A DNA stretch of 64,000 nucleotides from Thermoplasmata archaeon (GTDB lineage Archaea; Thermoplasmatota; Thermoplasmata; UBA10834), in NCBI GenBank assembly GCA_029864565.1, contig JAOTTD010000001.1, positions 66,232 through 130,231 on the forward strand. Reading direction: 5' to 3'. The first letter of the stretch is position 1. Every line of letters starts with the position of its first letter. The position numbers and the translations under genes were made by a program. Under the pieces are notes generated by a model. The model was not told the origin of the DNA. It did not search any database and saw only the letters and a program-made list of their open reading frames with translations. Shown one piece after another: positions 1 to 64,000 of this stretch.

Positions 1-1
1 T

Positions 2-1315
2 GCTACCCTTGGCCAGGAGGCCCAGGAAGATGGCTCCGGCCCATGGACCGTCTTCGTATATCTGGACGGAGACAACAACCTTGAAGGATATGCGATTGAC
101 GACCTTCTTGAGATGGAGCAGGTGGGGTCGAAGAACGGTGTGACAATCATCGTTCTGCTGGATACTCTGTCGCTGACGGAAGACACTCACTGGCTCGTAA
201 TCGAGGAAGACGTATCACACTATGATGTGGAGACAGGCGAGCTAGATTGTGACTGTGACTTGTTCCCTGAGCAATCCTGTCCTGAAGAAGTCGACATGGG
301 CGACGGTAACAAGCTTACGTGGGCTGTCGTGACCGCCTTCACGTACGCTCCTGCTGAGAACTACATGCTTGTCCTCTGGGACCACGGCGGTGGGTGGAGA
401 GGCGTGTGCTACGACGACAGCACCATACTTGACTGCGGCTGGGTATCCAGGCTGACCACACCTGAGACCGCTGCCTCCTTGGCGACGGCCCAGGTCGAAC
501 TCAAGAAGCTGGACGAGAATTACAAGCTCACGATCTTGGGCTACGACGCCTGCCTGAATTCGATGATCGAGGTCATCTACGAGAACAGGAACATCGCGGA
601 TTACATGTTCGCATCGATCAACCTCGTGCCCGGGCCGGGAATGGGCTACGCCGGGTTCCTGTCCGTGATGACGCAGTCACCGAGACCGACAGTCGAGGAG
701 GTCGGAAAAGCTGTCGTCGATTCGTATGTGGATTGTTATGAGAACCTGATTTCCGAGACGGGACAGGGCCTAGAGTACTTCGGGGACACGACCCTGTCTT
801 TCGTGCAGCTGGGAGAACGCGTCGGAGAGCTGGTGAATGACATCGATGCACTCGCCAGGGAACTCTTCAAAGGCGGATACTTGAATGACAGCAGGTTCAG
901 AGGAGCGATAGAGTCCGCGGAGTCACAGACCCCGAGGATACCGACGTACGAGGGTGAACACCTGCCATTCGTGGATCTCGGATTGTACGCAGACCTCCTG
1001 GGCCAAAAGATACCTGAGCTCAGCTCGCTGACCGACAAGATAGAGGAAGGTGTTGACGAGGTCGTCGTTTACGAGAGGCATGTCACATCCGCAGGCGGAG
1101 GAATACTGAGAACGACCGGCATATCGATCTACTTCACCTGTTCGTACTACTGGATCAACCCGGCGTACTGGTTCGAGGATATCGAGGATGCGGAACTCTA
1201 CGGTCTGAACACGGTGTATTACGGCATGGCGTTCACCGTTGACACCTTGTGGGACGAGATGGTCTTCACGTTCACCCAGGCCTACGACGAGAGCGTGCTG
1301 GACTTCGAGACATAA
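2..1315 (+). CDS. C11 (clostripain-like) cysteine peptidase, 5'-partial (continues upstream of window)
   Basis: The frame is open from position 2 and translates to ...WTVFVYLDGDNNLEGY..., the C11 N-terminal signature. A LVLWDHGGGW motif and a catalytic-Cys context GYDACLNS follow. It is paralogous to the ORF at 17189-18409. Confidence 0.75.
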   Translation, partial: ATLGQEAQEDGSGPWTVFVYLDGDNNLEGYAIDDLLEMEQVGSKNGVTIIVLLDTLSLTEDTHWLVIEEDVSHYDVETGELDCDCDLFPEQSCPEEVDMGDGNKLTWAVVTAFTYAPAENYMLVLWDHGGGWRGVCYDDSTILDCGWVSRLTTPETAASLATAQVELKKLDENYKLTILGYDACLNSMIEVIYENRNIADYMFASINLVPGPGMGYAGFLSVMTQSPRPTVEEVGKAVVDSYVDCYENLISETGQGLEYFGDTTLSFVQLGERVGELVNDIDALARELFKGGYLNDSRFRGAIESAESQTPRIPTYEGEHLPFVDLGLYADLLGQKIPELSSLTDKIEEGVDEVVVYERHVTSAGGGILRTTGISIYFTCSYYWINPAYWFEDIEDAELYGLNTVYYGMAFTVDTLWDEMVFTFTQAYDESVLDFET

Positions 1316-1767
1316 GCGACAGGAAACTGTGCGGCCCTCAGCCGCACAAACCATTTCCCGTCCCACAAGGCCATGGACGCGGAAAGGCGAGAGGATGCTG
1401 GATTGGTGCAGCTTCTGCTCGCAACCCGTTCAGTCAGGAATGAGATGCCGGTCCAGTTTGCATGTCGTACGACCTGAACATCAGGTTTCACCGTGAAAGG
1501 CGATGACGAGGCCTATACCCCGGTGCAGGAACCCCTTGATTGAGAAAGGGCCAGTTATCGGGTTCCAAAGCCTGCTCAAGGAGGCAAGAGGCTGTAGGAG
1601 CGAACTGAGGGGGATCGGATCCTCGTTGATATGCCCCTTCTGGGGCTGCACATCTGCTGTAGACCAGAGCTTACCCTGCCTATCGTAGATCATAGGATAT
1701 TTCTGCGCAGGCGGATTATCGTGCGCAAGGAGATCCTATTGCGGCTCCTAACGTGTCACCGACGAGG

Positions 1768-2865
1768 TCAACGCCCAGTCCATACAGGGGCTGTCCACGC
1801 AGTCACGCCCTCTTCTCCTGTAACATTCGACGCAGTGGTAACTCTGACATAGAAGTAGTGGGCGCTGTCCGATGTCAGCGTGGTTGTCCATTCGACTGTC
1901 GTGCTGTCGACGCTTTTGCTCGCCACAACCGCTCCGCCGTCAGATACTATCTCGACTAGCTTGATCGCGTCAGCTGCACCATCTGGGTCTGAAAGCTGAA
2001 CCGTAACTTCGTATGTGCTCGTGGGCGACAGAACAGATCCCATGACAGCTCCGTTGAGCGTGTAGTGGACCTGCAAATTCTTGTCCTGCGTCGCATAGCC
2101 CCTGTTGGCCCTCATGGCCTCGTACAGATTTTCGGGGCTCAAACTCGGAGCAAGTAGGACGGTTCTGACCTCTGAGCCCGAGATCCAATTAGCGCTGTGC
2201 GTGTCGGAGTTAGAGGAGGGCATTATGTGCCAGCCAGCGTCCAACGCCATGGTGTAGCTGCCCTCGTAGAATTCATCGTTGTACACCTCGATGATGTTCA
2301 TCCCTGTGTCTCTGTCCTCCGTGTGGTAACTGTAGTTCAGGAAGTCGTCGCTGACATAGAGCGGATGGTTATACTGGCCGATTGCACCCGGCTGCTGGGC
2401 GAGCCAGTCGTAGAACTCAGGGAGTCGGTCCAGTCGATTCAGTAGGGGTCCCGGAGGAAGCTCCCGCGTGTTGAACACGTTGATCTCCCCAAGGTCAGCG
2501 AGCAGCCAGGCCTCGTAGCCTGCCATCGCCACAAACTTCTTGGAGGTGTAGTAATCTGCCGCTGCCAGGAGGTCATTCCACTCTTCTTCAGTGGCTGTCC
2601 AGGCATAATAAGCGTTCCATATCGCTATGTGGTCTGTGATGGCCATGAAGTCCGCCTCTGCATCAATAGCCGCCTCGTAAGCTTCCCACGGGGTGCCTGT
2701 ACCATCAGAGTAGGATGTGTGCGCGTGTAGATCGCCGAAATACAGGTTGTAGACAGTCGTCTTCTCCGTGCCTCCTGCAGAACTTGCGTTCTGGCAGGAG
2801 AATGGCACGATCATAACTGCGACCGCCACGACGAATAGGGCGGCCTGAATTGCCCGGTTGTACAT
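1768..2865 (-). CDS. Secreted PHP-domain metal-dependent phosphoesterase
   Basis: There is an N-terminal hydrophobic signal (AALFVVAVAVMIVPFSC). YFGDLHAHTSYSDG and MAITDH motifs are typical of the PHP / histidinol-phosphatase fold. Confidence 0.65.
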   Translation of the reverse strand: MYNRAIQAALFVVAVAVMIVPFSCQNASSAGGTEKTTVYNLYFGDLHAHTSYSDGTGTPWEAYEAAIDAEADFMAITDHIAIWNAYYAWTATEEEWNDLLAAADYYTSKKFVAMAGYEAWLLADLGEINVFNTRELPPGPLLNRLDRLPEFYDWLAQQPGAIGQYNHPLYVSDDFLNYSYHTEDRDTGMNIIEVYNDEFYEGSYTMALDAGWHIMPSSNSDTHSANWISGSEVRTVLLAPSLSPENLYEAMRANRGYATQDKNLQVHYTLNGAVMGSVLSPTSTYEVTVQLSDPDGAADAIKLVEIVSDGGAVVASKSVDSTTVEWTTTLTSDSAHYFYVRVTTASNVTGEEGVTAWTAPVWTGR

Positions 2866-3216
2866 GTGGTTCCCCCCGTAGCCAAAAGACTACTGACTCC
2901 CCTCAAGGCGAAGGAGAGTAATATATGTTTATGTCCTCCAATTTGGCCGTTGCGTCCTTTTGAATGAGGTGAACGTGAGCAATTCTTCTGTTGGACAGCT
3001 GAGCAGATGCCGACATGCACCGAAGGAAGATTCAGAAAGAGCCCTTCTCGGCACTGAATTCGCCAATCTCATTTCCATCCAGTGTCTCGGACTTAGATCC
3101 CGGCATCGCTCAGGCAGGGGCCGTGGACAAATTTTCAAACTTGTACCACAAACGCCTTATTTGTTCATGCAATGGCCTCAGCAGGACGCGCAGGACGAAT
3201 CACGGAGGAGTAGAGC

Positions 3217-3654
3217 ATGAGAAGGAAGGCATCAGGAGTTATATTGTTTGCAGTTTTCGCCATGTTGGTGATGAGCGCACAGAGCGTGATGGCAGGGGCT
3301 GGATCATTCCAGACGCTAACGGCGTGCCTCAAGGAAAATCCTGGGGAGCCCTTGGGCACGGCAGTCTATTCGTCGTGGGAAAAAAACGGTAGGAGTACGC
3401 TGGAGATAACGGTCGCTGCTACAGGGGATTACGAAGGAACGTACTGCATCTACATCATCGATCTTGACGGCGAGAAGACGCTGTTGGAACCGACGCTCTT
3501 TGTCGATGACACGGGCGCAGGCTCGCTCATGCTGGACACCTGGTTGGAGGACGTAATCCCGCCTATCGCCTCGGAATGGAAAATATCCCTTAAAGAATGC
3601 GGTTACGGTCCCCCCGACGTTGACAGGATAGTGCTCTGCGGCAAGTTCATGTAG
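3217..3654 (+). CDS. Small secreted hypothetical protein (signal peptide)
   Basis: The N-terminus MRRKASGVILFAVFAMLVMSAQSVMAGAG is a signal peptide. A GGAGG sequence lies about 8 nt upstream. Acidic composition looks protein-like. Confidence 0.5.
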   Translation: MRRKASGVILFAVFAMLVMSAQSVMAGAGSFQTLTACLKENPGEPLGTAVYSSWEKNGRSTLEITVAATGDYEGTYCIYIIDLDGEKTLLEPTLFVDDTGAGSLMLDTWLEDVIPPIASEWKISLKECGYGPPDVDRIVLCGKFM

Positions 3655-3873
3655 GGCCGGCCGATAGAACGCGGACAGCGTTTGCATGACGGGGGATAGC
3701 CGCCTCGCTCAGTCTATGAAACCACTTATTCCTTTCTCATGTTTTCCTCAAGCCAGGGCTCGCGAAGGGCATAGACCTCACGTTTCAGAGAGAAGGCCTC
3801 CGCGATGAAGAAGCGCAAGGTCGCTTCATGGCAACATCCTTAGCGAGGGACAGGCATGTCGAGACTCTGAGGA

Positions 3874-4077
3874 ATGCCGATGAAGTGCAGGAGCTGCGGT
3901 TCGGAGAACCCCGAAGGGAAGAAGTTCTGTGGCGATTGTGGCAAGGATTTGGCGGAAGCTTCCGCCGGACGCGAGGAGGAGCCAGGAAGAAAATGTAGCG
4001 CCTGTGGCCGCTCTATAGACATGGAGACCAACGCCTGTCCGTACTGCGGACACTGGGTGAAACGATCCATGTTCTGA
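3874..4077 (+). CDS. Small zinc-ribbon protein (four CxxC pairs)
   Basis: The sequence is MKCRSCGSENPEGKKFCGDCG...CSACGRS...CPYCGHW, i.e. a double zinc-ribbon. A GAGG lies just upstream of the ATG. Confidence 0.5.
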   Translation: MPMKCRSCGSENPEGKKFCGDCGKDLAEASAGREEEPGRKCSACGRSIDMETNACPYCGHWVKRSMF

Positions 4078-4129
4078 CGATGACTTGACGTGAGGCAATT
4101 GGGCAGGATTGCGGCTCGCATATGCTGGC

Positions 4130-4161
4130 TGTACCAGTCTACGCATGTACCAGTCTACGCA
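4130..4161. repeat. Perfect 16-bp tandem duplication (tgtaccagtctacgca x2) spanning the tbp stop codon
   Basis: Direct reading gives ...ctgtaccagtctacgcatgtaccagtctacgcaagc.... Copy 2 contains the last Ala codon and TAG of tbp (complement cta at 4155-4157). Copy 1 lies in the 3' flank. Confidence 0.9.
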
Positions 4162-4703
4162 AGCAGACCAGCGGCCTTGAGCTCCTCTGTGATCTTGTCG
4201 ACAGCAGTCTCGGCATCTTCCGGTCTTCGGGCGCCAGTGCACACTAGCTTCCCGCTGCCGAACAGAAGCATGACCACTTTCGGCGATTCGAGGCGATAAA
4301 CGAGTCCAGGAAACTGCTCCGGTTCATACTCGACCTTCTCAAGGCCAAGGGTAATGGCTGTCGCGTTGAGATTGATCTTCGCTCCAAGGTTGCTTGTGGC
4401 GACGATGTTCTGAACCACAATCTCCGGCTCGTTCTTGACCACGACCCCGGCTGATTCTATCTGCTTGACCACCTTGCTGACGGCAATCTTGACCTGCTCG
4501 AGGCTCTTGGCACCCGTGCAGACCACTTTTCCGCTCCTGAAGAGCAGTGTCGCCGTCTTCGGTTCCTTCAGTCTGTAGACAAGACCAGGGAATTGCTCAG
4601 GTTCGTATTCCGCCCCGTCGAGCATAAGCGCTATCGCCCGAAGGTCTAGCTCCGCCCCGAGGGATGCCGAGGCTACAACGTTCTCTATCTTTATCACTGC
4701 CAT
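4155..4703 (-). CDS. tbp: TATA-box binding protein
   Basis: It has two direct TBP repeats (EPEQFPGLVYRLKEPKTATLLFRSGKVVCTGAKS and EPEQFPGLVYRLESPKVVMLLFGSGKLVCTGAR). The 182-aa length is typical for archaeal TBP. Confidence 0.95.
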   Translation of the reverse strand: MAVIKIENVVASASLGAELDLRAIALMLDGAEYEPEQFPGLVYRLKEPKTATLLFRSGKVVCTGAKSLEQVKIAVSKVVKQIESAGVVVKNEPEIVVQNIVATSNLGAKINLNATAITLGLEKVEYEPEQFPGLVYRLESPKVVMLLFGSGKLVCTGARRPEDAETAVDKITEELKAAGLLA

Positions 4704-4740
4704 CGTACCTACACCGGCCTGGGAGTACTTGAATAGGTGC

Positions 4741-4748
4741 TTTATAAA
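4741..4748 (-). promoter_or_regulatory. TATA box (tttataaa), about 38 nt upstream of the tbp start codon
   Basis: A palindromic TTTATAAA in GC-rich surroundings sits at the spacing expected for an archaeal promoter with a short leader. Confidence 0.5.
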
Positions 4749-4902
4749 CGTACCCCTAGTCAGCGATGCGGGTCATGCAAGTCGTTGAACCGAGTTCCGC
4801 TTGCTGCAATGACCCCTCTGGCTGTTAGAGAGCTATACGCCCCGGTTCAGCTACGACCCCTTTTGCCGCAAAGGAAATCTATTTCGTCAATCCTACGCCT
4901 CC

Positions 4903-5388
4903 TTGCTGAGCTGCATGGGAGAGTCTCAAGGAACTGACGACGTACCCCTGGACGGACGCCGCCTGCTGACCGAAGAGGAGAGGCAGAAGTTGATCTCCAC
5001 CATACATTCGATGGTATACTGGGTGGGCGTGCTAGTTCCGGAATACGAGATGCTCGAGGACCACAAAGTCGAGGTGAGAGAGGTGGTTTATCGGCTAGTT
5101 ACAAAGGAGCACTTGACCGACGAGGATAAGGCGAAGACAGATTCGCTCATAATCTCGTTGAAGCAGAGGGAACACGACCTCGAACACACACTCTCGCATG
5201 ACCCGATGACCGTACAGGCGGGAAAGGCGCTCATGGAGGAGATAAGTGGCCTCTTGAAGGCGATTGACGAACTGCGCATGGCAGAGTCCGAAGATGAAGC
5301 GGATATCGGCAAGACAGAGGCCATGTCGAGACTTGATGACGCCCGACGGTGGCACCGGTTCATCAAGGACATCAAACCGCCCAAGTGA
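4903..5388 (+). CDS. Hypothetical protein (acidic, coiled-coil-like)
   Basis: A 161-aa ORF with Asp/Glu/Lys-rich composition typical of real archaeal proteins. The antisense ORFs over it are Ser/Arg/Cys-rich. I did not recognise any motif. Confidence 0.45.
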   Translation: MLSCMGESQGTDDVPLDGRRLLTEEERQKLISTIHSMVYWVGVLVPEYEMLEDHKVEVREVVYRLVTKEHLTDEDKAKTDSLIISLKQREHDLEHTLSHDPMTVQAGKALMEEISGLLKAIDELRMAESEDEADIGKTEAMSRLDDARRWHRFIKDIKPPK

Positions 5389-5472
5389 ATTGATGAATAC
5401 GCCTTCGTTTCTGAGCGACAGTTCACTTCAGACCTGCGACTTGGTAGGATTCCGTGCTATCTGCGAACTTCA

Positions 5473-6468
5473 TCACGGATACAGGTATTCACCTGAAGGC
5501 AGCTGTTGAGTGATGCAGTGAACGTCCCCTCCGCCGACGCCGATGTACTCGCATCTGACACCGACGATCTCGCGCTCCGGGCACAGAGAGGCGAGGATTT
5601 CATGAGCGATATCGTCCTCCCGGATTCCATAGGTCGGGAAGACCACCGCACCGTTGGCGAAGTAGAGGTTGGCATAGGCGGGGGTCACGGAGACCTCATC
5701 AACCATGATTGGCTTCGGCTGAACCGTCCTAACCACCTCCAGAGAGCGTCCTTTCGAGTCGGTAGCGGATTCCAGTCGAGCCATATTCGCCTCGAGACGC
5801 CTGTAATTCGGGTCAGACTCGTCATTCGTATGGGCCGCCAGTACGACGTGGGGCATGACGAACCCGGCGACTCCGTCGACATGGCCATCGGTCATGTCAT
5901 CCTCAAGGCCGTTGGGAAGCCAAACCACCTTTCGAACGCCCAGGTAACTGGCGAGGGTTTGCTCGATCTCCTCCCGCGACATGCCAGGATTGCGATTTGC
6001 GTTGAGCAGGCACTGCTCGGTCGTCAGCAGAGTGCCGGCGCCGTCGACGCTTATGGCACCACCCTCAAGTATCATTGGCGCTTCGTAAAGTCGTGTCCCC
6101 ATCCGCTCAGCGATCAGAGCTGGCAGTTTCTCGTCACGTTCCCAAGGTCCCTTGTTGCCCCAGGCGTTAAACTTGAAATCGACGACTGCGAGATTGTGGT
6201 CGTCATTGCGGACGAAGATAGGCCCGTTGTCCCTCGCCCACGAATCATCGAGCGCAGCCTCGAAGATCCTCGCACCCGGGCCGAGCCTCTCACGAGCCTC
6301 ACCAGAGACAGTGGGATCCGAAATGACAGTCACTGGGTCGAAGCGGTCTATCGCACCGACGACGGCGGAATACGCCCTCTTCGCGTCCTCGAAGTGTCCC
6401 TGCCATGTCTCCTCTCTGCACGGCCATGATATGAAACATCCTGCGTGTGGTTCCCATTCCGCCGGCAT
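5473..6468 (-). CDS. aguA: Agmatine deiminase
   Basis: MPAEWEPHAGCFISWP at the N-terminus and ...GGGDVHCITQQ at the C-terminus (catalytic Cys) are hallmarks of the PF04371 agmatine deiminase family. Confidence 0.9.
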   Translation of the reverse strand: MPAEWEPHAGCFISWPCREETWQGHFEDAKRAYSAVVGAIDRFDPVTVISDPTVSGEARERLGPGARIFEAALDDSWARDNGPIFVRNDDHNLAVVDFKFNAWGNKGPWERDEKLPALIAERMGTRLYEAPMILEGGAISVDGAGTLLTTEQCLLNANRNPGMSREEIEQTLASYLGVRKVVWLPNGLEDDMTDGHVDGVAGFVMPHVVLAAHTNDESDPNYRRLEANMARLESATDSKGRSLEVVRTVQPKPIMVDEVSVTPAYANLYFANGAVVFPTYGIREDDIAHEILASLCPEREIVGVRCEYIGVGGGDVHCITQQLPSGEYLYP

Positions 6469-6532
6469 GGAGAATCCGTCCTCTGCGGGCGTCCGTTTGG
6501 TTCCCTTGTTGTCGTCTGTCGATTTCGAGCCA

Positions 6533-7414
6533 TCACCTCCTCTCGTTCGTCAGAGCTCCGTACGTTCGTGGCTGACGGGTGTCCAAGAAACCGAAGAATG
6601 AGCGGGCATCCCGAATTCGTGACAAATCCAGGTCCGCGAACACGATCTCAGGACTGGCGGTGGACGCGCGTCTGATCACCTCACCCCAAGGGTCGGCGAC
6701 GAAGCTGCCTCCGTAGAAGTCTATCCTCTCCTCTTGACCGACACGGTTAACCGCAGCGATGAAGACCCGGTTCATTATCGCCTGCGCCCTCATGACGAGC
6801 TCCCATTCGGGGCGAGAATCGAATCCCGGCTGGATCAGCTCTGAGCCTATCGCGCTGGGGTATATCAGGAGCTCAGCGCCTCCGAGGGCCAACGATCTCG
6901 ACACCTCGGGGAACCATTGGTCCCAGCATATGCCAAGGCCGACGTTGACATCGCCCAGCCTTGCGACGACGTAACCGAGATCGCCTGATTCGAAGTACAG
7001 GTCCTCCCTGTATCCCTCGGCATCAGGGATGTGTATCTTCCGATATGATGCCCTGACGGCCCCATCCTTGTCTATCAGGGCTAGTGAGTTGTAGCTTCTC
7101 TTTGCATCGACGGCCTCTGCATACGGCAGCGCGACCGCGACATCTGATGCCTTTGAGGCTTCCCTGAATTCAGCGAGGAGCATCTTATGGTCGGGCAAGC
7201 CGCCTTTTCGGTCCTCGATGTCTGCGAACTGCCCGACGTACCTGTTCGAGAACAGCTCGGGCAGCACGCAGAGGTCCACATCGTTCGCTGATGACGCGGC
7301 CAGGGCACCCTTCGCGGCGGCGATGTTCTCCTCGGAATCGGCGGAGCACCGCATCTGGACAAGGCATATTCTGAATGCCTCCTTCGCATCGCCTGACAAT
7401 AGGCTCGACCCCAT
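6533..7414 (-). CDS. aguB: N-carbamoylputrescine amidase (CN-hydrolase/nitrilase superfamily)
   Basis: It shows a CN-hydrolase fold (RICLVQM..., DLCVLPELF, GICWDQWFPE). It lies immediately downstream of aguA on the same strand. Confidence 0.8.
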   Translation of the reverse strand: MGSSLLSGDAKEAFRICLVQMRCSADSEENIAAAKGALAASSANDVDLCVLPELFSNRYVGQFADIEDRKGGLPDHKMLLAEFREASKASDVAVALPYAEAVDAKRSYNSLALIDKDGAVRASYRKIHIPDAEGYREDLYFESGDLGYVVARLGDVNVGLGICWDQWFPEVSRSLALGGAELLIYPSAIGSELIQPGFDSRPEWELVMRAQAIMNRVFIAAVNRVGQEERIDFYGGSFVADPWGEVIRRASTASPEIVFADLDLSRIRDARSFFGFLDTRQPRTYGALTNERR

Positions 7415-7502
7415 GCGTCATGTTCCAGGAGGCACAAATAAATGACTGCTAACACTGGTCGCTCTACTGCCCTCCAAAAGTGGAAACTCAAACGGGAATC
7501 TG

Positions 7503-7763
7503 GTGTCCGATTTCACTGGAGTGCTCGCATACCACAACGACTTCATAGATAACGCAGTGCACGCCTCCGACAATCGAGGGACCGAAAACTCATGGGACAA
7601 TGGATATCCTGACAGAGGGAACTACTGGTCCTCCTACGACGGCGTCGACGAGAAGAGTGGCGTCTACCAGGGCGAGCAAGGACCTGACGGCATTGGAGAC
7701 ACGCCATACACAATTGGAGTCTTTGACAGGTACTCACACATGGTGCCCATATTCGACTGGTAA
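7503..7763 (+). pseudogene. Isolated C-terminal fragment of a NosD / parallel beta-helix repeat protein
   Basis: The frame is open only from the stop at 7443 and starts with GTG. The sequence has beta-helix repeat signatures (NRGTENSWDNGYPDRGNYWSSYDG...DGIGDTPY). At 86 aa it is far shorter than any NosD-family protein. Confidence 0.4.
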
Positions 7764-8052
7764 TTCATGATATCTTGAAGCTGGGAGACGCAGAACGGCG
7801 GCCGATGTCACGCTGGGCGCCATCGCAAGAACGGGGTCTGCACCGTTAGTCAGTACCGCTCATTGCGCAAAGTTCGTATAGTGCGCAACTGTTCATTGGT
7901 TGGAGAGAGCGCTTTACATTTGTTCGATTGCAGGGGAGACAAAGAACCGCGCGGCCGAGCCCAAGATCCGTGCGTCTGCGAGGCTCGGCCGAAACACTCC
8001 CTTTGACGCAGACGACGCGCCCTCTTTCGACCAGGGGAGGAGGAAATTCGAG

Positions 8053-11000
8053 ATGAGAGCACGCACGAGATACGTTTGTGTCCTGGTGGCAGTCGCTTTC
8101 GTCGCGAGCGCGGTCTCAGTAGCTCTGCCGTCGCCCGCCTCGGGAGAGAATCCAGCGACTGGCGTCGGGAAGTTGGAGCCAGAATTGAGAACGCAAGTGC
8201 AGGAATCGATGATGTCGGCGCCGGATACGATATTCCGGACCGTCGTGTTCCTTGACGAAGGCGCGGACGTGTCCGAGTCGGGCAAGGCCATGGCAGGCGC
8301 GGGAGCGATGGTTGCGGACCGGTTCGACGCTCTCGGAGCGCTGTCCGTCGAGATGAGCGCGAAGTCCGCGATGAAGGTTGTAGGCCTCGACCAGGTCAAG
8401 AGGGTGTATCTGGATGGCATGAAGTATCTGCTGCCGGCGATGAAGGTCGAATCGGAGACGACTGTTGGTGCGGCGGCTTCTGCGGACTACGTGACCGAGG
8501 AGTCCGCCGAGACATGGTGGGCATCGACCTCGGCTGAGATGGGTGCTGAGGATGTTTGGGACATGGGGATCACCGGTGACGACGTCGTCGTGGCAGTCCT
8601 CGACACAGGCTGCGACCTTGACCAGTTGGACCTGGCCGGAGCGATAGTCGCGTCCAAGTCGTTCACGAGCGAGGAGTTCCATGATGTGGACGGCCACGGG
8701 ACCGCCACGGCGGGCTTGGTGGCCTCGAGAGGTGTCAACGACTACGAGATACCGCAGTTCGATGGCGTCGTGAAGATGAAGGGCATGGCTCCGGAATCGC
8801 TCATCATGGCCGGCAAGGTCCTGACCGATGAGGGATGGGGCTACGACTCTTGGATTATCGGCGGCATCAACTGGGCGGTGTCCGGAGACGATGGTGTTCC
8901 CGAGACCAGCGACGAAGCGGACATCATAAGCATGAGCCTGGGCGGTATGGAGGTCCCCAACGACGGGAACGACCCCACATCATACGCCCTTGACGTAGCG
9001 GCCGATACTTACGGCATAGCGTCCTTCCTGTCAGCAGGCAACGAGGGGCTCGGACAGAGCACCGTCGGATCAGCTGGCGTGTCGAAGACCACGATAACCG
9101 TCGGGGCGTCCACGCTCAATCCCGAGTGCCAGCTGTTGAAGTACTGGCCGCTGTCTGACTACTACGAGCAATATCTCATCGTCAAGGAAGGCGAGGACGG
9201 CTACGAGAACAACCACATGATTTGGTTCAGCAGCCGCGGACCTGCCGCTGACGGCCGGATAGATCCAGACATATGCGCTGCGGGCGCGTGGGGGCCGTCG
9301 TTGGCTCCGGACAACGCGATCGAAATGCAGTTCGGCGGGACAAGCATGGCCGCCCCAGTCGCTGCGGGGATAGGCGCGCTCGTTTACCAGACGTTCGTCG
9401 AGAAGAACGGCGTCGCACCGACGCCCGACGAGCTGAAGGAGATAATCATGGGTACAGCCATGGACATGGGCTATGGCCCGAACGAGCAGGGGCCGGGCAG
9501 AGTGGATGCTTTGGCCGCCTACGAAGCCGTCATGAGCGGCTGGGAAGCGCCTGGCCCGATGTCCGTCGCGCTGACCCTTGGCGTGGGCGACTCGGCATCA
9601 GTCGAATATGCGGGGGGGGCGACGCTCTCAACCAAGGCGATAGTGCCGAGCGGCGACGACCCAGTCATGTTCTCCGATGTCTGTGCCAAAGCGACCGATA
9701 TCTTCGTACCATTCGACGTGCCTGACGGCGTCGACTACCTGACCATTGACCTGGCGTTCGCACAGAAGCCGGTGTTCTCAAGGGACGTCCACAACCTGAG
9801 AAGCGCGGGTGGATACACGGATACGCACCTGAACATCATCCTCTACCGTCTAGACGGGGACGGAGAGAGGACGATGATCAACTACGCGTACGCGCACACG
9901 AACACTCAGGAAATGAACGCGCGCGTGACGCCTGGAGACTACGAGCTGCGCATATCGCCGGTCATGTACACAGTGCCCAAGATACCGTTCGATGTGGGCA
10001 TCGAGTTCTTCACGTCGGAGACGTGGAGCTGGGTCTCGACCGACGGTTCCAAGGCGACGGTAGCCGTGCCATCCGACGCGACGCCTGGCGTGCATGCTGG
10101 GTTCATAGAGGTCGATTGCGGAGGCGTCAGCTCGCTCGTGCCAGTGGCAGTGTCAGTGCCGATAACAATCGGCGAGGCATTCGAGGATTCAATAGACGTC
10201 GGCCACGAGGTCTGGGGATTCAACGAGGGCGACTGGAAGTACTACTTCGTCGAGGTCCCGGAGGACGGCACTCCACCAGCCATGACGGCCGTGCTCGATT
10301 GGGGGAGCTGGAACACGGATATAGACACCTACTGGATAACGCCCGACAGGAGCGTGCAGGAGGCATCGATCACGCCGTACATAAGGGACGGCATATTCGG
10401 CCCGTGGACGACCTCGACCGGGGATTCGGCTGATGTGCTGACCGTGTTGAGCCCCGAGCCTGGCATGTGGATGCTGGCGCTGCACATCGTGCTGATGGAG
10501 AAAGTGCTGCAGGAGCCGTACAGCCTCGTCGTGTTGCCTTATAGCGCGGCCGAGTTCGGAGTCGAAAGCATATCCATGAAGCCCAACACTGAGACCACGG
10601 TCAACCTGAACAACAATCTTGACTACACTGTCGGTGTGGGCCTGAGGACCGTAGGCAACACCCTGAACACGGCGACCGAATCGTATACTGGCACGATATC
10701 GTCGTTCGACCAGGGCGGCGACGGTTGTGTCGATGTGCTGTTCGATGTCGATCCGCTGACGATCTCCACGACGGTCACGATAGAGTGGGGCGATTCTGAC
10801 GCGGACATAGATGTCACGGTCTACGGAGGCGACTGGAGCAACTGGGGCATTCTCTGGGAGAGCGGCGACTCGCTCGTCTTCGATAGCCCGGTACCTGGCG
10901 AGTGGGATGCTGGCGTGGCTCTGGCGAACAGCGCGTCCGAAGTGACCTATTGGCTGAACGTGACGACGGTCATCAATGCCGCGTGGACCTCCCTCGCGCT

Positions 11001-11166
11001 GAGCGTGTACGAGGTGTGGCTCGACCCGGTGGGATCCGTGGAGCTGACCGTGTCCCTGTCTGCGCCGATGGGCACCACCGCTGGAATGATTGTGGCATAC
11101 GACCTCGTCACTGGCTGTGAGTACGACACACTGGTTGTATCAGGGAGCGGAAAGCCCTCGATGTAG
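8053..11166 (+). CDS. Secreted subtilisin-like serine peptidase (S8) with ~550-aa C-terminal extension
   Basis: The catalytic triad contexts are VAVLDTGCDLDQ (Asp), DGHGTATAGLVAS (His) and GGTSMAAPVAAGIGALV (Ser). The internal Met at 8053 starts a signal peptide (MRARTRYVCVLVAVAFVASAVSVA) with GGAGGAGG upstream, so I prefer it to the ORF-track start at 7900. Confidence 0.9.
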   Translation: MRARTRYVCVLVAVAFVASAVSVALPSPASGENPATGVGKLEPELRTQVQESMMSAPDTIFRTVVFLDEGADVSESGKAMAGAGAMVADRFDALGALSVEMSAKSAMKVVGLDQVKRVYLDGMKYLLPAMKVESETTVGAAASADYVTEESAETWWASTSAEMGAEDVWDMGITGDDVVVAVLDTGCDLDQLDLAGAIVASKSFTSEEFHDVDGHGTATAGLVASRGVNDYEIPQFDGVVKMKGMAPESLIMAGKVLTDEGWGYDSWIIGGINWAVSGDDGVPETSDEADIISMSLGGMEVPNDGNDPTSYALDVAADTYGIASFLSAGNEGLGQSTVGSAGVSKTTITVGASTLNPECQLLKYWPLSDYYEQYLIVKEGEDGYENNHMIWFSSRGPAADGRIDPDICAAGAWGPSLAPDNAIEMQFGGTSMAAPVAAGIGALVYQTFVEKNGVAPTPDELKEIIMGTAMDMGYGPNEQGPGRVDALAAYEAVMSGWEAPGPMSVALTLGVGDSASVEYAGGATLSTKAIVPSGDDPVMFSDVCAKATDIFVPFDVPDGVDYLTIDLAFAQKPVFSRDVHNLRSAGGYTDTHLNIILYRLDGDGERTMINYAYAHTNTQEMNARVTPGDYELRISPVMYTVPKIPFDVGIEFFTSETWSWVSTDGSKATVAVPSDATPGVHAGFIEVDCGGVSSLVPVAVSVPITIGEAFEDSIDVGHEVWGFNEGDWKYYFVEVPEDGTPPAMTAVLDWGSWNTDIDTYWITPDRSVQEASITPYIRDGIFGPWTTSTGDSADVLTVLSPEPGMWMLALHIVLMEKVLQEPYSLVVLPYSAAEFGVESISMKPNTETTVNLNNNLDYTVGVGLRTVGNTLNTATESYTGTISSFDQGGDGCVDVLFDVDPLTISTTVTIEWGDSDADIDVTVYGGDWSNWGILWESGDSLVFDSPVPGEWDAGVALANSASEVTYWLNVTTVINAAWTSLALSVYEVWLDPVGSVELTVSLSAPMGTTAGMIVAYDLVTGCEYDTLVVSGSGKPSM

Positions 11167-11224
11167 GCGCCTGCCCGAATCGAAACCCCTTTGTCAAACC
11201 CCTTCATCTTTCTCGCTCAGACGG

Positions 11225-12241
11225 TCACCTGCGGCCGACCTTGTGACAGGCGACGAAGTGCCCGTTCCCGATGTCTATCAGCTCGGGCTCGGTCTCCCTG
11301 CACACACCCATGGCAAGCGCGCATCTGGGATTGAACCTGCACCCCTTGGGCGGGTTCGTAGGGCTCGGAATCTCGCCCTCGATGCCCTTCTTCTCCGACC
11401 TCAGCTTCGGGTCGGGTATGGGGATGGAAGCTATGAGCGCCTGCGTGTACGGGTGCATCGCGTGCTTCAGGAAGACATCGGCGGGCGCGAGTTCCACGAT
11501 CTTGCCCAGATACATGACCGCGATCCTGTCGCTCATGTGCCCGACGACCGAAAGGTCGTGAGATATGAACAAGTAGCTCAGGCCGAGCTTCGCCTGCAGC
11601 CCCTTGAGCAGGTTAAGTGCCTGCGCCTGGACCGATACGTCCAAGGCTGAGGTCGGTTCATCAAGTACTATGAAATCGGGATCGAGCGCGAGCGCCCTGG
11701 CAAGGGCAATTCTCTGTCTCTGGCCTCCGCTGAACTCGTGAGGCAGCCTCGACAGATGATCGTGCGACAGGCCGACCTGTTCTATCAGCACGTGGATGCG
11801 CTCCCTCCTTGCGACGTTCGGATCCTTGGCACCCTCGGGAGGGCCGTGGATCGCAAACCCCTCGCCCACGATGCGCTCGACCGTTATCCTCGGATCGAGA
11901 CTTGAGTACGGGTTCTGAAAGACTATCTGCATCCTCTTCCTCATTGCCCTTAGCTCTCTTCCGGTAAGCTTCATGACGTCCTTCTGGTCGAAGACCACCT
12001 TGCCACTTGTCGGCTCCACCAGCCTGAGAATCGCCCTGCCAACGGTCGTCTTGCCGCATCCGCTCTCCCCCACGAGTCCGAGGGTCTCGCCTCTCATGAC
12101 GGACAGGCTGACGCCGTCCACCGCGTGCACGTGCCCGACCACCTTCCCGAATACACCCTTCTTGACCGGGAAGAACTTCACCAGATCCTCGACCTGAATG
12201 AGAGGTTCACTGAGGCTTGCAGGCATGGCATCATTATCCAT
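11225..12241 (-). CDS. Peptide ABC transporter ATP-binding protein (OppF/DppF-like)
   Basis: It has Walker A (GESGCGKTT), the signature LSGGQRQR and Walker B (LDEPTSALD). The C-terminal oligopeptide-ABC tail is Cys-rich ([11 protein letters not shown]). The start is set at MDNDAM, overlapping the upstream ATPase. Confidence 0.85.
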
Positions 12242-13229
12242 CGGAAGGCTCACCCCCTGACCACAGATGACAGGAGACATAGTGTCCTCGGGAGATCTCT
12301 ACACGGCTGGGTCTATGTTTCGAGCAGACGTCCATCGCCTTGCCGCATCTGTCGACGAACGGGCAGCCCTTGAACGGGTTCATCAGATCGGGAACCGTGC
12401 CCTTTATCACTGACAGCTCGTCCTTCTTCTCGCCGAGCTTGGGAAAAGCTGTCAGAAGGCCCGCAGTGTACGGATGCCTCGGGTGTTCGAAGAGCTCGAA
12501 GGTCTCTGCGTCCTCCACGATCCTACCAGCGTACATGACACATATCCTGTCGCAAGTCTCGGCGACGATACCCAGATTGTGGGTGATGAGCATCATGGAA
12601 CTCCCAGTCTTCGCGACGAGGGCCTTGAGAAGCTTCAGTATCTGCCCTTGGATGGTCACGTCGAGAGCAGTGGTGGGCTCGTCCGCGATTAGCATGGACG
12701 GCGAACAGGACAGCGCGAGGGCGATCATGACCCTCTGCTTCATACCCCCGCTCAGCTCGTGAGGGTACATCTCCATCACTTCCTTTGGAGCCGCTATCCG
12801 CACGAGCTCAAGAGCCTCGACGACCTTCTTCTCAAGTGCCACCTTCTCGTAGATGCCTTGATGAAGCGATATGACCTCGTCCAGCTGGCTCCCGACAGTG
12901 AATACCGGATCGAGAGCGGTAGACGCGTCCTGGAATATCATGGATATCTCGGTTCCACGAACCGAGCGCATCCTGTCCAAGTCCAAGGTCGTGAGTTCGA
13001 TGCCCTTGTACTTGATCGAGCCCGCGGTGATCCTCCCCGGATGCGGTACCAGACGTAGGATGGAATACGCAGTCATGCTCTTCCCGCAGCCGGTCTCCCC
13101 AACGATGCCCACGGACTCGTTCTCGTAGATGGTGAGGTCGATCCCATCGAGAGCCGTCACAATGCCTTCGCGGAGGAAGAACTGGGTCCTCAGGCCCCGT
13201 ATCTCGAGGACTGGTTTCCTCGCACTCAT
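12234..13229 (-). CDS. Peptide ABC transporter ATP-binding protein (OppD/DppD-like)
   Basis: It has Walker A ([10 protein letters not shown]), LSGGMKQR and Walker B ([10 protein letters not shown]). I placed the start at [13 protein letters not shown], which gives the usual 4-nt overlap with the upstream permease. The ORF-track N-extension is Arg/His-rich. Confidence 0.85.
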
Positions 13230-14140
13230 CTCCTCAACCCCTTCATGCGCGGGTCCAGCACGTCCCGCAGACCGTCTCCCAACAGGTTGAAGCCAAGGAT
13301 TGTGGCGACCATCGTGACTCCCGGGAAAGTAGATATCCAGGGGGCGTTGCCAAGGTAAAGTATGCCGCTCGACAGCATCCAGCCCCAGCTGGGCGTGGGT
13401 GGCTTCGTGCCGACACCGAGGAAGCTCAGGCTGCTCTCGATCGTGATTGCATCGGCTACGCCTATAGACGCCCAGACAATCAGGGGGGCGATGCAATTCG
13501 GGAGCACATGGGTGAACATGAGCCTCCAGTGCCTGGCACCGAGCGCCCTGCTCGCCTCAACGAACTGCCTCTCCCTCATCGAGAGCGCCTGCCCGCGCAT
13601 CAGCCTCGCGAAACCCGCCCAGTACGATATCGATATGGCGAGTATCACATTCATCAGACCTGCACCGAGGGCCGCGGCGAAAGCGAGCGCCAGTAGAAAC
13701 GGCGGGAAGGTCCAGAACAGGTCGATTGTGCCGGATATTATGTAATCGACCTTGCCGCCGAAATATCCAGCGGTCAAGCCGAGGACGATACCAATCATCA
13801 TTGAGACGACAACCGCGACCATGGCGACCGTGAGAGAGACTCTCGCGCCCCAGATGACCCTGCTGAAGACATCTCGCCCGTTCTCATCCGTGCCAAACCA
13901 GTTCTCAGACGACGGGGAAAGGAGCTGCTGGCCAGGCTCAAGATTCTGTTGGGTAGGGTCCGCAATCGGGAGCACAGGTGCGAGGAGGGCGATTGATATG
14001 ATGATCACGATCATCGTGAAACCAATCACGACCATCGGGTTCCTGCCACCTCTTTCGAGTATGCCCGCGAGGGTCTGCCTGACTCCGCCGGCCATCTTCC
14101 AGGCCAGCAGCTTGTCGTTCAAAGCCTTCCTCAACCTCAT
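13226..14140 (-). CDS. Peptide ABC transporter permease (OppC/DppC-like)
   Basis: It is polytopic. An N-terminal region is followed by ...ENGRDVFSRVIWGARVSL... and the EAA-like loop EASRALGARHWRLMFTHVLPN. Confidence 0.85.
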   Translation of the reverse strand: MRLRKALNDKLLAWKMAGGVRQTLAGILERGGRNPMVVIGFTMIVIIISIALLAPVLPIADPTQQNLEPGQQLLSPSSENWFGTDENGRDVFSRVIWGARVSLTVAMVAVVVSMMIGIVLGLTAGYFGGKVDYIISGTIDLFWTFPPFLLALAFAAALGAGLMNVILAISISYWAGFARLMRGQALSMRERQFVEASRALGARHWRLMFTHVLPNCIAPLIVWASIGVADAITIESSLSFLGVGTKPPTPSWGWMLSSGILYLGNAPWISTFPGVTMVATILGFNLLGDGLRDVLDPRMKGLRR

Positions 14141-15078
14141 CCGAGCCTCACCCGCGGATCCACGTATGCGTACAGTATGTCAGCGAACAGATTTCCTGCA
14201 ATCACGAAGAAGGCCAGTACCAGAATGCATCCCTGCACCACGGGGAAATCGCTGTTAGATATGGACGTGGTTATGAGCATCCCTATACCTGGCCATTGGA
14301 AGACGGTCTCGACAACGACTGACCCGCCGATGAACCATCCAATGTCCAGGCCAATGACGGTTATGACTGGGAGGATGGCGTTCTTCAGCGCGTGCCTGTA
14401 TATGATCTCCTTCTCGGGTAGGCCTCGGGAGCGTAGCTGAGTGATGTAGTCCTGGCGTATCACCTCCAACATGCTTGACCGCATCATCCTAGTTGTCAGC
14501 GCTGCGTTTCCTAAGCCGAGAGTCATAGCAGGGAGTATGATACTGCCGAACCCTCCAGTAGTCCCCTCTATTGGCAGCCACCCGAGCTCCACTGCGAACA
14601 GCAGCATGAGCAGTATGCCGAGCCAGAACGAAGGCATGGCGTAGGCGAGCAGTGTGAAAACCATGACGCTCCTGTCCCCGAGTGTGTTGTGCCTCAAGGC
14701 TGAGAATACCCCAAGGGGAATGCCGAGTGAGTAAGACATCCCCAGGCCTATGCCCATCAGCTCCAATGTCCTGGGCAGCCTCTGGACTATCAAGCCGGAG
14801 ACATCGAGATTCCTGGTCGCCGCGCCAATGGAGATCCCGAGGTCGCCGTGCACCAGCCGCCACAGGAATAACCCGTACTGGACATAGGGGGGGTCGTTCA
14901 AGCCATACTTGTCCCTGATGGCGTCCAGTTCCTCAACGGACGCGTGAGGCGGCGCCAGGGCGGTTATGGGGTCCCCTGGGGTCAGGTACAACATCAGGAA
15001 CACTATCAGAGTAGCCAGTAAGATGATCGGTATAGCCAGCAGCATCTTCCTGATGACGTATGAGGCGAGGTCGGCCAA
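14137..15078 (-). CDS. Peptide ABC transporter permease (OppB/DppB-like)
   Basis: It is polytopic. The EAA loop IRQDYITQLRSRGLPEKEIIYRHALKNAILPV is present. It overlaps the downstream gene by 4 nt. Confidence 0.85.
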   Translation of the reverse strand: MADLASYVIRKMLLAIPIILLATLIVFLMLYLTPGDPITALAPPHASVEELDAIRDKYGLNDPPYVQYGLFLWRLVHGDLGISIGAATRNLDVSGLIVQRLPRTLELMGIGLGMSYSLGIPLGVFSALRHNTLGDRSVMVFTLLAYAMPSFWLGILLMLLFAVELGWLPIEGTTGGFGSIILPAMTLGLGNAALTTRMMRSSMLEVIRQDYITQLRSRGLPEKEIIYRHALKNAILPVITVIGLDIGWFIGGSVVVETVFQWPGIGMLITTSISNSDFPVVQGCILVLAFFVIAGNLFADILYAYVDPRVRLG

Positions 15079-15205
15079 CTCACCCGCCCCCTTCGAACCT
15101 CAAGTTAGTCCTTGACATCGCCTGATTCGCTCCGAGTTCCTGTCCCTTTGAGACCCGCGCCGTGTTAAATCAGGAAAGGGTTTGAGGGTTTGGAGTGCGC
15201 CGGAC

Positions 15206-16933
15206 CTACTTCTCTATGTCGACGTCCACTATGTTGATGACTTGCTCCTGTCCGAGCGGGTTGACAGCCCATCCGGGGTCGCCCTTGAACGTCACATAGT
15301 TGTGGACCGCGAATATCTGGTGCCAGAATACTAGCGGAGTCCACGCGGCCTGTTCCAGCAACCGTATGTGCGCCGCAGTCGCGTTGTCTGAGAATTCCTG
15401 CTCGGTCTCCGCATATGTCCAGTTGGTCACGTAGTCGTCGAACACGTCGTCAATATACCATCCGGTGTTGGACCCTCCAGCAGCCCACGTGCCGAAGTGC
15501 CAGTCCAGTATCTCGGCCCTCGGCCAAGAGTACCAGAACAGGATGGCTTCCTGGCTGCCTTCCGAGGCCATGTCTCTGAGCTGCGTCTCGGCGTACGGGG
15601 TGAGCGTGACGTGGACTCCGACATCCTCGAACTGCTCCTGGACTATCTCGCCCATCTGGATGTCCTCGCCCTTGTTCGTCGTCCAGAGGTCCAAGGACAG
15701 CTCTCCCGAGGCGTTCTCTAGCCATCCGTCGTCGTCTGTGTCCGTGAATCCGGCAGCTTCGAAGAGATCCATCGCCTTGTCGACATCATACGTGTAGTTG
15801 TACTCCGCCGCGACGTTGTACGATTCGGGCTCGATTGGCGAGAGCAGGTTCACACCCTCCTCGGCGAGGCCATGCCAGACCGTGCTTACAATCTGAGCCC
15901 TGTTCACGGCGTAGCAGAATGCTTTACGGAGCGTCGGGTTGTCCCACGGGTCCTTCTGGCAGTTGAATTCGACATGGTATGTGCCCTGGCCCGGTCCCGT
16001 GATCACGGTGAGGGCGGAATCGTCCTCATACGCCTGCACCTTGCTTGGAGGCACCTGCTGCAAGACGTCTATCGCACCACTCTCGAACCCGGCGAACCTC
16101 GTGGCCTGGTCCGTGATGATCCTGTAGATTATCTTGTCTATATTCGCGGGGCCCTTGTTCTCATACCATGAGAAACCCCAGTCGTAGTCCGGGTTCTTGA
16201 CGAGGGTGATGTGATCTCCGGGGATCCACTCATCGAGCATGTACGGTCCTGTCCCGACGACCTTTCCATTGGCGGTGCCGTACAGGTCCAGACCATCCTC
16301 TTCGAGCGCGTCCGGGCCCATCATCGAACCGTACAGGTGCGAGAGGTTGAACTGCAGGGCCACATCTGCCCACGTCAGGTTCAGGACCATGTTGTAATCG
16401 TCCTTGCACCATATGCCAGCGTCTGGCCAACCGGTCTTGTTCTCGCAGCCGTAGATGGCCCAGAACTCGTACTGGACCCAGCTGTCGTCCTGGGCGTAGT
16501 AGTTGATTATCCTCTTCACCGCGTCCGTGTCGAATGGCAGCCCGTCATGGAACTTTACACCCTGTTTCAGCCGGATCTCGAAAGTCGGGTGGTCCGGGTC
16601 CGTCCGGTTCATGTTCCACCACTCGGCAAGCCCATCGGCGTAGTCGCCGTTCAGGTCCCTCGTGATGAGAGTTTCGTAGATCAAGCCGGGCGGGCCATAC
16701 ATCGCGCTGGTCTTGGCAGGATCCATGGCCTGTACGTCGGAGCTCATAGCTACGACCAGGACTTTCTCGTCGCTCTCCCCTCCCAACAGTCCGAAGGCCC
16801 ACGCACCCGCGAGACCTGCGACTAAGAGGACCACGACGATTACGGCCGCGATTAGAGCCCTGCTCTGCGGGCGGCCGGGTCGTGCCTTCGGTTGTGCAAC
16901 TCCACTCCCAGATTCACTCTCTGAACTCCCCAC
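15206..16933 (-). CDS. ABC transporter substrate-binding protein, family 5 (peptide/nickel), N-terminally membrane-anchored
   Basis: At 575 aa it is the size of a peptide SBP. A TM anchor (LIAAVIVVVLLVAGLAGAWAF) follows a Ser/Glu-rich tail. It heads the opp-like operon. Confidence 0.8.
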   Translation of the reverse strand: MGSSESESGSGVAQPKARPGRPQSRALIAAVIVVVLLVAGLAGAWAFGLLGGESDEKVLVVAMSSDVQAMDPAKTSAMYGPPGLIYETLITRDLNGDYADGLAEWWNMNRTDPDHPTFEIRLKQGVKFHDGLPFDTDAVKRIINYYAQDDSWVQYEFWAIYGCENKTGWPDAGIWCKDDYNMVLNLTWADVALQFNLSHLYGSMMGPDALEEDGLDLYGTANGKVVGTGPYMLDEWIPGDHITLVKNPDYDWGFSWYENKGPANIDKIIYRIITDQATRFAGFESGAIDVLQQVPPSKVQAYEDDSALTVITGPGQGTYHVEFNCQKDPWDNPTLRKAFCYAVNRAQIVSTVWHGLAEEGVNLLSPIEPESYNVAAEYNYTYDVDKAMDLFEAAGFTDTDDDGWLENASGELSLDLWTTNKGEDIQMGEIVQEQFEDVGVHVTLTPYAETQLRDMASEGSQEAILFWYSWPRAEILDWHFGTWAAGGSNTGWYIDDVFDDYVTNWTYAETEQEFSDNATAAHIRLLEQAAWTPLVFWHQIFAVHNYVTFKGDPGWAVNPLGQEQVINIVDVDIEK

Positions 16934-17188
16934 CTTATCTCCTCCAGATAGATCAAGTGAGAATCAGTCACAAAGGCGCCAACACGAGGCCAACGAATAC
17001 CCGTGACCTATCTCCTTCGATTGACGGCATTCGAATCAGCCTATGCCCTATTTATAACCCTGTGATGGCCGCCTTTGAACGTGCCGATAATCGCGCTCAA
17101 ATGTACAACTTGTGTGGTGCTGAACCAGGGGGCATTTCAGATATGAAGATGAAAATCAAGTAAGTGGTTTGGATGCCAGACTCGCTGG

Positions 17189-18409
17189 CTATTCGAAGCC
17201 CCAGTAGGTCTGCAGGAACTCCCACCAGCCCATATTCGGGAACTCGAATGTCATGTAGGTTTCGTACCCACCCCACTCCGAATCGGCATATGCGATCGTG
17301 TATGAGCTGTGGCTCGCAGGGAAGGTTATGCCCATGCCATTGTACCCGTACAGCTCGCTGTTCTTGGCGGTTCCCATGCCCAGCATAGCCTCTCCGTACG
17401 CGTCCAAGACGGCCTCGCACGCCGCGTACGCGGGGTCACCCTTCTTCACGTTCTCCATGATCTGCTCAACGAAGGAGGGCATGTCGATCCAGCTCTCGCC
17501 GCGAGCGCCCCACGGAATGATGGAGCTCCGCTGGGCGGCGCCAATAATCTGCCGGTAGGAGTCGATATCGCCCGCCAGTGTGCCCGCCATCGCCGTGACC
17601 GCCTCTCCGAGCGCCGCGATCTTCGACATGTTGAATATCGACTGCGTCGTCAGCATCTCGCTCATGTACGGCGGCTGGTTGAACAGGTTCGTGAACTCCT
17701 CGACGATGATCGTGCAGAGCTCGAGCGCCTCCATCTCCGGGTTCAATATGAGCCTCTGGACGATCTTGTCGTACGAGAATCCGCGCCATCCGATGTAGCT
17801 CTCGCTCGCGACCATATAGTCGACACTCAACCCGTTCGACACGTACTCGTACAGGGTCTCCATCTGGCCTATCGAGCACTCGTCGCAGGCGATGATGTCC
17901 ATGTGATAGCCTTCCAGAGCGGCCATCATCTCGTGGTGCGACAGCCAGTCCCAGCTGGTTCCCGGCTCGTCGCCTTCCATCGTCGTGTCCACGCCAACGC
18001 CGCCCGTGGGCGTGCCATGGTCCCAGAAGAACAGCAGCATGTGCTCCGCCGGGAAGTACGTGTCGCTGTACTCGACGAAGTCCGTCAGCGTCGCAGGGTC
18101 GCCCATGTTGACCTCGCCCAGACTCTTGAGTTCGACCATCTCATGGTCTTCGATGCAGTACAGGTATGCGGGCTCGTACAATCTGTCGACCAGGACCAAG
18201 ACGTTCACTGAGGCGCTGGAGTCGCCGTCCTTTAGTTCCTGGAAGTCCTCCTCGGTGTACGGGTCAAGGTCGTTGTCCGCGACAAGATACACGAGCACCG
18301 ACCACTCGGCGACATCCCTCGCTTCCTCATCCGCCGCCTCGCTCGGCAAGTCCTCCGTCCCCACGGCACTCAAGCCTGCGAGCAGAGAAGCGACGAACAA
18401 AGCCGTCAC
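17189..18409 (-). CDS. Secreted C11 (clostripain-like) cysteine peptidase
   Basis: It has a signal peptide (MTALFVASLLAGLSAVG). The motifs WSVLVYLVADNDL, LLFFWDHG and IIACDECSIGQMETLYE match the paralog at 2-1315. Confidence 0.8.
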   Translation of the reverse strand: MTALFVASLLAGLSAVGTEDLPSEAADEEARDVAEWSVLVYLVADNDLDPYTEEDFQELKDGDSSASVNVLVLVDRLYEPAYLYCIEDHEMVELKSLGEVNMGDPATLTDFVEYSDTYFPAEHMLLFFWDHGTPTGGVGVDTTMEGDEPGTSWDWLSHHEMMAALEGYHMDIIACDECSIGQMETLYEYVSNGLSVDYMVASESYIGWRGFSYDKIVQRLILNPEMEALELCTIIVEEFTNLFNQPPYMSEMLTTQSIFNMSKIAALGEAVTAMAGTLAGDIDSYRQIIGAAQRSSIIPWGARGESWIDMPSFVEQIMENVKKGDPAYAACEAVLDAYGEAMLGMGTAKNSELYGYNGMGITFPASHSSYTIAYADSEWGGYETYMTFEFPNMGWWEFLQTYWGFE

Positions 18410-18597
18410 TGATACACTGATGATTGCCTTTGATCTCTCGTAGGGAATAATCCCCTCACCCCCAAAGTTCAGAGCTGGAAGTGTGCCCGCAACTTATTAC
18501 CCTTTCCATACTGACTATATAAGCTGTGAAGAGTGAGTCGGCCCGCAATCCTTTGGGGATAGCACAGCCCAGTCATCAGAATCAGATTCCTTGAGCG

Positions 18598-20622
18598 TCA
18601 GTATGTGACCAGCTCGATGGATTTCAGGTCTTGAACGAACCGAAGGACATTCTTGTGGTCGGTCGGGCCGTACTCGGCAGAGACGAATTCCGTGATATCG
18701 GCGAGAGAGCGTCTTCCGTCCATGAGATTGACGACCTCATACATCTTCCTCGTGAATTGGGGATCCTTCGTCTCGACTTTTCCATACCATCCGTACCTCT
18801 CCTCGCCAAGCTTCTCAGACATGAGGTCGGCGTCGAGCGTGCCCTTGAACCTTCTTCGGGGGACAATCGCCTTCGCCTCCTTCTCAGCTTTCGACAATCT
18901 CATCGCCCCGCGTTTGACGGATGCACGGCCATCGGACACAGCAACGATGATACTGTCGAGTCTGAGCTGCTCCCTCGAGCCGTGCTCTTCGACCGCCTCC
19001 GCCTGCGATTTGACAAAATCGTCTGACCCCGCCGCCTTATCGAGCCTTCTGACAGATAGCACCGCACGCACCTCTCTTCGGACGGAGTGTCTGACTCTCA
19101 ACCCATGGTATTGCGCGACCCTGTTAAACTCGACTCCATTGTCGGAGGGATCAAATGCCTCGTAGAGTTCCATCGCGGCAGCTTCGACTGCTTCGGAAAT
19201 CCTTCTGATGCCCTCAGAGCAGACCAGGATGGCCAGTTTGCGAACCATTCTCGAATCGGCACTGGCGAGAGTCAACGCAGAGGTGGCGGCCGCCCATCCT
19301 ACTCGTCGCAGGCTGTCCTCGCTCACGTTGTCGATCGTGTCCATGCTCGTGTGATAGAACAGGTCTGGCCACTGCGTCAGGCTCACACATGGGACTCCAA
19401 CCGTGGACTCGTTGAACTCCGCGTGGTCGCTCCCACCAGTGAATTGCGTCCTCGTGTATCTGAAGTTGCCCGGGATGCCGAGCTTGACCATGCTGTCGTA
19501 TTCGGAGTTCGAGCGCCCCATCATGGAGTACACGAGGTCGTTCAGGTACGACGGCATCGTATCCGGCGTGCAATCCATGCACAGGGTGGACTTGCACCGA
19601 GCCTGATCCTCACCCACCATGTCCATGTTGATTCCGGCAACGAGCCTCTTGTGCAGCTCAGGATGCTTCGACAGGTACGCCACGCTTCCGACCGTCTCAG
19701 GGACCCAGAGGAGCCGGATTGTACGCCTCGGCCTCTTGATCTTGCCTGAGGCGACCAGAGAAGTGATCGTCCTAGCGAGCTCGAGTAACAGGCCGCTGCC
19801 CGACGCGTTGTCGTTGGCGCTCGGCTTGGGGTGACAGAGGTGGGCGACGAGGACTATCTCCTCGTCGGGCATGTCCGAACCGCGGAACGTGCAGGTCACG
19901 ACGCTGTATCTCCCGGGCGATAGGTCGGCATCCACCTTGGCGTGTAATCGGACAGGTTTGGCGCTGCGCAGAAGGTCCCTGAGCTCGTTCCCCTGACGCT
20001 TGCTGAGAGAGAAGCCAAACTTGATCTTGCCCGCGCTCTTAGCGTTCGGCCATATACCCTGATACGAGTGGGCGTCCGGTATGTCGATGCTCTCACGAAC
20101 TCCTGGGAACTCGTACGTCAGGCTGTCAGTAATGACGCCGGCGGCGCCACGCTTGACGACTGCCTCGTGCTGAACCGTCTTACCCTTGCCTGTGGTCAAC
20201 ACGAACTTGCCCTTGACGCTTTTCCCCGCATAGTCCTCATCAGACAAGCCCTTTCCGACGTCCACCAGCTCGGCGGTCACGCCCTGCTTCGGCGTGCTTC
20301 GGCTGAACGTGTGGAGGGATTGTGGCACTTCCTCGTGCCTCGCTAGCACGCGGACGTCGGGCTCCACGAGTGACAGTTCTGCGCTTCTCACGTCCCATCC
20401 CATCACGGACGTGTAGGTCCAGTACTTCCGACGGCCATCAGCGGGGTAGTGCTCGATGGTGGCATCTTCCATGCCCATCTTGACCAGCTCCTCCTTCACG
20501 TAGACTGCCGCATCGCGCATCATCGGCGATCCCTGTATCCGGTGGAATTCCGTCAAGCCGGCTACGTAGCTCTTGGCAGAAGACCCCGACAGTTCGTCTT
20601 TCACAACCTTCCCGAGTTCCAT
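18598..20622 (-). CDS. M28-family zinc peptidase with PA domain and C-terminal winged-helix-like region (no signal peptide)
   Basis: Zn-ligand contexts (VLVAHLCHPKPSANDNASG, GINMDMVGED, FTGGSDHAEF) show the aminopeptidase fold. A PA-like insert and a roughly 200-aa C-terminal extension are present. Confidence 0.65.
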   Translation of the reverse strand: MELGKVVKDELSGSSAKSYVAGLTEFHRIQGSPMMRDAAVYVKEELVKMGMEDATIEHYPADGRRKYWTYTSVMGWDVRSAELSLVEPDVRVLARHEEVPQSLHTFSRSTPKQGVTAELVDVGKGLSDEDYAGKSVKGKFVLTTGKGKTVQHEAVVKRGAAGVITDSLTYEFPGVRESIDIPDAHSYQGIWPNAKSAGKIKFGFSLSKRQGNELRDLLRSAKPVRLHAKVDADLSPGRYSVVTCTFRGSDMPDEEIVLVAHLCHPKPSANDNASGSGLLLELARTITSLVASGKIKRPRRTIRLLWVPETVGSVAYLSKHPELHKRLVAGINMDMVGEDQARCKSTLCMDCTPDTMPSYLNDLVYSMMGRSNSEYDSMVKLGIPGNFRYTRTQFTGGSDHAEFNESTVGVPCVSLTQWPDLFYHTSMDTIDNVSEDSLRRVGWAAATSALTLASADSRMVRKLAILVCSEGIRRISEAVEAAAMELYEAFDPSDNGVEFNRVAQYHGLRVRHSVRREVRAVLSVRRLDKAAGSDDFVKSQAEAVEEHGSREQLRLDSIIVAVSDGRASVKRGAMRLSKAEKEAKAIVPRRRFKGTLDADLMSEKLGEERYGWYGKVETKDPQFTRKMYEVVNLMDGRRSLADITEFVSAEYGPTDHKNVLRFVQDLKSIELVTY

Positions 20623-20764
20623 GGTCAGACCGAACGAGGCTACTACGTTCCTTAGATAAAAGAACGTTCCCGTGGACTCGAACAGTAGCGCTCTTCGCTT
20701 GAGGAAAAATCAGAAGGCCCTCCGGCGTCGCGCTTCAGCCAGAGGGAGCTTCATGCAACTGTTT

Positions 20765-22948
20765 TCACTGCAGGACGGCTTCTAGAGGTGCAGTGGCGTT
20801 CCCCCACTCCACTTCGAGTTTCAGTACATCCTCCATGAACCAATCCTCGAGCGTCTGGCGGTCGTATTCGAGGTCGTCCAACGCCTCCTCCGCCGTCATC
20901 GATCCGTCCTTGAGGCCCAGATAGACGTCCTGGATATCGATGTAGCTCTGTGCCTGGTCGAAATCGTCGCCCCAGTACATGAAGCAGTCCATCATCTGGC
21001 CGTAGACGTCCAAGTACGCTTCCCTGCCGCAGTAGATGCCCCACTCCATGCTTCGCACGCTCTTCAATGCGGTCGCAGCCGCGCCGGTCGCGCCGCTTTC
21101 GAGCGCAAGCATGGCCGACATGACGGCTTTGTGGTCAGTCGCGTGCTGGTGAGGTCTCATGAGTGGCTCCCACGAGGCCATCATGCCTCCCTCGCCCATC
21201 GTCCACGGGATGAATATCCTCCTCGCGTCGATGACGGCGCGGTTCAGCTCGTCCGCCATCTCCACCACTTTCGCTTTCTTCTGCGGGGACATCGCGGAGG
21301 CGTACATCGCCTCAATCTCCGCGGCCCTCGCATTGATGGAGACATATAGGCTCTCGAGGTCTGTGAGAACTGCCAAGGCAGCGTCAATGGTAGAGCGCTG
21401 AGACGGCACCATGGGTCTCTCCTTCGCGAGGTTCTGAGCGGCCCAGCCACACACAGGCACGAAATCCAGCGGCAGCAGGAGCGCGTTCACCGACCTGAAG
21501 GCCATCAAAGCGGTGAGCTCCATCACCATGGCCAACATGTCCTCTGACTGCAGTTCGATGTCGTCGATCTGGGTATGATAGTACGGATCGAATCCCGCTC
21601 CCCACACCATCTCTATCGCAGTCCCTCCGCCCTTGCCCGCGAACGACCACGCGTCGGTCCAGGTCCAAACAGGCGTGTAGCAGTTCAAGACGTTCCGATA
21701 TCCCAGGTCGGAGATGGCGCTCCACACGAACGCGGAGGCCTCGATGGAGATCTCCAGCCACACCTTCCCTCCCGTCTTCGGGAAGCTGCCGCCATCGATG
21801 TTGAGCTCCAATACGAGGCCGTCCATGATATCGGGATGGGCGCATACGAATTCGTACGAGCCGATTAGCCAGTTGAACCACGTCCCGTCAGCACCGCCGC
21901 TCTCCTCCGAGCCGACCGAGCAGAACACCAAAGTCCTCTCGTTCACGTACTCGCGTGATTCTCTGGCTTCGGAGAACATCCTAGCCATCTCAAGCATGAT
22001 GGCGATGGATGAGCAGTCGTCGAACGAGCCCGCCCACCATGTGTCGATGTGGCCGGAGATGACAACGTATTCGTCAGCTCGAGTCGTGCCCAACAGAACG
22101 CCGGCGACATTCACGGATTTGGCATTTGGATAGAAGTCCACCTGGCCGGACATCTCCAGTTCGATATCGCCGTCGTACTCCTCCAGCAACGCCTGTATCC
22201 TGGCTGCGGAGTTGGGCGATATCGATATCGCCGGGATTGGCGAGAACACTGAGTCCTGCTTGATGCCCTCGGGGTGGTCGGCACCCGTGAAGTAGCCGTA
22301 GAACACGACAGCCGAGGCGCCGTGATACGCCGCCTCCGACGCTGGCACGTTGGGCCATCCCTGAGTGTTGTCCTCTCTGTGGACAAGGGCGATCGCCCCG
22401 TCAAGAGGGCCGGCCTGATCGAAATCATCGGCAGTCCCATAGCCCACATCGACGACCTTGGCAGTGAGTGTCTTCCTGTCGTCGCTATTTCCGTAAGCAT
22501 AGAGCGTGCCGTTGTCGTAGCCCCAAACCGACGGTGAATCGCCGTATGTGGTCGCATCGATGCTCTCAAGCTCGCCATCGGGCAGTACTATGTCCACCGT
22601 CGTCCCGTTATGGTCCCAGTTGGCCACTCGGAATGTCTCCCACCACACTTCGACCAGAGGCATCTCGGACAGCTGATCATACACGTATTGCTGGGCAGCG
22701 AGCTCCTCCTCCGACCCTGCAGTCTTCTCACCGAGGCCGGATAGATACTCAAGCTGAGCCCACGCATGTTCGTAGTCGAGTCTCTCGAGCAATGCAATCT
22801 CGCCATCGGTCAGGTTCTTCGGCTTCTGAGTGCCGATAGTCGGCATGCCGTAAGTCACTGGCATCGCTATGACGATTGCGAAAGTCAACGCTAATCCTAT
22901 TCCAACTAGTTTGCGAATCGGTTTCCCCCCTTGGCATAACCCCGACAT
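20765..22948 (-). CDS. Membrane-anchored M28/PA-domain peptidase (transferrin-receptor/PSMA-like architecture)
   Basis: There is an N-terminal TM segment (LVGIGLALTFAIVIAMPV). A PA-like region and M28 metal-binding motifs follow (VVISGHIDTWWAGSFDDCSS, FCSVGSEESGGADG, YYHTQID). A helical domain lies at the C-terminus. Confidence 0.65.
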   Translation of the reverse strand: MSGLCQGGKPIRKLVGIGLALTFAIVIAMPVTYGMPTIGTQKPKNLTDGEIALLERLDYEHAWAQLEYLSGLGEKTAGSEEELAAQQYVYDQLSEMPLVEVWWETFRVANWDHNGTTVDIVLPDGELESIDATTYGDSPSVWGYDNGTLYAYGNSDDRKTLTAKVVDVGYGTADDFDQAGPLDGAIALVHREDNTQGWPNVPASEAAYHGASAVVFYGYFTGADHPEGIKQDSVFSPIPAISISPNSAARIQALLEEYDGDIELEMSGQVDFYPNAKSVNVAGVLLGTTRADEYVVISGHIDTWWAGSFDDCSSIAIMLEMARMFSEARESREYVNERTLVFCSVGSEESGGADGTWFNWLIGSYEFVCAHPDIMDGLVLELNIDGGSFPKTGGKVWLEISIEASAFVWSAISDLGYRNVLNCYTPVWTWTDAWSFAGKGGGTAIEMVWGAGFDPYYHTQIDDIELQSEDMLAMVMELTALMAFRSVNALLLPLDFVPVCGWAAQNLAKERPMVPSQRSTIDAALAVLTDLESLYVSINARAAEIEAMYASAMSPQKKAKVVEMADELNRAVIDARRIFIPWTMGEGGMMASWEPLMRPHQHATDHKAVMSAMLALESGATGAAATALKSVRSMEWGIYCGREAYLDVYGQMMDCFMYWGDDFDQAQSYIDIQDVYLGLKDGSMTAEEALDDLEYDRQTLEDWFMEDVLKLEVEWGNATAPLEAVLQ

Positions 22949-23076
22949 ACCATATCGAGGCAGGCCGAAATCGAGTACTGACTACATAAGAATTGTCTAT
23001 TCGGGAAGCCACAAGGGCAATAGAGAGGAAAAGACATCATGTAAACCGTCGGTCCGACCGCTTCCGACTGAGAAGA

Positions 23077-23487
23077 ATGACCATGGACCCTGAAGAGACG
23101 AGGACTAGTGAGGACCCACAATCGGGCATTGACACGACCGACGAGAGCGGACTCGAGGAAAGGTTGAAGGGCGAGAGAGGGGTCTCGGTCGGAGACATCG
23201 GGCTCCCGGCGACCGTTGTCTTCAAGAGCGACGTCGAATCGACTTCCATCTACGTCGACGAAGTGGGAAACGTCTCCGTGAGCAGAGGAGCGCTTCCGAA
23301 TCCGAACCTTGTGATCGAAGGAGACCATCATGCCCTCTGCAGCATCCTGCAGACGAGGGAACCGACCTTCAAAGCTCCAGGCGCTTTTAAAATCACAGTC
23401 ACCAAGGGGACCATCCGAGGGTTCGTCGTGGAGATAGCGGAGGGACAGGACATAGACCATCCGCTCCTGGAGATCTACTTGTGTTAG
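23077..23487 (+). CDS. SCP2 (sterol-carrier-like) domain protein
   Basis: The pattern ...NPNLVIEGDHHALCSILQTREPTFKAPGAFKITVTKG... matches the SCP2 signature. The start is set at the internal ATG (MTMDPEE). The antisense 282-aa ORF is Arg/Ser/His-rich and was rejected. Confidence 0.4.
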   Translation: MTMDPEETRTSEDPQSGIDTTDESGLEERLKGERGVSVGDIGLPATVVFKSDVESTSIYVDEVGNVSVSRGALPNPNLVIEGDHHALCSILQTREPTFKAPGAFKITVTKGTIRGFVVEIAEGQDIDHPLLEIYLC

Positions 23488-23583
23488 GCGGCGCAGCCTG
23501 AGCGACAGCAGCGAAAAGACAACGATTTGTCCTGCCAACGGATTTATCGCAGGAATGGCATTACGCGAGTGAGTGTGTGAAAC

Positions 23584-23763
23584 ATGCCTGTCATTGTAGT
23601 GAACATGTGGCCAGGAAGAGACGTCGATGCGAAGCGACGCATCGCAGAAGGCATCACGAAGGTGTTCGAGACCGAGGGAGTCCCGCGGGACGTCATCGAA
23701 GTCATCATGAATGAGGTGCCGAAGACGAACTGGTCGATTGGTGGCAAATTGCACTCTGATTGA
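23584..23763 (+). CDS. 4-oxalocrotonate tautomerase-family protein (59 aa)
   Basis: Direct translation gives MPVIVVNMWPGRDVDAKRRIAEGITKVFETEGVPRDVIEVIMNEVPKTNWSIGGKLHSD*. The N-terminal Pro1, the length and ...NWSIGG match the PF01361 tautomerase fold. It is absent from the ORF track because it is under 60 aa. Confidence 0.65.
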   Translation: MPVIVVNMWPGRDVDAKRRIAEGITKVFETEGVPRDVIEVIMNEVPKTNWSIGGKLHSD

Positions 23764-23835
23764 GCCGGCGGGCTATTGCTGCGTCTTTTGAGCTCCACGC
23801 AGGACGGCAAAGGCGGGCGAATCGGGGCCCGTGAT

Positions 23836-24027
23836 TCAGTCCTTCTTCTTCTCCAAGGCGCCAGATAATATGACCGCCGCTGTCACCAACGCGGCTGACA
23901 AGGCACCCCAGCCAGCGGTCAAAGAATCATCGAATAGCACGTCGGACGCGACCTTCACTATCAGGAGCGTCAGGAAGAAGTATATCAGGCCCAGGACGAC
24001 CATCATTATAGTGGCCACCAGCGTCAC
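23836..24027 (-). CDS. Small two-TM membrane protein
   Basis: Two hydrophobic helices are followed by a KKKD tail. The ORF is 63 aa. Confidence 0.35.
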   Translation of the reverse strand: MTLVATIMMVVLGLIYFFLTLLIVKVASDVLFDDSLTAGWGALSAALVTAAVILSGALEKKKD

Positions 24028-24260
24028 CGCTAGGACGTCGAGCTTGCTCTTTATCCCCAGTCTCTCACCTCCTCCTCGAACGAACGTCGAGACAGCTTAT
24101 GAAATCGACATACAGGTACTATGGGTTTTCGGTCTCTGGGGAGGACTAAACACAATCTCGAATGGTTCCCAGATGTGCCGGGCTGATATCGAACACGCAA
24201 CCCCCAGCCGGCTTGGGCTGCGTGGAATCCACCATGAGGAAACGCTTTTGGTATACCTGC

Positions 24261-24268
24261 GTATATGG
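24261..24268 (+). promoter_or_regulatory. TATA-like element (gtatatgg) upstream of the MttB-family gene, followed by the RBS GGGGAGG at 24295-24301
   Basis: The TATA-like element is about 48 nt before the ATG at 24309. A strong Shine-Dalgarno sits 7 nt before the ATG. Confidence 0.4.
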
Positions 24269-24308
24269 GCGCGGGGATCAGAGAATTTCGATGAGGGGAG
24301 GTATCTGA

Positions 24309-25748
24309 ATGGCAGTCGCACGAATCAGATTCTTAGACCAGGACGAAGAGGAGCTCATACACCAGCAAAGCATAGAGTGCCTCGAGACAATTGGAGTGAA
24401 GGTCAAGAGCGAACGAGTCCTCGGCATGCTGAAAGAGGCCGGGGCGGCCGTAGAACCGAAGACTCAAGTGGCCAGGCTGCCAGAGAGCATGATTGAGGCC
24501 GCATTATCCAATGTTCCGAAAAGGATGATTCTGCACGGAAGGGATCCCAAGAACGACATGAGGATACCTGTCACTTCATGGCCGTACGTTGGCACATCGG
24601 GACTTGCCACATACATAATCGACGTCAAGACGGGAAAGAAGCGCGATTCGACAGTCAAGGACATCGCCGACTGCGTCAAGCTTGCCGACGGCCTGTCCGG
24701 CGTCGACTACACACAGACCTCCTTGACCGCGACGGAGGTTCCTCAGCAGACCCACGGCCTGCACGAGCTCTGGACCGCCCTGCAAAACACCACCAAGCAC
24801 GTCCAGGGCATCGAAATATTCGACGCAGAGGACGCTCGGAAGCAGGTCGAACTCGGAGCGCTGGTTGCGGGCGGCGAGGAAGAGCTGGACAAGAGGCCGC
24901 ACTTTACGGTCATTCACTGCTCGATTGCTCCGCTCATGTTCGAGCATGACGCTGTCGAGGCGATGGTCGAGTTCGCAATGGCTGGTGTGCCCATCACGAC
25001 GATGTCGATGTCACTCTCTGGTGGAACAGCACCTGTCACTCTTGCAGGAACGCTGGTGAACGCCAACTCGGAGAATCTGGCCAGCTTCGTGATTGGCCAG
25101 GCTGCGAGGAAGGGTGCGCGAACCGTATACTGCTCGTCCTCCACGCCGGTCAACATGAGCACCGGCATGATACACTACCAGAGCGCCAACCAGCCGCTGA
25201 TAGCGGCTGGGCTAGCCCAGATGGCTCGACGGTACGGCCTCCCTTGCATGGTCGGCGATTGGGGCCTCAATGACACGGATGTCCCAGGATTTCCGCACAC
25301 ATTCAGCGAGACCATGGGGATTGCACTCAGCACTATGTCTGGAACGGACATGATGGGAGGCGTTGGGTCGCTGGACAACGCCAAGGGCATGGCGCTCGAG
25401 CAGGAAGTCATCGACTCCTACGTCTGGGAGAATGTGCGGATGCAGATGACTCCTTTTGAGATCAGCAAGGCGACCGCTGCACTCGATGTGATTAGGGAGG
25501 TCGGGCACGGCAACACATTCCTCACCAACATCCACACCGCACGCAACTTCCGAAGGGAGGCTATCCAAAGAGACTCTGACAAGGGCAGGTTCGAATCCAC
25601 CATGTCTAAGGCGATGGTCGCGGAGGCAAAGGAAATCGCGGTGAGGCTCCTCAGGGAGCACGAGGTTACGCCGTTGGAGGAATCCGTCGTCCGGCAGGGC
25701 AACGAGCTGATAAAGAACTTCGAAAAGGAACGGATCAGACGCGCGTAA
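24309..25748 (+). CDS. MttB-superfamily (trimethylamine methyltransferase-like, COG5598) methyltransferase, non-pyrrolysine
   Basis: The 479-aa ORF is continuous with no in-frame amber. It shows MttB-family similarity along its whole length. The sizes and gene order match MtgB/MtpB-type quaternary-amine:corrinoid methyltransferases. Confidence 0.8.
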   Translation: MAVARIRFLDQDEEELIHQQSIECLETIGVKVKSERVLGMLKEAGAAVEPKTQVARLPESMIEAALSNVPKRMILHGRDPKNDMRIPVTSWPYVGTSGLATYIIDVKTGKKRDSTVKDIADCVKLADGLSGVDYTQTSLTATEVPQQTHGLHELWTALQNTTKHVQGIEIFDAEDARKQVELGALVAGGEEELDKRPHFTVIHCSIAPLMFEHDAVEAMVEFAMAGVPITTMSMSLSGGTAPVTLAGTLVNANSENLASFVIGQAARKGARTVYCSSSTPVNMSTGMIHYQSANQPLIAAGLAQMARRYGLPCMVGDWGLNDTDVPGFPHTFSETMGIALSTMSGTDMMGGVGSLDNAKGMALEQEVIDSYVWENVRMQMTPFEISKATAALDVIREVGHGNTFLTNIHTARNFRREAIQRDSDKGRFESTMSKAMVAEAKEIAVRLLREHEVTPLEESVVRQGNELIKNFEKERIRRA

Positions 25749-25769
25749 TCGCGGACGACAACAACCGTC

Positions 25770-26390
25770 TCAATCATCGGGGTCGATCTGATTGGGCATA
25801 TCGAGGCCGGTTGATTTCTCCGGCGAGTCCTGGAATGGCTTTCGGACAAGTCTGTACGCCACGAAGCCGAGCACAATCGCGGCCGAGGCGAATGCGGCGA
25901 GAGGTACGATCCATGACAACTGTCCTCCCAGAGAATCATCGTCGCTGAATTCCTGCATCAAGTCGTCGTACTCCCCGCTCGACCTAGGCGTGAGCAACGA
26001 GTCGTCGCCTGTCTGAACCATCACGCCCACAGCCAGGAAGAACACGGCCGCAAGAAGGACGATCCACGTCGCAGAGAGCACGATGACTATCCGCGTGTTC
26101 TCGTTGGGCGCCATCAGATCTCGCGCCTTCCATGTGAGGCCGTAGTACACGAAACCGTGGTCCTCGTGACGCTTAACAAGCCCGCCCTCCTCCATCTTCT
26201 TGAGGTGGCGATGTATAGCTCCCTTGTCTATCCCCAGCTCCTCGGAGAGCTGCGAGACGGTCCTGCGCATGGGATGAAGGGACTTGAGCATCTCGAGGCG
26301 GGTGTCCGAGGCTAGGGCGAATAAGGACTTCTTGTCAAGCTCCACGCGCATTTCCCTGGCACCTAACCAGGGTATGGAATCCCTGACCAT
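25770..26390 (-). CDS. Membrane-anchored winged-helix (ArsR-like) transcriptional regulator
   Basis: An HTH is present (VSQLSEELGIDKGAIHRHLKKMEEGGLV), followed by two TM helices. The start is uncertain; the ORF track extends to 26450. Confidence 0.55.
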   Translation of the reverse strand: MVRDSIPWLGAREMRVELDKKSLFALASDTRLEMLKSLHPMRRTVSQLSEELGIDKGAIHRHLKKMEEGGLVKRHEDHGFVYYGLTWKARDLMAPNENTRIVIVLSATWIVLLAAVFFLAVGVMVQTGDDSLLTPRSSGEYDDLMQEFSDDDSLGGQLSWIVPLAAFASAAIVLGFVAYRLVRKPFQDSPEKSTGLDMPNQIDPDD

Positions 26391-26456
26391 AAACTTCGCC
26401 TCCCTTGGCGGCCGCCAGCCAGCGTCAGCAGAAGCCAATTCTGAACACACCTCTCC

Positions 26457-28283
26457 CTATCCGTACCATTCGCGGTATTCCGGCGTGTAGAACGTCAACG
26501 ACCCCAGCTCGGACAGGTCGGCGAGAGAGCTGGCCACGACGGCCGTGCGGGAAACCGTGTAGAGCGCGTCGTCTATGTACAGCGACCGTGTAATCCTGCC
26601 GTATTGGTCGAGGGAATCATGTGATATCTTCCCCCAGAGGAATATGCCCTCCTCGGCAGACACATTGAAGGCCCAGGCTGCCGACTGGTAAGAGTAGTCA
26701 ACCGTGTAGTCGTATGTTGTGATTGGAATCACCAGCAGGGACCTTGCAGGATCGTACAGCATCGCCTTATGGTCGCTGCTGACAGGCGTCCATGACATAT
26801 CATCCGCCACGTAGCTGTCCTTCTCAATCGGCATTGCAGGGTCGGAGACATCGAATAGGGACAGCTTGACGTGACCGTCCTGGCTGCCTATGCCTATCAC
26901 CAAACCGTCGCCGATTGGATGCAGGTAAGATGAGAAACCAGGGATCTTGAGCTCGCCCACCACGACAGGTGCGATGGGGTCGCTCAAGTCGATGACGAAC
27001 AGCGGATCGACCTGTCTGAACGTAACGAGATAGAGTGTGTCGCCGAGGAACCGCGAAGCATAGATGCGTTCCGTTGGAGCTAATCCTTCCAGCGACCCAA
27101 TGATCGACAGGTCTGATCCGAGGACGTACACATTGTTCTCTGACTCCATCCAAGATGTCGTTGTAGCCACCCTGAGCATTCCGTCCATCTCGTCCATTGA
27201 GAACTGGTTCAGCAGCCAGCCCTTCACATTGCCCGTGGCAACGGCCTCCATCGTCAGCCTGTCGACGGCAATCTTGTGTATCGTGGTTCTTGTGGTACTT
27301 TCGTCCTCTGCAGCGGCCTCTCCATCGACCCACAACAGTTCGCCGACCCACTTACGATAGGTAAGGTACATGGCATCTTGGGACATGTAGACAGTTGACG
27401 CAAAGCCCGTGATCACAGACATCTCCCTGTGCTTGCCATCCGACGCGTCAACGGCCATCAGGTTCACGAAGGCGTCCGTGCACTGAGTCTCGCCATCGTA
27501 ATGCACTTTGTCGATGTCGAACTCCTTGCGGGAATCCCGGTTCCATGCATTCGGAACCGATATCCTGTCGTCCACCTCATATATCCCCCATTGGGCCACG
27601 AGGTAGACGACGCCGTCAATCATTCTAGAAGTCAGATGCCACCCCGATACCCCGATCGAGAAGTCCAACTGCGGGGCAGAAGGCTCGGTCAGGTCGAAGA
27701 CCGAGACAATGGCCCTATGGTGGTTCACTATGCGCGTGGTGGGTTGCACAAAGTACCAAAACTCCTCAGTCTCTTCGTACTCGTACACGTTAGACACGAC
27801 GACTAGCTTGCTGCTCCAAACGTACACCCCGGAGACGGAGAGACTCACATCGTTCGGCTCGAATCCGAGTATCTCGCCTGCCCCGATCACCGCGATGGCC
27901 TCCATGCTGTCCTCTGGTTGCGCATCGATGATCGTCACATCCCCGTTCGAGACGACAAAGATATGTTCTCCATCGGTCTTCACCAAATCGGCCTCGTCGA
28001 CGCCGTATACTTGGACGTTCGTCGTTGAGTAGGAGCTGGAGCCGTCCATTGCAGCCGGGGTCAGGAGCTCCCTTGTTTCCGGAGAATACGTCGCGTACTC
28101 CCCATCGTTCCTAGTGGCGTCGATGAAGCTCTGCAACTCTCCGTAGGATGAGAACTGGGCGAGGCTGCCATCGGACGAAATCGAATACTCATCGCTTTCT
28201 CTGAGCGCATAGGCAATCGTCCCTCCGGTGACGACGACCGAGGCGACGCACAGGACCAGCGCGGCTTTGAGGTAATTGTCCAT
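26457..28283 (-). CDS. Secreted/anchored beta-propeller-domain protein
   Basis: An N-terminal TM/signal (MDNYLKAALVLCVASVVV) is followed by about 580 aa that look like a repeat-rich beta-propeller protein. The start is set at the internal Met preceding the TM. Confidence 0.5.
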   Translation of the reverse strand: MDNYLKAALVLCVASVVVTGGTIAYALRESDEYSISSDGSLAQFSSYGELQSFIDATRNDGEYATYSPETRELLTPAAMDGSSSYSTTNVQVYGVDEADLVKTDGEHIFVVSNGDVTIIDAQPEDSMEAIAVIGAGEILGFEPNDVSLSVSGVYVWSSKLVVVSNVYEYEETEEFWYFVQPTTRIVNHHRAIVSVFDLTEPSAPQLDFSIGVSGWHLTSRMIDGVVYLVAQWGIYEVDDRISVPNAWNRDSRKEFDIDKVHYDGETQCTDAFVNLMAVDASDGKHREMSVITGFASTVYMSQDAMYLTYRKWVGELLWVDGEAAAEDESTTRTTIHKIAVDRLTMEAVATGNVKGWLLNQFSMDEMDGMLRVATTTSWMESENNVYVLGSDLSIIGSLEGLAPTERIYASRFLGDTLYLVTFRQVDPLFVIDLSDPIAPVVVGELKIPGFSSYLHPIGDGLVIGIGSQDGHVKLSLFDVSDPAMPIEKDSYVADDMSWTPVSSDHKAMLYDPARSLLVIPITTYDYTVDYSYQSAAWAFNVSAEEGIFLWGKISHDSLDQYGRITRSLYIDDALYTVSRTAVVASSLADLSELGSLTFYTPEYREWYG

Positions 28284-28476
28284 GGTAATCGAAACACCAT
28301 TCGGCGCCGGCGTATTTATATGCCATTTTCTCGTTGACTTCGAAGTCAACGTCTCTGGCTAGGCATCGCTTCCGCAGTTCTCACGCGTCGTCAGAAGCCG
28401 ACGTTCAGAAGCCGTTGGCTGAGCAGACAAGAATCTAATACCGCCACGTGGTTTCCTCATGACGGGTACCTGCGAG

Positions 28477-29523
28477 ATGTCGGAACGTCCTTCGAGAAAC
28501 ACGATTCATCGCATATTGGTGGGCAATTCACAGGAGATGAAGGAGGTCGAGTCGGCGTCCGTCGACCTCGTGGTGACCTCTCCGCCATACCCGATGATTG
28601 AGATGTGGGACGAGACCTTTTACCTGCTCAACAGAGACATAAGAGGGAGGATGCGGCAGGACGACGGGAGGGGTGCCCACGAACTGATGCATGATGAGCT
28701 CGACGCGGTGTGGAGAGAGGCCGATCGCGTGCTAAAGGACGGGGCCGTTGCATGCATCAACATCGGAGACGCCACCAGGACCATCGGAAGCCAGTTCCAG
28801 CTCTTCCCGAACCACACACGTGTGACTGAGCGATTCCGAGAGCTTGGATTCTTCAGCCTGCCATCCATCATCTGGAGGAAGCCCACAAACGCGCCGAATA
28901 AGTTCATGGGGTCTGGCATGCTTCCGCCAGGAGCGTACGTTACTTTGGAGCATGAGCACATCCTCGTATTCAGGAAGGGAGAGAGGCGGCGATTCGCTTC
29001 GGAGGCCGAGAAGGCCAACAGGAACGAGAGCGCCTTTTTTTGGGAGGAGAGAAACCTGTGGTTCTCGGATGTATGGACGAATCTCCGAGGAGTCAGTCAG
29101 AAGCTCGACCGCGACAATATCAGGAGGAGGAGTGGTGCGTTTCCGTTCGAGCTGCCGTACAGGCTAATCAATATGTACTCGGCGAAGCTCGACGTCGTAC
29201 TAGACCCGTTCCTCGGAACAGGGACAACGACGCTTGCGGCCATCGCATCCGCGAGGAACAGCATCGGGTATGAGATGGAGGGAGCCCTGCTTGGAGTTGT
29301 GAAAGAGAGGCTCGCCGGATTCGAGGACATCGCCAACGATTACATCGGCTGTAGGATCGCCGCACATAACGAGTTCGTCGCAGGACGGGATTGCGGGTTC
29401 GCCAACGAGCCTCACGGCTTCCGATGCACGAGCGCTCAGGAGACGGGCATGAGGTTCGATCACTTGGACTCCGTGGACGCGGCCGACCTCACAAACATCA
29501 GGGCCGTCTACAGTGAACTCTGA
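28477..29523 (+). CDS. DNA methyltransferase, N6-adenine/N4-cytosine (beta class), apparently orphan
   Basis: Motif IV (SPPYP) is N-terminal and motif I (DPFLGTGTT) is C-terminal, which is the beta-class order of PF01555. A C-terminal extension of about 100 aa is present. No restriction-endonuclease-like ORF is adjacent. Confidence 0.8.
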   Translation: MSERPSRNTIHRILVGNSQEMKEVESASVDLVVTSPPYPMIEMWDETFYLLNRDIRGRMRQDDGRGAHELMHDELDAVWREADRVLKDGAVACINIGDATRTIGSQFQLFPNHTRVTERFRELGFFSLPSIIWRKPTNAPNKFMGSGMLPPGAYVTLEHEHILVFRKGERRRFASEAEKANRNESAFFWEERNLWFSDVWTNLRGVSQKLDRDNIRRRSGAFPFELPYRLINMYSAKLDVVLDPFLGTGTTTLAAIASARNSIGYEMEGALLGVVKERLAGFEDIANDYIGCRIAAHNEFVAGRDCGFANEPHGFRCTSAQETGMRFDHLDSVDAADLTNIRAVYSEL

Positions 29524-29531
29524 CGATGGAT

Positions 29532-31433
29532 TCAGTTGTCGCTCGAACTCACGACAGGCGGACTCGCCGTGATCGGAGCCGAGTGCGCATGACCCCCAGA
29601 TTCTGGCCAGCGTTCGAACACGTGTTCGAGCTTGTCGAGGATCATGTACGAGAGACCTCCGAGTAGCCCGATCATGACTGCTTGTGGTATAAACATCCAC
29701 CACCAGCCGCTAATGAGCCCGCCTTCGTTGTACGCATCGGTTATCACGCTAGCCCAACCCACGTCGATCAAGTCGCGGATGGAGAACATGAAGTTGCCGT
29801 GAGGAAGTAGCATCTCAACCATAACTGCGGACAAGAACCCGAACAAGACGACGAACTTGGTGATGTGCAGCGACCTGGCAATCACTCCAGGAAGGGGCAT
29901 CGTCGCGGCTCCCTCACGAATCTCCGATGCTATCTCGGCCAGAAGCGTCCTTGTAGCTTCGGCCTTGGCAAATGGCGCGGAAATCCAAGCAATGAACATA
30001 ACGATAAAAAGGGCGATAGAACTGCCCGTCAGGACCCCGGCGATTGACGACAATAAGAATATCAGCGCGATGAACACATCCGCGAGAATCCATACTACCC
30101 AGCTTATGGACCGCACCATCGTGATGTCGAGTCTCCTCGCGTAGCCACCGACAAAAGTGCTCGACATTCCTACCACCAGCGCTAGCGCGGCCACAATTAT
30201 CACGATGGAGATAGAATCCGCGGAATCGTACAGCAACATGCTATAGATGTCGCGACCCAAAGAATTGGTACCGAGTGGGTGAATTACCCCAGAGTCCGGC
30301 GATGGGCTAAGAGATGGCTCTGCAAGGATATCTCCCATTAATGAACTCGGGTCATATGGGTCCTTCACTGTTGCCAGCAAAGGCGCAAGAAGTGAGATCA
30401 CTATCAATAGAATGAAAGCCGCCATAGCGCACATGCCGGTCCGGCTCTTCCTGTATGCAGCCCACACACGCCTGATGGTCAGAAGGTTGATGTGCGTTCT
30501 AAATCCGGCGCGACGCCTACTAGTCTCAGCCTTCTCAGGCAAATGTCGCACGGAATGCGGTCCGGAAGCGAGAATGATTGTGATATCGAGAACGAGAAAC
30601 ATAATCAGCATAATCGAGCTTACAATGAATGCGCATGCCATGAAGACCGGGGGATCATACATTATTGAGCGGAACATCACGGCTCCAATCCCATCATATC
30701 TGGCGAGCGATTCAATCGCGAGAACGGAGGTCATCACAAGCGCGAGGAAGAATGACATTACTGCGGCGGTTCGCGACGTCGCCATAGCTCTCAAGGTGCG
30801 CCTCATGAAATTCACGCTCCGATCGGAGGACATAGGACGTACCACCCTCTCGAACACGAGGACAGCCGCGGCTGCGATGGATATCATGCAGGAGAGGAAA
30901 AGCGCTAATTCAAGGACACTTTCGACAGCGAGATCAGACCATTCATTAACCGCTAAGGTGAAGGCGAAGTATAACACGACGACCGGGAAGACGGCTAGAA
31001 CCAAGGCCACTACCCGCATGATCCTTCCGGGCGCACCTCCCAGGCGTCTTTCGGCCAGCCACGCGTAGCCGAATCCGGCGACGATAACAAAGGCGGTGAC
31101 GACAATCAACCGCACGGCAGTCGCGAAGACATCGTGGTAGATGAAATCGGAAGTTGATTCAAGAGGCCGCACGCCAGCAGATAGGAAGAATTCGCCCGAG
31201 ATCATCTTAACCATGAAATTGATGTATTGATCCCCTCTCGGTTCGCCAATCTTGAGGTCATCGAGTATGGCTTCGGTTCGGACGTCGGGGTCCAAAGGCC
31301 GCAGCCTTGCTTCATCGCCGACGACAAAGAACATCAGGTAGGTCAGCGTCAGAACCAGGAACACCGCTACGAGGAAGACCACTATCCTGCCAGCTATCAA
31401 GAGAAGGGTATTCCTATCCAAGGTCGCCACCAC
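29532..31433 (-). CDS. Fused polytopic ABC-type permease (DppB-like + DppC-like halves), no cognate ATPase or binding protein adjacent
   Basis: The protein is 633 aa with roughly 12 TM segments. The second half begins with the OppC-type N-terminal signature (DPYDPSSLMGDILAEPS...LGTNSLGRDIYSML). The first half resembles DppB. It is divergent from the canonical permeases at 13-15 kb. Confidence 0.55.
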   Translation of the reverse strand: MVATLDRNTLLLIAGRIVVFLVAVFLVLTLTYLMFFVVGDEARLRPLDPDVRTEAILDDLKIGEPRGDQYINFMVKMISGEFFLSAGVRPLESTSDFIYHDVFATAVRLIVVTAFVIVAGFGYAWLAERRLGGAPGRIMRVVALVLAVFPVVVLYFAFTLAVNEWSDLAVESVLELALFLSCMISIAAAAVLVFERVVRPMSSDRSVNFMRRTLRAMATSRTAAVMSFFLALVMTSVLAIESLARYDGIGAVMFRSIMYDPPVFMACAFIVSSIMLIMFLVLDITIILASGPHSVRHLPEKAETSRRRAGFRTHINLLTIRRVWAAYRKSRTGMCAMAAFILLIVISLLAPLLATVKDPYDPSSLMGDILAEPSLSPSPDSGVIHPLGTNSLGRDIYSMLLYDSADSISIVIIVAALALVVGMSSTFVGGYARRLDITMVRSISWVVWILADVFIALIFLLSSIAGVLTGSSIALFIVMFIAWISAPFAKAEATRTLLAEIASEIREGAATMPLPGVIARSLHITKFVVLFGFLSAVMVEMLLPHGNFMFSIRDLIDVGWASVITDAYNEGGLISGWWWMFIPQAVMIGLLGGLSYMILDKLEHVFERWPESGGHAHSAPITASPPVVSSSDN

Positions 31434-31539
31434 CCACCAGGTTCTCGGCTAGTCGCACCTTCACTAATCAGGGCTAGGGCTAATAAGAATTCCCATGGAT
31501 TACCTGTCAAGGATGACATCGCTGCATAGCGGTGAGATG

Positions 31540-32934
31540 CTAAGGTTTGTCAAGTTCCGATGGCTCCAGCTTCAAGCCGATGGCAGCCATGTCCCGCTTG
31601 TACCTCTTGATGAGCGCGGCGTATTCCTTGCTCGGCCTCCTCTTCGTGGCGTTCCAGCACTCCTGGAGCGGCTTGCCGAGAGGCGGCGATGTGAGCTTGC
31701 GCTCGTACTTCTTCAGCAGCTTCTTGGCCATCTCGTTCGCGTCGGACCGCTTCATCCCAGCGACGGCGTGTCCTACCTCGGCCGATATCCTCGGCTCGAC
31801 CGGCGTTACACGATCCTCGTACTTGTTCGTCGCGACCCCGACAGATTCCATCGACAATCCGGAGACGACGGCGGCCATGACAGAGGCGGATGTCTCGTAC
31901 AGGCACATTGGCGTGCACGGACCCGCTGCAGTGTAGTTGAGGCTTATGCTGAGCAGATCGGTGTTTCTGCTTATCGCCTGCCCCATTGTGCTGATGGTCC
32001 ACAGCATCTCCCTGCTGCTGTTGGATACGTAGCGGAGATGCAGAGGGAACGGTATGAGATAGCTCGTCTGCAGCGTGAGCACGCCCATCAGGTGCGTCGC
32101 CACCGTCCCGACCGCAGTGCCCTCGGGTCCGCCCGAGTAACCCCCCAGCAACGGCGAGAAGTCCATACCGATCGGAGCGCCAATAGAATGCGCGATGACA
32201 GCCTTGTTCAGCCTGGCGAAGTCTACCTTCATAGGGTCCATGCTGGCAATCATGAATCCGTCGGACGGTCTGAGGCCGAACCTCGGATGAACAGCCGCGG
32301 CGAGCGATACGTCGGACTCCGCCGTTGCGAGCGTGTTCATGAAGGGCTTGCCCTCCCGGCCCACTCGATTGCACGCCTCCCTGCCCAATGTGGCGTTCCT
32401 CATCGTCGCATAGAGCTCCAGAGGCGAAGCGGGTCTCACACGCATTCCGCTGACCCTAGTTAGCGCGGGCGTGGTAATCGAGTTGGTCTGCGGTATCTCC
32501 GCGAAGCCTTCCATCAGCGTCAGGAACGACTCGTCACTGGAGACTGGCCCTCCGGCAGCCCCCAACAGGCACCATGGCGGTGTCTTGTCCCCGATCTTCC
32601 TGGGGACCATCGCTTTCCTGTCACGGCCTTCACCGAAGAACACCTTGGATGGCGCGTTCCGCAATGCCTCGCGCACTTCGGATTCGGTAAAGGATATCAC
32701 CCTGCTGCTGTCCATACAGTACGCGCCCACATCGACCAAGAGTTCGAGGCCTGCCTCGAAAAGGTCGTCTGCGATGGAGTTTTCGTTCGGGATCGGATTC
32801 TCCGAATCGAACTCTATCTTGTACTCCCTGACCTTCTCCGCCACCTTGGGGGCGTATCTCCTCAGCTGATAGTCGTTCTCACTCAACGGAACGCCGTTGA
32901 GAGCCTTCTCCATGACATCGAGTACTTGCACCAT
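31540..32934 (-). CDS. Monomethylamine methyltransferase MtmB homolog, full-length, without pyrrolysine
   Basis: Blocks match MtmB along the full length: DDLFEAGLELLVDVGAYCMDSSRV, GEGRDRKAMVPRKIGDKTPPW, LGGYSGGPEGTAVGTVATHLMGVL, AGPCTPMCLYETSAS and GKPLQECWNATKRRPSKEY. The frame is uninterrupted over 464 codons. ATG at 32934 follows a GGGGGA RBS. Confidence 0.8.
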   Translation of the reverse strand: MVQVLDVMEKALNGVPLSENDYQLRRYAPKVAEKVREYKIEFDSENPIPNENSIADDLFEAGLELLVDVGAYCMDSSRVISFTESEVREALRNAPSKVFFGEGRDRKAMVPRKIGDKTPPWCLLGAAGGPVSSDESFLTLMEGFAEIPQTNSITTPALTRVSGMRVRPASPLELYATMRNATLGREACNRVGREGKPFMNTLATAESDVSLAAAVHPRFGLRPSDGFMIASMDPMKVDFARLNKAVIAHSIGAPIGMDFSPLLGGYSGGPEGTAVGTVATHLMGVLTLQTSYLIPFPLHLRYVSNSSREMLWTISTMGQAISRNTDLLSISLNYTAAGPCTPMCLYETSASVMAAVVSGLSMESVGVATNKYEDRVTPVEPRISAEVGHAVAGMKRSDANEMAKKLLKKYERKLTSPPLGKPLQECWNATKRRPSKEYAALIKRYKRDMAAIGLKLEPSELDKP

Positions 32935-33006
32935 CACATATCCCCCTGGCTCCTAAGGCCGAACACGACAGAGCTTGTACGAGATAAAACCTTTGTCATC
33001 CAGGGT

Positions 33007-33774
33007 TCAAAACAGGATCGAAAGACATGTGAGCGCGCCGTCGCACTTCTCAAATTCGCTGACATCCACGGGTATCACTTTGAACCCGGCGCTCTCCACC
33101 AGGCGCTGCGATTCCCTGCGGCCCGCTGGCATGAGGACGGTGTCGTCGATTGCGAGGGTGTCGGCGGCGTACTCCTCCCCCTTTGGGACGACGATGACGT
33201 CCATGCCACGCAAAGCGGGATGGTTTGAGTACTTCTCCGTGGCTATGAGGGTCCCCTCTCCGAGGTAGGTCACGTGACTCTTCAGATGCATCATCTCCTC
33301 ATCCTCGATCGCATCGACCTTCACAGCGAGCCACTCACCCATCAGACGGATCCCTTCGGCGTTCGTACGCTGGCTCAGACCGCTGATCAGGCGATCGGGA
33401 AGATGCACGACGTCGCCTCCTTCCACAGTCGCAGGAGCCTCAGCCCGCCTGGTGGAGAGGTAGTCCTCCAGCTTAGCCTCCACCGCGTCTTCCTCTCCCC
33501 TCCGACTGGGCGCGCCCATCCGGGTGATGAGCGCCTTTGGCCCATGCACAACTGCGCAGTCCTCGACGAAACACGAATCCGGGTGAAAGTCATCCTGCGG
33601 AAGCACGATGACTTCCAGGCCGAGGTCTGCGAGGATCGCTTTGTAGACCGCATGCTGCTCGCGAGCTTTCTTCAGGTCTACCGTGCCGCGCATCGGATGG
33701 CATGACAGACATTTGACATAGTTCGCACCCGGAGGGCGGATGAGCGCCTTTCTGTACTTCATGATTATCACCAA
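33007..33774 (-). CDS. Dimethylarginine dimethylaminohydrolase (DDAH)-like amidinohydrolase (guanidino-group modifying superfamily)
   Basis: At 255 aa, the C-terminal ...KCDGALTCLSILF matches the DDAH catalytic-Cys motif (G-x-L-T-C-C/L-S). The N-terminal half resembles DDAH/amidinotransferase. It lies 72 nt upstream of the MtmB-like gene. Confidence 0.65.
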   Translation of the reverse strand: MVIIMKYRKALIRPPGANYVKCLSCHPMRGTVDLKKAREQHAVYKAILADLGLEVIVLPQDDFHPDSCFVEDCAVVHGPKALITRMGAPSRRGEEDAVEAKLEDYLSTRRAEAPATVEGGDVVHLPDRLISGLSQRTNAEGIRLMGEWLAVKVDAIEDEEMMHLKSHVTYLGEGTLIATEKYSNHPALRGMDVIVVPKGEEYAADTLAIDDTVLMPAGRRESQRLVESAGFKVIPVDVSEFEKCDGALTCLSILF

Positions 33775-33802
33775 TCGCTCGAGTTAGCAGGGAGTCAGAC
33801 GC

Positions 33803-34231
33803 TCAATCCCGGCCCTTCTGCTCGGCCTTCGCCTCCTTCTTCAGCCTCTTCTCCTCGGCCTTCGCCTTCTTCTTTACAGCCTTGCTGTCGGGTTCCTTCA
33901 CTCGTGGCAGCTCCGAGGGCGGTGCCTGGGGCGCCGGCCGTTTCTCGGCGGAATCCACGGGCTTTTCGTATGCGACGGAAAGCTGGCTGTCGCGGGCCGA
34001 TGGCTCGGACGCCTCCTCATCGGTAACCCTCGCAGCAATCAGCCGCCAGGCCAGAAGCAACACTAGGACGAACAGCCCAACCCCGAGGAAGGTCAGAAGG
34101 TACCACGGCTTCGGCTCCATGACCGCATAGATTATGGCGATAACCGCTGCGGCTATGAGCCCTCCCAACACCTTCTTGAACACGTCCTTTGTGTCCTCTC
34201 CTGTCCAGGGCATCGCGATGGCGAATGCCAT
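33803..34231 (-). CDS. Small membrane protein with Lys/Glu-rich C-terminal tail
   Basis: Two TM helices are followed by ...KKKAKAEEKRLKKEAKAEQKGRD. It lies 28 nt upstream of the DDAH-like gene. Confidence 0.45.
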   Translation of the reverse strand: MAFAIAMPWTGEDTKDVFKKVLGGLIAAAVIAIIYAVMEPKPWYLLTFLGVGLFVLVLLLAWRLIAARVTDEEASEPSARDSQLSVAYEKPVDSAEKRPAPQAPPSELPRVKEPDSKAVKKKAKAEEKRLKKEAKAEQKGRD

Positions 34232-34301
34232 TTGTCTGTATTAATTATGAGCCCAGGAGAGACCCAAAAAACCATTTCAGATGAGGTTGGTATCGTAGCG
34301 G

Positions 34302-35414
34302 ATGCTTAAGAGAGATATCAACCGCGCCGTGGAACAGTCAACCAGGAGACTCTTCAAGGTTGCGGTCCCGCCCGTGAAGTTCTGGCTCCTGACCTATGTG
34401 ATGGGGAAAGGCATTGAGGATCACGAGGTGCAGAAGGCTCTGGAAGAAACCAAGAAGTACGGTCCTAGGGTGAAGTTGCTCGACAAGCTCAGGGAGGACG
34501 GAACCTGGCCAATCTCGAGTCAGAGGAAGGCGGAGGAGAATGCCGGTCCTGGACCGCCGTACGGCTGGACATACATCACCATGCTCAGAAATCTGTTCTG
34601 GCTCATCGAGTACTGCGCGGACCCCGATGAGGGATACATCGAGGAATCCCTGGACAAGATACTATCATGGCAGGATGACGAGGGGTTCATCAAGGGGCCA
34701 ATGGATGACATGATACCCCGGCCCCACTACAACGGGTTCGCGTTGGCGGTCCTGAGAGGATTCGGCAGGAAACGAACGGAGCCCGGAATAAGCCGGATAG
34801 CGGACTGGCTCTTCCGAAGCCAACGTGCCGACGGCGGCTGGAACATCCCGTACCTCCAAGATATGCGGTACCTTCCCGAGTACAAGTCCATGAAGCTTGG
34901 GAAATTCAAGGAGATGGTCAGCCAGGGCAAGACAGTCGAGTACGCAGCCGAGGATTATGATCATATCCCGAGCTGCTATTGGACCACGGTCGGCGTTCTC
35001 AGGGGCTTGGGGTGGATTCCGAGTCACGAGCGCATCAACGACTCGAGGCGCGGCGGGAGCTTCGTTCTCAACGGCTTCTTCAAGAGGAACTATCATCCGG
35101 GATTCTACAAATCTGAGATCAACTGGAGGGTCCTCAAGTTCCCTACATACTACGGGAGTGGATTGACTGCCCTCGACTCCCTTGTCTACTTGGGTTTCGG
35201 GCCGGAGGAACATAGAATGGAAATGCCCATTAGATGGCTCCTCAGCGCCCGAGCGAAAGACGGTTTCTGGTACCAGACCGAACGCCCACACGCTCTGAAT
35301 GACCAGTGGCTCACAGTCGTAACATTGTGTGTTCTTTCGTTCTACTCGAGAGACCGAGGACAGTGGGCAATGAGTGAGACGGAGGGCCCATTATACCAGC
35401 TCAGAGTGCAGTGA
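34302..35414 (+). CDS. Alpha/alpha-toroid repeat protein (prenyltransferase / squalene-cyclase-like DGxW repeats)
   Basis: Repeated xDGxW motifs are present (REDGTWPIS, DDEGFIKG, RADGGWNIPY, AKDGFWYQTE). The function is not assignable. Confidence 0.45.
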   Translation: MLKRDINRAVEQSTRRLFKVAVPPVKFWLLTYVMGKGIEDHEVQKALEETKKYGPRVKLLDKLREDGTWPISSQRKAEENAGPGPPYGWTYITMLRNLFWLIEYCADPDEGYIEESLDKILSWQDDEGFIKGPMDDMIPRPHYNGFALAVLRGFGRKRTEPGISRIADWLFRSQRADGGWNIPYLQDMRYLPEYKSMKLGKFKEMVSQGKTVEYAAEDYDHIPSCYWTTVGVLRGLGWIPSHERINDSRRGGSFVLNGFFKRNYHPGFYKSEINWRVLKFPTYYGSGLTALDSLVYLGFGPEEHRMEMPIRWLLSARAKDGFWYQTERPHALNDQWLTVVTLCVLSFYSRDRGQWAMSETEGPLYQLRVQ

Positions 35415-36558
35415 TTTCCTCCCTGACATCGAGATGCTTCGCCGGCAGCCTCGAGACATATTTCTCGACTGGCAATTGCTCGGGCACCAGCACGCCCTTG
35501 TCTGATATCTCACCCGACAGCATCATCTCGGCCGCGACCGCGCCTCCGGTCCCGACGAAATAGCCGGTGGCGTTGCTCTTCGCAAGCTCGTAGGCCTTCT
35601 CGTGCGACATCGTGGACCACACCTTGGCCTGAACCCTCTTACCGTCCTTCTGCCCTATAACCTCCACGACAATTCCCGCGAACCCTTTCACCTTGCCAAT
35701 CATGTCCACGGGTCGCGGCATCAGGGATACGACAACATCCAATGGGCGCACCTTCACCCCCTTGACATCGATTGGCTTCAGACTGTGCAACCCCAGCTTG
35801 CGGAGGGTGTTGACTACATGGACGAAATTGTCGTCGACAGCGATTCTGAAGTCTGCGTACTTCAGCCCGTCGATGAACTGAGACATCAGGAACGTCTCCT
35901 CATGGACGGTGTTGTACACCGGTAGCGGTCCCACTGGTTCCGGGAAGTCATACATCTGCCTCTCGCTCAGCGGAGGGACATAAGTCATCTTCCCATCCTT
36001 GTACACGGCCGCGGGCACGGTCACCTCCTCGATCATCTCTGCGGGCGACCAAAGACTGAAGAAATCGTAGCCTTCGGCCACCGCGCTGTCACCGTCCATG
36101 ACCCGGGCGCTCTCGGCGCTGTCGAGCTTGTTCGCGGCGTAGCGGGCGAATATGTCCGATATGCCGGGGTCCGCGCCCATGGATGTCAGTATTGTGACGC
36201 CGCGGTCCTTGCTCTTACGGTCCATCTCCTCGAACTCCTCCATTGAATTGACCGACATAGAGTAGTCGATGTAGTCGATTCCAAGCTCAATCGACATCTC
36301 GATGACCTTCTTGTTCAGCTCGGCAGGGATGGAACTTATCAGCAACTCGCTGCCTGTCAGAAGCTTGCGGAGTGCCCGCGCATCGGTCGCGTCGACCTTC
36401 TCAACAGATATCTTGCTGCTATCCAACCGCTTCGCCATGGCATCCGCGGCGTCTGTCCGCGCATCGGCCAAAACAATATTGTCTACTTGTCGGTTCTTCG
36501 CGAGGTGTTCAGCGCACACAAGCCCAGTTATTCCGCATCCTAGTTGCACCAATTTCAT
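35401..36558 (-). CDS. Saccharopine dehydrogenase-family NAD(P)-binding oxidoreductase
   Basis: An N-terminal Rossmann motif (MKLVQLGCGITG) is present. The 385-aa length and overall pattern match the Sacchrp_dh family, which includes carboxy(nor)spermidine and lysine dehydrogenases. Confidence 0.6.
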   Translation of the reverse strand: MKLVQLGCGITGLVCAEHLAKNRQVDNIVLADARTDAADAMAKRLDSSKISVEKVDATDARALRKLLTGSELLISSIPAELNKKVIEMSIELGIDYIDYSMSVNSMEEFEEMDRKSKDRGVTILTSMGADPGISDIFARYAANKLDSAESARVMDGDSAVAEGYDFFSLWSPAEMIEEVTVPAAVYKDGKMTYVPPLSERQMYDFPEPVGPLPVYNTVHEETFLMSQFIDGLKYADFRIAVDDNFVHVVNTLRKLGLHSLKPIDVKGVKVRPLDVVVSLMPRPVDMIGKVKGFAGIVVEVIGQKDGKRVQAKVWSTMSHEKAYELAKSNATGYFVGTGGAVAAEMMLSGEISDKGVLVPEQLPVEKYVSRLPAKHLDVREEITAL

Positions 36559-36747
36559 TATGTCGAACCATCTGGACCCCCATGATTGTATGAGCCTAAT
36601 AGATGTTTGCCAAATGCTGTGCGAGAGGCGCTCGTTGCACCAGCCTTACCATATATTTGATGCAATGCATTCCATTGCGAGAATGCATTCTTGCGTTAGA
36701 CGAGAGGGTGCACCACAGTTTTTACCCCCGAACAGGCATTCTCGAAC

Positions 36748-38358
36748 ATGAGCGGCCTCACACTCACGCCCTTGGACGGCGCCGACACCATCGGCGGCTC
36801 CAAACTGTTGTTGGAATACGACGGGTTAGGAGTACTCCTGGATTTCGGCATGAATTTCGCAAGGGCCAATAGGTATTTCGAGGAATACCTCAGACCGAGG
36901 ACCACGACGGGTCTCCTCGATCACGTGATCATGGGCACGATGCCGGATGTGAAGGGACTATACCGAGAGGATCTGATGCATCCAGATCTCGAGCTGAAGG
37001 GCCAGAAAGTGGACAGGGTCGACGCAGTGCTCTTGTCCCACGGCCATCTGGACCATTCCGGGGACATCGGATTCCTCAGGCGCGACATACCTGTCGCGAC
37101 GAGCGCTATGACTGCGGCAATCGTCAAGGCGTCCCAAGACAGCTCAAGGAGCGAGCCGGGTAGAGAACCGGCCTACTTCTGTGAGAGGTGCACCCTCGAA
37201 TCACGAGGTGCAAAGCTGCTGCGCAGTACGAAAGGTGACTTGCTCGGGAGGGACTACGCATTGCTCGACCAAGCGCCGACAGACGATCTGCTCCGGTTCT
37301 GGAACTTCCTGCCATCCTCCGAGCTTAGCAAGAGGGCCAACGCCCCGAGGCTCGTCCCAGGAGGCCTAGAGCACGGCCTCGACAGCTTCGGATGCCAGAT
37401 GATGCCTGTCGACCACTCCTTGAAGGGTGCGAGCGCGTTCATGATTGAGACATCGCAGGGGAACGTCGTGTATACTGGTGACGTCAGAATGCACGGGCTG
37501 AGAAACGCGATGACCCGCGATTTCGTGGCCAAGGCCAGATCTGCGAAGCCATACCTGCTTGTGGTAGAAGGGACCAGGATAAGAAAGGAAGGAGACATCG
37601 ACAAGGAGCCCACTCGTCCAAATGCGACTGAGGAGGAAGTCCGAGAGAGCGCAGACACGATCCTTTCTGGAGTGGCAGGCGAACTCGCCATCGCGGACTT
37701 CGGTCCGAGGAATGTCGAACGCCTTGAGATCTTCTTGGACGTGTCGCTCAAGGCACACAGGAAGCTCGTCGTGACCCCGAAGGACGCCTACCTGTTGCTT
37801 GCCATGCACACGGTTGATGCCTCAATCCCCGTCCCAGGAGACGATATGTTGGTGTACAACTCTCCCAAGGGATCTACCGATAAATACGAGGAATGGATAG
37901 TGGAGCACGTGTGTGTCGACTCGCTGGTGAAGCCAACTGACGTGGGCAAATCTCCTGGAGACTACCTTCTCTCATTCAGCTTCTGGGACATGAAACATCT
38001 AATAGACATCAAACCTGAGAGAGGGCACTACGTGTACTCCTCGAGCGAGGCGCACAACGAGGAGCAGGCCATCGACTTCGTGCGCCTTGGAGAATGGCTC
38101 AAGAGATTCAACATCGAGCCACACGGTTTCCGCATCGTCGGGAAGAACAACAAGAGGGAGCCTGTCTTCGAGTTGGAGGATGGCCCGTTGCACGCTTCGG
38201 GGCATGCGAGCCCTGCTGACCTGCAGAACATCGTCCGGGAGATAGACCCCGATGTGCTCATCCCTGTTCACACGGAGAATCCCGATTGGTTCGAGACGAC
38301 TTTCGGGGGCGAGCGCAAGGTGATCCTTCCAAAGAGATACAAGGCCATAGCGCTGTGA
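36748..38358 (+). CDS. Metallo-beta-lactamase-fold ribonuclease, RNase J-like (beta-CASP)
   Basis: The N-terminal ...LDGADTIGGSKLLLEYDGLGVLLDFGMNF... and LLSHGHLDHSGDIGFL (HxHxDH) are arranged as in RNase J. Confidence 0.5.
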   Translation: MSGLTLTPLDGADTIGGSKLLLEYDGLGVLLDFGMNFARANRYFEEYLRPRTTTGLLDHVIMGTMPDVKGLYREDLMHPDLELKGQKVDRVDAVLLSHGHLDHSGDIGFLRRDIPVATSAMTAAIVKASQDSSRSEPGREPAYFCERCTLESRGAKLLRSTKGDLLGRDYALLDQAPTDDLLRFWNFLPSSELSKRANAPRLVPGGLEHGLDSFGCQMMPVDHSLKGASAFMIETSQGNVVYTGDVRMHGLRNAMTRDFVAKARSAKPYLLVVEGTRIRKEGDIDKEPTRPNATEEEVRESADTILSGVAGELAIADFGPRNVERLEIFLDVSLKAHRKLVVTPKDAYLLLAMHTVDASIPVPGDDMLVYNSPKGSTDKYEEWIVEHVCVDSLVKPTDVGKSPGDYLLSFSFWDMKHLIDIKPERGHYVYSSSEAHNEEQAIDFVRLGEWLKRFNIEPHGFRIVGKNNKREPVFELEDGPLHASGHASPADLQNIVREIDPDVLIPVHTENPDWFETTFGGERKVILPKRYKAIAL

Positions 38359-38368
38359 CCGCATCGGC

Positions 38369-39172
38369 TTACTGCGTCAACAGGCTGTAGACCATCTCCA
38401 TCGCGGCGAGGTACACGCCCCCTGTGAATATCGTCCTGACGGCCCGCGTCTTGAGCTTCTTAAGGCCCCAGGTCGACCCAATCAACGCCATCACGAAGAT
38501 AATCGGTGTAAGCGCGATCGCGAGGTCGTAGTGGATGGTAACGCCCTCCCTGAGGGCGTAAGCGATGAACGCAGCCGGCGTCAGGATTGCCCCCACCAGC
38601 GCCGAAGTGCCTATCGCCTTCCTGGTATCAAACCTGAACACGTAGATTATGAGAGGCACGCTGACGACTCCTCCTCCGATGCCGAAGCTGCCCACGAGGA
38701 ATCCGGTCAGGACGCTGACACCGACGCCAGCCAACCTCCTTTTCGCGCCGACGTCGTCGAGCGCCGACCCTTCTTCGCGCTCAGCGCGATACATGTCATG
38801 CATCATCTTCGTGGCGACTATCAGAAGCAGGGAGGCGAAGCCGATCTTGACCAGGACCTCATCGACAGTGGTGGTGAACAGTACACCGACGGCCACTCCC
38901 ACGAGCCCTCCGAGGGCGAGCAAAGAACCAAGCTGGAAGTCGACGAGGCCTTTGCGGCTGTGACTGTATGTGGCACTAGCCATCGTCACGAACGCGAAGC
39001 AGAGGGACAGTGGTACTATCTCCTTCATCGCGAGGCTGACGAAGAACAGGTCCATTATCGGAACGTATAGCTGCCCCCCGCCGAGGCCCAGATTCGAGTA
39101 GAAGAACCCGACCACTCCTACCAGGACGGCGACGATAAAGAACGAATCCGTCCACATCAATTCCAATGCCAC
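38369..39172 (-). CDS. TauE/SafE-family (DUF81) anion exporter
   Basis: It has about 8 TM helices and glycine-rich motifs (LGLGGGQLYVP, GSFGIGGGVVSVPL) typical of PF01925. Confidence 0.7.
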   Translation of the reverse strand: MALELMWTDSFFIVAVLVGVVGFFYSNLGLGGGQLYVPIMDLFFVSLAMKEIVPLSLCFAFVTMASATYSHSRKGLVDFQLGSLLALGGLVGVAVGVLFTTTVDEVLVKIGFASLLLIVATKMMHDMYRAEREEGSALDDVGAKRRLAGVGVSVLTGFLVGSFGIGGGVVSVPLIIYVFRFDTRKAIGTSALVGAILTPAAFIAYALREGVTIHYDLAIALTPIIFVMALIGSTWGLKKLKTRAVRTIFTGGVYLAAMEMVYSLLTQ

Positions 39173-39346
39173 GGAGCGTCAGAAACATGACGGAGATATT
39201 AAACAGATATGATTCTACAGCCGTTCGAACCGCGCAGCCCTTTGACGCAAATATTACGAACAATCGACCCATTCGTCCCACGTACCCCAAACGCTTTTAT
39301 ATCCTGTGGCAATTCGTTCGATTCGGTTTTGGGGAGGCAGGCTGAC

Positions 39347-41143
39347 ATGAAGGTACTGAGAGTCGATTTGACGACGAGCAAGTTCGTCGATCAGGAGATT
39401 TCTGAGGAGCATCAGAAGGCATATCTAGGCGGCAGAGGACTCGGGGCGAAGATCCTGTACGACGAGAACAAGCAGGGCATAGACGCGTTCGACCCGGAGA
39501 ACAGACTGATATTCATTTCAGGACCGTACACCGGAACCTTCGGCTCATTCACGGCGTTCTACAACGTCACCACGAAATCCCCTCTTACAGGGACGATTCT
39601 GTCGGCACACTCGGGAGGCCACTGGGGGCCGATGCTGAGAAAGACTGGGTATGACGGCATCGTGTTAGTCGGTCGCGCGCCGAGGCCAATGTATCTCCTT
39701 CTGACCGACGACGGGCCCGAGCTGAGAGATGCTGAGGACCTATGGGGAAAGGATGTCTTCGTAACAATCGACATGCTCGAGGAGCGGCACCAGCGAGCGA
39801 AGGCGGCTGTGATAGGACCTGCCGGGGAGAAGCGATCGCGCATCGCGGCGATAATGAACGACCACCACCGAGCTGCTGGTCGTGGCGGCGCCGGAGCGGT
39901 TATGGGTTCGAAGAATCTCAAGGCGGTCGTAGTTCACGGCACCAAGGATGTTCCTCAGGCCGACCCCGAGAAGCTAAAGGAGTCGTTCAAGGCGGCCACG
40001 AAGACCGTGAAGGAGAAATCGGCAGCCTTCGCGAAGTACGGGACCTCGATGGTCGTAGGCATAACAGGAAAGGCTGGCGCGATACCTACCAGGAACCTCC
40101 AGACGGGCTACTTTCCCGATTTCGAGAAGATCGGTGGTGACGCGCTGATAGACGGCCACTTCGTGAAGAACATGGCATGCGCCAGATGCCCGCTCCACTG
40201 TGGAAACGCGACGAAAGCTGAGAAGGATTACCAAGTCGAGACCGAGGGACCTGAGTACGAGACGCTGGCCATGTTCGGCGCCAACCTGGAGAACTCCAAC
40301 CTCGAATCGATCATCATGTCGAATAACATATGCAACCAGTACGGTATAGACACGATATCTTGCGCTGACACCATCGCATGCGCCGTGGAGCTGTTCGATA
40401 GAGGGATCATATCTGAGAAGGACACAGGCGGGCTCGCACTCTCGTGGGGCGACCACAGATCGATCGTGAAGCTCGTCGAGATGACCGGCAGGTCCGAGGG
40501 GTTCGGGGTGTTGATCGGAGAAGGTTCCAGGCGCCTGGCCGCTCGGTTTGGCGAGGAGGCGGAGAAGTGCGCCATGAATGTAAAGGGCATGGAGTTCCCT
40601 GGATACGACCCACGTGGGATCCAGGGCATGTCGCTCGCGTTCGCCACATCCACCAGAGGCGCGTGCCACCTAAGGGCCACGATGTACGTCCCCGAGCTGT
40701 TCCAGGGCGTCCTCGACAGGTTCACAGTCAAGGGGAAGGCGTCGACGCTGAAGGAACTGCAGGAGCTCTTCACGGTCCTCGACTGCATGGTGTTGTGCAA
40801 GTTCGGCGCCAGGAACGCTTTCGGCAACTCATGGGACGACATGGTGATGCTTGTCAACGCGGCGACGGGCCGAGGCTACACAGTCGACGGGCTCAAACAA
40901 GTGGGCGAGAGGGTCTGGACCATCGAACGGCTGTTCAACTTGAGAGAAGGGTTCTCAAAGCGTGACGATACCCTGCCCGAGCGGCTCTTCGACACGCCGA
41001 TACACGATGGTCCCTCGAAGGGCGCCGTGGTCAATCGTGACGATTTCATCAACGAACTTGAGGCATACTACGCCCTCTGGGGCTGGTCGGCGGAGGGCGT
41101 ACCGAGCAAGGAGACTCTGCAGCGGCTAGGGCTGGCGTTATGA
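39347..41143 (+). CDS. aor: Aldehyde:ferredoxin oxidoreductase (tungsten-containing AOR family)
   Basis: It starts MKVLRVDLTT...YLGGRGLGAKILYDE, as AORs do. The [4Fe-4S]/pterin-binding region (CARCPLHCG..., ...STRGACHLRATMY...) is present. GGGGAGG lies upstream of the ATG at 39347. Confidence 0.85.
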   Translation: MKVLRVDLTTSKFVDQEISEEHQKAYLGGRGLGAKILYDENKQGIDAFDPENRLIFISGPYTGTFGSFTAFYNVTTKSPLTGTILSAHSGGHWGPMLRKTGYDGIVLVGRAPRPMYLLLTDDGPELRDAEDLWGKDVFVTIDMLEERHQRAKAAVIGPAGEKRSRIAAIMNDHHRAAGRGGAGAVMGSKNLKAVVVHGTKDVPQADPEKLKESFKAATKTVKEKSAAFAKYGTSMVVGITGKAGAIPTRNLQTGYFPDFEKIGGDALIDGHFVKNMACARCPLHCGNATKAEKDYQVETEGPEYETLAMFGANLENSNLESIIMSNNICNQYGIDTISCADTIACAVELFDRGIISEKDTGGLALSWGDHRSIVKLVEMTGRSEGFGVLIGEGSRRLAARFGEEAEKCAMNVKGMEFPGYDPRGIQGMSLAFATSTRGACHLRATMYVPELFQGVLDRFTVKGKASTLKELQELFTVLDCMVLCKFGARNAFGNSWDDMVMLVNAATGRGYTVDGLKQVGERVWTIERLFNLREGFSKRDDTLPERLFDTPIHDGPSKGAVVNRDDFINELEAYYALWGWSAEGVPSKETLQRLGLAL

Positions 41144-41420
41144 TCGCCCAGTAGCCCTTCCACTATTCCCCAACAAAGGAGGGGCTGAGGAGTACAAGCC
41201 TACCTACGATCCTCTGGCGAAGTGGGCTTCCGAGAAGGGATTCGAATGGGTCGGCCCGCCGGTCTAGACATACCCCAAGAAACCAGAGGTCGTCGATGCC
41301 GGGATTATCCTACGTGCCAAGGCCATGGCTCCCGTCAGGAAGAGGTGACCGCATCTGAGCTGATAGGCTTGAAGCCCGACGATTCAGTGTCCGTTATCAG
41401 AATTGATACCCTCCCCACCG

Positions 41421-41431
41421 CGATATATAAA
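41421..41431 (+). promoter_or_regulatory. TATA box (cgatatataaa) about 30-40 nt upstream of the ABC ATPase start
   Basis: An AT-rich octamer in GC-rich DNA is preceded by the BRE-like ccaccgcg. Confidence 0.5.
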
Positions 41432-41456
41432 CCATCGCTGCGCTAAGACGGGACAG

Positions 41457-42380
41457 GTGTCTCCTTTGATAGAAGCCAACGGCCTCTGCAAGGATTACAG
41501 GCAGGTTAGAGCGCTCGACAACGTCAGCCTCCGTGTGGGAAGGGGAGAGATCTTCGGATTCTTCGGACCGAACGGAGCCGGCAAGACCACGTGCATCAAG
41601 GTGCTGTGCGGTCTCACGGCCGCAACTGGTGGCGACGCGTCGGTGATGGGCATCGACGTCGGCAGGGCGCCTGTGCACGTGAGGGACAACATCGCAATAC
41701 TGTCCGAGGAGAGCAGGTTCTACGAGGAGATGACCCCGAGACGCTACCTGAACATGTTCGGCAAGTTCATGCTAATGAACCGGCCTGAGAGGCTCTCCGC
41801 CCTCAACAAGGCGGCCGACCTGGCGGACATAAGGCCTTTCATTGACAGAAGGATCGCCAACCTGTCGATGGGACAGCGTCAGAGGGTGTCACTCGCCAGG
41901 GTGCTCATGTCGGATGTGCCGCTCGTGTTCCTCGACGAGCCATTCGAGGGCGTGGACATCATCCACAGGAAGAGGCTGAGAGAGCATTTCAGGGAGTACG
42001 TCTCCAGGGGCAACACGGTATTCTTCACCTCCCACAATCTGATCGAGGCGGAGCATATCGTCGACAGATTTGCGTTCATACATCACGGAAAGCTCATCGC
42101 AATCGGCACGGCGGAGGAGCTTAAGGAGAAGTACCTCGCGCCGTCGTACATGCTGCATGTGTCTAACCCCCAGAAGGCCAGAAAGGTCCTGGACGACAAC
42201 CTCCGACTCCAGTCCATCAGCATCGTCGAGGGCAACGTCTCCGTCGTGCTCGCCCGTAGGGGCCACGCCTCGGAGATCGCGAAGCTGCTGATACGCGAGA
42301 ACATCGACCTCTACGAGATGAAGTCGGTGGGGACCATGGAGGAGGTATTCGAGAGGACGACCAGGGGTGATATCCAATGA
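41457..42380 (+). CDS. ABC transporter ATP-binding protein (ABC-2 / exporter type)
   Basis: It has Walker A (GPNGAGKTT), LSMGQRQR and Walker B (LDEPFEGVD). It overlaps the downstream permease by 4 nt. The start codon is ambiguous (GTG 41457 or TTG 41466). Confidence 0.85.
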   Translation: MSPLIEANGLCKDYRQVRALDNVSLRVGRGEIFGFFGPNGAGKTTCIKVLCGLTAATGGDASVMGIDVGRAPVHVRDNIAILSEESRFYEEMTPRRYLNMFGKFMLMNRPERLSALNKAADLADIRPFIDRRIANLSMGQRQRVSLARVLMSDVPLVFLDEPFEGVDIIHRKRLREHFREYVSRGNTVFFTSHNLIEAEHIVDRFAFIHHGKLIAIGTAEELKEKYLAPSYMLHVSNPQKARKVLDDNLRLQSISIVEGNVSVVLARRGHASEIAKLLIRENIDLYEMKSVGTMEEVFERTTRGDIQ

Positions 42381-44251
42381 ACATGGATATTCCACCGCCG
42401 CCCGAGGACGACTCCGAGCTTCCGCCGCCGCCGGCCGAGATCGCAGAGCAGACCCACCACTACCCGAAGATCGAGGTGCAAAAGTCAGGGCCGCTCGACA
42501 CGATCAAGAGGGCCGTCGTGATATTCGAGAAGGACATCAGAACGATGGCCAAGCACGGTCTGGCTAGCTCGGTGATACTGTTCGTATTCCTTCTGATTAT
42601 ATTCTCGATCATGAGCTTCGCAATGAAGCAGGCGATGAGCTTCGACATCGGGGCTATGATGGACGGCGACGAAATCGATGTGCCATGGGCTACGGAGAGC
42701 AATCCGCCTGTCGCAGACGCTGGATACGACAGGTCGATACCTGCTGGCACGACCATAACCCTAGACGCATCTGGCTCGTACGACGACGATCGGATCGTTC
42801 ACTACCAGTGGTCGTTCTGGGAGGTGGACTACAACGTGGACTTGTTCGGCGAGAGAGTAGACTACACATTCAACTACGTTGGGACCTACGAGATTCGCCT
42901 AACAGTCGCAGACTTCTCGATCAACCAGGCGGAGGACAACTTGACCATCACGGTCATGCACGCCACCTCGGACACTGAGGCGCCTTGGGTGGACTATCTT
43001 CAGAACGTTGAGGCCGAAGTCGACGATACCGTAGACTTGGCCGCTGTCAACTCAACGGACAACGTAGGTGTCATCAACTGGACCTGGGTCGTCCACGATG
43101 TTGTGCAGACGAAGCTCTACGGAGAGCAAGTGAGCCACACCTTCCCGTACGCCAGCCACGGGAGCCTCGGCGTCACGCTGATACTGAGAGACGCCTCGGG
43201 GAACTACAACAACTACTGGTTCGGAGTCACCGTGTACCCGCGGTATGAGGACGACGACTGGCCATGGGCTGAGGTCAACGAGCCTGGAATCGTGGCCCTC
43301 GGCGATGCGGTGACGCTCGACGGCACGGGCTCGGGCGATGATTCCGGCTCAATCGATACCTACACATGGTACATACTCCACAACGGCACCTACACGATGC
43401 TCACTGGGCAGACGGTTGAGCTCACGCCGGCCGAATGGGGTTGGTACGAAGTCATGCTAATAGTCCGCGACGAGGCGGGAAACTACAATGACGAATGGGC
43501 AGCCAGGACTGGGTTCATCGTCGCGCCGTCAGGTGTCGACGAGGTCAACGCGATAACCTGGAAGAGCACACCCTTTGGAATCGATGTGTCGTTCCACCTC
43601 CTCACGTACGCGTACGGTGTTGCTCTGCTTACGTCCGTGATTTTCGTCGGTGGACTATTCGCGAAGGGCTTCTCGCACGAGATACAGAAAGGCACGATCA
43701 AGGTCCTCTTCTTCGGACCCATATCCGTGACGACCACGATCTTCTCCAAAATACTCTACCCGATTGTTGTCGGACCGTTCCTCATCTTCCCGCTGACCAT
43801 GGCGGTTCTCGCGACCTTTGAGCAGGACCCTGGAGAGGTATTCGTGATAACCCTCGTGGCGTACCTGCTCGCGGTCACGACCATGGTCGCTGCGGCGTAC
43901 GGTTCTAGTCTCATATACGTGGCGACGAAGAGGATGGTGCTCAAGCCGACCGTGATATCCAGGATGTTCCTGTACTTCTCGCTCCTCGGCACCATGACGG
44001 TGTTCGAATGGCTATCGCTCGTGATGGACCTTTGGTTGAAGGTCGACACCTATGGCGACCTGTACTATGCTCACGGCGGTACCGTCGCGCTGCTGTCCCC
44101 GTTCCACCAGGGAGGGGTGTACCTGTCGAGCCTAATCATGGAGACATCGCAGAGCCCCGATTGGTGGGTGTTCGCTATACCGTTCGTGCTCATTGGGCTT
44201 GGCATAGTCGCATCCAGGAAGCTGTATCCCGACCTGTTCTCCAGGGAATAG
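42377..44251 (+). CDS. ABC-2-type permease with ~300-aa extracellular insert containing three PKD-like repeats
   Basis: An N-terminal Pro/Glu-rich tail and TM1 are followed by three repeats of the PKD-type pattern (VADAGYDRSIPAGTTITLDASGSYDDDRIVHYQWSF, VNSTDNVGVINWTWVV...TLILRDASGNYNNYWFGVTV, LDGTGSGDDSGSIDTYTWYI...VRDEAGNYNDEW). Five or six C-terminal TM helices of ABC-2 type follow. Confidence 0.7.
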   Translation: MNMDIPPPPEDDSELPPPPAEIAEQTHHYPKIEVQKSGPLDTIKRAVVIFEKDIRTMAKHGLASSVILFVFLLIIFSIMSFAMKQAMSFDIGAMMDGDEIDVPWATESNPPVADAGYDRSIPAGTTITLDASGSYDDDRIVHYQWSFWEVDYNVDLFGERVDYTFNYVGTYEIRLTVADFSINQAEDNLTITVMHATSDTEAPWVDYLQNVEAEVDDTVDLAAVNSTDNVGVINWTWVVHDVVQTKLYGEQVSHTFPYASHGSLGVTLILRDASGNYNNYWFGVTVYPRYEDDDWPWAEVNEPGIVALGDAVTLDGTGSGDDSGSIDTYTWYILHNGTYTMLTGQTVELTPAEWGWYEVMLIVRDEAGNYNDEWAARTGFIVAPSGVDEVNAITWKSTPFGIDVSFHLLTYAYGVALLTSVIFVGGLFAKGFSHEIQKGTIKVLFFGPISVTTTIFSKILYPIVVGPFLIFPLTMAVLATFEQDPGEVFVITLVAYLLAVTTMVAAAYGSSLIYVATKRMVLKPTVISRMFLYFSLLGTMTVFEWLSLVMDLWLKVDTYGDLYYAHGGTVALLSPFHQGGVYLSSLIMETSQSPDWWVFAIPFVLIGLGIVASRKLYPDLFSRE

Positions 44252-44309
44252 GCGAGAGGGGCAAGAGAAGGAAAAGGTTTGGCGCGAGATAGGCTGCGAT
44301 GAGCTGCTC

Positions 44310-44759
44310 CTACAGGGCATCGAGCCTGGCCTTGTTAGCCTCGTTCTCCTTGCCCATCCTCTCCAGTATCCTCGCGGCCTCGGCGAGCAGTGACTTCGCG
44401 GTCTTGGACGAATCCAAGTAGAATCTGGACGAAGTCAGCTCGACCTTCCCAGCAAACTCCTTCGCGCCGGCCACGTCGACGCCGGCGGGCACCTCTGTCT
44501 CTATCACGTAGTTGCTGCTGTCGATATCCTGGATGGGTTCGAGTATCATCTCGTTGAGCTTCTCCCTCCGGGTGTGTTCGAGGATGTCGCTGCGTTTCCT
44601 ATGGGAGTCCGCCAACGCCTTCAGCGGTTCCTTGGTCGACGCGAGTTCGGGCCTGGCAGCAAGGTCGTCGTATATCGCCGACGTCGCTTTCTCGAGTTCC
44701 AGGGCGAACCTGATCACGGAGCCGAAGGATGTGCACTCCGGGAACTCGTACTCGGCCAT
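44310..44759 (-). CDS. Hypothetical protein (helical, acidic)
   Basis: The start is set at MAEYEFPECTSFG. The upstream part of the ORF-track frame is Arg/His-rich and abuts the mmsA stop. Confidence 0.4.
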   Translation of the reverse strand: MAEYEFPECTSFGSVIRFALELEKATSAIYDDLAARPELASTKEPLKALADSHRKRSDILEHTRREKLNEMILEPIQDIDSSNYVIETEVPAGVDVAGAKEFAGKVELTSSRFYLDSSKTAKSLLAEAARILERMGKENEANKARLDAL

Positions 44760-46240
44760 CAGAACCACCTGGTGATCACTACCTTCCTGTCCGTGAAGAA
44801 CGATATGGCGTCGCGGCCCTGTCCGTGCATGTCGCCGAAGAACGAGTCCTTGTAGCCGGCGAACGGAAAGTAAGCCATCGCGGCTACGACTCCGATGTTG
44901 ATGCCAATGTTGCCGCACTGCACCTTGTGCCGGAAGTACCTGGCATCCTTGCCACTCTGCGTGTAAATCGACGCGGCGTTCCCGAACGGGCTCTTGTGTA
45001 TGAAGTCAATCGCATCATCCAGCGTGTCCATTCTCAGGTAGGATACGACAGGGCCGAATATCTCCTCCTTGGCGATCTTCATGTCTGGCGTGACCCCATC
45101 GATGACCGTCGGCCCTACGAAGTGCCCCTTCTCGTAGCCAGGGATCTTCGCGCCCCTGCCGTCGATAAGTATCTTGGCACCAGCCGCCTCAGCGCCGTCG
45201 ATGTAGTCTATGACTTTCGTCTTAGCCTTCGCGGACACGACCGGCCCCATGTTGACGCTCTCGTCAAGTCCGTAACCCATCTTGATCCTCTTCGACGCGT
45301 CTACGAACTTCTCGAGGAGCGACCCCGCCACGTCGCCCACGGCCACGAGATTCGAGCCCGCAAGGCATCGCTGGCCCGCACATCCATAGAACGACGCTAG
45401 CATGTTGGAGACGGTCCTGTTGAGAACGGAATCAGGCATGACGACGAGCGAGTTCTTCGCTCCGCCTTGGGCCTGTACGCGCTTGCCGTTCTCGCCGCAC
45501 TTCTTGTAGATGTATTTGGCGACAGGAGTCGATCCGACAAACGAAATGCCCTTCATGTACGGATGATCCATCATCGTGTCTGAGACCTCACGGCTGCCGT
45601 TGACCAGGTTGACCACGCCCGGTGGGAAGCCAGCCTTGTCTATGAGCGAGAAGAGGTTCCATTGCGTCAGCGGGACCTGGCTGGACGATTTCATGACGTA
45701 GCAATTACCGGTCGCAACTGCGTAAGGCCAGAACCAGTACGGGATCATCGCTGGGAAATTGAACGGGGCGATGCAGCCAAAGACTCCGAGAGGAGATATC
45801 ACTGCGTCCTCGTCTATGCCCTCCGCAGCGCCGTCCTCCAGATTGTAGCCCATCATGAGAGAGGGGATGCCCGCGGCGACCTCGACGTTCTCTATGGTCC
45901 TCCTCGTTTCTCCTCTGGCCTCGTCTATTGTCTTGCCCTGTTCCTGGACCATAATCCTGGCTATGTCCTCGAAATTTTGCTCCATCAGCTCCTTAAGCTT
46001 GAAGAAGATCCTCGCCCTAGTGATCGGCGGAGTCTCCCTCCAAGCCTCCCACGCCTCCTGGGCAGCCTCAATAGCGGCTTTGGTCTCGTCGGCGGTCGAC
46101 ATCGGCACCTTGCCGATTGTCGCGCCAGTAGTGGGATTCTCGACGTCCAGGTCTTTAGATGAGGTCGAGTCGACCCATTCGCCATTCACGTAGTTCTTGA
46201 GCCTTCCGTAATCCTTCTTTACCTCGGGTAGTAGAGCCAT
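44759..46240 (-). CDS. mmsA: Methylmalonate/malonate-semialdehyde dehydrogenase (CoA-acylating), ALDH superfamily
   Basis: The start is at MALLPEVKKDYGRLKNYVNGEWVDS..., the MMSDH-type N-terminus. The catalytic Cys is in GQRCLA. AQGGAKNS occupies the place of the usual ELGGKSP, which is a MmsA/IolA trait. GGAGG lies upstream of the ATG at 46240. Confidence 0.8.
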   Translation of the reverse strand: MALLPEVKKDYGRLKNYVNGEWVDSTSSKDLDVENPTTGATIGKVPMSTADETKAAIEAAQEAWEAWRETPPITRARIFFKLKELMEQNFEDIARIMVQEQGKTIDEARGETRRTIENVEVAAGIPSLMMGYNLEDGAAEGIDEDAVISPLGVFGCIAPFNFPAMIPYWFWPYAVATGNCYVMKSSSQVPLTQWNLFSLIDKAGFPPGVVNLVNGSREVSDTMMDHPYMKGISFVGSTPVAKYIYKKCGENGKRVQAQGGAKNSLVVMPDSVLNRTVSNMLASFYGCAGQRCLAGSNLVAVGDVAGSLLEKFVDASKRIKMGYGLDESVNMGPVVSAKAKTKVIDYIDGAEAAGAKILIDGRGAKIPGYEKGHFVGPTVIDGVTPDMKIAKEEIFGPVVSYLRMDTLDDAIDFIHKSPFGNAASIYTQSGKDARYFRHKVQCGNIGINIGVVAAMAYFPFAGYKDSFFGDMHGQGRDAISFFTDRKVVITRWF

Positions 46241-46718
46241 ACTCTCTATTCTCCTTCCGATTGCGCTATCCGTCAGCCACCGCTTGCATTGCAGCAAGCG
46301 AATCCACGCATCTCGAGACATCAAATCGCATTTTGAGAAGGTAGCCGCGATTGAAACTTGGCTTTGACTCTCCCCCACGATGCCGTCGATTGCGGCGCAT
46401 CAGCCGAGCCGTCCAATTTTATTAGGATGTTTTACAGCTTTTCGGCTCGAAATTCGCCAATGTGCCAGTGATTGTGGCCCTATTTGCGGTGTATGTTCTT
46501 CATCGCTATATAGGTTTTCATTCTGGCTTCGCCTGCAAAGAATTTGTTAACACTATGTGAATATTAATCTGGACAAACGCGTTGACGGACGGTGTTCGAA
46601 CGGCCGCATCCGATAATCGGAGTGCATGCCCTTTGAGGGTGTGAAAGAGGGTGCGACTCCCTATTGGAGATAGAGAAATCGTAATGGGTTTCACAAATGG
46701 TTTGACCGAACGCGAGGC

Positions 46719-48083
46719 TCACTCGAGGCCTGCCTTCTTGGTCTCCTGTGCGACCGCTTCCTCGAGTATATCCAACCCCTTCTCGAGCAGCCCCTGCTTG
46801 ATAATCAGGGGCGGGTGGAGCCGCACGACGTTGTTGAACTGTCCGGCGGTCAGGATATAGAGCCCATTCTTGAAACATGCCAGCTGTATGTTCCTTGCGA
46901 GTTCGGGAGCCGGCTCCTTCGAACTCTTCTTCTTCACGAGTTCCATGCCCATCATAGCGCCTAGGCCGCGCACATCGCCAACCACCTCGAACCTCTTCTT
47001 CCACTCATCGAGCCGCTTCTTCTCGACGCGGTTGATCATCTTCGTGTTCGGAAGGGCTTTCTTGGTGAGCTTGATCGAAGCCAATGCTCCCGCGCAGCAG
47101 ACTGGATTGCCACCGAAAGTGCCACCGAGGCTAGCAGGTCCTGGTGCGGACATGATCTCGTCCCTGCCGGTGACGCCTCCGAGTGGCATGCCCAACGAAA
47201 GCCCCTTGCCTGAAACGAGCATGTCGGGGTCGGCTTTCCAGTGCTGGATGCCAAACATCTTGCCAGTGCGGCCGAAACCCGTCTGCACCTCATCGTCTAT
47301 GAAGACTATGCCATTGTCCTTGCATATCTTTGTGACTTTCTCCCAATATCCAGGCGGAGGGTTGATGAACCCGCCCTCTCCCTGGATCGGCTCCGCGACC
47401 AGGCAGGCTACACTGCCCTCCAACGGAGGTGTCTGGACGATCGTCCGTATTGTGTCCGTGCAGGCAAGGTCACACGACGGGTACTCGAGCTTCAGCGGGC
47501 ATCTGTAGCAATAGGCGAAATCCAGGTGCTGGATGTGTGACAGCAGCGGCCCGAAGCCCTCCCTGTACGGCTTCTCCTTCGCGGTGAGCGATATATCTAG
47601 CATCGTCCTGCCGTGGAACGCCGTCCTGTACGACAGCAACCATGGCTTCTTCGTGTACGACCGCGCTATCTTCACCGCGTTCTCGACAGCCTCTGACCCG
47701 CTGTTCAGGAATATGCTCTTCTTGAGCTTCCCGGGGCAGATCTTCGACATCTCCTCCGCCAGCTGTATGTAGGACTCGTACATCGACACCATAAAACAGA
47801 TGTGTATGAACTCGTCCAGCTGGTCCTTGCACGCGCTGACCATCTCCGGAGCCCTGTGCCCGCAGTTGTGGACGCCTATCCCGACAGTGAAATCGAGATA
47901 GACATTGCCATCGACGTCCCTCATGAATGGTCCCTCGGCAACGTCCAGCTCTGCCGGAAGACCGATCTTGATACCGTCAGTGATGTACTTCTCCTTCCTC
48001 TTCATCGCGGCCTTCGATTTCGGGCCTGGGGGCTCGATCACAATCTTCGGGCCCTTCAGATTGTATGATTTCGTTTTCGTCAT
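46719..48083 (-). CDS. Class-III (omega) aminotransferase, GABA / beta-alanine aminotransferase-like
   Basis: It shows the PLP fold-type I class-III pattern (...GSEAVENAVKIAR..., DEVQTGFGRTGKMFG, ...SGKGLSLGMPLG...). The start is at MTKTKSYNLKGPKIV with AAGGAG upstream. Confidence 0.85.
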   Translation of the reverse strand: MTKTKSYNLKGPKIVIEPPGPKSKAAMKRKEKYITDGIKIGLPAELDVAEGPFMRDVDGNVYLDFTVGIGVHNCGHRAPEMVSACKDQLDEFIHICFMVSMYESYIQLAEEMSKICPGKLKKSIFLNSGSEAVENAVKIARSYTKKPWLLSYRTAFHGRTMLDISLTAKEKPYREGFGPLLSHIQHLDFAYCYRCPLKLEYPSCDLACTDTIRTIVQTPPLEGSVACLVAEPIQGEGGFINPPPGYWEKVTKICKDNGIVFIDDEVQTGFGRTGKMFGIQHWKADPDMLVSGKGLSLGMPLGGVTGRDEIMSAPGPASLGGTFGGNPVCCAGALASIKLTKKALPNTKMINRVEKKRLDEWKKRFEVVGDVRGLGAMMGMELVKKKSSKEPAPELARNIQLACFKNGLYILTAGQFNNVVRLHPPLIIKQGLLEKGLDILEEAVAQETKKAGLE

Positions 48084-48167
48084 CTTCGTCGCACTCCTTA
48101 TTGTCATACTTGCTGGAATGAAATCAGGCAAAGGGTTTGACTGCGACCACGCCGCGAATGCGGCGGG

Positions 48168-49565
48168 TCACTTCAGCTTCTTCTCGACCTCCTTTATGGA
48201 CTCCTCCAGGAAATTCAGCCCAGTATCCATCTCGTCCTCGGATATGCACAACGGCGGCGCGATCCTGAAGGAGCAGGAACCCGCACCTATCGCGACGACG
48301 CCCTTCTTCCACGCGCGCTCGATTATCTCGGACGCCATATCTCCACCGGGCGCCTTCGTCTTCTTGTCCTTGACGACCTCGACTCCAATCATCAGGCCGA
48401 TGCCGCGGACGTCGCCGATGATCTTGGAGCGCTTCTGTATCTCGCGCATCCTCTTCATGGCGCGGTCGCCCATCCTGACGGCGTTCTGCCGCAGTCTCTC
48501 CTTCTCAATGATCCTGATCGTTGCCAGCGCTGATTGGCATGCGACCGGAGTCCCGCCGAGAGTCGTACAATGCGAGCCCGCTTCCCAATCGAAGATTTCC
48601 TCGCGGCCGATTGTGGCTCCGAGCGACATGCCACCTCCGAGCGCTTTGGACGAGCACAGGATGTCAGGAGTCACCCCGAAGTTCTCGATGGCCCACCACT
48701 TGCCCGTGCGACCCATCCCAGACTGCACCTCGTCCACCGCGTAGATTATGCCGTACTTGTCATAGAGCTTCTTGAGGCGCTTATGGTAGTCTTTGGGAGG
48801 GACGACATATCCTCCCTCGCCCTGTATCGGCTCTATGAGCGACGCGGCGACTTCGTCCGGAGGGACGAATTTCTTCAGCACGTAGTCCTCAATGAAGTCC
48901 ACGCACCAGTAGTCGCAGTCGGGGAAGCTCATCTTGTACGGACATCTGTAGCAGTACGCGTATGGCACATGCGTCACGCCAGGCATCGTCGGGAAGTACC
49001 TCGCCTTCTGCACGGTTGAGCTCGCCGTGAAGCTCAGCGCTCCCATGCTTCTCCCGTGGAATCCTCCAGTGTACGCAATGAACAGCGGGCGCTTGCTATG
49101 CCATCTGGACACCTTCGCGAACGCCTCTATGCTCTCCGCGCCGCTGCCACTGAAGAACGCTTTCTTGCGAAACTTACCAGGTGTGATCTCATTAAGCTTC
49201 TCGGCCAGCTCGACCGCGTACCGGTAGTAGAAATCAGTGTAAGAGTAGTGCTGGAGACGCTTTGCCTGGTCTGTTATCGCCTTGACGACTTCCGGATGGC
49301 AGTGGCCGACGTTCATCGCCCCGAGGCCGCTGTTGAAGTCGATGTACTCGTTCCCGTCGATATCTTCGATTATGCACCCCTTGCCTTTCTCCACCACGAA
49401 CGGGTAGTAGTACGGCCGATTGTACGGGGACAACACGAGCTTGTCCCGCTTGACGACCGCTTTCGCCTTGGGCCCCGGAGGATCCACAGTTCTTTTCAAA
49501 GAAGCATTCTGTTTTCGTCCAGTCTTCAATATATCCCTCTTTGTCTCCAATTCTTCCGAATGCAA
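48168..49565 (-). CDS. Class-III (omega) aminotransferase, paralog of the preceding gene
   Basis: The motifs are the same as in its neighbour (DEVQSGMGRTGKWWA, SSKALGGGMSLG). It is tandem to 46719-48083. Confidence 0.85.
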   Translation of the reverse strand: MHSEELETKRDILKTGRKQNASLKRTVDPPGPKAKAVVKRDKLVLSPYNRPYYYPFVVEKGKGCIIEDIDGNEYIDFNSGLGAMNVGHCHPEVVKAITDQAKRLQHYSYTDFYYRYAVELAEKLNEITPGKFRKKAFFSGSGAESIEAFAKVSRWHSKRPLFIAYTGGFHGRSMGALSFTASSTVQKARYFPTMPGVTHVPYAYCYRCPYKMSFPDCDYWCVDFIEDYVLKKFVPPDEVAASLIEPIQGEGGYVVPPKDYHKRLKKLYDKYGIIYAVDEVQSGMGRTGKWWAIENFGVTPDILCSSKALGGGMSLGATIGREEIFDWEAGSHCTTLGGTPVACQSALATIRIIEKERLRQNAVRMGDRAMKRMREIQKRSKIIGDVRGIGLMIGVEVVKDKKTKAPGGDMASEIIERAWKKGVVAIGAGSCSFRIAPPLCISEDEMDTGLNFLEESIKEVEKKLK

Positions 49566-49645
49566 TACCTGTAGTTTAGCCTTTTCATCGAATCAACGCC
49601 CCCATATGAAAGGTTTATCCCAGGCAAGGGGCATCGCACGGCACG

Positions 49646-50506
49646 ATGCCCACGCTGCTCGTCCGATACGGTGAAATAGGCCTCAAGAGCGAGCGCGTAC
49701 GCCGCAGGTTCGAGATGGCGCTCGAGGGAGACATCAAACACAAGCACGCCATGGCGGGCATATCGTGCATAGTATCATCTGGCAGAGGGAGAATATTCGT
49801 CGATTCGAACGATTGGCGCCACACATGTGAGATACTGTCCCGCACCTTCGGCGTGGTGTCGTTCAGCCCGACGGTTCAGGTGAGCAGCGACCTTGACAAG
49901 CTATTGGAGGATGTTGTGAGGTTTGCGGAGCCACTCATGTTCAACGGAGCCTTGTTCGCGATAAGGGCGAGGCGATCAGGGACCCACCCCTACACCAGCC
50001 AGACCGTTTGCGAGAAGGCTGGTTACGCGGTTCTGTCCGCCAACAGAGCGCGAGGTGTCAAGGTCAATCTGGATGAGCCAGACATCGAGATATTCATAGA
50101 GGTCCGAGGACGCGACGCTTACTTGTTCAGCACCATCTTGCCAGGCCCAGGTGGCATGCCGAAGAGCACCCAGGGCCGAGTGCTGGTAATGCTATCGTCC
50201 GAACGCGGCATCGCTGCGGCCTGGCTTCTCATGAAGAGGGGGTGTACGGTCGTTGCGGCGTGCAGCGACCACGCGCTATCCGATTTACTCGCTGCATGGG
50301 ACGCGGATCTGAAAACCGTCGAGCCCGAAAGCGATATGTTTTCTAAAGCCGCTGGCGAGAGATGCCTGGCAGTGGTTATGGACTGGGGTGTCAAAGAGCT
50401 CGGGTCGAACCGAGCACTCAAGGGACCGGTTCCGGTGTTCTACCCACTGGTAGGGTTCGACGACGACCAGGTCGGTTCCCTGCTGGACAGAGTCACAAGG
50501 ACCTAG
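49646..50506 (+). CDS. ThiI-like THUMP-domain protein with truncated, degenerate PP-loop domain
   Basis: The N-terminus MPTLLVRYGEIGLKSERVRRRFE is the ThiI signature. In place of the PP-loop SGGxDS the sequence reads VLVMLSSERGIAAAWLLMKRG. The protein ends at 286 aa, whereas ThiI is about 380-480 aa. Confidence 0.6.
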   Translation: MPTLLVRYGEIGLKSERVRRRFEMALEGDIKHKHAMAGISCIVSSGRGRIFVDSNDWRHTCEILSRTFGVVSFSPTVQVSSDLDKLLEDVVRFAEPLMFNGALFAIRARRSGTHPYTSQTVCEKAGYAVLSANRARGVKVNLDEPDIEIFIEVRGRDAYLFSTILPGPGGMPKSTQGRVLVMLSSERGIAAAWLLMKRGCTVVAACSDHALSDLLAAWDADLKTVEPESDMFSKAAGERCLAVVMDWGVKELGSNRALKGPVPVFYPLVGFDDDQVGSLLDRVTRT

Positions 50507-51195
50507 GTGCCCTTCCTGTTGTGAGCTCGCAGGGACGGTCTGACCTTCTCTGCGCCCCTGCCGCGCGTCCTGACGAGGCCTCTGCCGCGCTTGCCGGCTG
50601 CGGTCAGGCCTCTCGACGCGCGGTGGAAGTGCTTCCCATTGCACATCCAGTTCAGCTTCGGATCGGCCTTTATGACTGGGTGGTTCGGGTCCACGAGTAT
50701 GACCTCGTACCACTTGTGCTTCCCGTCTTCACCGACCCAGTATGAAGCAAGGACCTCGAGGTTCGGATACCTCTTCGAGGTCCTCTCCTCGGCAATCCTC
50801 TGGATGTTCTTCTTCATCGTGATTTTGGATATACCCTTCCTCTTCGGCCTCCGGCCTTTCCTTATCCGGTGCTTTCTGAGGCCACCCTTCCTCACGCGGG
50901 CCCTGACGACCACAATGCCCTGCTTGGCCCTGTAGCCCAGTGACCTCGCCCGGTCGAGCCTCGTAGGCCTGTCGACCCTCACGAAGCTGCCTTCCTTGCG
51001 CCAGTCGACGAGGCGCTGCCACATGATGGCTTTCATGTCGCCGTTCGAAGGGTCCTTCCAGGCCTCACCCATGAAATGATACATGCTCCGCGAGCCGCTC
51101 TTGGTCTTCTTGCCCTCGGTGCCAGCCTCGGGCGCCTTAGCCTCTTCCTTCCGCTCCTCTTCGACAGGAGCCTTCTCTGCCTTCTTTGTCATCAA
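50503..51195 (-). CDS. rpl15e: 50S ribosomal protein L15e (with possible 38-aa Lys/Glu-rich N-terminal extension)
   Basis: The L15e core runs from ...SRSMYHFMGEAWKDP... to the C-terminus. The longest ORF adds MMTKKAEKAPVEEERKEEAKAPEAGTEGKKTKSG. The alternative start is at 51081. Confidence 0.85.
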   Translation of the reverse strand: MMTKKAEKAPVEEERKEEAKAPEAGTEGKKTKSGSRSMYHFMGEAWKDPSNGDMKAIMWQRLVDWRKEGSFVRVDRPTRLDRARSLGYRAKQGIVVVRARVRKGGLRKHRIRKGRRPKRKGISKITMKKNIQRIAEERTSKRYPNLEVLASYWVGEDGKHKWYEVILVDPNHPVIKADPKLNWMCNGKHFHRASRGLTAAGKRGRGLVRTRGRGAEKVRPSLRAHNRKGT

Positions 51196-51408
51196 ATCAC
51201 ATCCAGCTGTTCATGGGTTCACGCCTCAGGCGCACATCCCCTTGCGAGACCAGGCAAGTCTCGCCGCTGTGGCTCAGAGCAAAAGGATTGCCGTATTTAA
51301 ACGTGTTGTATCAGCCCCGACCTTCAGCCAAGTACGTATCCTCCTTCCATGCCACCCCCTCTGATTCCGTGCATTAATGTCTAAAGACTGCACAACAGAC
51401 AGGATTTC

Positions 51409-53811
51409 TCACATGAAATCATCCAAGCTGAGTTTGTTCTCCGTTCGCTTCGGCTTGGCGACCACCTTGGCAGATTCACGCGCACTCCCGAAGCTGCGGT
51501 TCGTGAGTGTCTGTTGTTGCGCTCCAGTGAGAAGGGAACGCGAATCCCAGCCGAAGGCGTCAGTGACGCGTGATATCGTCGCAGCTATCCTCGTGGCATA
51601 GTAGTTCGAGTCCGGCTTAGCCGTGAACTCCCTGCCCTCAATCCACGGTTCCACCTCGTTTGGCGAAGCCTTGCCGTTTGTCACAATCCACGAGACCTTC
51701 ATCCCTGGCATGACCTCGTAACCCATCTCCTTGAGCATGCGCGCGACGCGGACGTTGATCATCCTGTCGCTAGCCTTGTACTGGCTCTCCTCCTTGACAG
51801 ACCGGCTTATCACGAGCCGAGATGTGTCGACATTGCCGGCCAGGAGGTCGTCGATGACCGCCCTTGTGTGCGCCACGGCGCCTTCCATGTCGTCCGCCAA
51901 TATGCGCTCGAAGACCTCCTGCAGCGTCTCGCTCTGGAGGTCGAACGAGTCCGTCCGCCGCATCTCGTATCCTCGGACGATGAGCTCTTCCCTGGGCCAT
52001 ATCATCTTGCCGACGTACCGCTTCTTCTTGCCATGGGAGAAGAACGGCTCCATGACCTTTTCGAACTCAAGGACCATGCCGTCCTTCGAGAACCGCTCCG
52101 CGGTATCCTTGCCGAGTCTGATTGTCGTCTCGAGATCCTCGTGTGGCGAGAGGAAGAAGACGGAGTCCGTGTCTGAGTAAATGACCTTCAGACCCTCTCC
52201 CTCCAGATTCCGGATCAGATCCTTCGTGGCCTCCCTGGAGAACGCCGTTATGCTCGCACCTATCTTGGGGTCGGTAAACCTGTAGAAAGACGATGCCAGA
52301 ACGCCGTAGAATGAGTTCATCAGTATCTTGATCGCCTCCTGGAGACCGTCGTAGTAATCCTTCTCCTCCGGCGTCCCAGCGTCCTTCATGGCCCGCTTCG
52401 TCTGCGCACGCTCCTCCATGAGCGTCACGAGTATCTTCGGGAGGAGTCCCTCCCGCACTTCCTTGGCCAGAAACTTTGCTCCCGTCGGCGACACGATCGT
52501 GCCATCGGGGGACAGCGTCGTGAAGCAGATGTTGTTCGCGATAATCATGCTCGGGTACATGCTTCTGAAGTCGAGGGTCAGCACCCAATGGTACAGCCCC
52601 GGCTCCATCTCATGGACATAGCCCCCTTCTATCGGCTTGGCGTCGCTCCCCGAGCGCGACGTCATGGGCACGGCCACCTTTCGCTTGTCTGCATCCCTGA
52701 TGAGTATCGAATCGACTAGCTGCGAGGTCGTGCCGTTGACGACGTCGTCTAGCGGGAGCTTCGAGACGGCCGCCAGGTCCATGCTCCTGTTTATCAGCGC
52801 CACTTTCTCGAGCACGCGCAGCGCGAGCATAGCGTCCTGGATGCAGTATTCCATAACGCGCTCGCTGTCGGCTGCCCATTCCTCGTCCATCTTCTTGGGG
52901 TCGACATCATGCTTCTCCTCGTTGAGAAGCTGTTTTGCGACCGCGTTCAGCGTCTCCTGCTTGGGCTTCAGCACGCGCTTCACAGCCCACCAGGCGTCGA
53001 TTATTACCCTGCCCTGGGCCCTCCAGAACCGGTTATACTGGTCTATCTCGGTCGGGAACCTTCCCCATCTCAGCGGTCCGAGGCCGAGGTCCTTCGCCCG
53101 CTGCTCTATCTGAGGGATGTCGAAGCCGTCTATGTTGTAACCGGTTATGACGTCAGGGTCGCTCTCGATAATGAACGCTGAGAAGTCCGATATCATCTTC
53201 TTCTCGTCTCCGAAGAATCTCCTAGAGGTGACTTCGTCGCCCTCCTTGACGACGCAGCAGATGGTGAATATCTTCGGCTCCTTGAGGCTCGTCTCGATGT
53301 CGAAGCTGAGCGTCCTGAGATCCGGTCTGAACGGCTGCACTTCCTCAAAGCTCTCCGCTTCGACGACCAGGTCGGTGGCGAAGGCGTCGTCCTCGATTTC
53401 CCTGCCGAAGACACGTACGCACGCTCCTATGCCCATGTCGTAGACGAACCTGAAATGGAACGGTATGTCGGCGGCCAGTATGGCCGGGACTGAATCCATG
53501 AGGTCTCTGCGAATGCTCGGCACCAATCCCGGGTGGGTGGCGACAATCCTACGGCACTTGCGCATCTCCCCGCCGTACAGCAGCTCGCACTCCTCCGTCC
53601 TCCGGATGCGCCTAGCATCGGTCTCCAGTATTCTGACGACTTCCTCCGACGGCTCGACGATGTAAAAGTACGGCTCGAACCCCTTGTACTTGACAGCCAC
53701 GGACCGCCCGTCCTTCATCTTGCCGAATAGACGCATCTCCAGGTTGTCCTCGAACTCCTCGAACTTGGGGTGCGAGGTGACGCCTATCAGCCTAACGTCC
53801 CAGTAATCCAT
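51409..53811 (-). CDS. polB: DNA polymerase family B (intein-free)
   Basis: The protein is 800 aa. An exonuclease region (FDIETS...) is followed by YxDTDS (VIYSDTDSVFF) and the polymerase motifs. There is no intein insertion. Confidence 0.95.
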   Translation of the reverse strand: MDYWDVRLIGVTSHPKFEEFEDNLEMRLFGKMKDGRSVAVKYKGFEPYFYIVEPSEEVVRILETDARRIRRTEECELLYGGEMRKCRRIVATHPGLVPSIRRDLMDSVPAILAADIPFHFRFVYDMGIGACVRVFGREIEDDAFATDLVVEAESFEEVQPFRPDLRTLSFDIETSLKEPKIFTICCVVKEGDEVTSRRFFGDEKKMISDFSAFIIESDPDVITGYNIDGFDIPQIEQRAKDLGLGPLRWGRFPTEIDQYNRFWRAQGRVIIDAWWAVKRVLKPKQETLNAVAKQLLNEEKHDVDPKKMDEEWAADSERVMEYCIQDAMLALRVLEKVALINRSMDLAAVSKLPLDDVVNGTTSQLVDSILIRDADKRKVAVPMTSRSGSDAKPIEGGYVHEMEPGLYHWVLTLDFRSMYPSMIIANNICFTTLSPDGTIVSPTGAKFLAKEVREGLLPKILVTLMEERAQTKRAMKDAGTPEEKDYYDGLQEAIKILMNSFYGVLASSFYRFTDPKIGASITAFSREATKDLIRNLEGEGLKVIYSDTDSVFFLSPHEDLETTIRLGKDTAERFSKDGMVLEFEKVMEPFFSHGKKKRYVGKMIWPREELIVRGYEMRRTDSFDLQSETLQEVFERILADDMEGAVAHTRAVIDDLLAGNVDTSRLVISRSVKEESQYKASDRMINVRVARMLKEMGYEVMPGMKVSWIVTNGKASPNEVEPWIEGREFTAKPDSNYYATRIAATISRVTDAFGWDSRSLLTGAQQQTLTNRSFGSARESAKVVAKPKRTENKLSLDDFM

Positions 53812-53816
53812 CGGTA

Positions 53817-55004
53817 TCAGACTCTTGCGACTATCTTGACCACGTCGTTCTCCTTCATGACATGGTCGTGGCCCACTGCCATGTGGGTCCTTCCGTCTAT
53901 CGCCCTAATAAAGTTATCACCAAGGTCAGTATGTACCTTGAATGCGACGTCACGGGCGTTGCTGCCTCTGGCCATGAGATAAGCGTCCGGCAGGATGCGC
54001 CCCTGCTTGTCAGTCCACTTCGTTTCGTCCTCTACAGGATACACGATGATGAGGTCCAGCACTTCGAACACGACCTTTTCCAGGACCGTCTGCACGCCCG
54101 TACTGCCAGCGCTCTTGAGCCATTCGCCCATCTTATCCAGTGCCTGCTGCTGAGAAGTGTTCAGTTTGGATTTGTCGGCGATGTCGAACGAATCGGTGCC
54201 AGGCCTGTAGGACACGAGCCCCGCCTTTGCGGCGCGTCTGAGCGCGAGTTCGTACTCCGCGCTCGTCGGCACGATCATATATCCCGTCGCCCTCAGCCGC
54301 TCCATATTCTCGGGCGGGGCGATGTCAGCCTTGTTCGCCGCCACAATCATCGGCTTGCTGATCTTCTGGAGCGACTTGCAGAATCGTAGAAGCTCATCGT
54401 CCTTCCAGATTGACGGATCAGCATCGTTGCCGGACTGCCGGATGGCTGAGAGTATCTGCGCCTCGGTGATCGAAAGGCCTGTGAGCTTCTCCTGAAGCAG
54501 TCTTTCGAACTTCTTCCCTGCGAGCTTCGACTGCCGGGCTATCTTGATGAAATCCTTCTCAAGTATCCCAAAAATCCAGTACGATATCTCCCTCTCTAGG
54601 AAGCTCACATCAGTCGACGGGTCGTGGGAGCCAACGCCGACCGGGTTGCCCTCGAAATCGGTACCGCCGCTTGCATCGACGACGTGGATGAACGCATGTG
54701 CCTGTCGCAGGTCGTCCAGGAACTTGTTACCGAGGCCTTTCCCTGAGTGGGCGTCAGGGACCAGACCAGCGACGTCCAACAGTTCGATTGGGACGTATCT
54801 CGTGCCGCCCTCGCAAAGCGAGTTGTTCGGGTTGCACGGGCTCCCGAGCTCAGTGTGGGGGCATGGGCCTCTTACGTGACTCACACCCCTGTTGGCGTCG
54901 ATTGTCGTGAAAGGGTAGGAAGCAATCTGGGCTGTTGCCATCGTCAGCGCCGAGAAGAACGTGGACTTTCCCACGTTGGGCTTGCCGACTATGCCTACCA
55001 GCAT
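53817..55004 (-). CDS. Obg-like GTPase of the DRG/YchF group with C-terminal TGS domain
   Basis: It has a G1 motif (GIVGKPNVGKSTFF) and G4 (AANKAD). A C-terminal TGS-like beta-grasp ends ...VVKIVARV. Confidence 0.75.
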   Translation of the reverse strand: MLVGIVGKPNVGKSTFFSALTMATAQIASYPFTTIDANRGVSHVRGPCPHTELGSPCNPNNSLCEGGTRYVPIELLDVAGLVPDAHSGKGLGNKFLDDLRQAHAFIHVVDASGGTDFEGNPVGVGSHDPSTDVSFLEREISYWIFGILEKDFIKIARQSKLAGKKFERLLQEKLTGLSITEAQILSAIRQSGNDADPSIWKDDELLRFCKSLQKISKPMIVAANKADIAPPENMERLRATGYMIVPTSAEYELALRRAAKAGLVSYRPGTDSFDIADKSKLNTSQQQALDKMGEWLKSAGSTGVQTVLEKVVFEVLDLIIVYPVEDETKWTDKQGRILPDAYLMARGSNARDVAFKVHTDLGDNFIRAIDGRTHMAVGHDHVMKENDVVKIVARV

Positions 55005-55147
55005 CTTGCTCCCCCGTCGAGCTCAATGCCGGTATACGTAGAAAAACTGCTCGGTGCACCCAGGTCGAACAAGGCGGTGTGGCAACCCACAATGACGACT
55101 CATGAGAAGTCAAGGGATTTATACAGGAACCGCGGTTGCCCGCAAAC

Positions 55148-56218
55148 ATGGAGACCGCCATCATACTGTGCGAGGGTGGATTCGGCATGACGGCTGGCAA
55201 GACCGCGGCGGGACTTGTCAGGCACTCCCTCAGATTCAAAGTAGTAGGCATCATCGATAGCTTACAGGCTGGCAAGGACGCCGGTGAGGTGCTCGACGGA
55301 AAGAAGAACGGCATACCGATCTTCTCCTCTGTGAACGATGCGCTCGGGAAACTGCTGGAGAAGCCGGAGTTCATGATCATAGGCATCGCCACCATAGGCG
55401 GGATGCTTCCGGATGAGTTCAGACAGCCGGTGAGGGACTCGTTAGAGGGCGGCGTCAGCGTAATGTCTGGACTACATGAGTGGCTCGGCGACGACGAGGA
55501 ACTCAAGGCGCTCGCGGCCAAGAACGGCGTCAGGCTGATCGATGTCAGAAAGGAGCCGCCGTTGAGAAAGCTCCATAAGTACAAAGATCTCGCGCGAAAG
55601 CTGGATTGCATAAGGATACCCGTGCTGGGAACCGACGCCGCGATAGGCAAGCGGACCACGGCGATCGCCCTGGTCAAGGCGATGAACGAGCGCGGCGTCA
55701 AGACCTCATTCGTCGCGACAGGACAAACAGGCCTGATGCAAGGCTCGAAGTATGGCATACCACTCGATGCAATAAGGGGCGACTACGTCGTTGGCGAGCT
55801 CGAGAACGCGATTGTAACCGCTTACAACGAAGAGAAGCCCCAGCTCATTATCATCGAAGGACAGGGGGCCCTGAGTCATCCCGCGTATGTGACGGGGTCG
55901 AGGGCGATCGTCAGCGCCTCGCGGCCCCAGACGGTCGTGCTCCAGCACGCCCCCGGTAAGAAGTACAGGAGCTACACCGATGATGCGCCTCACCTGCCCG
56001 CGGGCACAGTTGAGCGCGAATCGGAGCTCATCAAGGTGTTCGGCGGCTGCGACGTCATAGGCATAACGATCAACCCTGAAAACATGACGAGGGAAGAGGC
56101 CGTCAGGACGATTGCGGAGTACGAGGAGAAGTACAAGCTCCCAGTATGCGATGTGCTGGTGGACGGCCCTGACAAGATCGCAGACGCGATCATCAAGCGT
56201 TTCTTTTCGAAGAATTGA
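55148..56218 (+). CDS. DUF1611-family protein
   Basis: The N-terminus METAIILCEGGFGMTAGKTAAGLVRH and the overall pattern (...LGTDAAIGKRTTA...) resemble DUF1611/PF07755. The ORF track start is TTG at 55136. Confidence 0.45.
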   Translation: METAIILCEGGFGMTAGKTAAGLVRHSLRFKVVGIIDSLQAGKDAGEVLDGKKNGIPIFSSVNDALGKLLEKPEFMIIGIATIGGMLPDEFRQPVRDSLEGGVSVMSGLHEWLGDDEELKALAAKNGVRLIDVRKEPPLRKLHKYKDLARKLDCIRIPVLGTDAAIGKRTTAIALVKAMNERGVKTSFVATGQTGLMQGSKYGIPLDAIRGDYVVGELENAIVTAYNEEKPQLIIIEGQGALSHPAYVTGSRAIVSASRPQTVVLQHAPGKKYRSYTDDAPHLPAGTVERESELIKVFGGCDVIGITINPENMTREEAVRTIAEYEEKYKLPVCDVLVDGPDKIADAIIKRFFSKN

Positions 56219-57026
56219 TGAGCTCGAGGAAGGCGTCCGAAAGCTCGCCTATCTCTGCGGGCGTGAGCTGCTCTGCGCGGCTTGACGCGTAGGGAAGGCC
56301 TGCGAACGAGGGAGTCTCGACGCCCGACAGATAGGCCAGCGACGCGGAGTCGTTCGCGAGGGCGTTCATCACTTTCTTTCTTCGATGCGAGAAGATGGCC
56401 TTGGTCACGTCGTGAAACACCCTCTCGTCAGCAACGGTGAATGCCGGCTTGCGCGGAGTAAGCATCACGACGCTCGAATTCACCCCTGGCTGAGGCCAGA
56501 ACGACGCCTTCGACACATTGAACGCAATCTCGCAACGGGCACGGTAGTGAACGCCAACCGTCAATCGGCCGTAGTCTCGCGTTCCTGGGCCCGCGACCAT
56601 GCGCTCGGCAAACTCTCGTTGCACCATCAGCACGGCCATGTCGAATCCCAGCTCAAGAAGTTTGAACGTCATCGGAGAGGATATCTGATAAGGCAGGTTG
56701 GCGACGACCTTGTCGAACTCGGGCAGGAAGGCTTTGACAGCGTCCGCATGCAGGAGCGATATGCGCTGGCCGAATCTGCGCTCGAGAAACCTACAGAAGG
56801 CGGAGTCTGCCTCAACCGCCACGACCTCGGCGCCAGCGGACAAGATCGCCTCGGTCAGATTGCCAATACCAGGACCTACCTCGAGGACTCTCTCTCCTGG
56901 CTTTATGTGCGCTAGCGCGACCTGGCGTGTGATGACCCTGTCGTCGATCAGAAAATGCTGCCCAAGCCTCCTGGACGGGCGCTTGCCCATCGATTCCAGT
57001 ATCGTCTTGACTTCTTGAACCCTCAT
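56193..57026 (-). CDS. ksgA: 16S rRNA (adenine1518/1519-N6)-dimethyltransferase KsgA/Dim1
   Basis: The motifs GQHFLIDDRVI, a SAM-binding segment (VLEVGPGIGNLTEAI) and VANLPYQISSPM are present. Confidence 0.9.
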   Translation of the reverse strand: MRVQEVKTILESMGKRPSRRLGQHFLIDDRVITRQVALAHIKPGERVLEVGPGIGNLTEAILSAGAEVVAVEADSAFCRFLERRFGQRISLLHADAVKAFLPEFDKVVANLPYQISSPMTFKLLELGFDMAVLMVQREFAERMVAGPGTRDYGRLTVGVHYRARCEIAFNVSKASFWPQPGVNSSVVMLTPRKPAFTVADERVFHDVTKAIFSHRRKKVMNALANDSASLAYLSGVETPSFAGLPYASSRAEQLTPAEIGELSDAFLELINSSKRNA

Positions 57027-57051
57027 GTCGAAGCGCACTCCTTAGGGCGCA

Positions 57052-57600
57052 TCATCTCGACACGAACAGCCTGTATTTCTCGTTCGGATTCGCGAGCTCT
57101 TCCTCAATCCTCTTAGCGATGAGCTTGTCGACCTGATGGGCCATGGGCACGCGCTTGCCGATGTCCTCGAAATCCTTGAAGGCGCCCTTCTTGCGCTCCT
57201 CGATTATGCTCCACATCGTCTTCTTCCCCAGGCCAGGAAGCAGCTCGAGCATGTGGAATCTCGTCGTTATCGATTGGGCCTCGTTGAAGAACTTCACGAA
57301 CCTTGGCTCGTTCGTCTTGATGACGTCCATGACGATGTAAGGCGTCTCGCTTTGGGCAGCGTTCGTCAGTTCGTCATAGCCTATCCTGCGCTTCACATGC
57401 AGTATCTCCTGCCTGAGGTCGAGGTCCTTGCCTATGTAAACCCTGTCGCCTATCATCAGCTTCGAATCTGGCCTCGGCACAAGTTCGAACAGCTTGAACT
57501 GAGACTCGCCAAGGGCGTACGCCACGGGCTCCCGCTTGAACTTGCGTTCATCAGGCAGCCCCTGGGGCAAGTAGTCTAGAATGCGTGCGTAGTCCTCCAA
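57052..57600 (-). CDS. DUF655-family protein (predicted nucleic-acid-binding, HhH)
   Basis: The N-terminus MEDYARILDYLPQGLPDERKFKREPVAYALGESQFKLFELVPR is typical. It sits in the conserved archaeal neighbourhood between rpoF and ksgA. Confidence 0.6.
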   Translation of the reverse strand: MEDYARILDYLPQGLPDERKFKREPVAYALGESQFKLFELVPRPDSKLMIGDRVYIGKDLDLRQEILHVKRRIGYDELTNAAQSETPYIVMDVIKTNEPRFVKFFNEAQSITTRFHMLELLPGLGKKTMWSIIEERKKGAFKDFEDIGKRVPMAHQVDKLIAKRIEEELANPNEKYRLFVSR

Positions 57601-57620
57601 AGAAAATCCCCCCGGGCTTG

Positions 57621-57950
57621 TCAGAGATACTTCTCTACTACACTAAGTATCTTTTCGATGTCCTTCTTCTCCAAGTTCACGCGTTCCTTGGCGAATATGA
57701 CCCTCACGTCGTCGGCATGCGCGGGCATGATGTCAGCTATCTTGACGGCGTTAGGTTCAGTAACGAAGCCCAGCTCACCAAGCTCCTTCACGAGCTTCTT
57801 GACCTTCTTCAATTCCAACCTGGAGAACTTCTGGCAGTGCTCAAGAGCGAGCTTCTGCTCGGGCGTGAGTTCCTGCTCCTCCTGTCTCCGCGTCAGAATC
57901 TCCTTGACATCGGCCAATGCGGCCATCTTCTTGTCTTCCATGAAAAACAC
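57621..57950 (-). CDS. rpoF: DNA-directed RNA polymerase subunit Rpo4/F
   Basis: The length is about 106 aa. The C-terminal ...KIADIMPAHADDVRVIFAKER... matches the conserved RpoF block (IMPEDVFDIRVIFAKE). It lies between L21e and DUF655, as in other archaea. The start is ambiguous (MFFMEDKKM...). Confidence 0.7.
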   Translation of the reverse strand: MFFMEDKKMAALADVKEILTRRQEEQELTPEQKLALEHCQKFSRLELKKVKKLVKELGELGFVTEPNAVKIADIMPAHADDVRVIFAKERVNLEKKDIEKILSVVEKYL

Positions 57951-57959
57951 CAGCTCTGC

Positions 57960-58253
57960 TCAGGCCGCCTTGCTAAGGTGTTCAGGCTTGACGATTATGC
58001 GCTTGGTTTTCCCACCATCGCGCACATCGAGTACATATGCGTTCCCCTGCTTTCCCACTACGACGCCAGTCCTGCCGTGGAATTTCACGTGCGGCAGGCC
58101 CTTGTGAATGCTTGGATCGAGACGGACGTTCGCCTTCTCTCCGACTTCGAACTTCTGGAACGTCCTGGTGATTGTGGAGAGTCCTCTATCCCTAGCGCGC
58201 TTCTGCATGACATTCCGCGTCCTGCGCCGTCCTCCCTTCGAAGCCTTGGCCAT
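57960..58253 (-). CDS. rpl21e: 50S ribosomal protein L21e
   Basis: The 97-aa protein contains MAKASKGGRRRTRNVM...FEVGEKANVRLDPSIHKGLPHVKFHGRTGVVVG. Confidence 0.9.
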   Translation of the reverse strand: MAKASKGGRRRTRNVMQKRARDRGLSTITRTFQKFEVGEKANVRLDPSIHKGLPHVKFHGRTGVVVGKQGNAYVLDVRDGGKTKRIIVKPEHLSKAA

Positions 58254-58257
58254 GTAT

Positions 58258-59475
58258 TCAAACTCCCTTGTCTCCGACCCATATCACATCGAGCTCTGTG
58301 ACCTCACAGGGCACACCTACGATCTCCGCCACGCTTGGCTTCGTGCGGCCATCGTCCCCGTGCATCAGCTCCTTTATGTAGGTGCCGCTGTCCGCCTCGA
58401 CAACGATCACGGCGTCGCGGCCGTTGACCGTTTCGATCTCCACGCTGCGGACGGTCCTCGTCCGTTCAAGGTTCGCCCGTCGATGGGCCACCCTGTTTGG
58501 GGTGAGCTGACATATAGGTTTTTCGGCCAATACACGAACTATATCATTAAGCTTTCTGTGGTCGATATCGGTCTGGAAGCGCACTCGTACCCTGTAGGTT
58601 TTCGGACTGGAGGCCTCCTTGATGCCCCTGACCTCGTCCCTGGAGGACCGCCTCAGCCCTGTTACATCAACGGCCCCTTCGGCAGAGTCGTTTATCTCCT
58701 GCTCCACGGCCTCAAGGTCGATTGACCGCTTCCTCGGGCGCCTGACCTCGACCACAAAAGGCCTGCCGTTTCCAAGCATCAAGGCGTCTATGTCCTCTCT
58801 GCCCATACCGTGGAAGAACTCCCCCTCACCTTCGGCGTGTCGCACGACGATCGGGCCAATGAGCTCCTGGACGCTCGAGTCATACATCTTGCCCTTGCCG
58901 TCGCACCTCGGACATCCCTTTCCCCTGCAATCCCGGCAGAGCCATCGCGTCTGAGGGATCTTTCTGGAGTACTTCCTGTACCGTCCGTAGACAAACAGAG
59001 GCGCGACGTCCGTCGTTACCCTGTCGAACATCGTATCGATGAGAAACACCAGGTCTGGGCTGCCGAATTCCACAGGGATGCCGAGTGACGATTCGAGCGA
59101 CTTACCGATCTCTCGATTCATCTCGCTCTTGATGGACTCCGTCTCATGAGCGCCGGTGTCCACCCACGCCTGCTCTTCCGCCTCGATGATGTCCACATCT
59201 ATCTTCGATCCCACGAGGAAGTTCGAGTGTTCGAATGGCTGTGACGCACGTGAAGCCAGGATGGCAAACTTGTCGACCTCCGAGAACAGCCCTCGACATA
59301 TTGCGCACTCATCGTCTATAGGGGGTCGGCCGCCATGTGCGGATATGAATCTGACAATCGCACCTCTCTGCGCATTGGACAACCCAGTGGAAACCGTCGC
59401 GAACAGCCTTCCAAGGCAGTGGTTGCACAAGGGGCGCTCAAGCGCTCGCCCTGCGATCTCAAGCCTTTCTGACAT
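58258..59475 (-). CDS. pus10: tRNA pseudouridine(54/55) synthase Pus10
   Basis: It has an N-terminal zinc ribbon (CNHCLGR...CAICRG), a THUMP-like region and a catalytic block (...GMGREDIDALMLGNGRPFVVEV...). The archaeal Pus10 size of about 405 aa fits. Confidence 0.75.
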   Translation of the reverse strand: MSERLEIAGRALERPLCNHCLGRLFATVSTGLSNAQRGAIVRFISAHGGRPPIDDECAICRGLFSEVDKFAILASRASQPFEHSNFLVGSKIDVDIIEAEEQAWVDTGAHETESIKSEMNREIGKSLESSLGIPVEFGSPDLVFLIDTMFDRVTTDVAPLFVYGRYRKYSRKIPQTRWLCRDCRGKGCPRCDGKGKMYDSSVQELIGPIVVRHAEGEGEFFHGMGREDIDALMLGNGRPFVVEVRRPRKRSIDLEAVEQEINDSAEGAVDVTGLRRSSRDEVRGIKEASSPKTYRVRVRFQTDIDHRKLNDIVRVLAEKPICQLTPNRVAHRRANLERTRTVRSVEIETVNGRDAVIVVEADSGTYIKELMHGDDGRTKPSVAEIVGVPCEVTELDVIWVGDKGV

Positions 59476-59502
59476 AATGCGGGCAGATGGACGCTTAGCG
59501 GG

Positions 59503-59512
59503 TATTTATCGT
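59503..59512 (-). promoter_or_regulatory. TATA-like element (complement: cgataaatac) about 27 nt upstream of the pus10 ATG (leaderless-type arrangement)
   Basis: An AT-rich element sits at the canonical -26/-30 distance from the start codon. Confidence 0.35.
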
Positions 59513-59543
59513 TATCTAACCGGCTGTCCGACATGGGAGTGCA

Positions 59544-60086
59544 TCACATGCCGACGCACTCGAAGTGCTCCTTCGAATAAGTCCACAGAGGCTCCTCGTC
59601 CTCGAAAGCGACTGTGTCTACCCACTTAGACAACGCGGGACCAAGCGCGTTGGCCAATTCGACCAAGTCGAAATCCCTAGCGCTCTGGTCGTATACGAGA
59701 TAGCTGACGAACACCGGCTTCCCCTTGACCTCGTCCTCCTGAAACGAGAACAGAATCCTCGCCCTGGCGATCCCTTCTAGCTCGTAGACCTCTCCGACGA
59801 AGGAGAGGTCCTTCCCATGGCCCCCCGATATCTCAAGCCTGTTGACTTCGTCGAGTCCGCCTTCGTTGAGTATCCAGTTCATCTTGCCCTTGTATGTGCC
59901 AATGTCGAACTGGGATGGCGACATTTCCAGCTTCTTGCCGGTAGCGAGCGCCATGCGGGTCCACACGCGCAGGAACGCGTGCGCGACGAGCGATCTGACG
60001 AGGTCGAGGCCCTCGAGACCGGCGACAGCTACCGGCTGGATGGCACCCATGTCCGCTTTGATTTGCTGTCGAATATCCTGAGACAT
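59544..60086 (-). CDS. Hypothetical protein
   Basis: A 180-aa ORF with acidic, protein-like composition. I did not recognise any motif. Confidence 0.4.
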   Translation of the reverse strand: MSQDIRQQIKADMGAIQPVAVAGLEGLDLVRSLVAHAFLRVWTRMALATGKKLEMSPSQFDIGTYKGKMNWILNEGGLDEVNRLEISGGHGKDLSFVGEVYELEGIARARILFSFQEDEVKGKPVFVSYLVYDQSARDFDLVELANALGPALSKWVDTVAFEDEEPLWTYSKEHFECVGM

Positions 60087-60148
60087 CCGGCCTGAAATAT
60101 GCCCATGTCATATAAGAATCGTGCTGGCGGCGGGCACGAAGCTGCAGG

Positions 60149-60694
60149 TCAGAAGCCCATTCCGTCAATCTTGATCTCCACTCTCTTGCTCTCGAGGAAA
60201 CGGTACACGGCCGAGTGCTCGCTGCCAGACAGCAGCATGTCCAGCGCCCTCCTCGCAATGTCAAGTTTGAGTGTGTCGCCGATCAGAGCGACCGTATTGC
60301 CGTAGACGCTCATGTAGACCCCTGTCAACTCCTCGAACAGCCTGCGGGTCTTGCCCTTCGTGCCTATCACACGCGCACGCATCCGAGCGACATGGGCGGG
60401 CTTCTTGCCCACATAATCCCTTATGTCGATGACCTCGAGATACCAATCGTCATCCAGGACCAGCATGGCTTTCTCGGGCGAGAAGCCACGGCCGATGGCC
60501 GTTATGAAATCCATGACTGATAGCACCGCTGACGGATCCTCAGCCTTGGAGTAATCGACGGTCACGTCACCCTCCTCCGAGTCCACGAGCATCTTTACAC
60601 CCGTCTGATTCTCCACCTTGGCCTTGACCCCACCGTCCTTGCCGATGAGGACTCCGATGCGCTCCCTGGGCACCTTGACCGATTGCCGAGTCAT
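60149..60694 (-). CDS. KH-domain RNA-binding protein (archaeal Dim2/Pno1-like)
   Basis: A GxxG KH motif is present twice (VLIGKDGGVKAKVENQTGVKM, VIGTKGKTRRLFEELTGV). It overlaps rio1 by 4 nt, as in the conserved archaeal rio1-dim2 pair. Confidence 0.7.
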   Translation of the reverse strand: MTRQSVKVPRERIGVLIGKDGGVKAKVENQTGVKMLVDSEEGDVTVDYSKAEDPSAVLSVMDFITAIGRGFSPEKAMLVLDDDWYLEVIDIRDYVGKKPAHVARMRARVIGTKGKTRRLFEELTGVYMSVYGNTVALIGDTLKLDIARRALDMLLSGSEHSAVYRFLESKRVEIKIDGMGF

Positions 60695-61470
60695 CGCTTC
60701 CTTATCTCCCGGAGCTCGCGTTCCACATCGATGCTCAAACCGTACCTTCTGAAAAACCTTGCGATGTTCGACATGTCTCTGACAAGTAGTTCGTCCGCCA
60801 GCGGATGCTCCAGGAGCACGGATTGGCCAACATCGATTATCACGGGCTCGTCGCCGTTCATGAGCACGTTATATTCACTCAGGTCTCCATGTACGATCTC
60901 GGCCTTCTGGTACGCCCGCCTGGCGTGACCTAGAATGATCTCCGCAACCCCGACGGGGCTATCGAGCTTCACATCCTTCATCATGGGGGCGGGGCCGGAA
61001 TCCGAGCCGATGAATTCCATGACAATCATGTTACAGTGACATGCAACGGGCACGGGAACCCTCACGCCGGCGTCATGGAGCCTCTGGAGGTTCCTGTACT
61101 CTTTCGACGACCAGGTCATTATCAGCTTTCGCCTGTTGCGTGAGACGCCCTTGAATCGCGGGTCGCCCGCGATGTATTTGGCCATGTCCTTGAAAGTGGC
61201 CGTCGAAGTCCTGTATATCTTCAGTGCCAGGGGCGTTCCATCCGAGGTGGTGGCCCTGAACACGTTGCCCTCCTTTCCAGTCGATATCGGGTAATCAATC
61301 TGGTCGATGACCCCATCGGAGAACAGCTTGTATATTCGCATGAGGTTCTGCCTGTCGAAGACCTCGTCGTAAGTCTTCCGATCGTCTGAATCCTTTCTCC
61401 GCATCCTCCAGGAATCGCGCTCCTGCTCTAGCTTCCTCTCAAACTCCCGGAAACCAACACCACGATCCAA
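60691..61470 (-). CDS. rio1: RIO-type serine/threonine protein kinase Rio1
   Basis: It has a RIO domain (STGKEGNVF..., ...IVHGDLSEYNVLM..., IIDVGQSV). Confidence 0.85.
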   Translation of the reverse strand: MDRGVGFREFERKLEQERDSWRMRRKDSDDRKTYDEVFDRQNLMRIYKLFSDGVIDQIDYPISTGKEGNVFRATTSDGTPLALKIYRTSTATFKDMAKYIAGDPRFKGVSRNRRKLIMTWSSKEYRNLQRLHDAGVRVPVPVACHCNMIVMEFIGSDSGPAPMMKDVKLDSPVGVAEIILGHARRAYQKAEIVHGDLSEYNVLMNGDEPVIIDVGQSVLLEHPLADELLVRDMSNIARFFRRYGLSIDVERELREIRKR

Positions 61471-61491
61471 GGCGAAGCACCCTCGCGGCCC

Positions 61492-61863
61492 TCAGAATAT
61501 GTCTATCGACTTGGGAATCATCTTCTTCCTGCTGAGGTACATAGCCTGGGTCTTGGTGTACCTGTATAGGATGTTCGCCTTCTCATCCTGGAACTCCCAC
61601 GGTTGGACTATGACCAGGTCGCCCTCCCTGATCCACATGCGCTTCTTAATCTTGCCAGGTATGCGCCCCATCCTGTGCTTTCCGTCTGCGCACATCACTC
61701 TGATCCTCGAAGCGCCGAGCAGCTGGTCAGCTATGCCGAACATCTCGCCGTCCTTCCGTCGCGGCAGACGCACCCTGACGTAGCCCGTGTCGTCCTCGCC
61801 GCCTATGACGACTCCGTCGCCTTCCCTTGATAACCTATCCTCGATACGTGGCAAGTGATTCAA
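61492..61863 (-). CDS. eif1a: Translation initiation factor aIF-1A
   Basis: The block [65 protein letters not shown] is a near-canonical S1-like aIF1A core. Confidence 0.85.
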
Positions 61864-62067
61864 CCGACAGTCGAAGTAATATTGTGCGTGTACTTAAGGC
61901 TAATGGGATTCGGAGGACGTGTCCAGACACTTCGATTGCCCTAATTCTGCGCGGTCCCGGCCGAGGCATAATGTCCGAAATCGGACAAGGCGCTCGCCGC
62001 GCTGTTTGTAGCGTGTCACCACCCCCTTATACACGCACGAGCCTCAGACGGATTCAAGGCGAGATAC

Positions 62068-63348
62068 ATGAAAAGCCCTTCGAAAGGAAAGGAGCAGAAG
62101 AAGATTCTGCTCGCGTACTCCGGCGGCCTGGACACGTCAGTGGCAATCCACTGGCTGAAGCAGAAGTACGGCTGCGAGGTTGTCGCCGTGACCGTGGATG
62201 TCGGTCAATCGGACGACCTCAAGGAGGCCATGAGGAGGGCTAAGGCGATCGGCGCTTCGCGGGCGTGGGTGATTGACGCCAAGAAGGAGTTCGCGGAGGA
62301 CTACATAATCCCCGCGCTGAAGGCGAACGCCCTCTACGAGGGCAACTACCCGCTCGGCACTGCTCTGGCGCGGCCGTTGATGGTTGAGCGACTGGTCACG
62401 ATGGCTCGCAGGCTGGGAGCGGACACGATAGCCCACGGTTGCACTGGTAAAGGAAACGACCAAGTCAGGTTCGAGGTCTCGATCATGGCGCTCGCTCCCG
62501 ACATCACGATATTGGCGCCTACCAGAGACTGGAACATGTCGAGAGACGAGGAGATAGAGTACGCAAAGGAGCACGACATCCCCATCCCTGTCACTTGCGA
62601 GGCGCCATATAGCATCGACGAGAGCGTCTGGAGCCGGGCAATAGAGTGCGGCGTCCTGGAGGATCCGTGGCAAGAGCCGCCAGAGGCCATCTTCGAGTGG
62701 ACGAAGGGAATCGAGTCCTCACCGAACGCACCTGAGTACGTGGAGCTCGGGTTCTGCGAAGGGGTGCCTGTGAGCCTCAACGGCGTCACGATGGAGCCTC
62801 TTGAGTTGGTCACCGCTCTGAACGAGATCGCGGGCAACCATGGAGTCGGCAGAATAGACCACATCGAGAACCGGCTCGTCGGCATCAAATCGAGAGAGGT
62901 ATACGAGGCGCCAGCAGCGATAGTCCTGACAAAAGCACATCAGGACATAGAAAGCCTCGTCATGCCCAAGGACCTCATGCATTACAAGAGGGCGATGGAG
63001 CAGCACTACGCCAACCTCGTATATGATGGGCTGTGGTTCTCTCCGCTACGTCGCGCGATGGACGCATTCATTGAAGAGACTCAGGAGAACGTGACGGGCA
63101 TTGTCAAGATCAAGCTGTTCAAGGGCAGTGCGGTGGTCGTGGGAAGAGAATCGGCGCACTCGCTGTACAGCACAGACTTGTCGACCTACGAGAAGTCGGA
63201 CGAATTCGACCACTCAGCTGCGAAGGGGTTCATCTACGTGTGGGGACTGCCCCTGAAGGTCGCAGGCGTGGTCAACTCGACCAAGAACGGGAATGGTGTC
63301 TTGAATGAAATCGCGGTCAAAGAGGAATACTCGAGCGTCTGCAAGTGA
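62068..63348 (+). CDS. argG: Argininosuccinate synthase
   Basis: KILLAYSGGLDTSVAIHWLK forms the PP-loop. The 426-aa ArgG is full length. Confidence 0.95.
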   Translation: MKSPSKGKEQKKILLAYSGGLDTSVAIHWLKQKYGCEVVAVTVDVGQSDDLKEAMRRAKAIGASRAWVIDAKKEFAEDYIIPALKANALYEGNYPLGTALARPLMVERLVTMARRLGADTIAHGCTGKGNDQVRFEVSIMALAPDITILAPTRDWNMSRDEEIEYAKEHDIPIPVTCEAPYSIDESVWSRAIECGVLEDPWQEPPEAIFEWTKGIESSPNAPEYVELGFCEGVPVSLNGVTMEPLELVTALNEIAGNHGVGRIDHIENRLVGIKSREVYEAPAAIVLTKAHQDIESLVMPKDLMHYKRAMEQHYANLVYDGLWFSPLRRAMDAFIEETQENVTGIVKIKLFKGSAVVVGRESAHSLYSTDLSTYEKSDEFDHSAAKGFIYVWGLPLKVAGVVNSTKNGNGVLNEIAVKEEYSSVCK

Positions 63349-64000
63349 CGAGTTCCTCGGATTCACCTCCTCTGTCGCAATCGACAGCAGGCTGTGGCGC
63401 CACGATATAGCGGGCAGCCTGGCGCATGCCCAGTCACTAGCTGAGGCGGACATCATATCGAAAGGCGACATGGAGAAGATCGCAGAAGGGCTCAGGAGGA
63501 TCGCTGCGGACATAAGGTCTGGCAGATTCGAATTCGATCCGACCTTCGAGGATCTGCACATGAACCTCGAGCATTCGCTGACGGCGCTGATAGGCGACGC
63601 CGGCGCGAGGTTGCATACTGGCAGGAGCAGGAACGACCAGGTCGCTCTCGACATGAGACTTTACGTCCGGGAGGGCATAGCTGAACTGATCGGGGAGACG
63701 TTACAGCTCCAGGAGACGCTAATACGAAGATCGGGCGATGGCATGGACGCCATACTCCCGGGCTATACGCACCTCCAACACGGCCAGCCAGTGCTGCTGT
63801 CTCATCACCTCCTATCCCATTTCTGGAAGCTTCAGCGCGACATACAGAGATTCTCGGACTGCTATAAACGTACGAACCTGTCGCCTCTTGGATCCGGCGC
63901 ACTCGCCGGAACCGCGTTTCCGATAGAGAGGGCGACCGCGGCGAACTTGCTGCGCATGCGCGGGGTCACGGAGAATTCTTTGGACGCAGTCTCAGACAGG
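63305..64000 (+). CDS. argH: Argininosuccinate lyase, 3'-partial (runs off the window)
   Basis: The frame from ATG 63305 reads ...FTSSVAIDSRLWRHDIAGSLAHAQ...GRSRNDQVALDMRLY...GYTHLQHGQPV..., the fumarate-lyase signature. It overlaps argG by 44 nt. It is not in the ORF track because there is no stop inside the window. Confidence 0.85.
   Translation, partial: MKSRSKRNTRASASDEFLGFTSSVAIDSRLWRHDIAGSLAHAQSLAEADIISKGDMEKIAEGLRRIAADIRSGRFEFDPTFEDLHMNLEHSLTALIGDAGARLHTGRSRNDQVALDMRLYVREGIAELIGETLQLQETLIRRSGDGMDAILPGYTHLQHGQPVLLSHHLLSHFWKLQRDIQRFSDCYKRTNLSPLGSGALAGTAFPIERATAANLLRMRGVTENSLDAVSDR

Follow-up and report, generated by a model that had tools for sequence, protein, structure and literature searches.

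A conserved ABC-2 gene pair of Thermoplasmata whose permease carries three PKD domains between its first two membrane helices

Few kinds of exporter are as common as the ABC-2 transporters, and the role of an outer domain is understood for only a few of them, such as the ABCA lipid exporters. In the latter, a large extracellular domain lies between TM1 and TM2, and permeases of the NatB/ABC2_membrane_3 type also carry large domains at this position. According to an earlier, sequence-only reading of the DNA considered here, the extracellular loop of ABC-2 permeases is normally modest, a statement that is too general in view of these examples. We know of no ABC2_membrane_3 outer domain that consists of PKD repeats, and a search of the literature on PKD- or Ig-like-domain-bearing ABC-2 permeases, which also covered the order Gimiplasmatales, found none described as carrying PKD domains. 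The gene pair described below, found in a 64-kb stretch of DNA from a Thermoplasmata archaeon (the window), encodes such a protein and is a real, conserved and uncharacterized variant of this common exporter type.

As shown in Table 1, the ORF listing contains the pair as first described, a gene for an ABC ATPase followed by one for the permease. The two share the tetranucleotide ATGA, made up of the ATPase stop codon (TGA, 42378-42380) and the permease start codon (ATG, 42377-42379), so that the 4-nt overlap noted previously stands. The sequence GGGGTGAT, 5 nt ahead of the permease start codon, resembles a Shine-Dalgarno site, and its location inside the ATPase gene would fit translational coupling of the two proteins. 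The ATPase itself had earlier been read from position 41403, the TTG that gives the longest ORF. We rejected this start because it precedes the conserved TATA box and falls within a conserved palindrome, and because homologues and gene callers begin at the equivalent of the TTG at 41466; the resulting 304-residue protein agrees with the gene calls in homologous loci.

Table 1. Features of the ATPase–permease pair and its promoter region (positions refer to the window; residues, to the permease)
Feature	Position	Strand	Remarks
Palindrome TTATCA-N5-GATA(c), of the TTATC-N6-GATAA type	41394..41409	.	columns at least 90% conserved, 28 loci
TATA-like box ATATATAAA	41423..41431	+	read in sequence; 35 nt upstream of ATPase start codon
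Shine-Dalgarno-like GGTG	41456..41459	+	at least 90% conserved across related loci; 6 nt upstream of ATPase start
ABC ATPase	41466..42380	+	304 aa, TTG start; PF00005 E 5.2e-27
Shine-Dalgarno-like GGGGTGAT	42364..42371	+	read in sequence; within 3' end of ATPase gene
Permease	42377..44251	+	624 aa; ORF listing
Cytoplasmic Pro/Glu-rich N-tail, residues 1-38	42377..42490	+	pLDDT <50
ELPPPP motif, residues 14-19	42416-42433	+	E14, L15 and P16-P19 at least 90% conserved, 34 homologues
Pre-TM1 amphipathic helix (39-64) and TM1 (65-88)	42491..42640	+	single continuous helix H39-88 in the model
PKD domain 1, residues 109-193	42701..42955	+	PF18911 52.7 bits, PF22352 44.2, PF00801 35.8
PKD domain 2, residues 201-278	42977..43210	+	PF18911 28.0 bits; beta-sandwich in the model, pLDDT ~90
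PKD domain 3, residues 296-371 (HMM)	43262..43489	+	PF18911 33.9 bits, PF00801 32.6 bits
TM2-TM6 bundle, ABC-2 type, residues 404-624	43586..44248	+	hydropathy; model pLDDT 79.6, pTM 0.78
Post-TM2 loop HEIQKGT	43676-43696	+	within TM2-TM6 bundle
Outer hairpin motif SPFHQGG	44096-44116	+	within TM2-TM6 bundle

The pair has a dedicated promoter, which is conserved together with the palindrome. A TATA box had been suspected ahead of the two genes from the sequence alone, and a T.TAT.A block indeed occurs at the same position in 28 related loci. Across the same number of distinct loci, the columns of the palindrome, which immediately precedes the TATA box, stay constant within variable flanking intergenic sequence, and we regard it as a candidate regulator-binding site. 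The 64-kb window holds no second exact copy of the palindrome, so that no regulon could be proposed.

The ATPase shows four motifs in intact form (Walker A GPNGAGKT, signature LSMGQR, Walker B LVFLDEP and H-loop TSH) and passes the general ABC_tran profile (PF00005) with 95.6 bits against a cut-off of 25. Its best NCBIfam match, TIGR01188 (drrA, E 1.6e-60), scores 205 bits, below the curated cut-off of 312.45 for membership of the DrrA subfamily. The closest solved relatives are the NBDs of ABCA1/3/7/4 (E 7e-50), with NosF at 1.5e-27; overall, the protein is a predicted ATPase of the ABCA/DrrA kind. The Q-loop region reads ILSEE, without the usual Gln, and the kinetics of the enzyme may thus be atypical; the corresponding sequence in the clade with two PKD domains is I(V/I)QEE. 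In every retrieved three-PKD locus that extends far enough upstream (33 of 33), the permease is immediately preceded by a match to an ABC ATPase. All four motifs are readable in at least 27 of these loci; the signature and the H-loop can be read in each of them. The two-PKD relatives likewise have the ATPase upstream of the permease, with a 4-nt overlap in the gene calls, and this overlap is common to all the related loci.

According to hydropathy and to the structural model, the permease consists of a Pro/Glu-rich N-tail, TM1, an acidic loop of 320 aa and five further TM helices. This agrees with the layout first suggested for it, in which such a tail and a single TM helix precede an insert of roughly 300 aa: the tail reads MNMDIPPPPEDDSELPPPPAEIAEQ, and a strong TM helix spans residues 65-83. 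The ELPPPP motif of the tail is absent from the two-PKD relatives and from those that lack the insert. No part of the permease is better conserved than the segment preceding TM1 (IFEKDxRTMAKHGL, residues 39-64), with 74% mean pairwise identity, and the KD..+..GL motif of this segment is common to the wider family. At the other end of the protein, the sequence LYPDLFSRE closes the TM2-TM6 bundle, in which all members of the wide family share S574 and H577.

The three repeats within the insert are PKD domains. The whole permease matches the PKD profile PF18911 with an E-value of 5.4e-25; when the repeats were scanned singly, each exceeded the gathering score of 27 bits (E 4.5e-14, 2.4e-6 and 3.4e-8 for PKD1, PKD2 and PKD3, respectively), although they are only 25-34% identical to one another. 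AlphaFold2 rendered all three as beta-sandwiches with pLDDT values of ~85-93, the last strand of PKD3 extending to about residue 383. A profile of the full family, searched against solved structures, retrieved PKD domains only (best E 2.5e-17), and a fold search with the full-length model gave tandem Ig and FnIII arrays only, with nothing on the membrane part. The three PKD-like repeats of the sequence-only reading are thereby confirmed, both by profile and by predicted fold.

Several features indicate that the PKD-bearing insert faces the cell exterior, the location that had been supposed for it. The distribution of charges fits the positive-inside rule, with four K/R in each of the post-TM2 and post-TM4 loops and 54 D/E vs 11 K/R in the insert. 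The insert has 1.33 N-glycosylation sequons per 100 aa vs 0.08 elsewhere, and one of them, N336-G-T in PKD3, is present in all 34 homologues. In relatives without the insert, moreover, its position is taken by a first outer loop of 5-38 aa. Hydropathy, charge counts, model helices and sequons together predict six TM helices, with both termini in the cytoplasm and the large loop extracellular.

Conservation is unevenly distributed along the permease. The PKD domains, at 43-47% identity, are its least conserved folded parts, and the cytoplasmic coupling elements are the most conserved (74% and 66% identity). The linker between PKD3 and TM2 is conserved, with W395, T398 and P399 invariant; the one between TM1 and PKD1 is variable (35% identity, pLDDT 39).

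That the usual ABC-2 bundle follows the insert, as had been proposed, could be upheld only by way of relatives and profiles, as the TM bundle of this permease itself passed none of the Pfam thresholds (its best match was PF12730, 14.3 bits and E 0.04, with a cut-off of 27). Seventeen of 34 homologues match PF12730 weakly (best E 7.5e-5), and wider relatives match ABC2_membrane profiles, PF12730 in 19 of 39, PF12679 (weakly) in 9 of 39 and PF12698 in 6 of 39. One two-PKD relative, P0140, is found by the TM profile of our permease at E 2e-19 and reaches 36.6 bits against PF12698, above the cut-off of 31.6. Furthermore, a profile of the broader, TM-only family detected CcmB (7f02_B, E 9e-4) over TM2-TM6, including a loop of the form E/DxxxG[ST]xxxLxxxP. 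Given that the full-length fold search was informative on the Ig/FnIII arrays only, we modeled TM2-TM6 separately. The best fold matches to this model, which does not comprise TM1, were mostly type V transporters (ABCA3, ABCG5/8, NosY, ABCA4, CcmB, ABCH, PmtCD and Wzm), and all matches were weak (E at least 0.18, TM-scores 0.33-0.45). Through the intermediate relatives and the profiles, the bundle appears to belong to the ABC-2 clan.

The same architecture recurs in more than 200 full-length homologues with 44-85% identity, obtained from independent assemblies and sources, including a 1.98-Mb chromosome; a sister class has two PKD domains. Every homologue with a taxon label comes from a Thermoplasmata-type MAG, and domain order and synteny are uniform throughout. 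Such conservation refutes the notion of an artefact, for which no evidence was found and in which a mis-assembly or fused gene call would have joined a membrane protein and a surface protein with PKD domains. Besides the two-PKD members, the wider TM family includes proteins with no insert at all, so that the PKD block represents an insertion particular to one lineage.

The genomic surroundings of the pair were also considered. No gene for a solute-binding protein is conserved beside it in the related loci, two-PKD ones included, and neither NosD nor NosL genes adjoin it. We rejected a deduction of the cargo from the neighboring genes: AOR, TauE, Aldedh and aminotransferases are syntenic in the three-PKD clade only, none of them adjoining the two-PKD relatives, and no functional clue from a neighbor gene held in the two-PKD clade as well. 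In at least 13 related loci the ATPase is immediately preceded by an intact GyrI-like gene; in this window it is a decayed relic, and no such gene is found beside the two-PKD relatives.

With moderate confidence, we regard the pair as a two-gene ABC-2 exporter (type V-like), likely homodimeric and topped by a crown of PKD domains. As there is one ATPase gene and one permease gene, the assembly would most likely be (ATPase)2(permease)2, exposing six PKD domains on the cell surface. In each permease, the first outer loop (5-38 aa in the closest no-insert relatives) has been expanded to ~310 aa by the three tandem domains. Binding and hydrolysis of ATP by the ATPase dimer would be transmitted to the bundle via three conserved cytoplasmic elements, the pre-TM1 helix, the post-TM2 ExxKGT loop and the C-terminal LYPDxFxRE, and the bundle would open outward at the conserved SPxH hairpin that links TM5 to TM6. 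With PKD3 joined to TM2 by a conserved linker and PKD1 hung from TM1 on a variable one, the PKD array would be placed above the exit, in the manner of a crown or stalk, where it could receive the cargo or hand it on, or else tie the transporter to the cell envelope. The sequence-only reading had suggested that the PKD domains bind carbohydrate or protein at the cell surface, or that the transporter doubles as an S-layer anchor, roles that would be conceivable for the array. Our best guess for the cargo, by analogy with other ABC-2 systems, is a hydrophobic or amphipathic compound drawn from the membrane. The gene pair, its domain order and conservation, the outer location of the insert, the intact ATPase motifs and the dedicated promoter are supported directly by the present data, and we infer the export direction, the dimer, the cargo and the role of the PKD array.

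The pair might instead be a mechanotransducer through which no substrate passes. ATP hydrolysis would then move the firmly attached PKD stalk so that it acts on the S-layer, on a surface enzyme or on a bound protein, following the logic of FtsEX, MacB/LolCDE or NosDFY. The invariant residues of the PKD3-TM2 linker, set against the variable TM1-PKD1 linker, fit the passage of force through TM2; NosY is among the best (albeit weak, E at least 0.18) fold matches, and several secreted peptidases are encoded in the genome. However, relatives without any outer domain keep the ExxKGT and SPxH motifs, implying that the core activity needs no stalk. The poor conservation of the PKD domains relative to the other folded parts and the want of a conserved extracellular partner gene adjoining the pair also speak against this idea, which we consider unlikely. 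A bolder version, to which we would give slightly less credence still, is an ATP-driven surface machine, in which the ABC-2 motor moves a six-domain PKD stalk, firmly attached via TM2, through the space beneath the S-layer. If so, the motion of the stalk would serve to hold, remodel or hand over some component of the envelope or of the cell exterior. A cytoplasmic partner would dock on the conserved ELPPPP tail, and expression would be coupled to a signal through the conserved promoter palindrome; the system would then be an archaeal, type-V-fold counterpart of bacterial mechanotransmission in the style of FtsEX or MacB.

A resistance pump for drugs, toxins or antimicrobial peptides, of the DrrAB or lantibiotic-immunity kind, seems to us a doubtful reading as well. 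The compound expelled would be membrane-active, and the PKD array would serve the pump as a shield or binding surface. In keeping with such a pump, drrA is the best NCBIfam match of the ATPase, PF12730 is the commonest Pfam affinity of the TM bundle, and the promoter palindrome suggests regulated expression. GyrI-like domains bind small molecules, and the intact gene found upstream of the ATPase in related loci would suit a system of this type. Yet the drrA score stays below its cut-off (205 vs 312 bits), and the GyrI-like gene has decayed in this window, where the ABC pair is intact, and is missing beside the two-PKD relatives. The pair is, in addition, syntenic and vertically inherited, unlike a mobile resistance cassette.

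A Na+ efflux pump similar to NatAB is very improbable. It is brought to mind by the JGI label of one homologue, P0117 ('ABC-type Na+ efflux pump permease subunit'), and by the large TM1-TM2 loop that NatB-type permeases also have. The label, though, is an automated COG assignment confined to that homologue, others being named chitodextrinase, plastocyanin or hypothetical protein, and the NCBIfam models that match the permease cover PKD-containing regions only, with no NatB-type match among them.

The preferred reading, an exporter with a PKD crown, bears on annotation. An identical permease is named 'PKD domain-containing protein [Thermoplasmata archaeon]' in public data, and this standard annotation misses the transporter nature of the protein; the signature ExxKGT, SPxHxGG and C-terminal LYPDxFxRE could be used for annotating the family. 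The family is well defined and widespread in Thermoplasmata. Its close relatives combine one membrane core with three, two or no PKD domains and so offer a natural series for assessing what an Ig-like crown contributes. The practical importance of the family is limited pending a cargo or a phenotype.

Among described systems, the ABCA1/3/4/7 lipid exporters resemble the pair in their NBDs, which are the closest solved relatives of our ATPase, and ABCA3 and ABCA4 appear among the TM fold matches. They are, however, eukaryotic single-chain full transporters with extracellular domains of a different, non-Ig fold, and their TM and outer parts have no sequence similarity to the permease. NosFY (NosY PF12679; PDB 7O0Z, 7QBA) shares the division into a separate ATPase and a six-TM ABC-2 permease; NosF is related to the ATPase, NosY is a top fold match, and the weak PF12679 hits of the wider relatives point the same way. 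These matches fall below the curated thresholds, and NosY has no large outer domain, working instead with a separate periplasmic NosD. The CcmAB haem exporter is represented by CcmB (PDB 7F02), the sole solved membrane protein found by the family profile, which has the cytoplasmic post-TM2 loop motif in common with the permease. The similarity is marginal, and CcmB, a protein of cytochrome c maturation, lacks both an outer domain and the SPxH hairpin.

ABC2_membrane_3 permeases (PF12698; NatB and YhaP type) have the same succession of TM1, a large outer domain and five TM helices, and the two-PKD relative P0140 passes their profile, whereas the permease of this window remains below its threshold. 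The type VII systems MacB, LolCDE and FtsEX are similar in concept only, having a TM1-TM2 outer domain driven by a cytoplasmic ATPase; their permeases have four TM helices and the FtsX fold, in contrast to the six TM helices found here and to the lack of any FtsX or MacB_PCD match to the permease in Pfam. As for the insert, its best solved relatives are the PKD domains of KIAA0319L (E 2.5e-17) and of clostridial ColH (E 2.2e-12), which belong to single-pass receptors or secreted enzymes, whereas those described here occupy a loop of a transporter.

The ORF listing places two ORFs on one strand in the interval 41403-44251, an ABC ATPase gene and the permease, the stop of the upstream ATPase gene and the permease ATG overlapping in ATGA. 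Three PKD-like repeats had been proposed in the permease from sequence alone, and separate scans confirmed them: each exceeded the PF18911 gathering score of 27 bits, at a mutual identity of 25-34%. On the whole protein, Pfam returned PKD_4 (PF18911, E 5.4e-25), plus K319L-like_PKD and PKD. Since, in addition, AlphaFold2 (with 34 homologues) modelled three beta-sandwiches (pLDDT ~85-93) and the family profile matched solved PKD domains (KIAA0319L, E 2.5e-17; ColH, 2.2e-12), the PKD observation is real and far above chance level.

The permease begins with a Pro/Glu-rich tail (MNMDIPPPPEDDSELPPPP...), followed by a single very hydrophobic helix at residues 65-83; five more hydrophobic helices lie within residues 404-616. 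The 320-aa stretch after the first helix contains 54 D/E vs 11 K/R, and the insert averages a net charge of -33 over 34 homologues, in which it is nearly devoid of cysteine. The post-TM2 and post-TM4 loops carry 4 K/R each and at most one D/E; the long insert and the short loop joining TM3 to TM4 are acidic. The density of N-x-S/T sequons is 1.33 per 100 aa within the insert and 0.08 in the remainder of the protein; N336-x-T is kept in 34/34 homologues and N234-W-T in 27/34. At the equivalent TM1-TM2 position, the closest no-insert relatives have a loop of 5-38 aa. Charge pattern, sequon enrichment and insert position in relatives together place the PKD block outside the cell, and both permease termini inside, in the predicted topology, bearing out the extracytoplasmic location suggested by the sequence-only reading.

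That reading also described the remaining helices as an ABC-2 bundle. The permease is not ABC-2 by its own score, as its top ABC-2 match, PF12730, reached just 14.3 bits (E 0.04), but indirect evidence points to an ABC-2 affinity. PF12730 was matched by 17 of 34 close homologues (best E 7.5e-5), and PF12679 or PF12698 by a few. A TM2-TM6 profile run against 1.84 billion representative proteins retrieved only 50 relatives; the 39 scanned matched PF12730 (19), PF12679 (9), PF12698 (6) and CcmB (2). P0140, a two-PKD relative (E 2e-19 to the query profile), passes the PF12698 threshold (36.6 vs 31.6 bits). A broader TM-only profile matched E. coli CcmB (7f02_B) across TM2-TM6 at E 9e-4, taking in the post-TM2 loop motif E/DxxxG[ST]xxxLxxxP. 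Fold matches of the TM2-TM6 model (pLDDT 79.6, pTM 0.78) were all weak (E >=0.18), the top ones being mostly type V ABC transporters: ABCA3, ABCG5/8, NosY, ABCA4, CcmB, ABCH, PmtCD and Wzm. Relatives, profiles and the weak fold matches are thus consistent on the ABC-2 affinity of the membrane part, whose core is a small distinct subfamily passed over by curated profiles.

The ATPase carries ABC_tran (Pfam, E 5.2e-27); its top NCBIfam match is drrA (E 1.6e-60, under the cut-off), and the nearest solved structures are the ABCA1/3/7/4 NBDs (E 7e-50), with NosF further off (1.5e-27). An ATPase match lies immediately 5' of the permease in 33/33 three-PKD loci extending far enough. All 33 show a readable signature and H-loop, and the full set of motifs (Walker A, LSxGQR signature, Walker B DEP, TSH) can be read in at least 27. 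The Q-loop of the three-PKD clade is ILSEE throughout, without glutamine (window 41703-41711, ATPase residues S80-E81-E82); that of the two-PKD clade is I(V/I)QEE. The glutamine-free Q-loop may alter coupling or kinetics of the ATPase.

The ATPase start proposed earlier, TTG 41403, is merely that of the longest ORF; the 304-aa gene calls of homologous loci put it at TTG 41466. When the 120 nt upstream of this start were aligned over 28 distinct loci, four blocks were at least 90% conserved and the remainder was variable. The TATA box previously noticed is among them and is real. Immediately upstream of it sits a palindrome that includes position 41403, occurs once in the 64-kb window and is a candidate operator for some regulator. 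The apparent 320-nt intergenic gap is partly a decayed gene, because it holds a GyrI-like relic that matches intact genes of 156-162 aa at 47-49% identity (E 2e-12). An intact GyrI-like gene between AOR and the ABC ATPase is present in at least 13 related loci.

Features of the window and of the permease (window positions unless marked as residues)
Feature	Position	Strand	Remarks
S8 subtilase	7900-11166	+	1088 aa
Opp/Dpp-type peptide ABC importer	11225-16933	-	with SBP_bac_5 binding protein
M28 peptidase genes, two	18598-20622 and 20765-22948	both -	
MttB-family ORF	24309-25748	+	Pfam
633-aa ORF	29532-31433	-	sole Pfam match OppC_N, residues 321-363
MtmB-family methyltransferase gene	31540-32937	-	precomputed gene call
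GyrI-like gene relic	41166-41345	+	C-terminal ~60 aa left, in-frame stop
TTATCA-N5-GATA(t/a)cc palindrome block	41394-41411		conserved >=90%, 28 loci
TATA-like T.TAT.A block, ATATATAAA	41423-41431		conserved >=90%, 28 loci
CTA block			conserved >=90%, 28 loci
GGTG block	41456-41459		conserved >=90%, 28 loci
SD-like GGGGTGAT	42364-42371	+	read in sequence
Permease ORF	42377-44251	+	624 aa
PKD1	residues 109-193		PF18911 52.7 bits
PKD2	residues 201-278		PF18911 28.0 bits
PKD3	residues 296-371		PF18911 33.9 bits
149-aa ORF	44310-44759	-	no Pfam match

Full-length homologues form more than 200 clusters at 44-85% identity, the named ones all from Thermoplasmata-type MAGs. The 31 loci among GTDB species representatives (titled Thermoplasmata, Thermoplasmatota or generic Euryarchaeota/Methanobacteriota) include chromosomes of 1.7 Mb and 1.98 Mb. 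Gene order is kept down to 44% identity (TauE, AOR, (GyrI-like), ATPase, permease, convergent 149-aa orphan, Aldedh, aminotransferases), so the ATPase-permease pair is resident and inherited vertically. The 149-aa ORF, convergent to the permease and abutting the aldehyde dehydrogenase gene in all loci examined, is a conserved orphan.

The wider membrane family comprises three main size classes, with three PKD domains (~625-686 aa), two (450-486 aa) or no insert (263-367 aa), and two odd members (~560 aa) whose ~280-aa insert has no domain assignment. Two-PKD genes, set in unrelated neighbourhoods, likewise overlap a 5' ABC ATPase gene by 4 nt. The conserved unit is the ATPase-permease pair only, its compact ABC-2 core having gained the PKD block as a lineage-specific insertion. 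Common to all classes are a pre-TM1 motif (KD..+..GL), a post-TM2 motif (ExxKGT(V/I)R.L..YP), a TM5-TM6 motif (SP(Y/F)HxGG, with S574 and H577 the sole invariant residues) and a C-terminal motif (LYPD(I/V)F.(R/K)E). Specific to the three-PKD clade, and absent in two-PKD and no-insert relatives, is a cytoplasmic ELPPPP (window 42416-42433, residues 14-19), at least 90% conserved in an otherwise variable N-tail; this polyproline may be a docking motif. Some two-PKD and no-insert relatives have N-terminal zinc ribbons in its place.

With one gene for each subunit, the default assembly would be (ATPase)2(permease)2. Identity is 74% in the pre-TM1 helix, 66% in TM2-TM6 and loops, 43-47% in the PKD domains and 35% in the TM1-PKD1 linker. 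Conservation peaks in cytoplasmic segments, the C-terminal motif being cytoplasmic too, and selection is therefore strongest on the ATPase-membrane coupling interface, a pattern in favour of a functional ATP-driven machine. The chief alternative is mechanotransmission with no transport; against it, the no-insert relatives speak for a core activity independent of the stalk. The invariant W395, T398 and P399 of the PKD3-TM2 linker, together with a TM1-PKD1 linker that is variable and modelled with low confidence, suggest that the PKD array is anchored on the side of TM2 and lies over the conserved SPxH hairpin, the probable outer exit.

Given a probable exporter-type fold class and no accompanying binding-protein gene, our best guess is export of a cargo or its extrusion out of the membrane. 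A weak hint of xenobiotic or amphipathic cargo comes from the drrA and PF12730 affinities, from the regulated-looking promoter and from the GyrI-like gene, which lies upstream in at least 13 loci and has decayed in this window. Elsewhere in the window, the S8 subtilase, M28 peptidases and Opp/Dpp importer point to a peptide-scavenging lifestyle, and the 633-aa ORF possibly encodes an Opp-type permease extended N-terminally by a long unassigned segment. ARAGORN found no tRNA genes across the whole 64 kb (1-64000).

A literature search found no published description of a PKD-bearing ABC-2 permease architecture, and public names for the homologues are 'PKD domain-containing protein', 'hypothetical protein' or, wrongly, 'chitodextrinase' and 'plastocyanin'. 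The architecture is real, conserved and under-annotated; its mechanism and consequence are not highly surprising. ABCA proteins and NatB/ABC2_membrane_3-type permeases consist of TM1, an outer domain and five TM helices. Because the permease shares this plan, a large TM1-TM2 loop is not in itself unusual, contrary to the sequence-only reading. Unlike in those proteins, the loop is made of tandem PKD domains and the core is a distinct subfamily.
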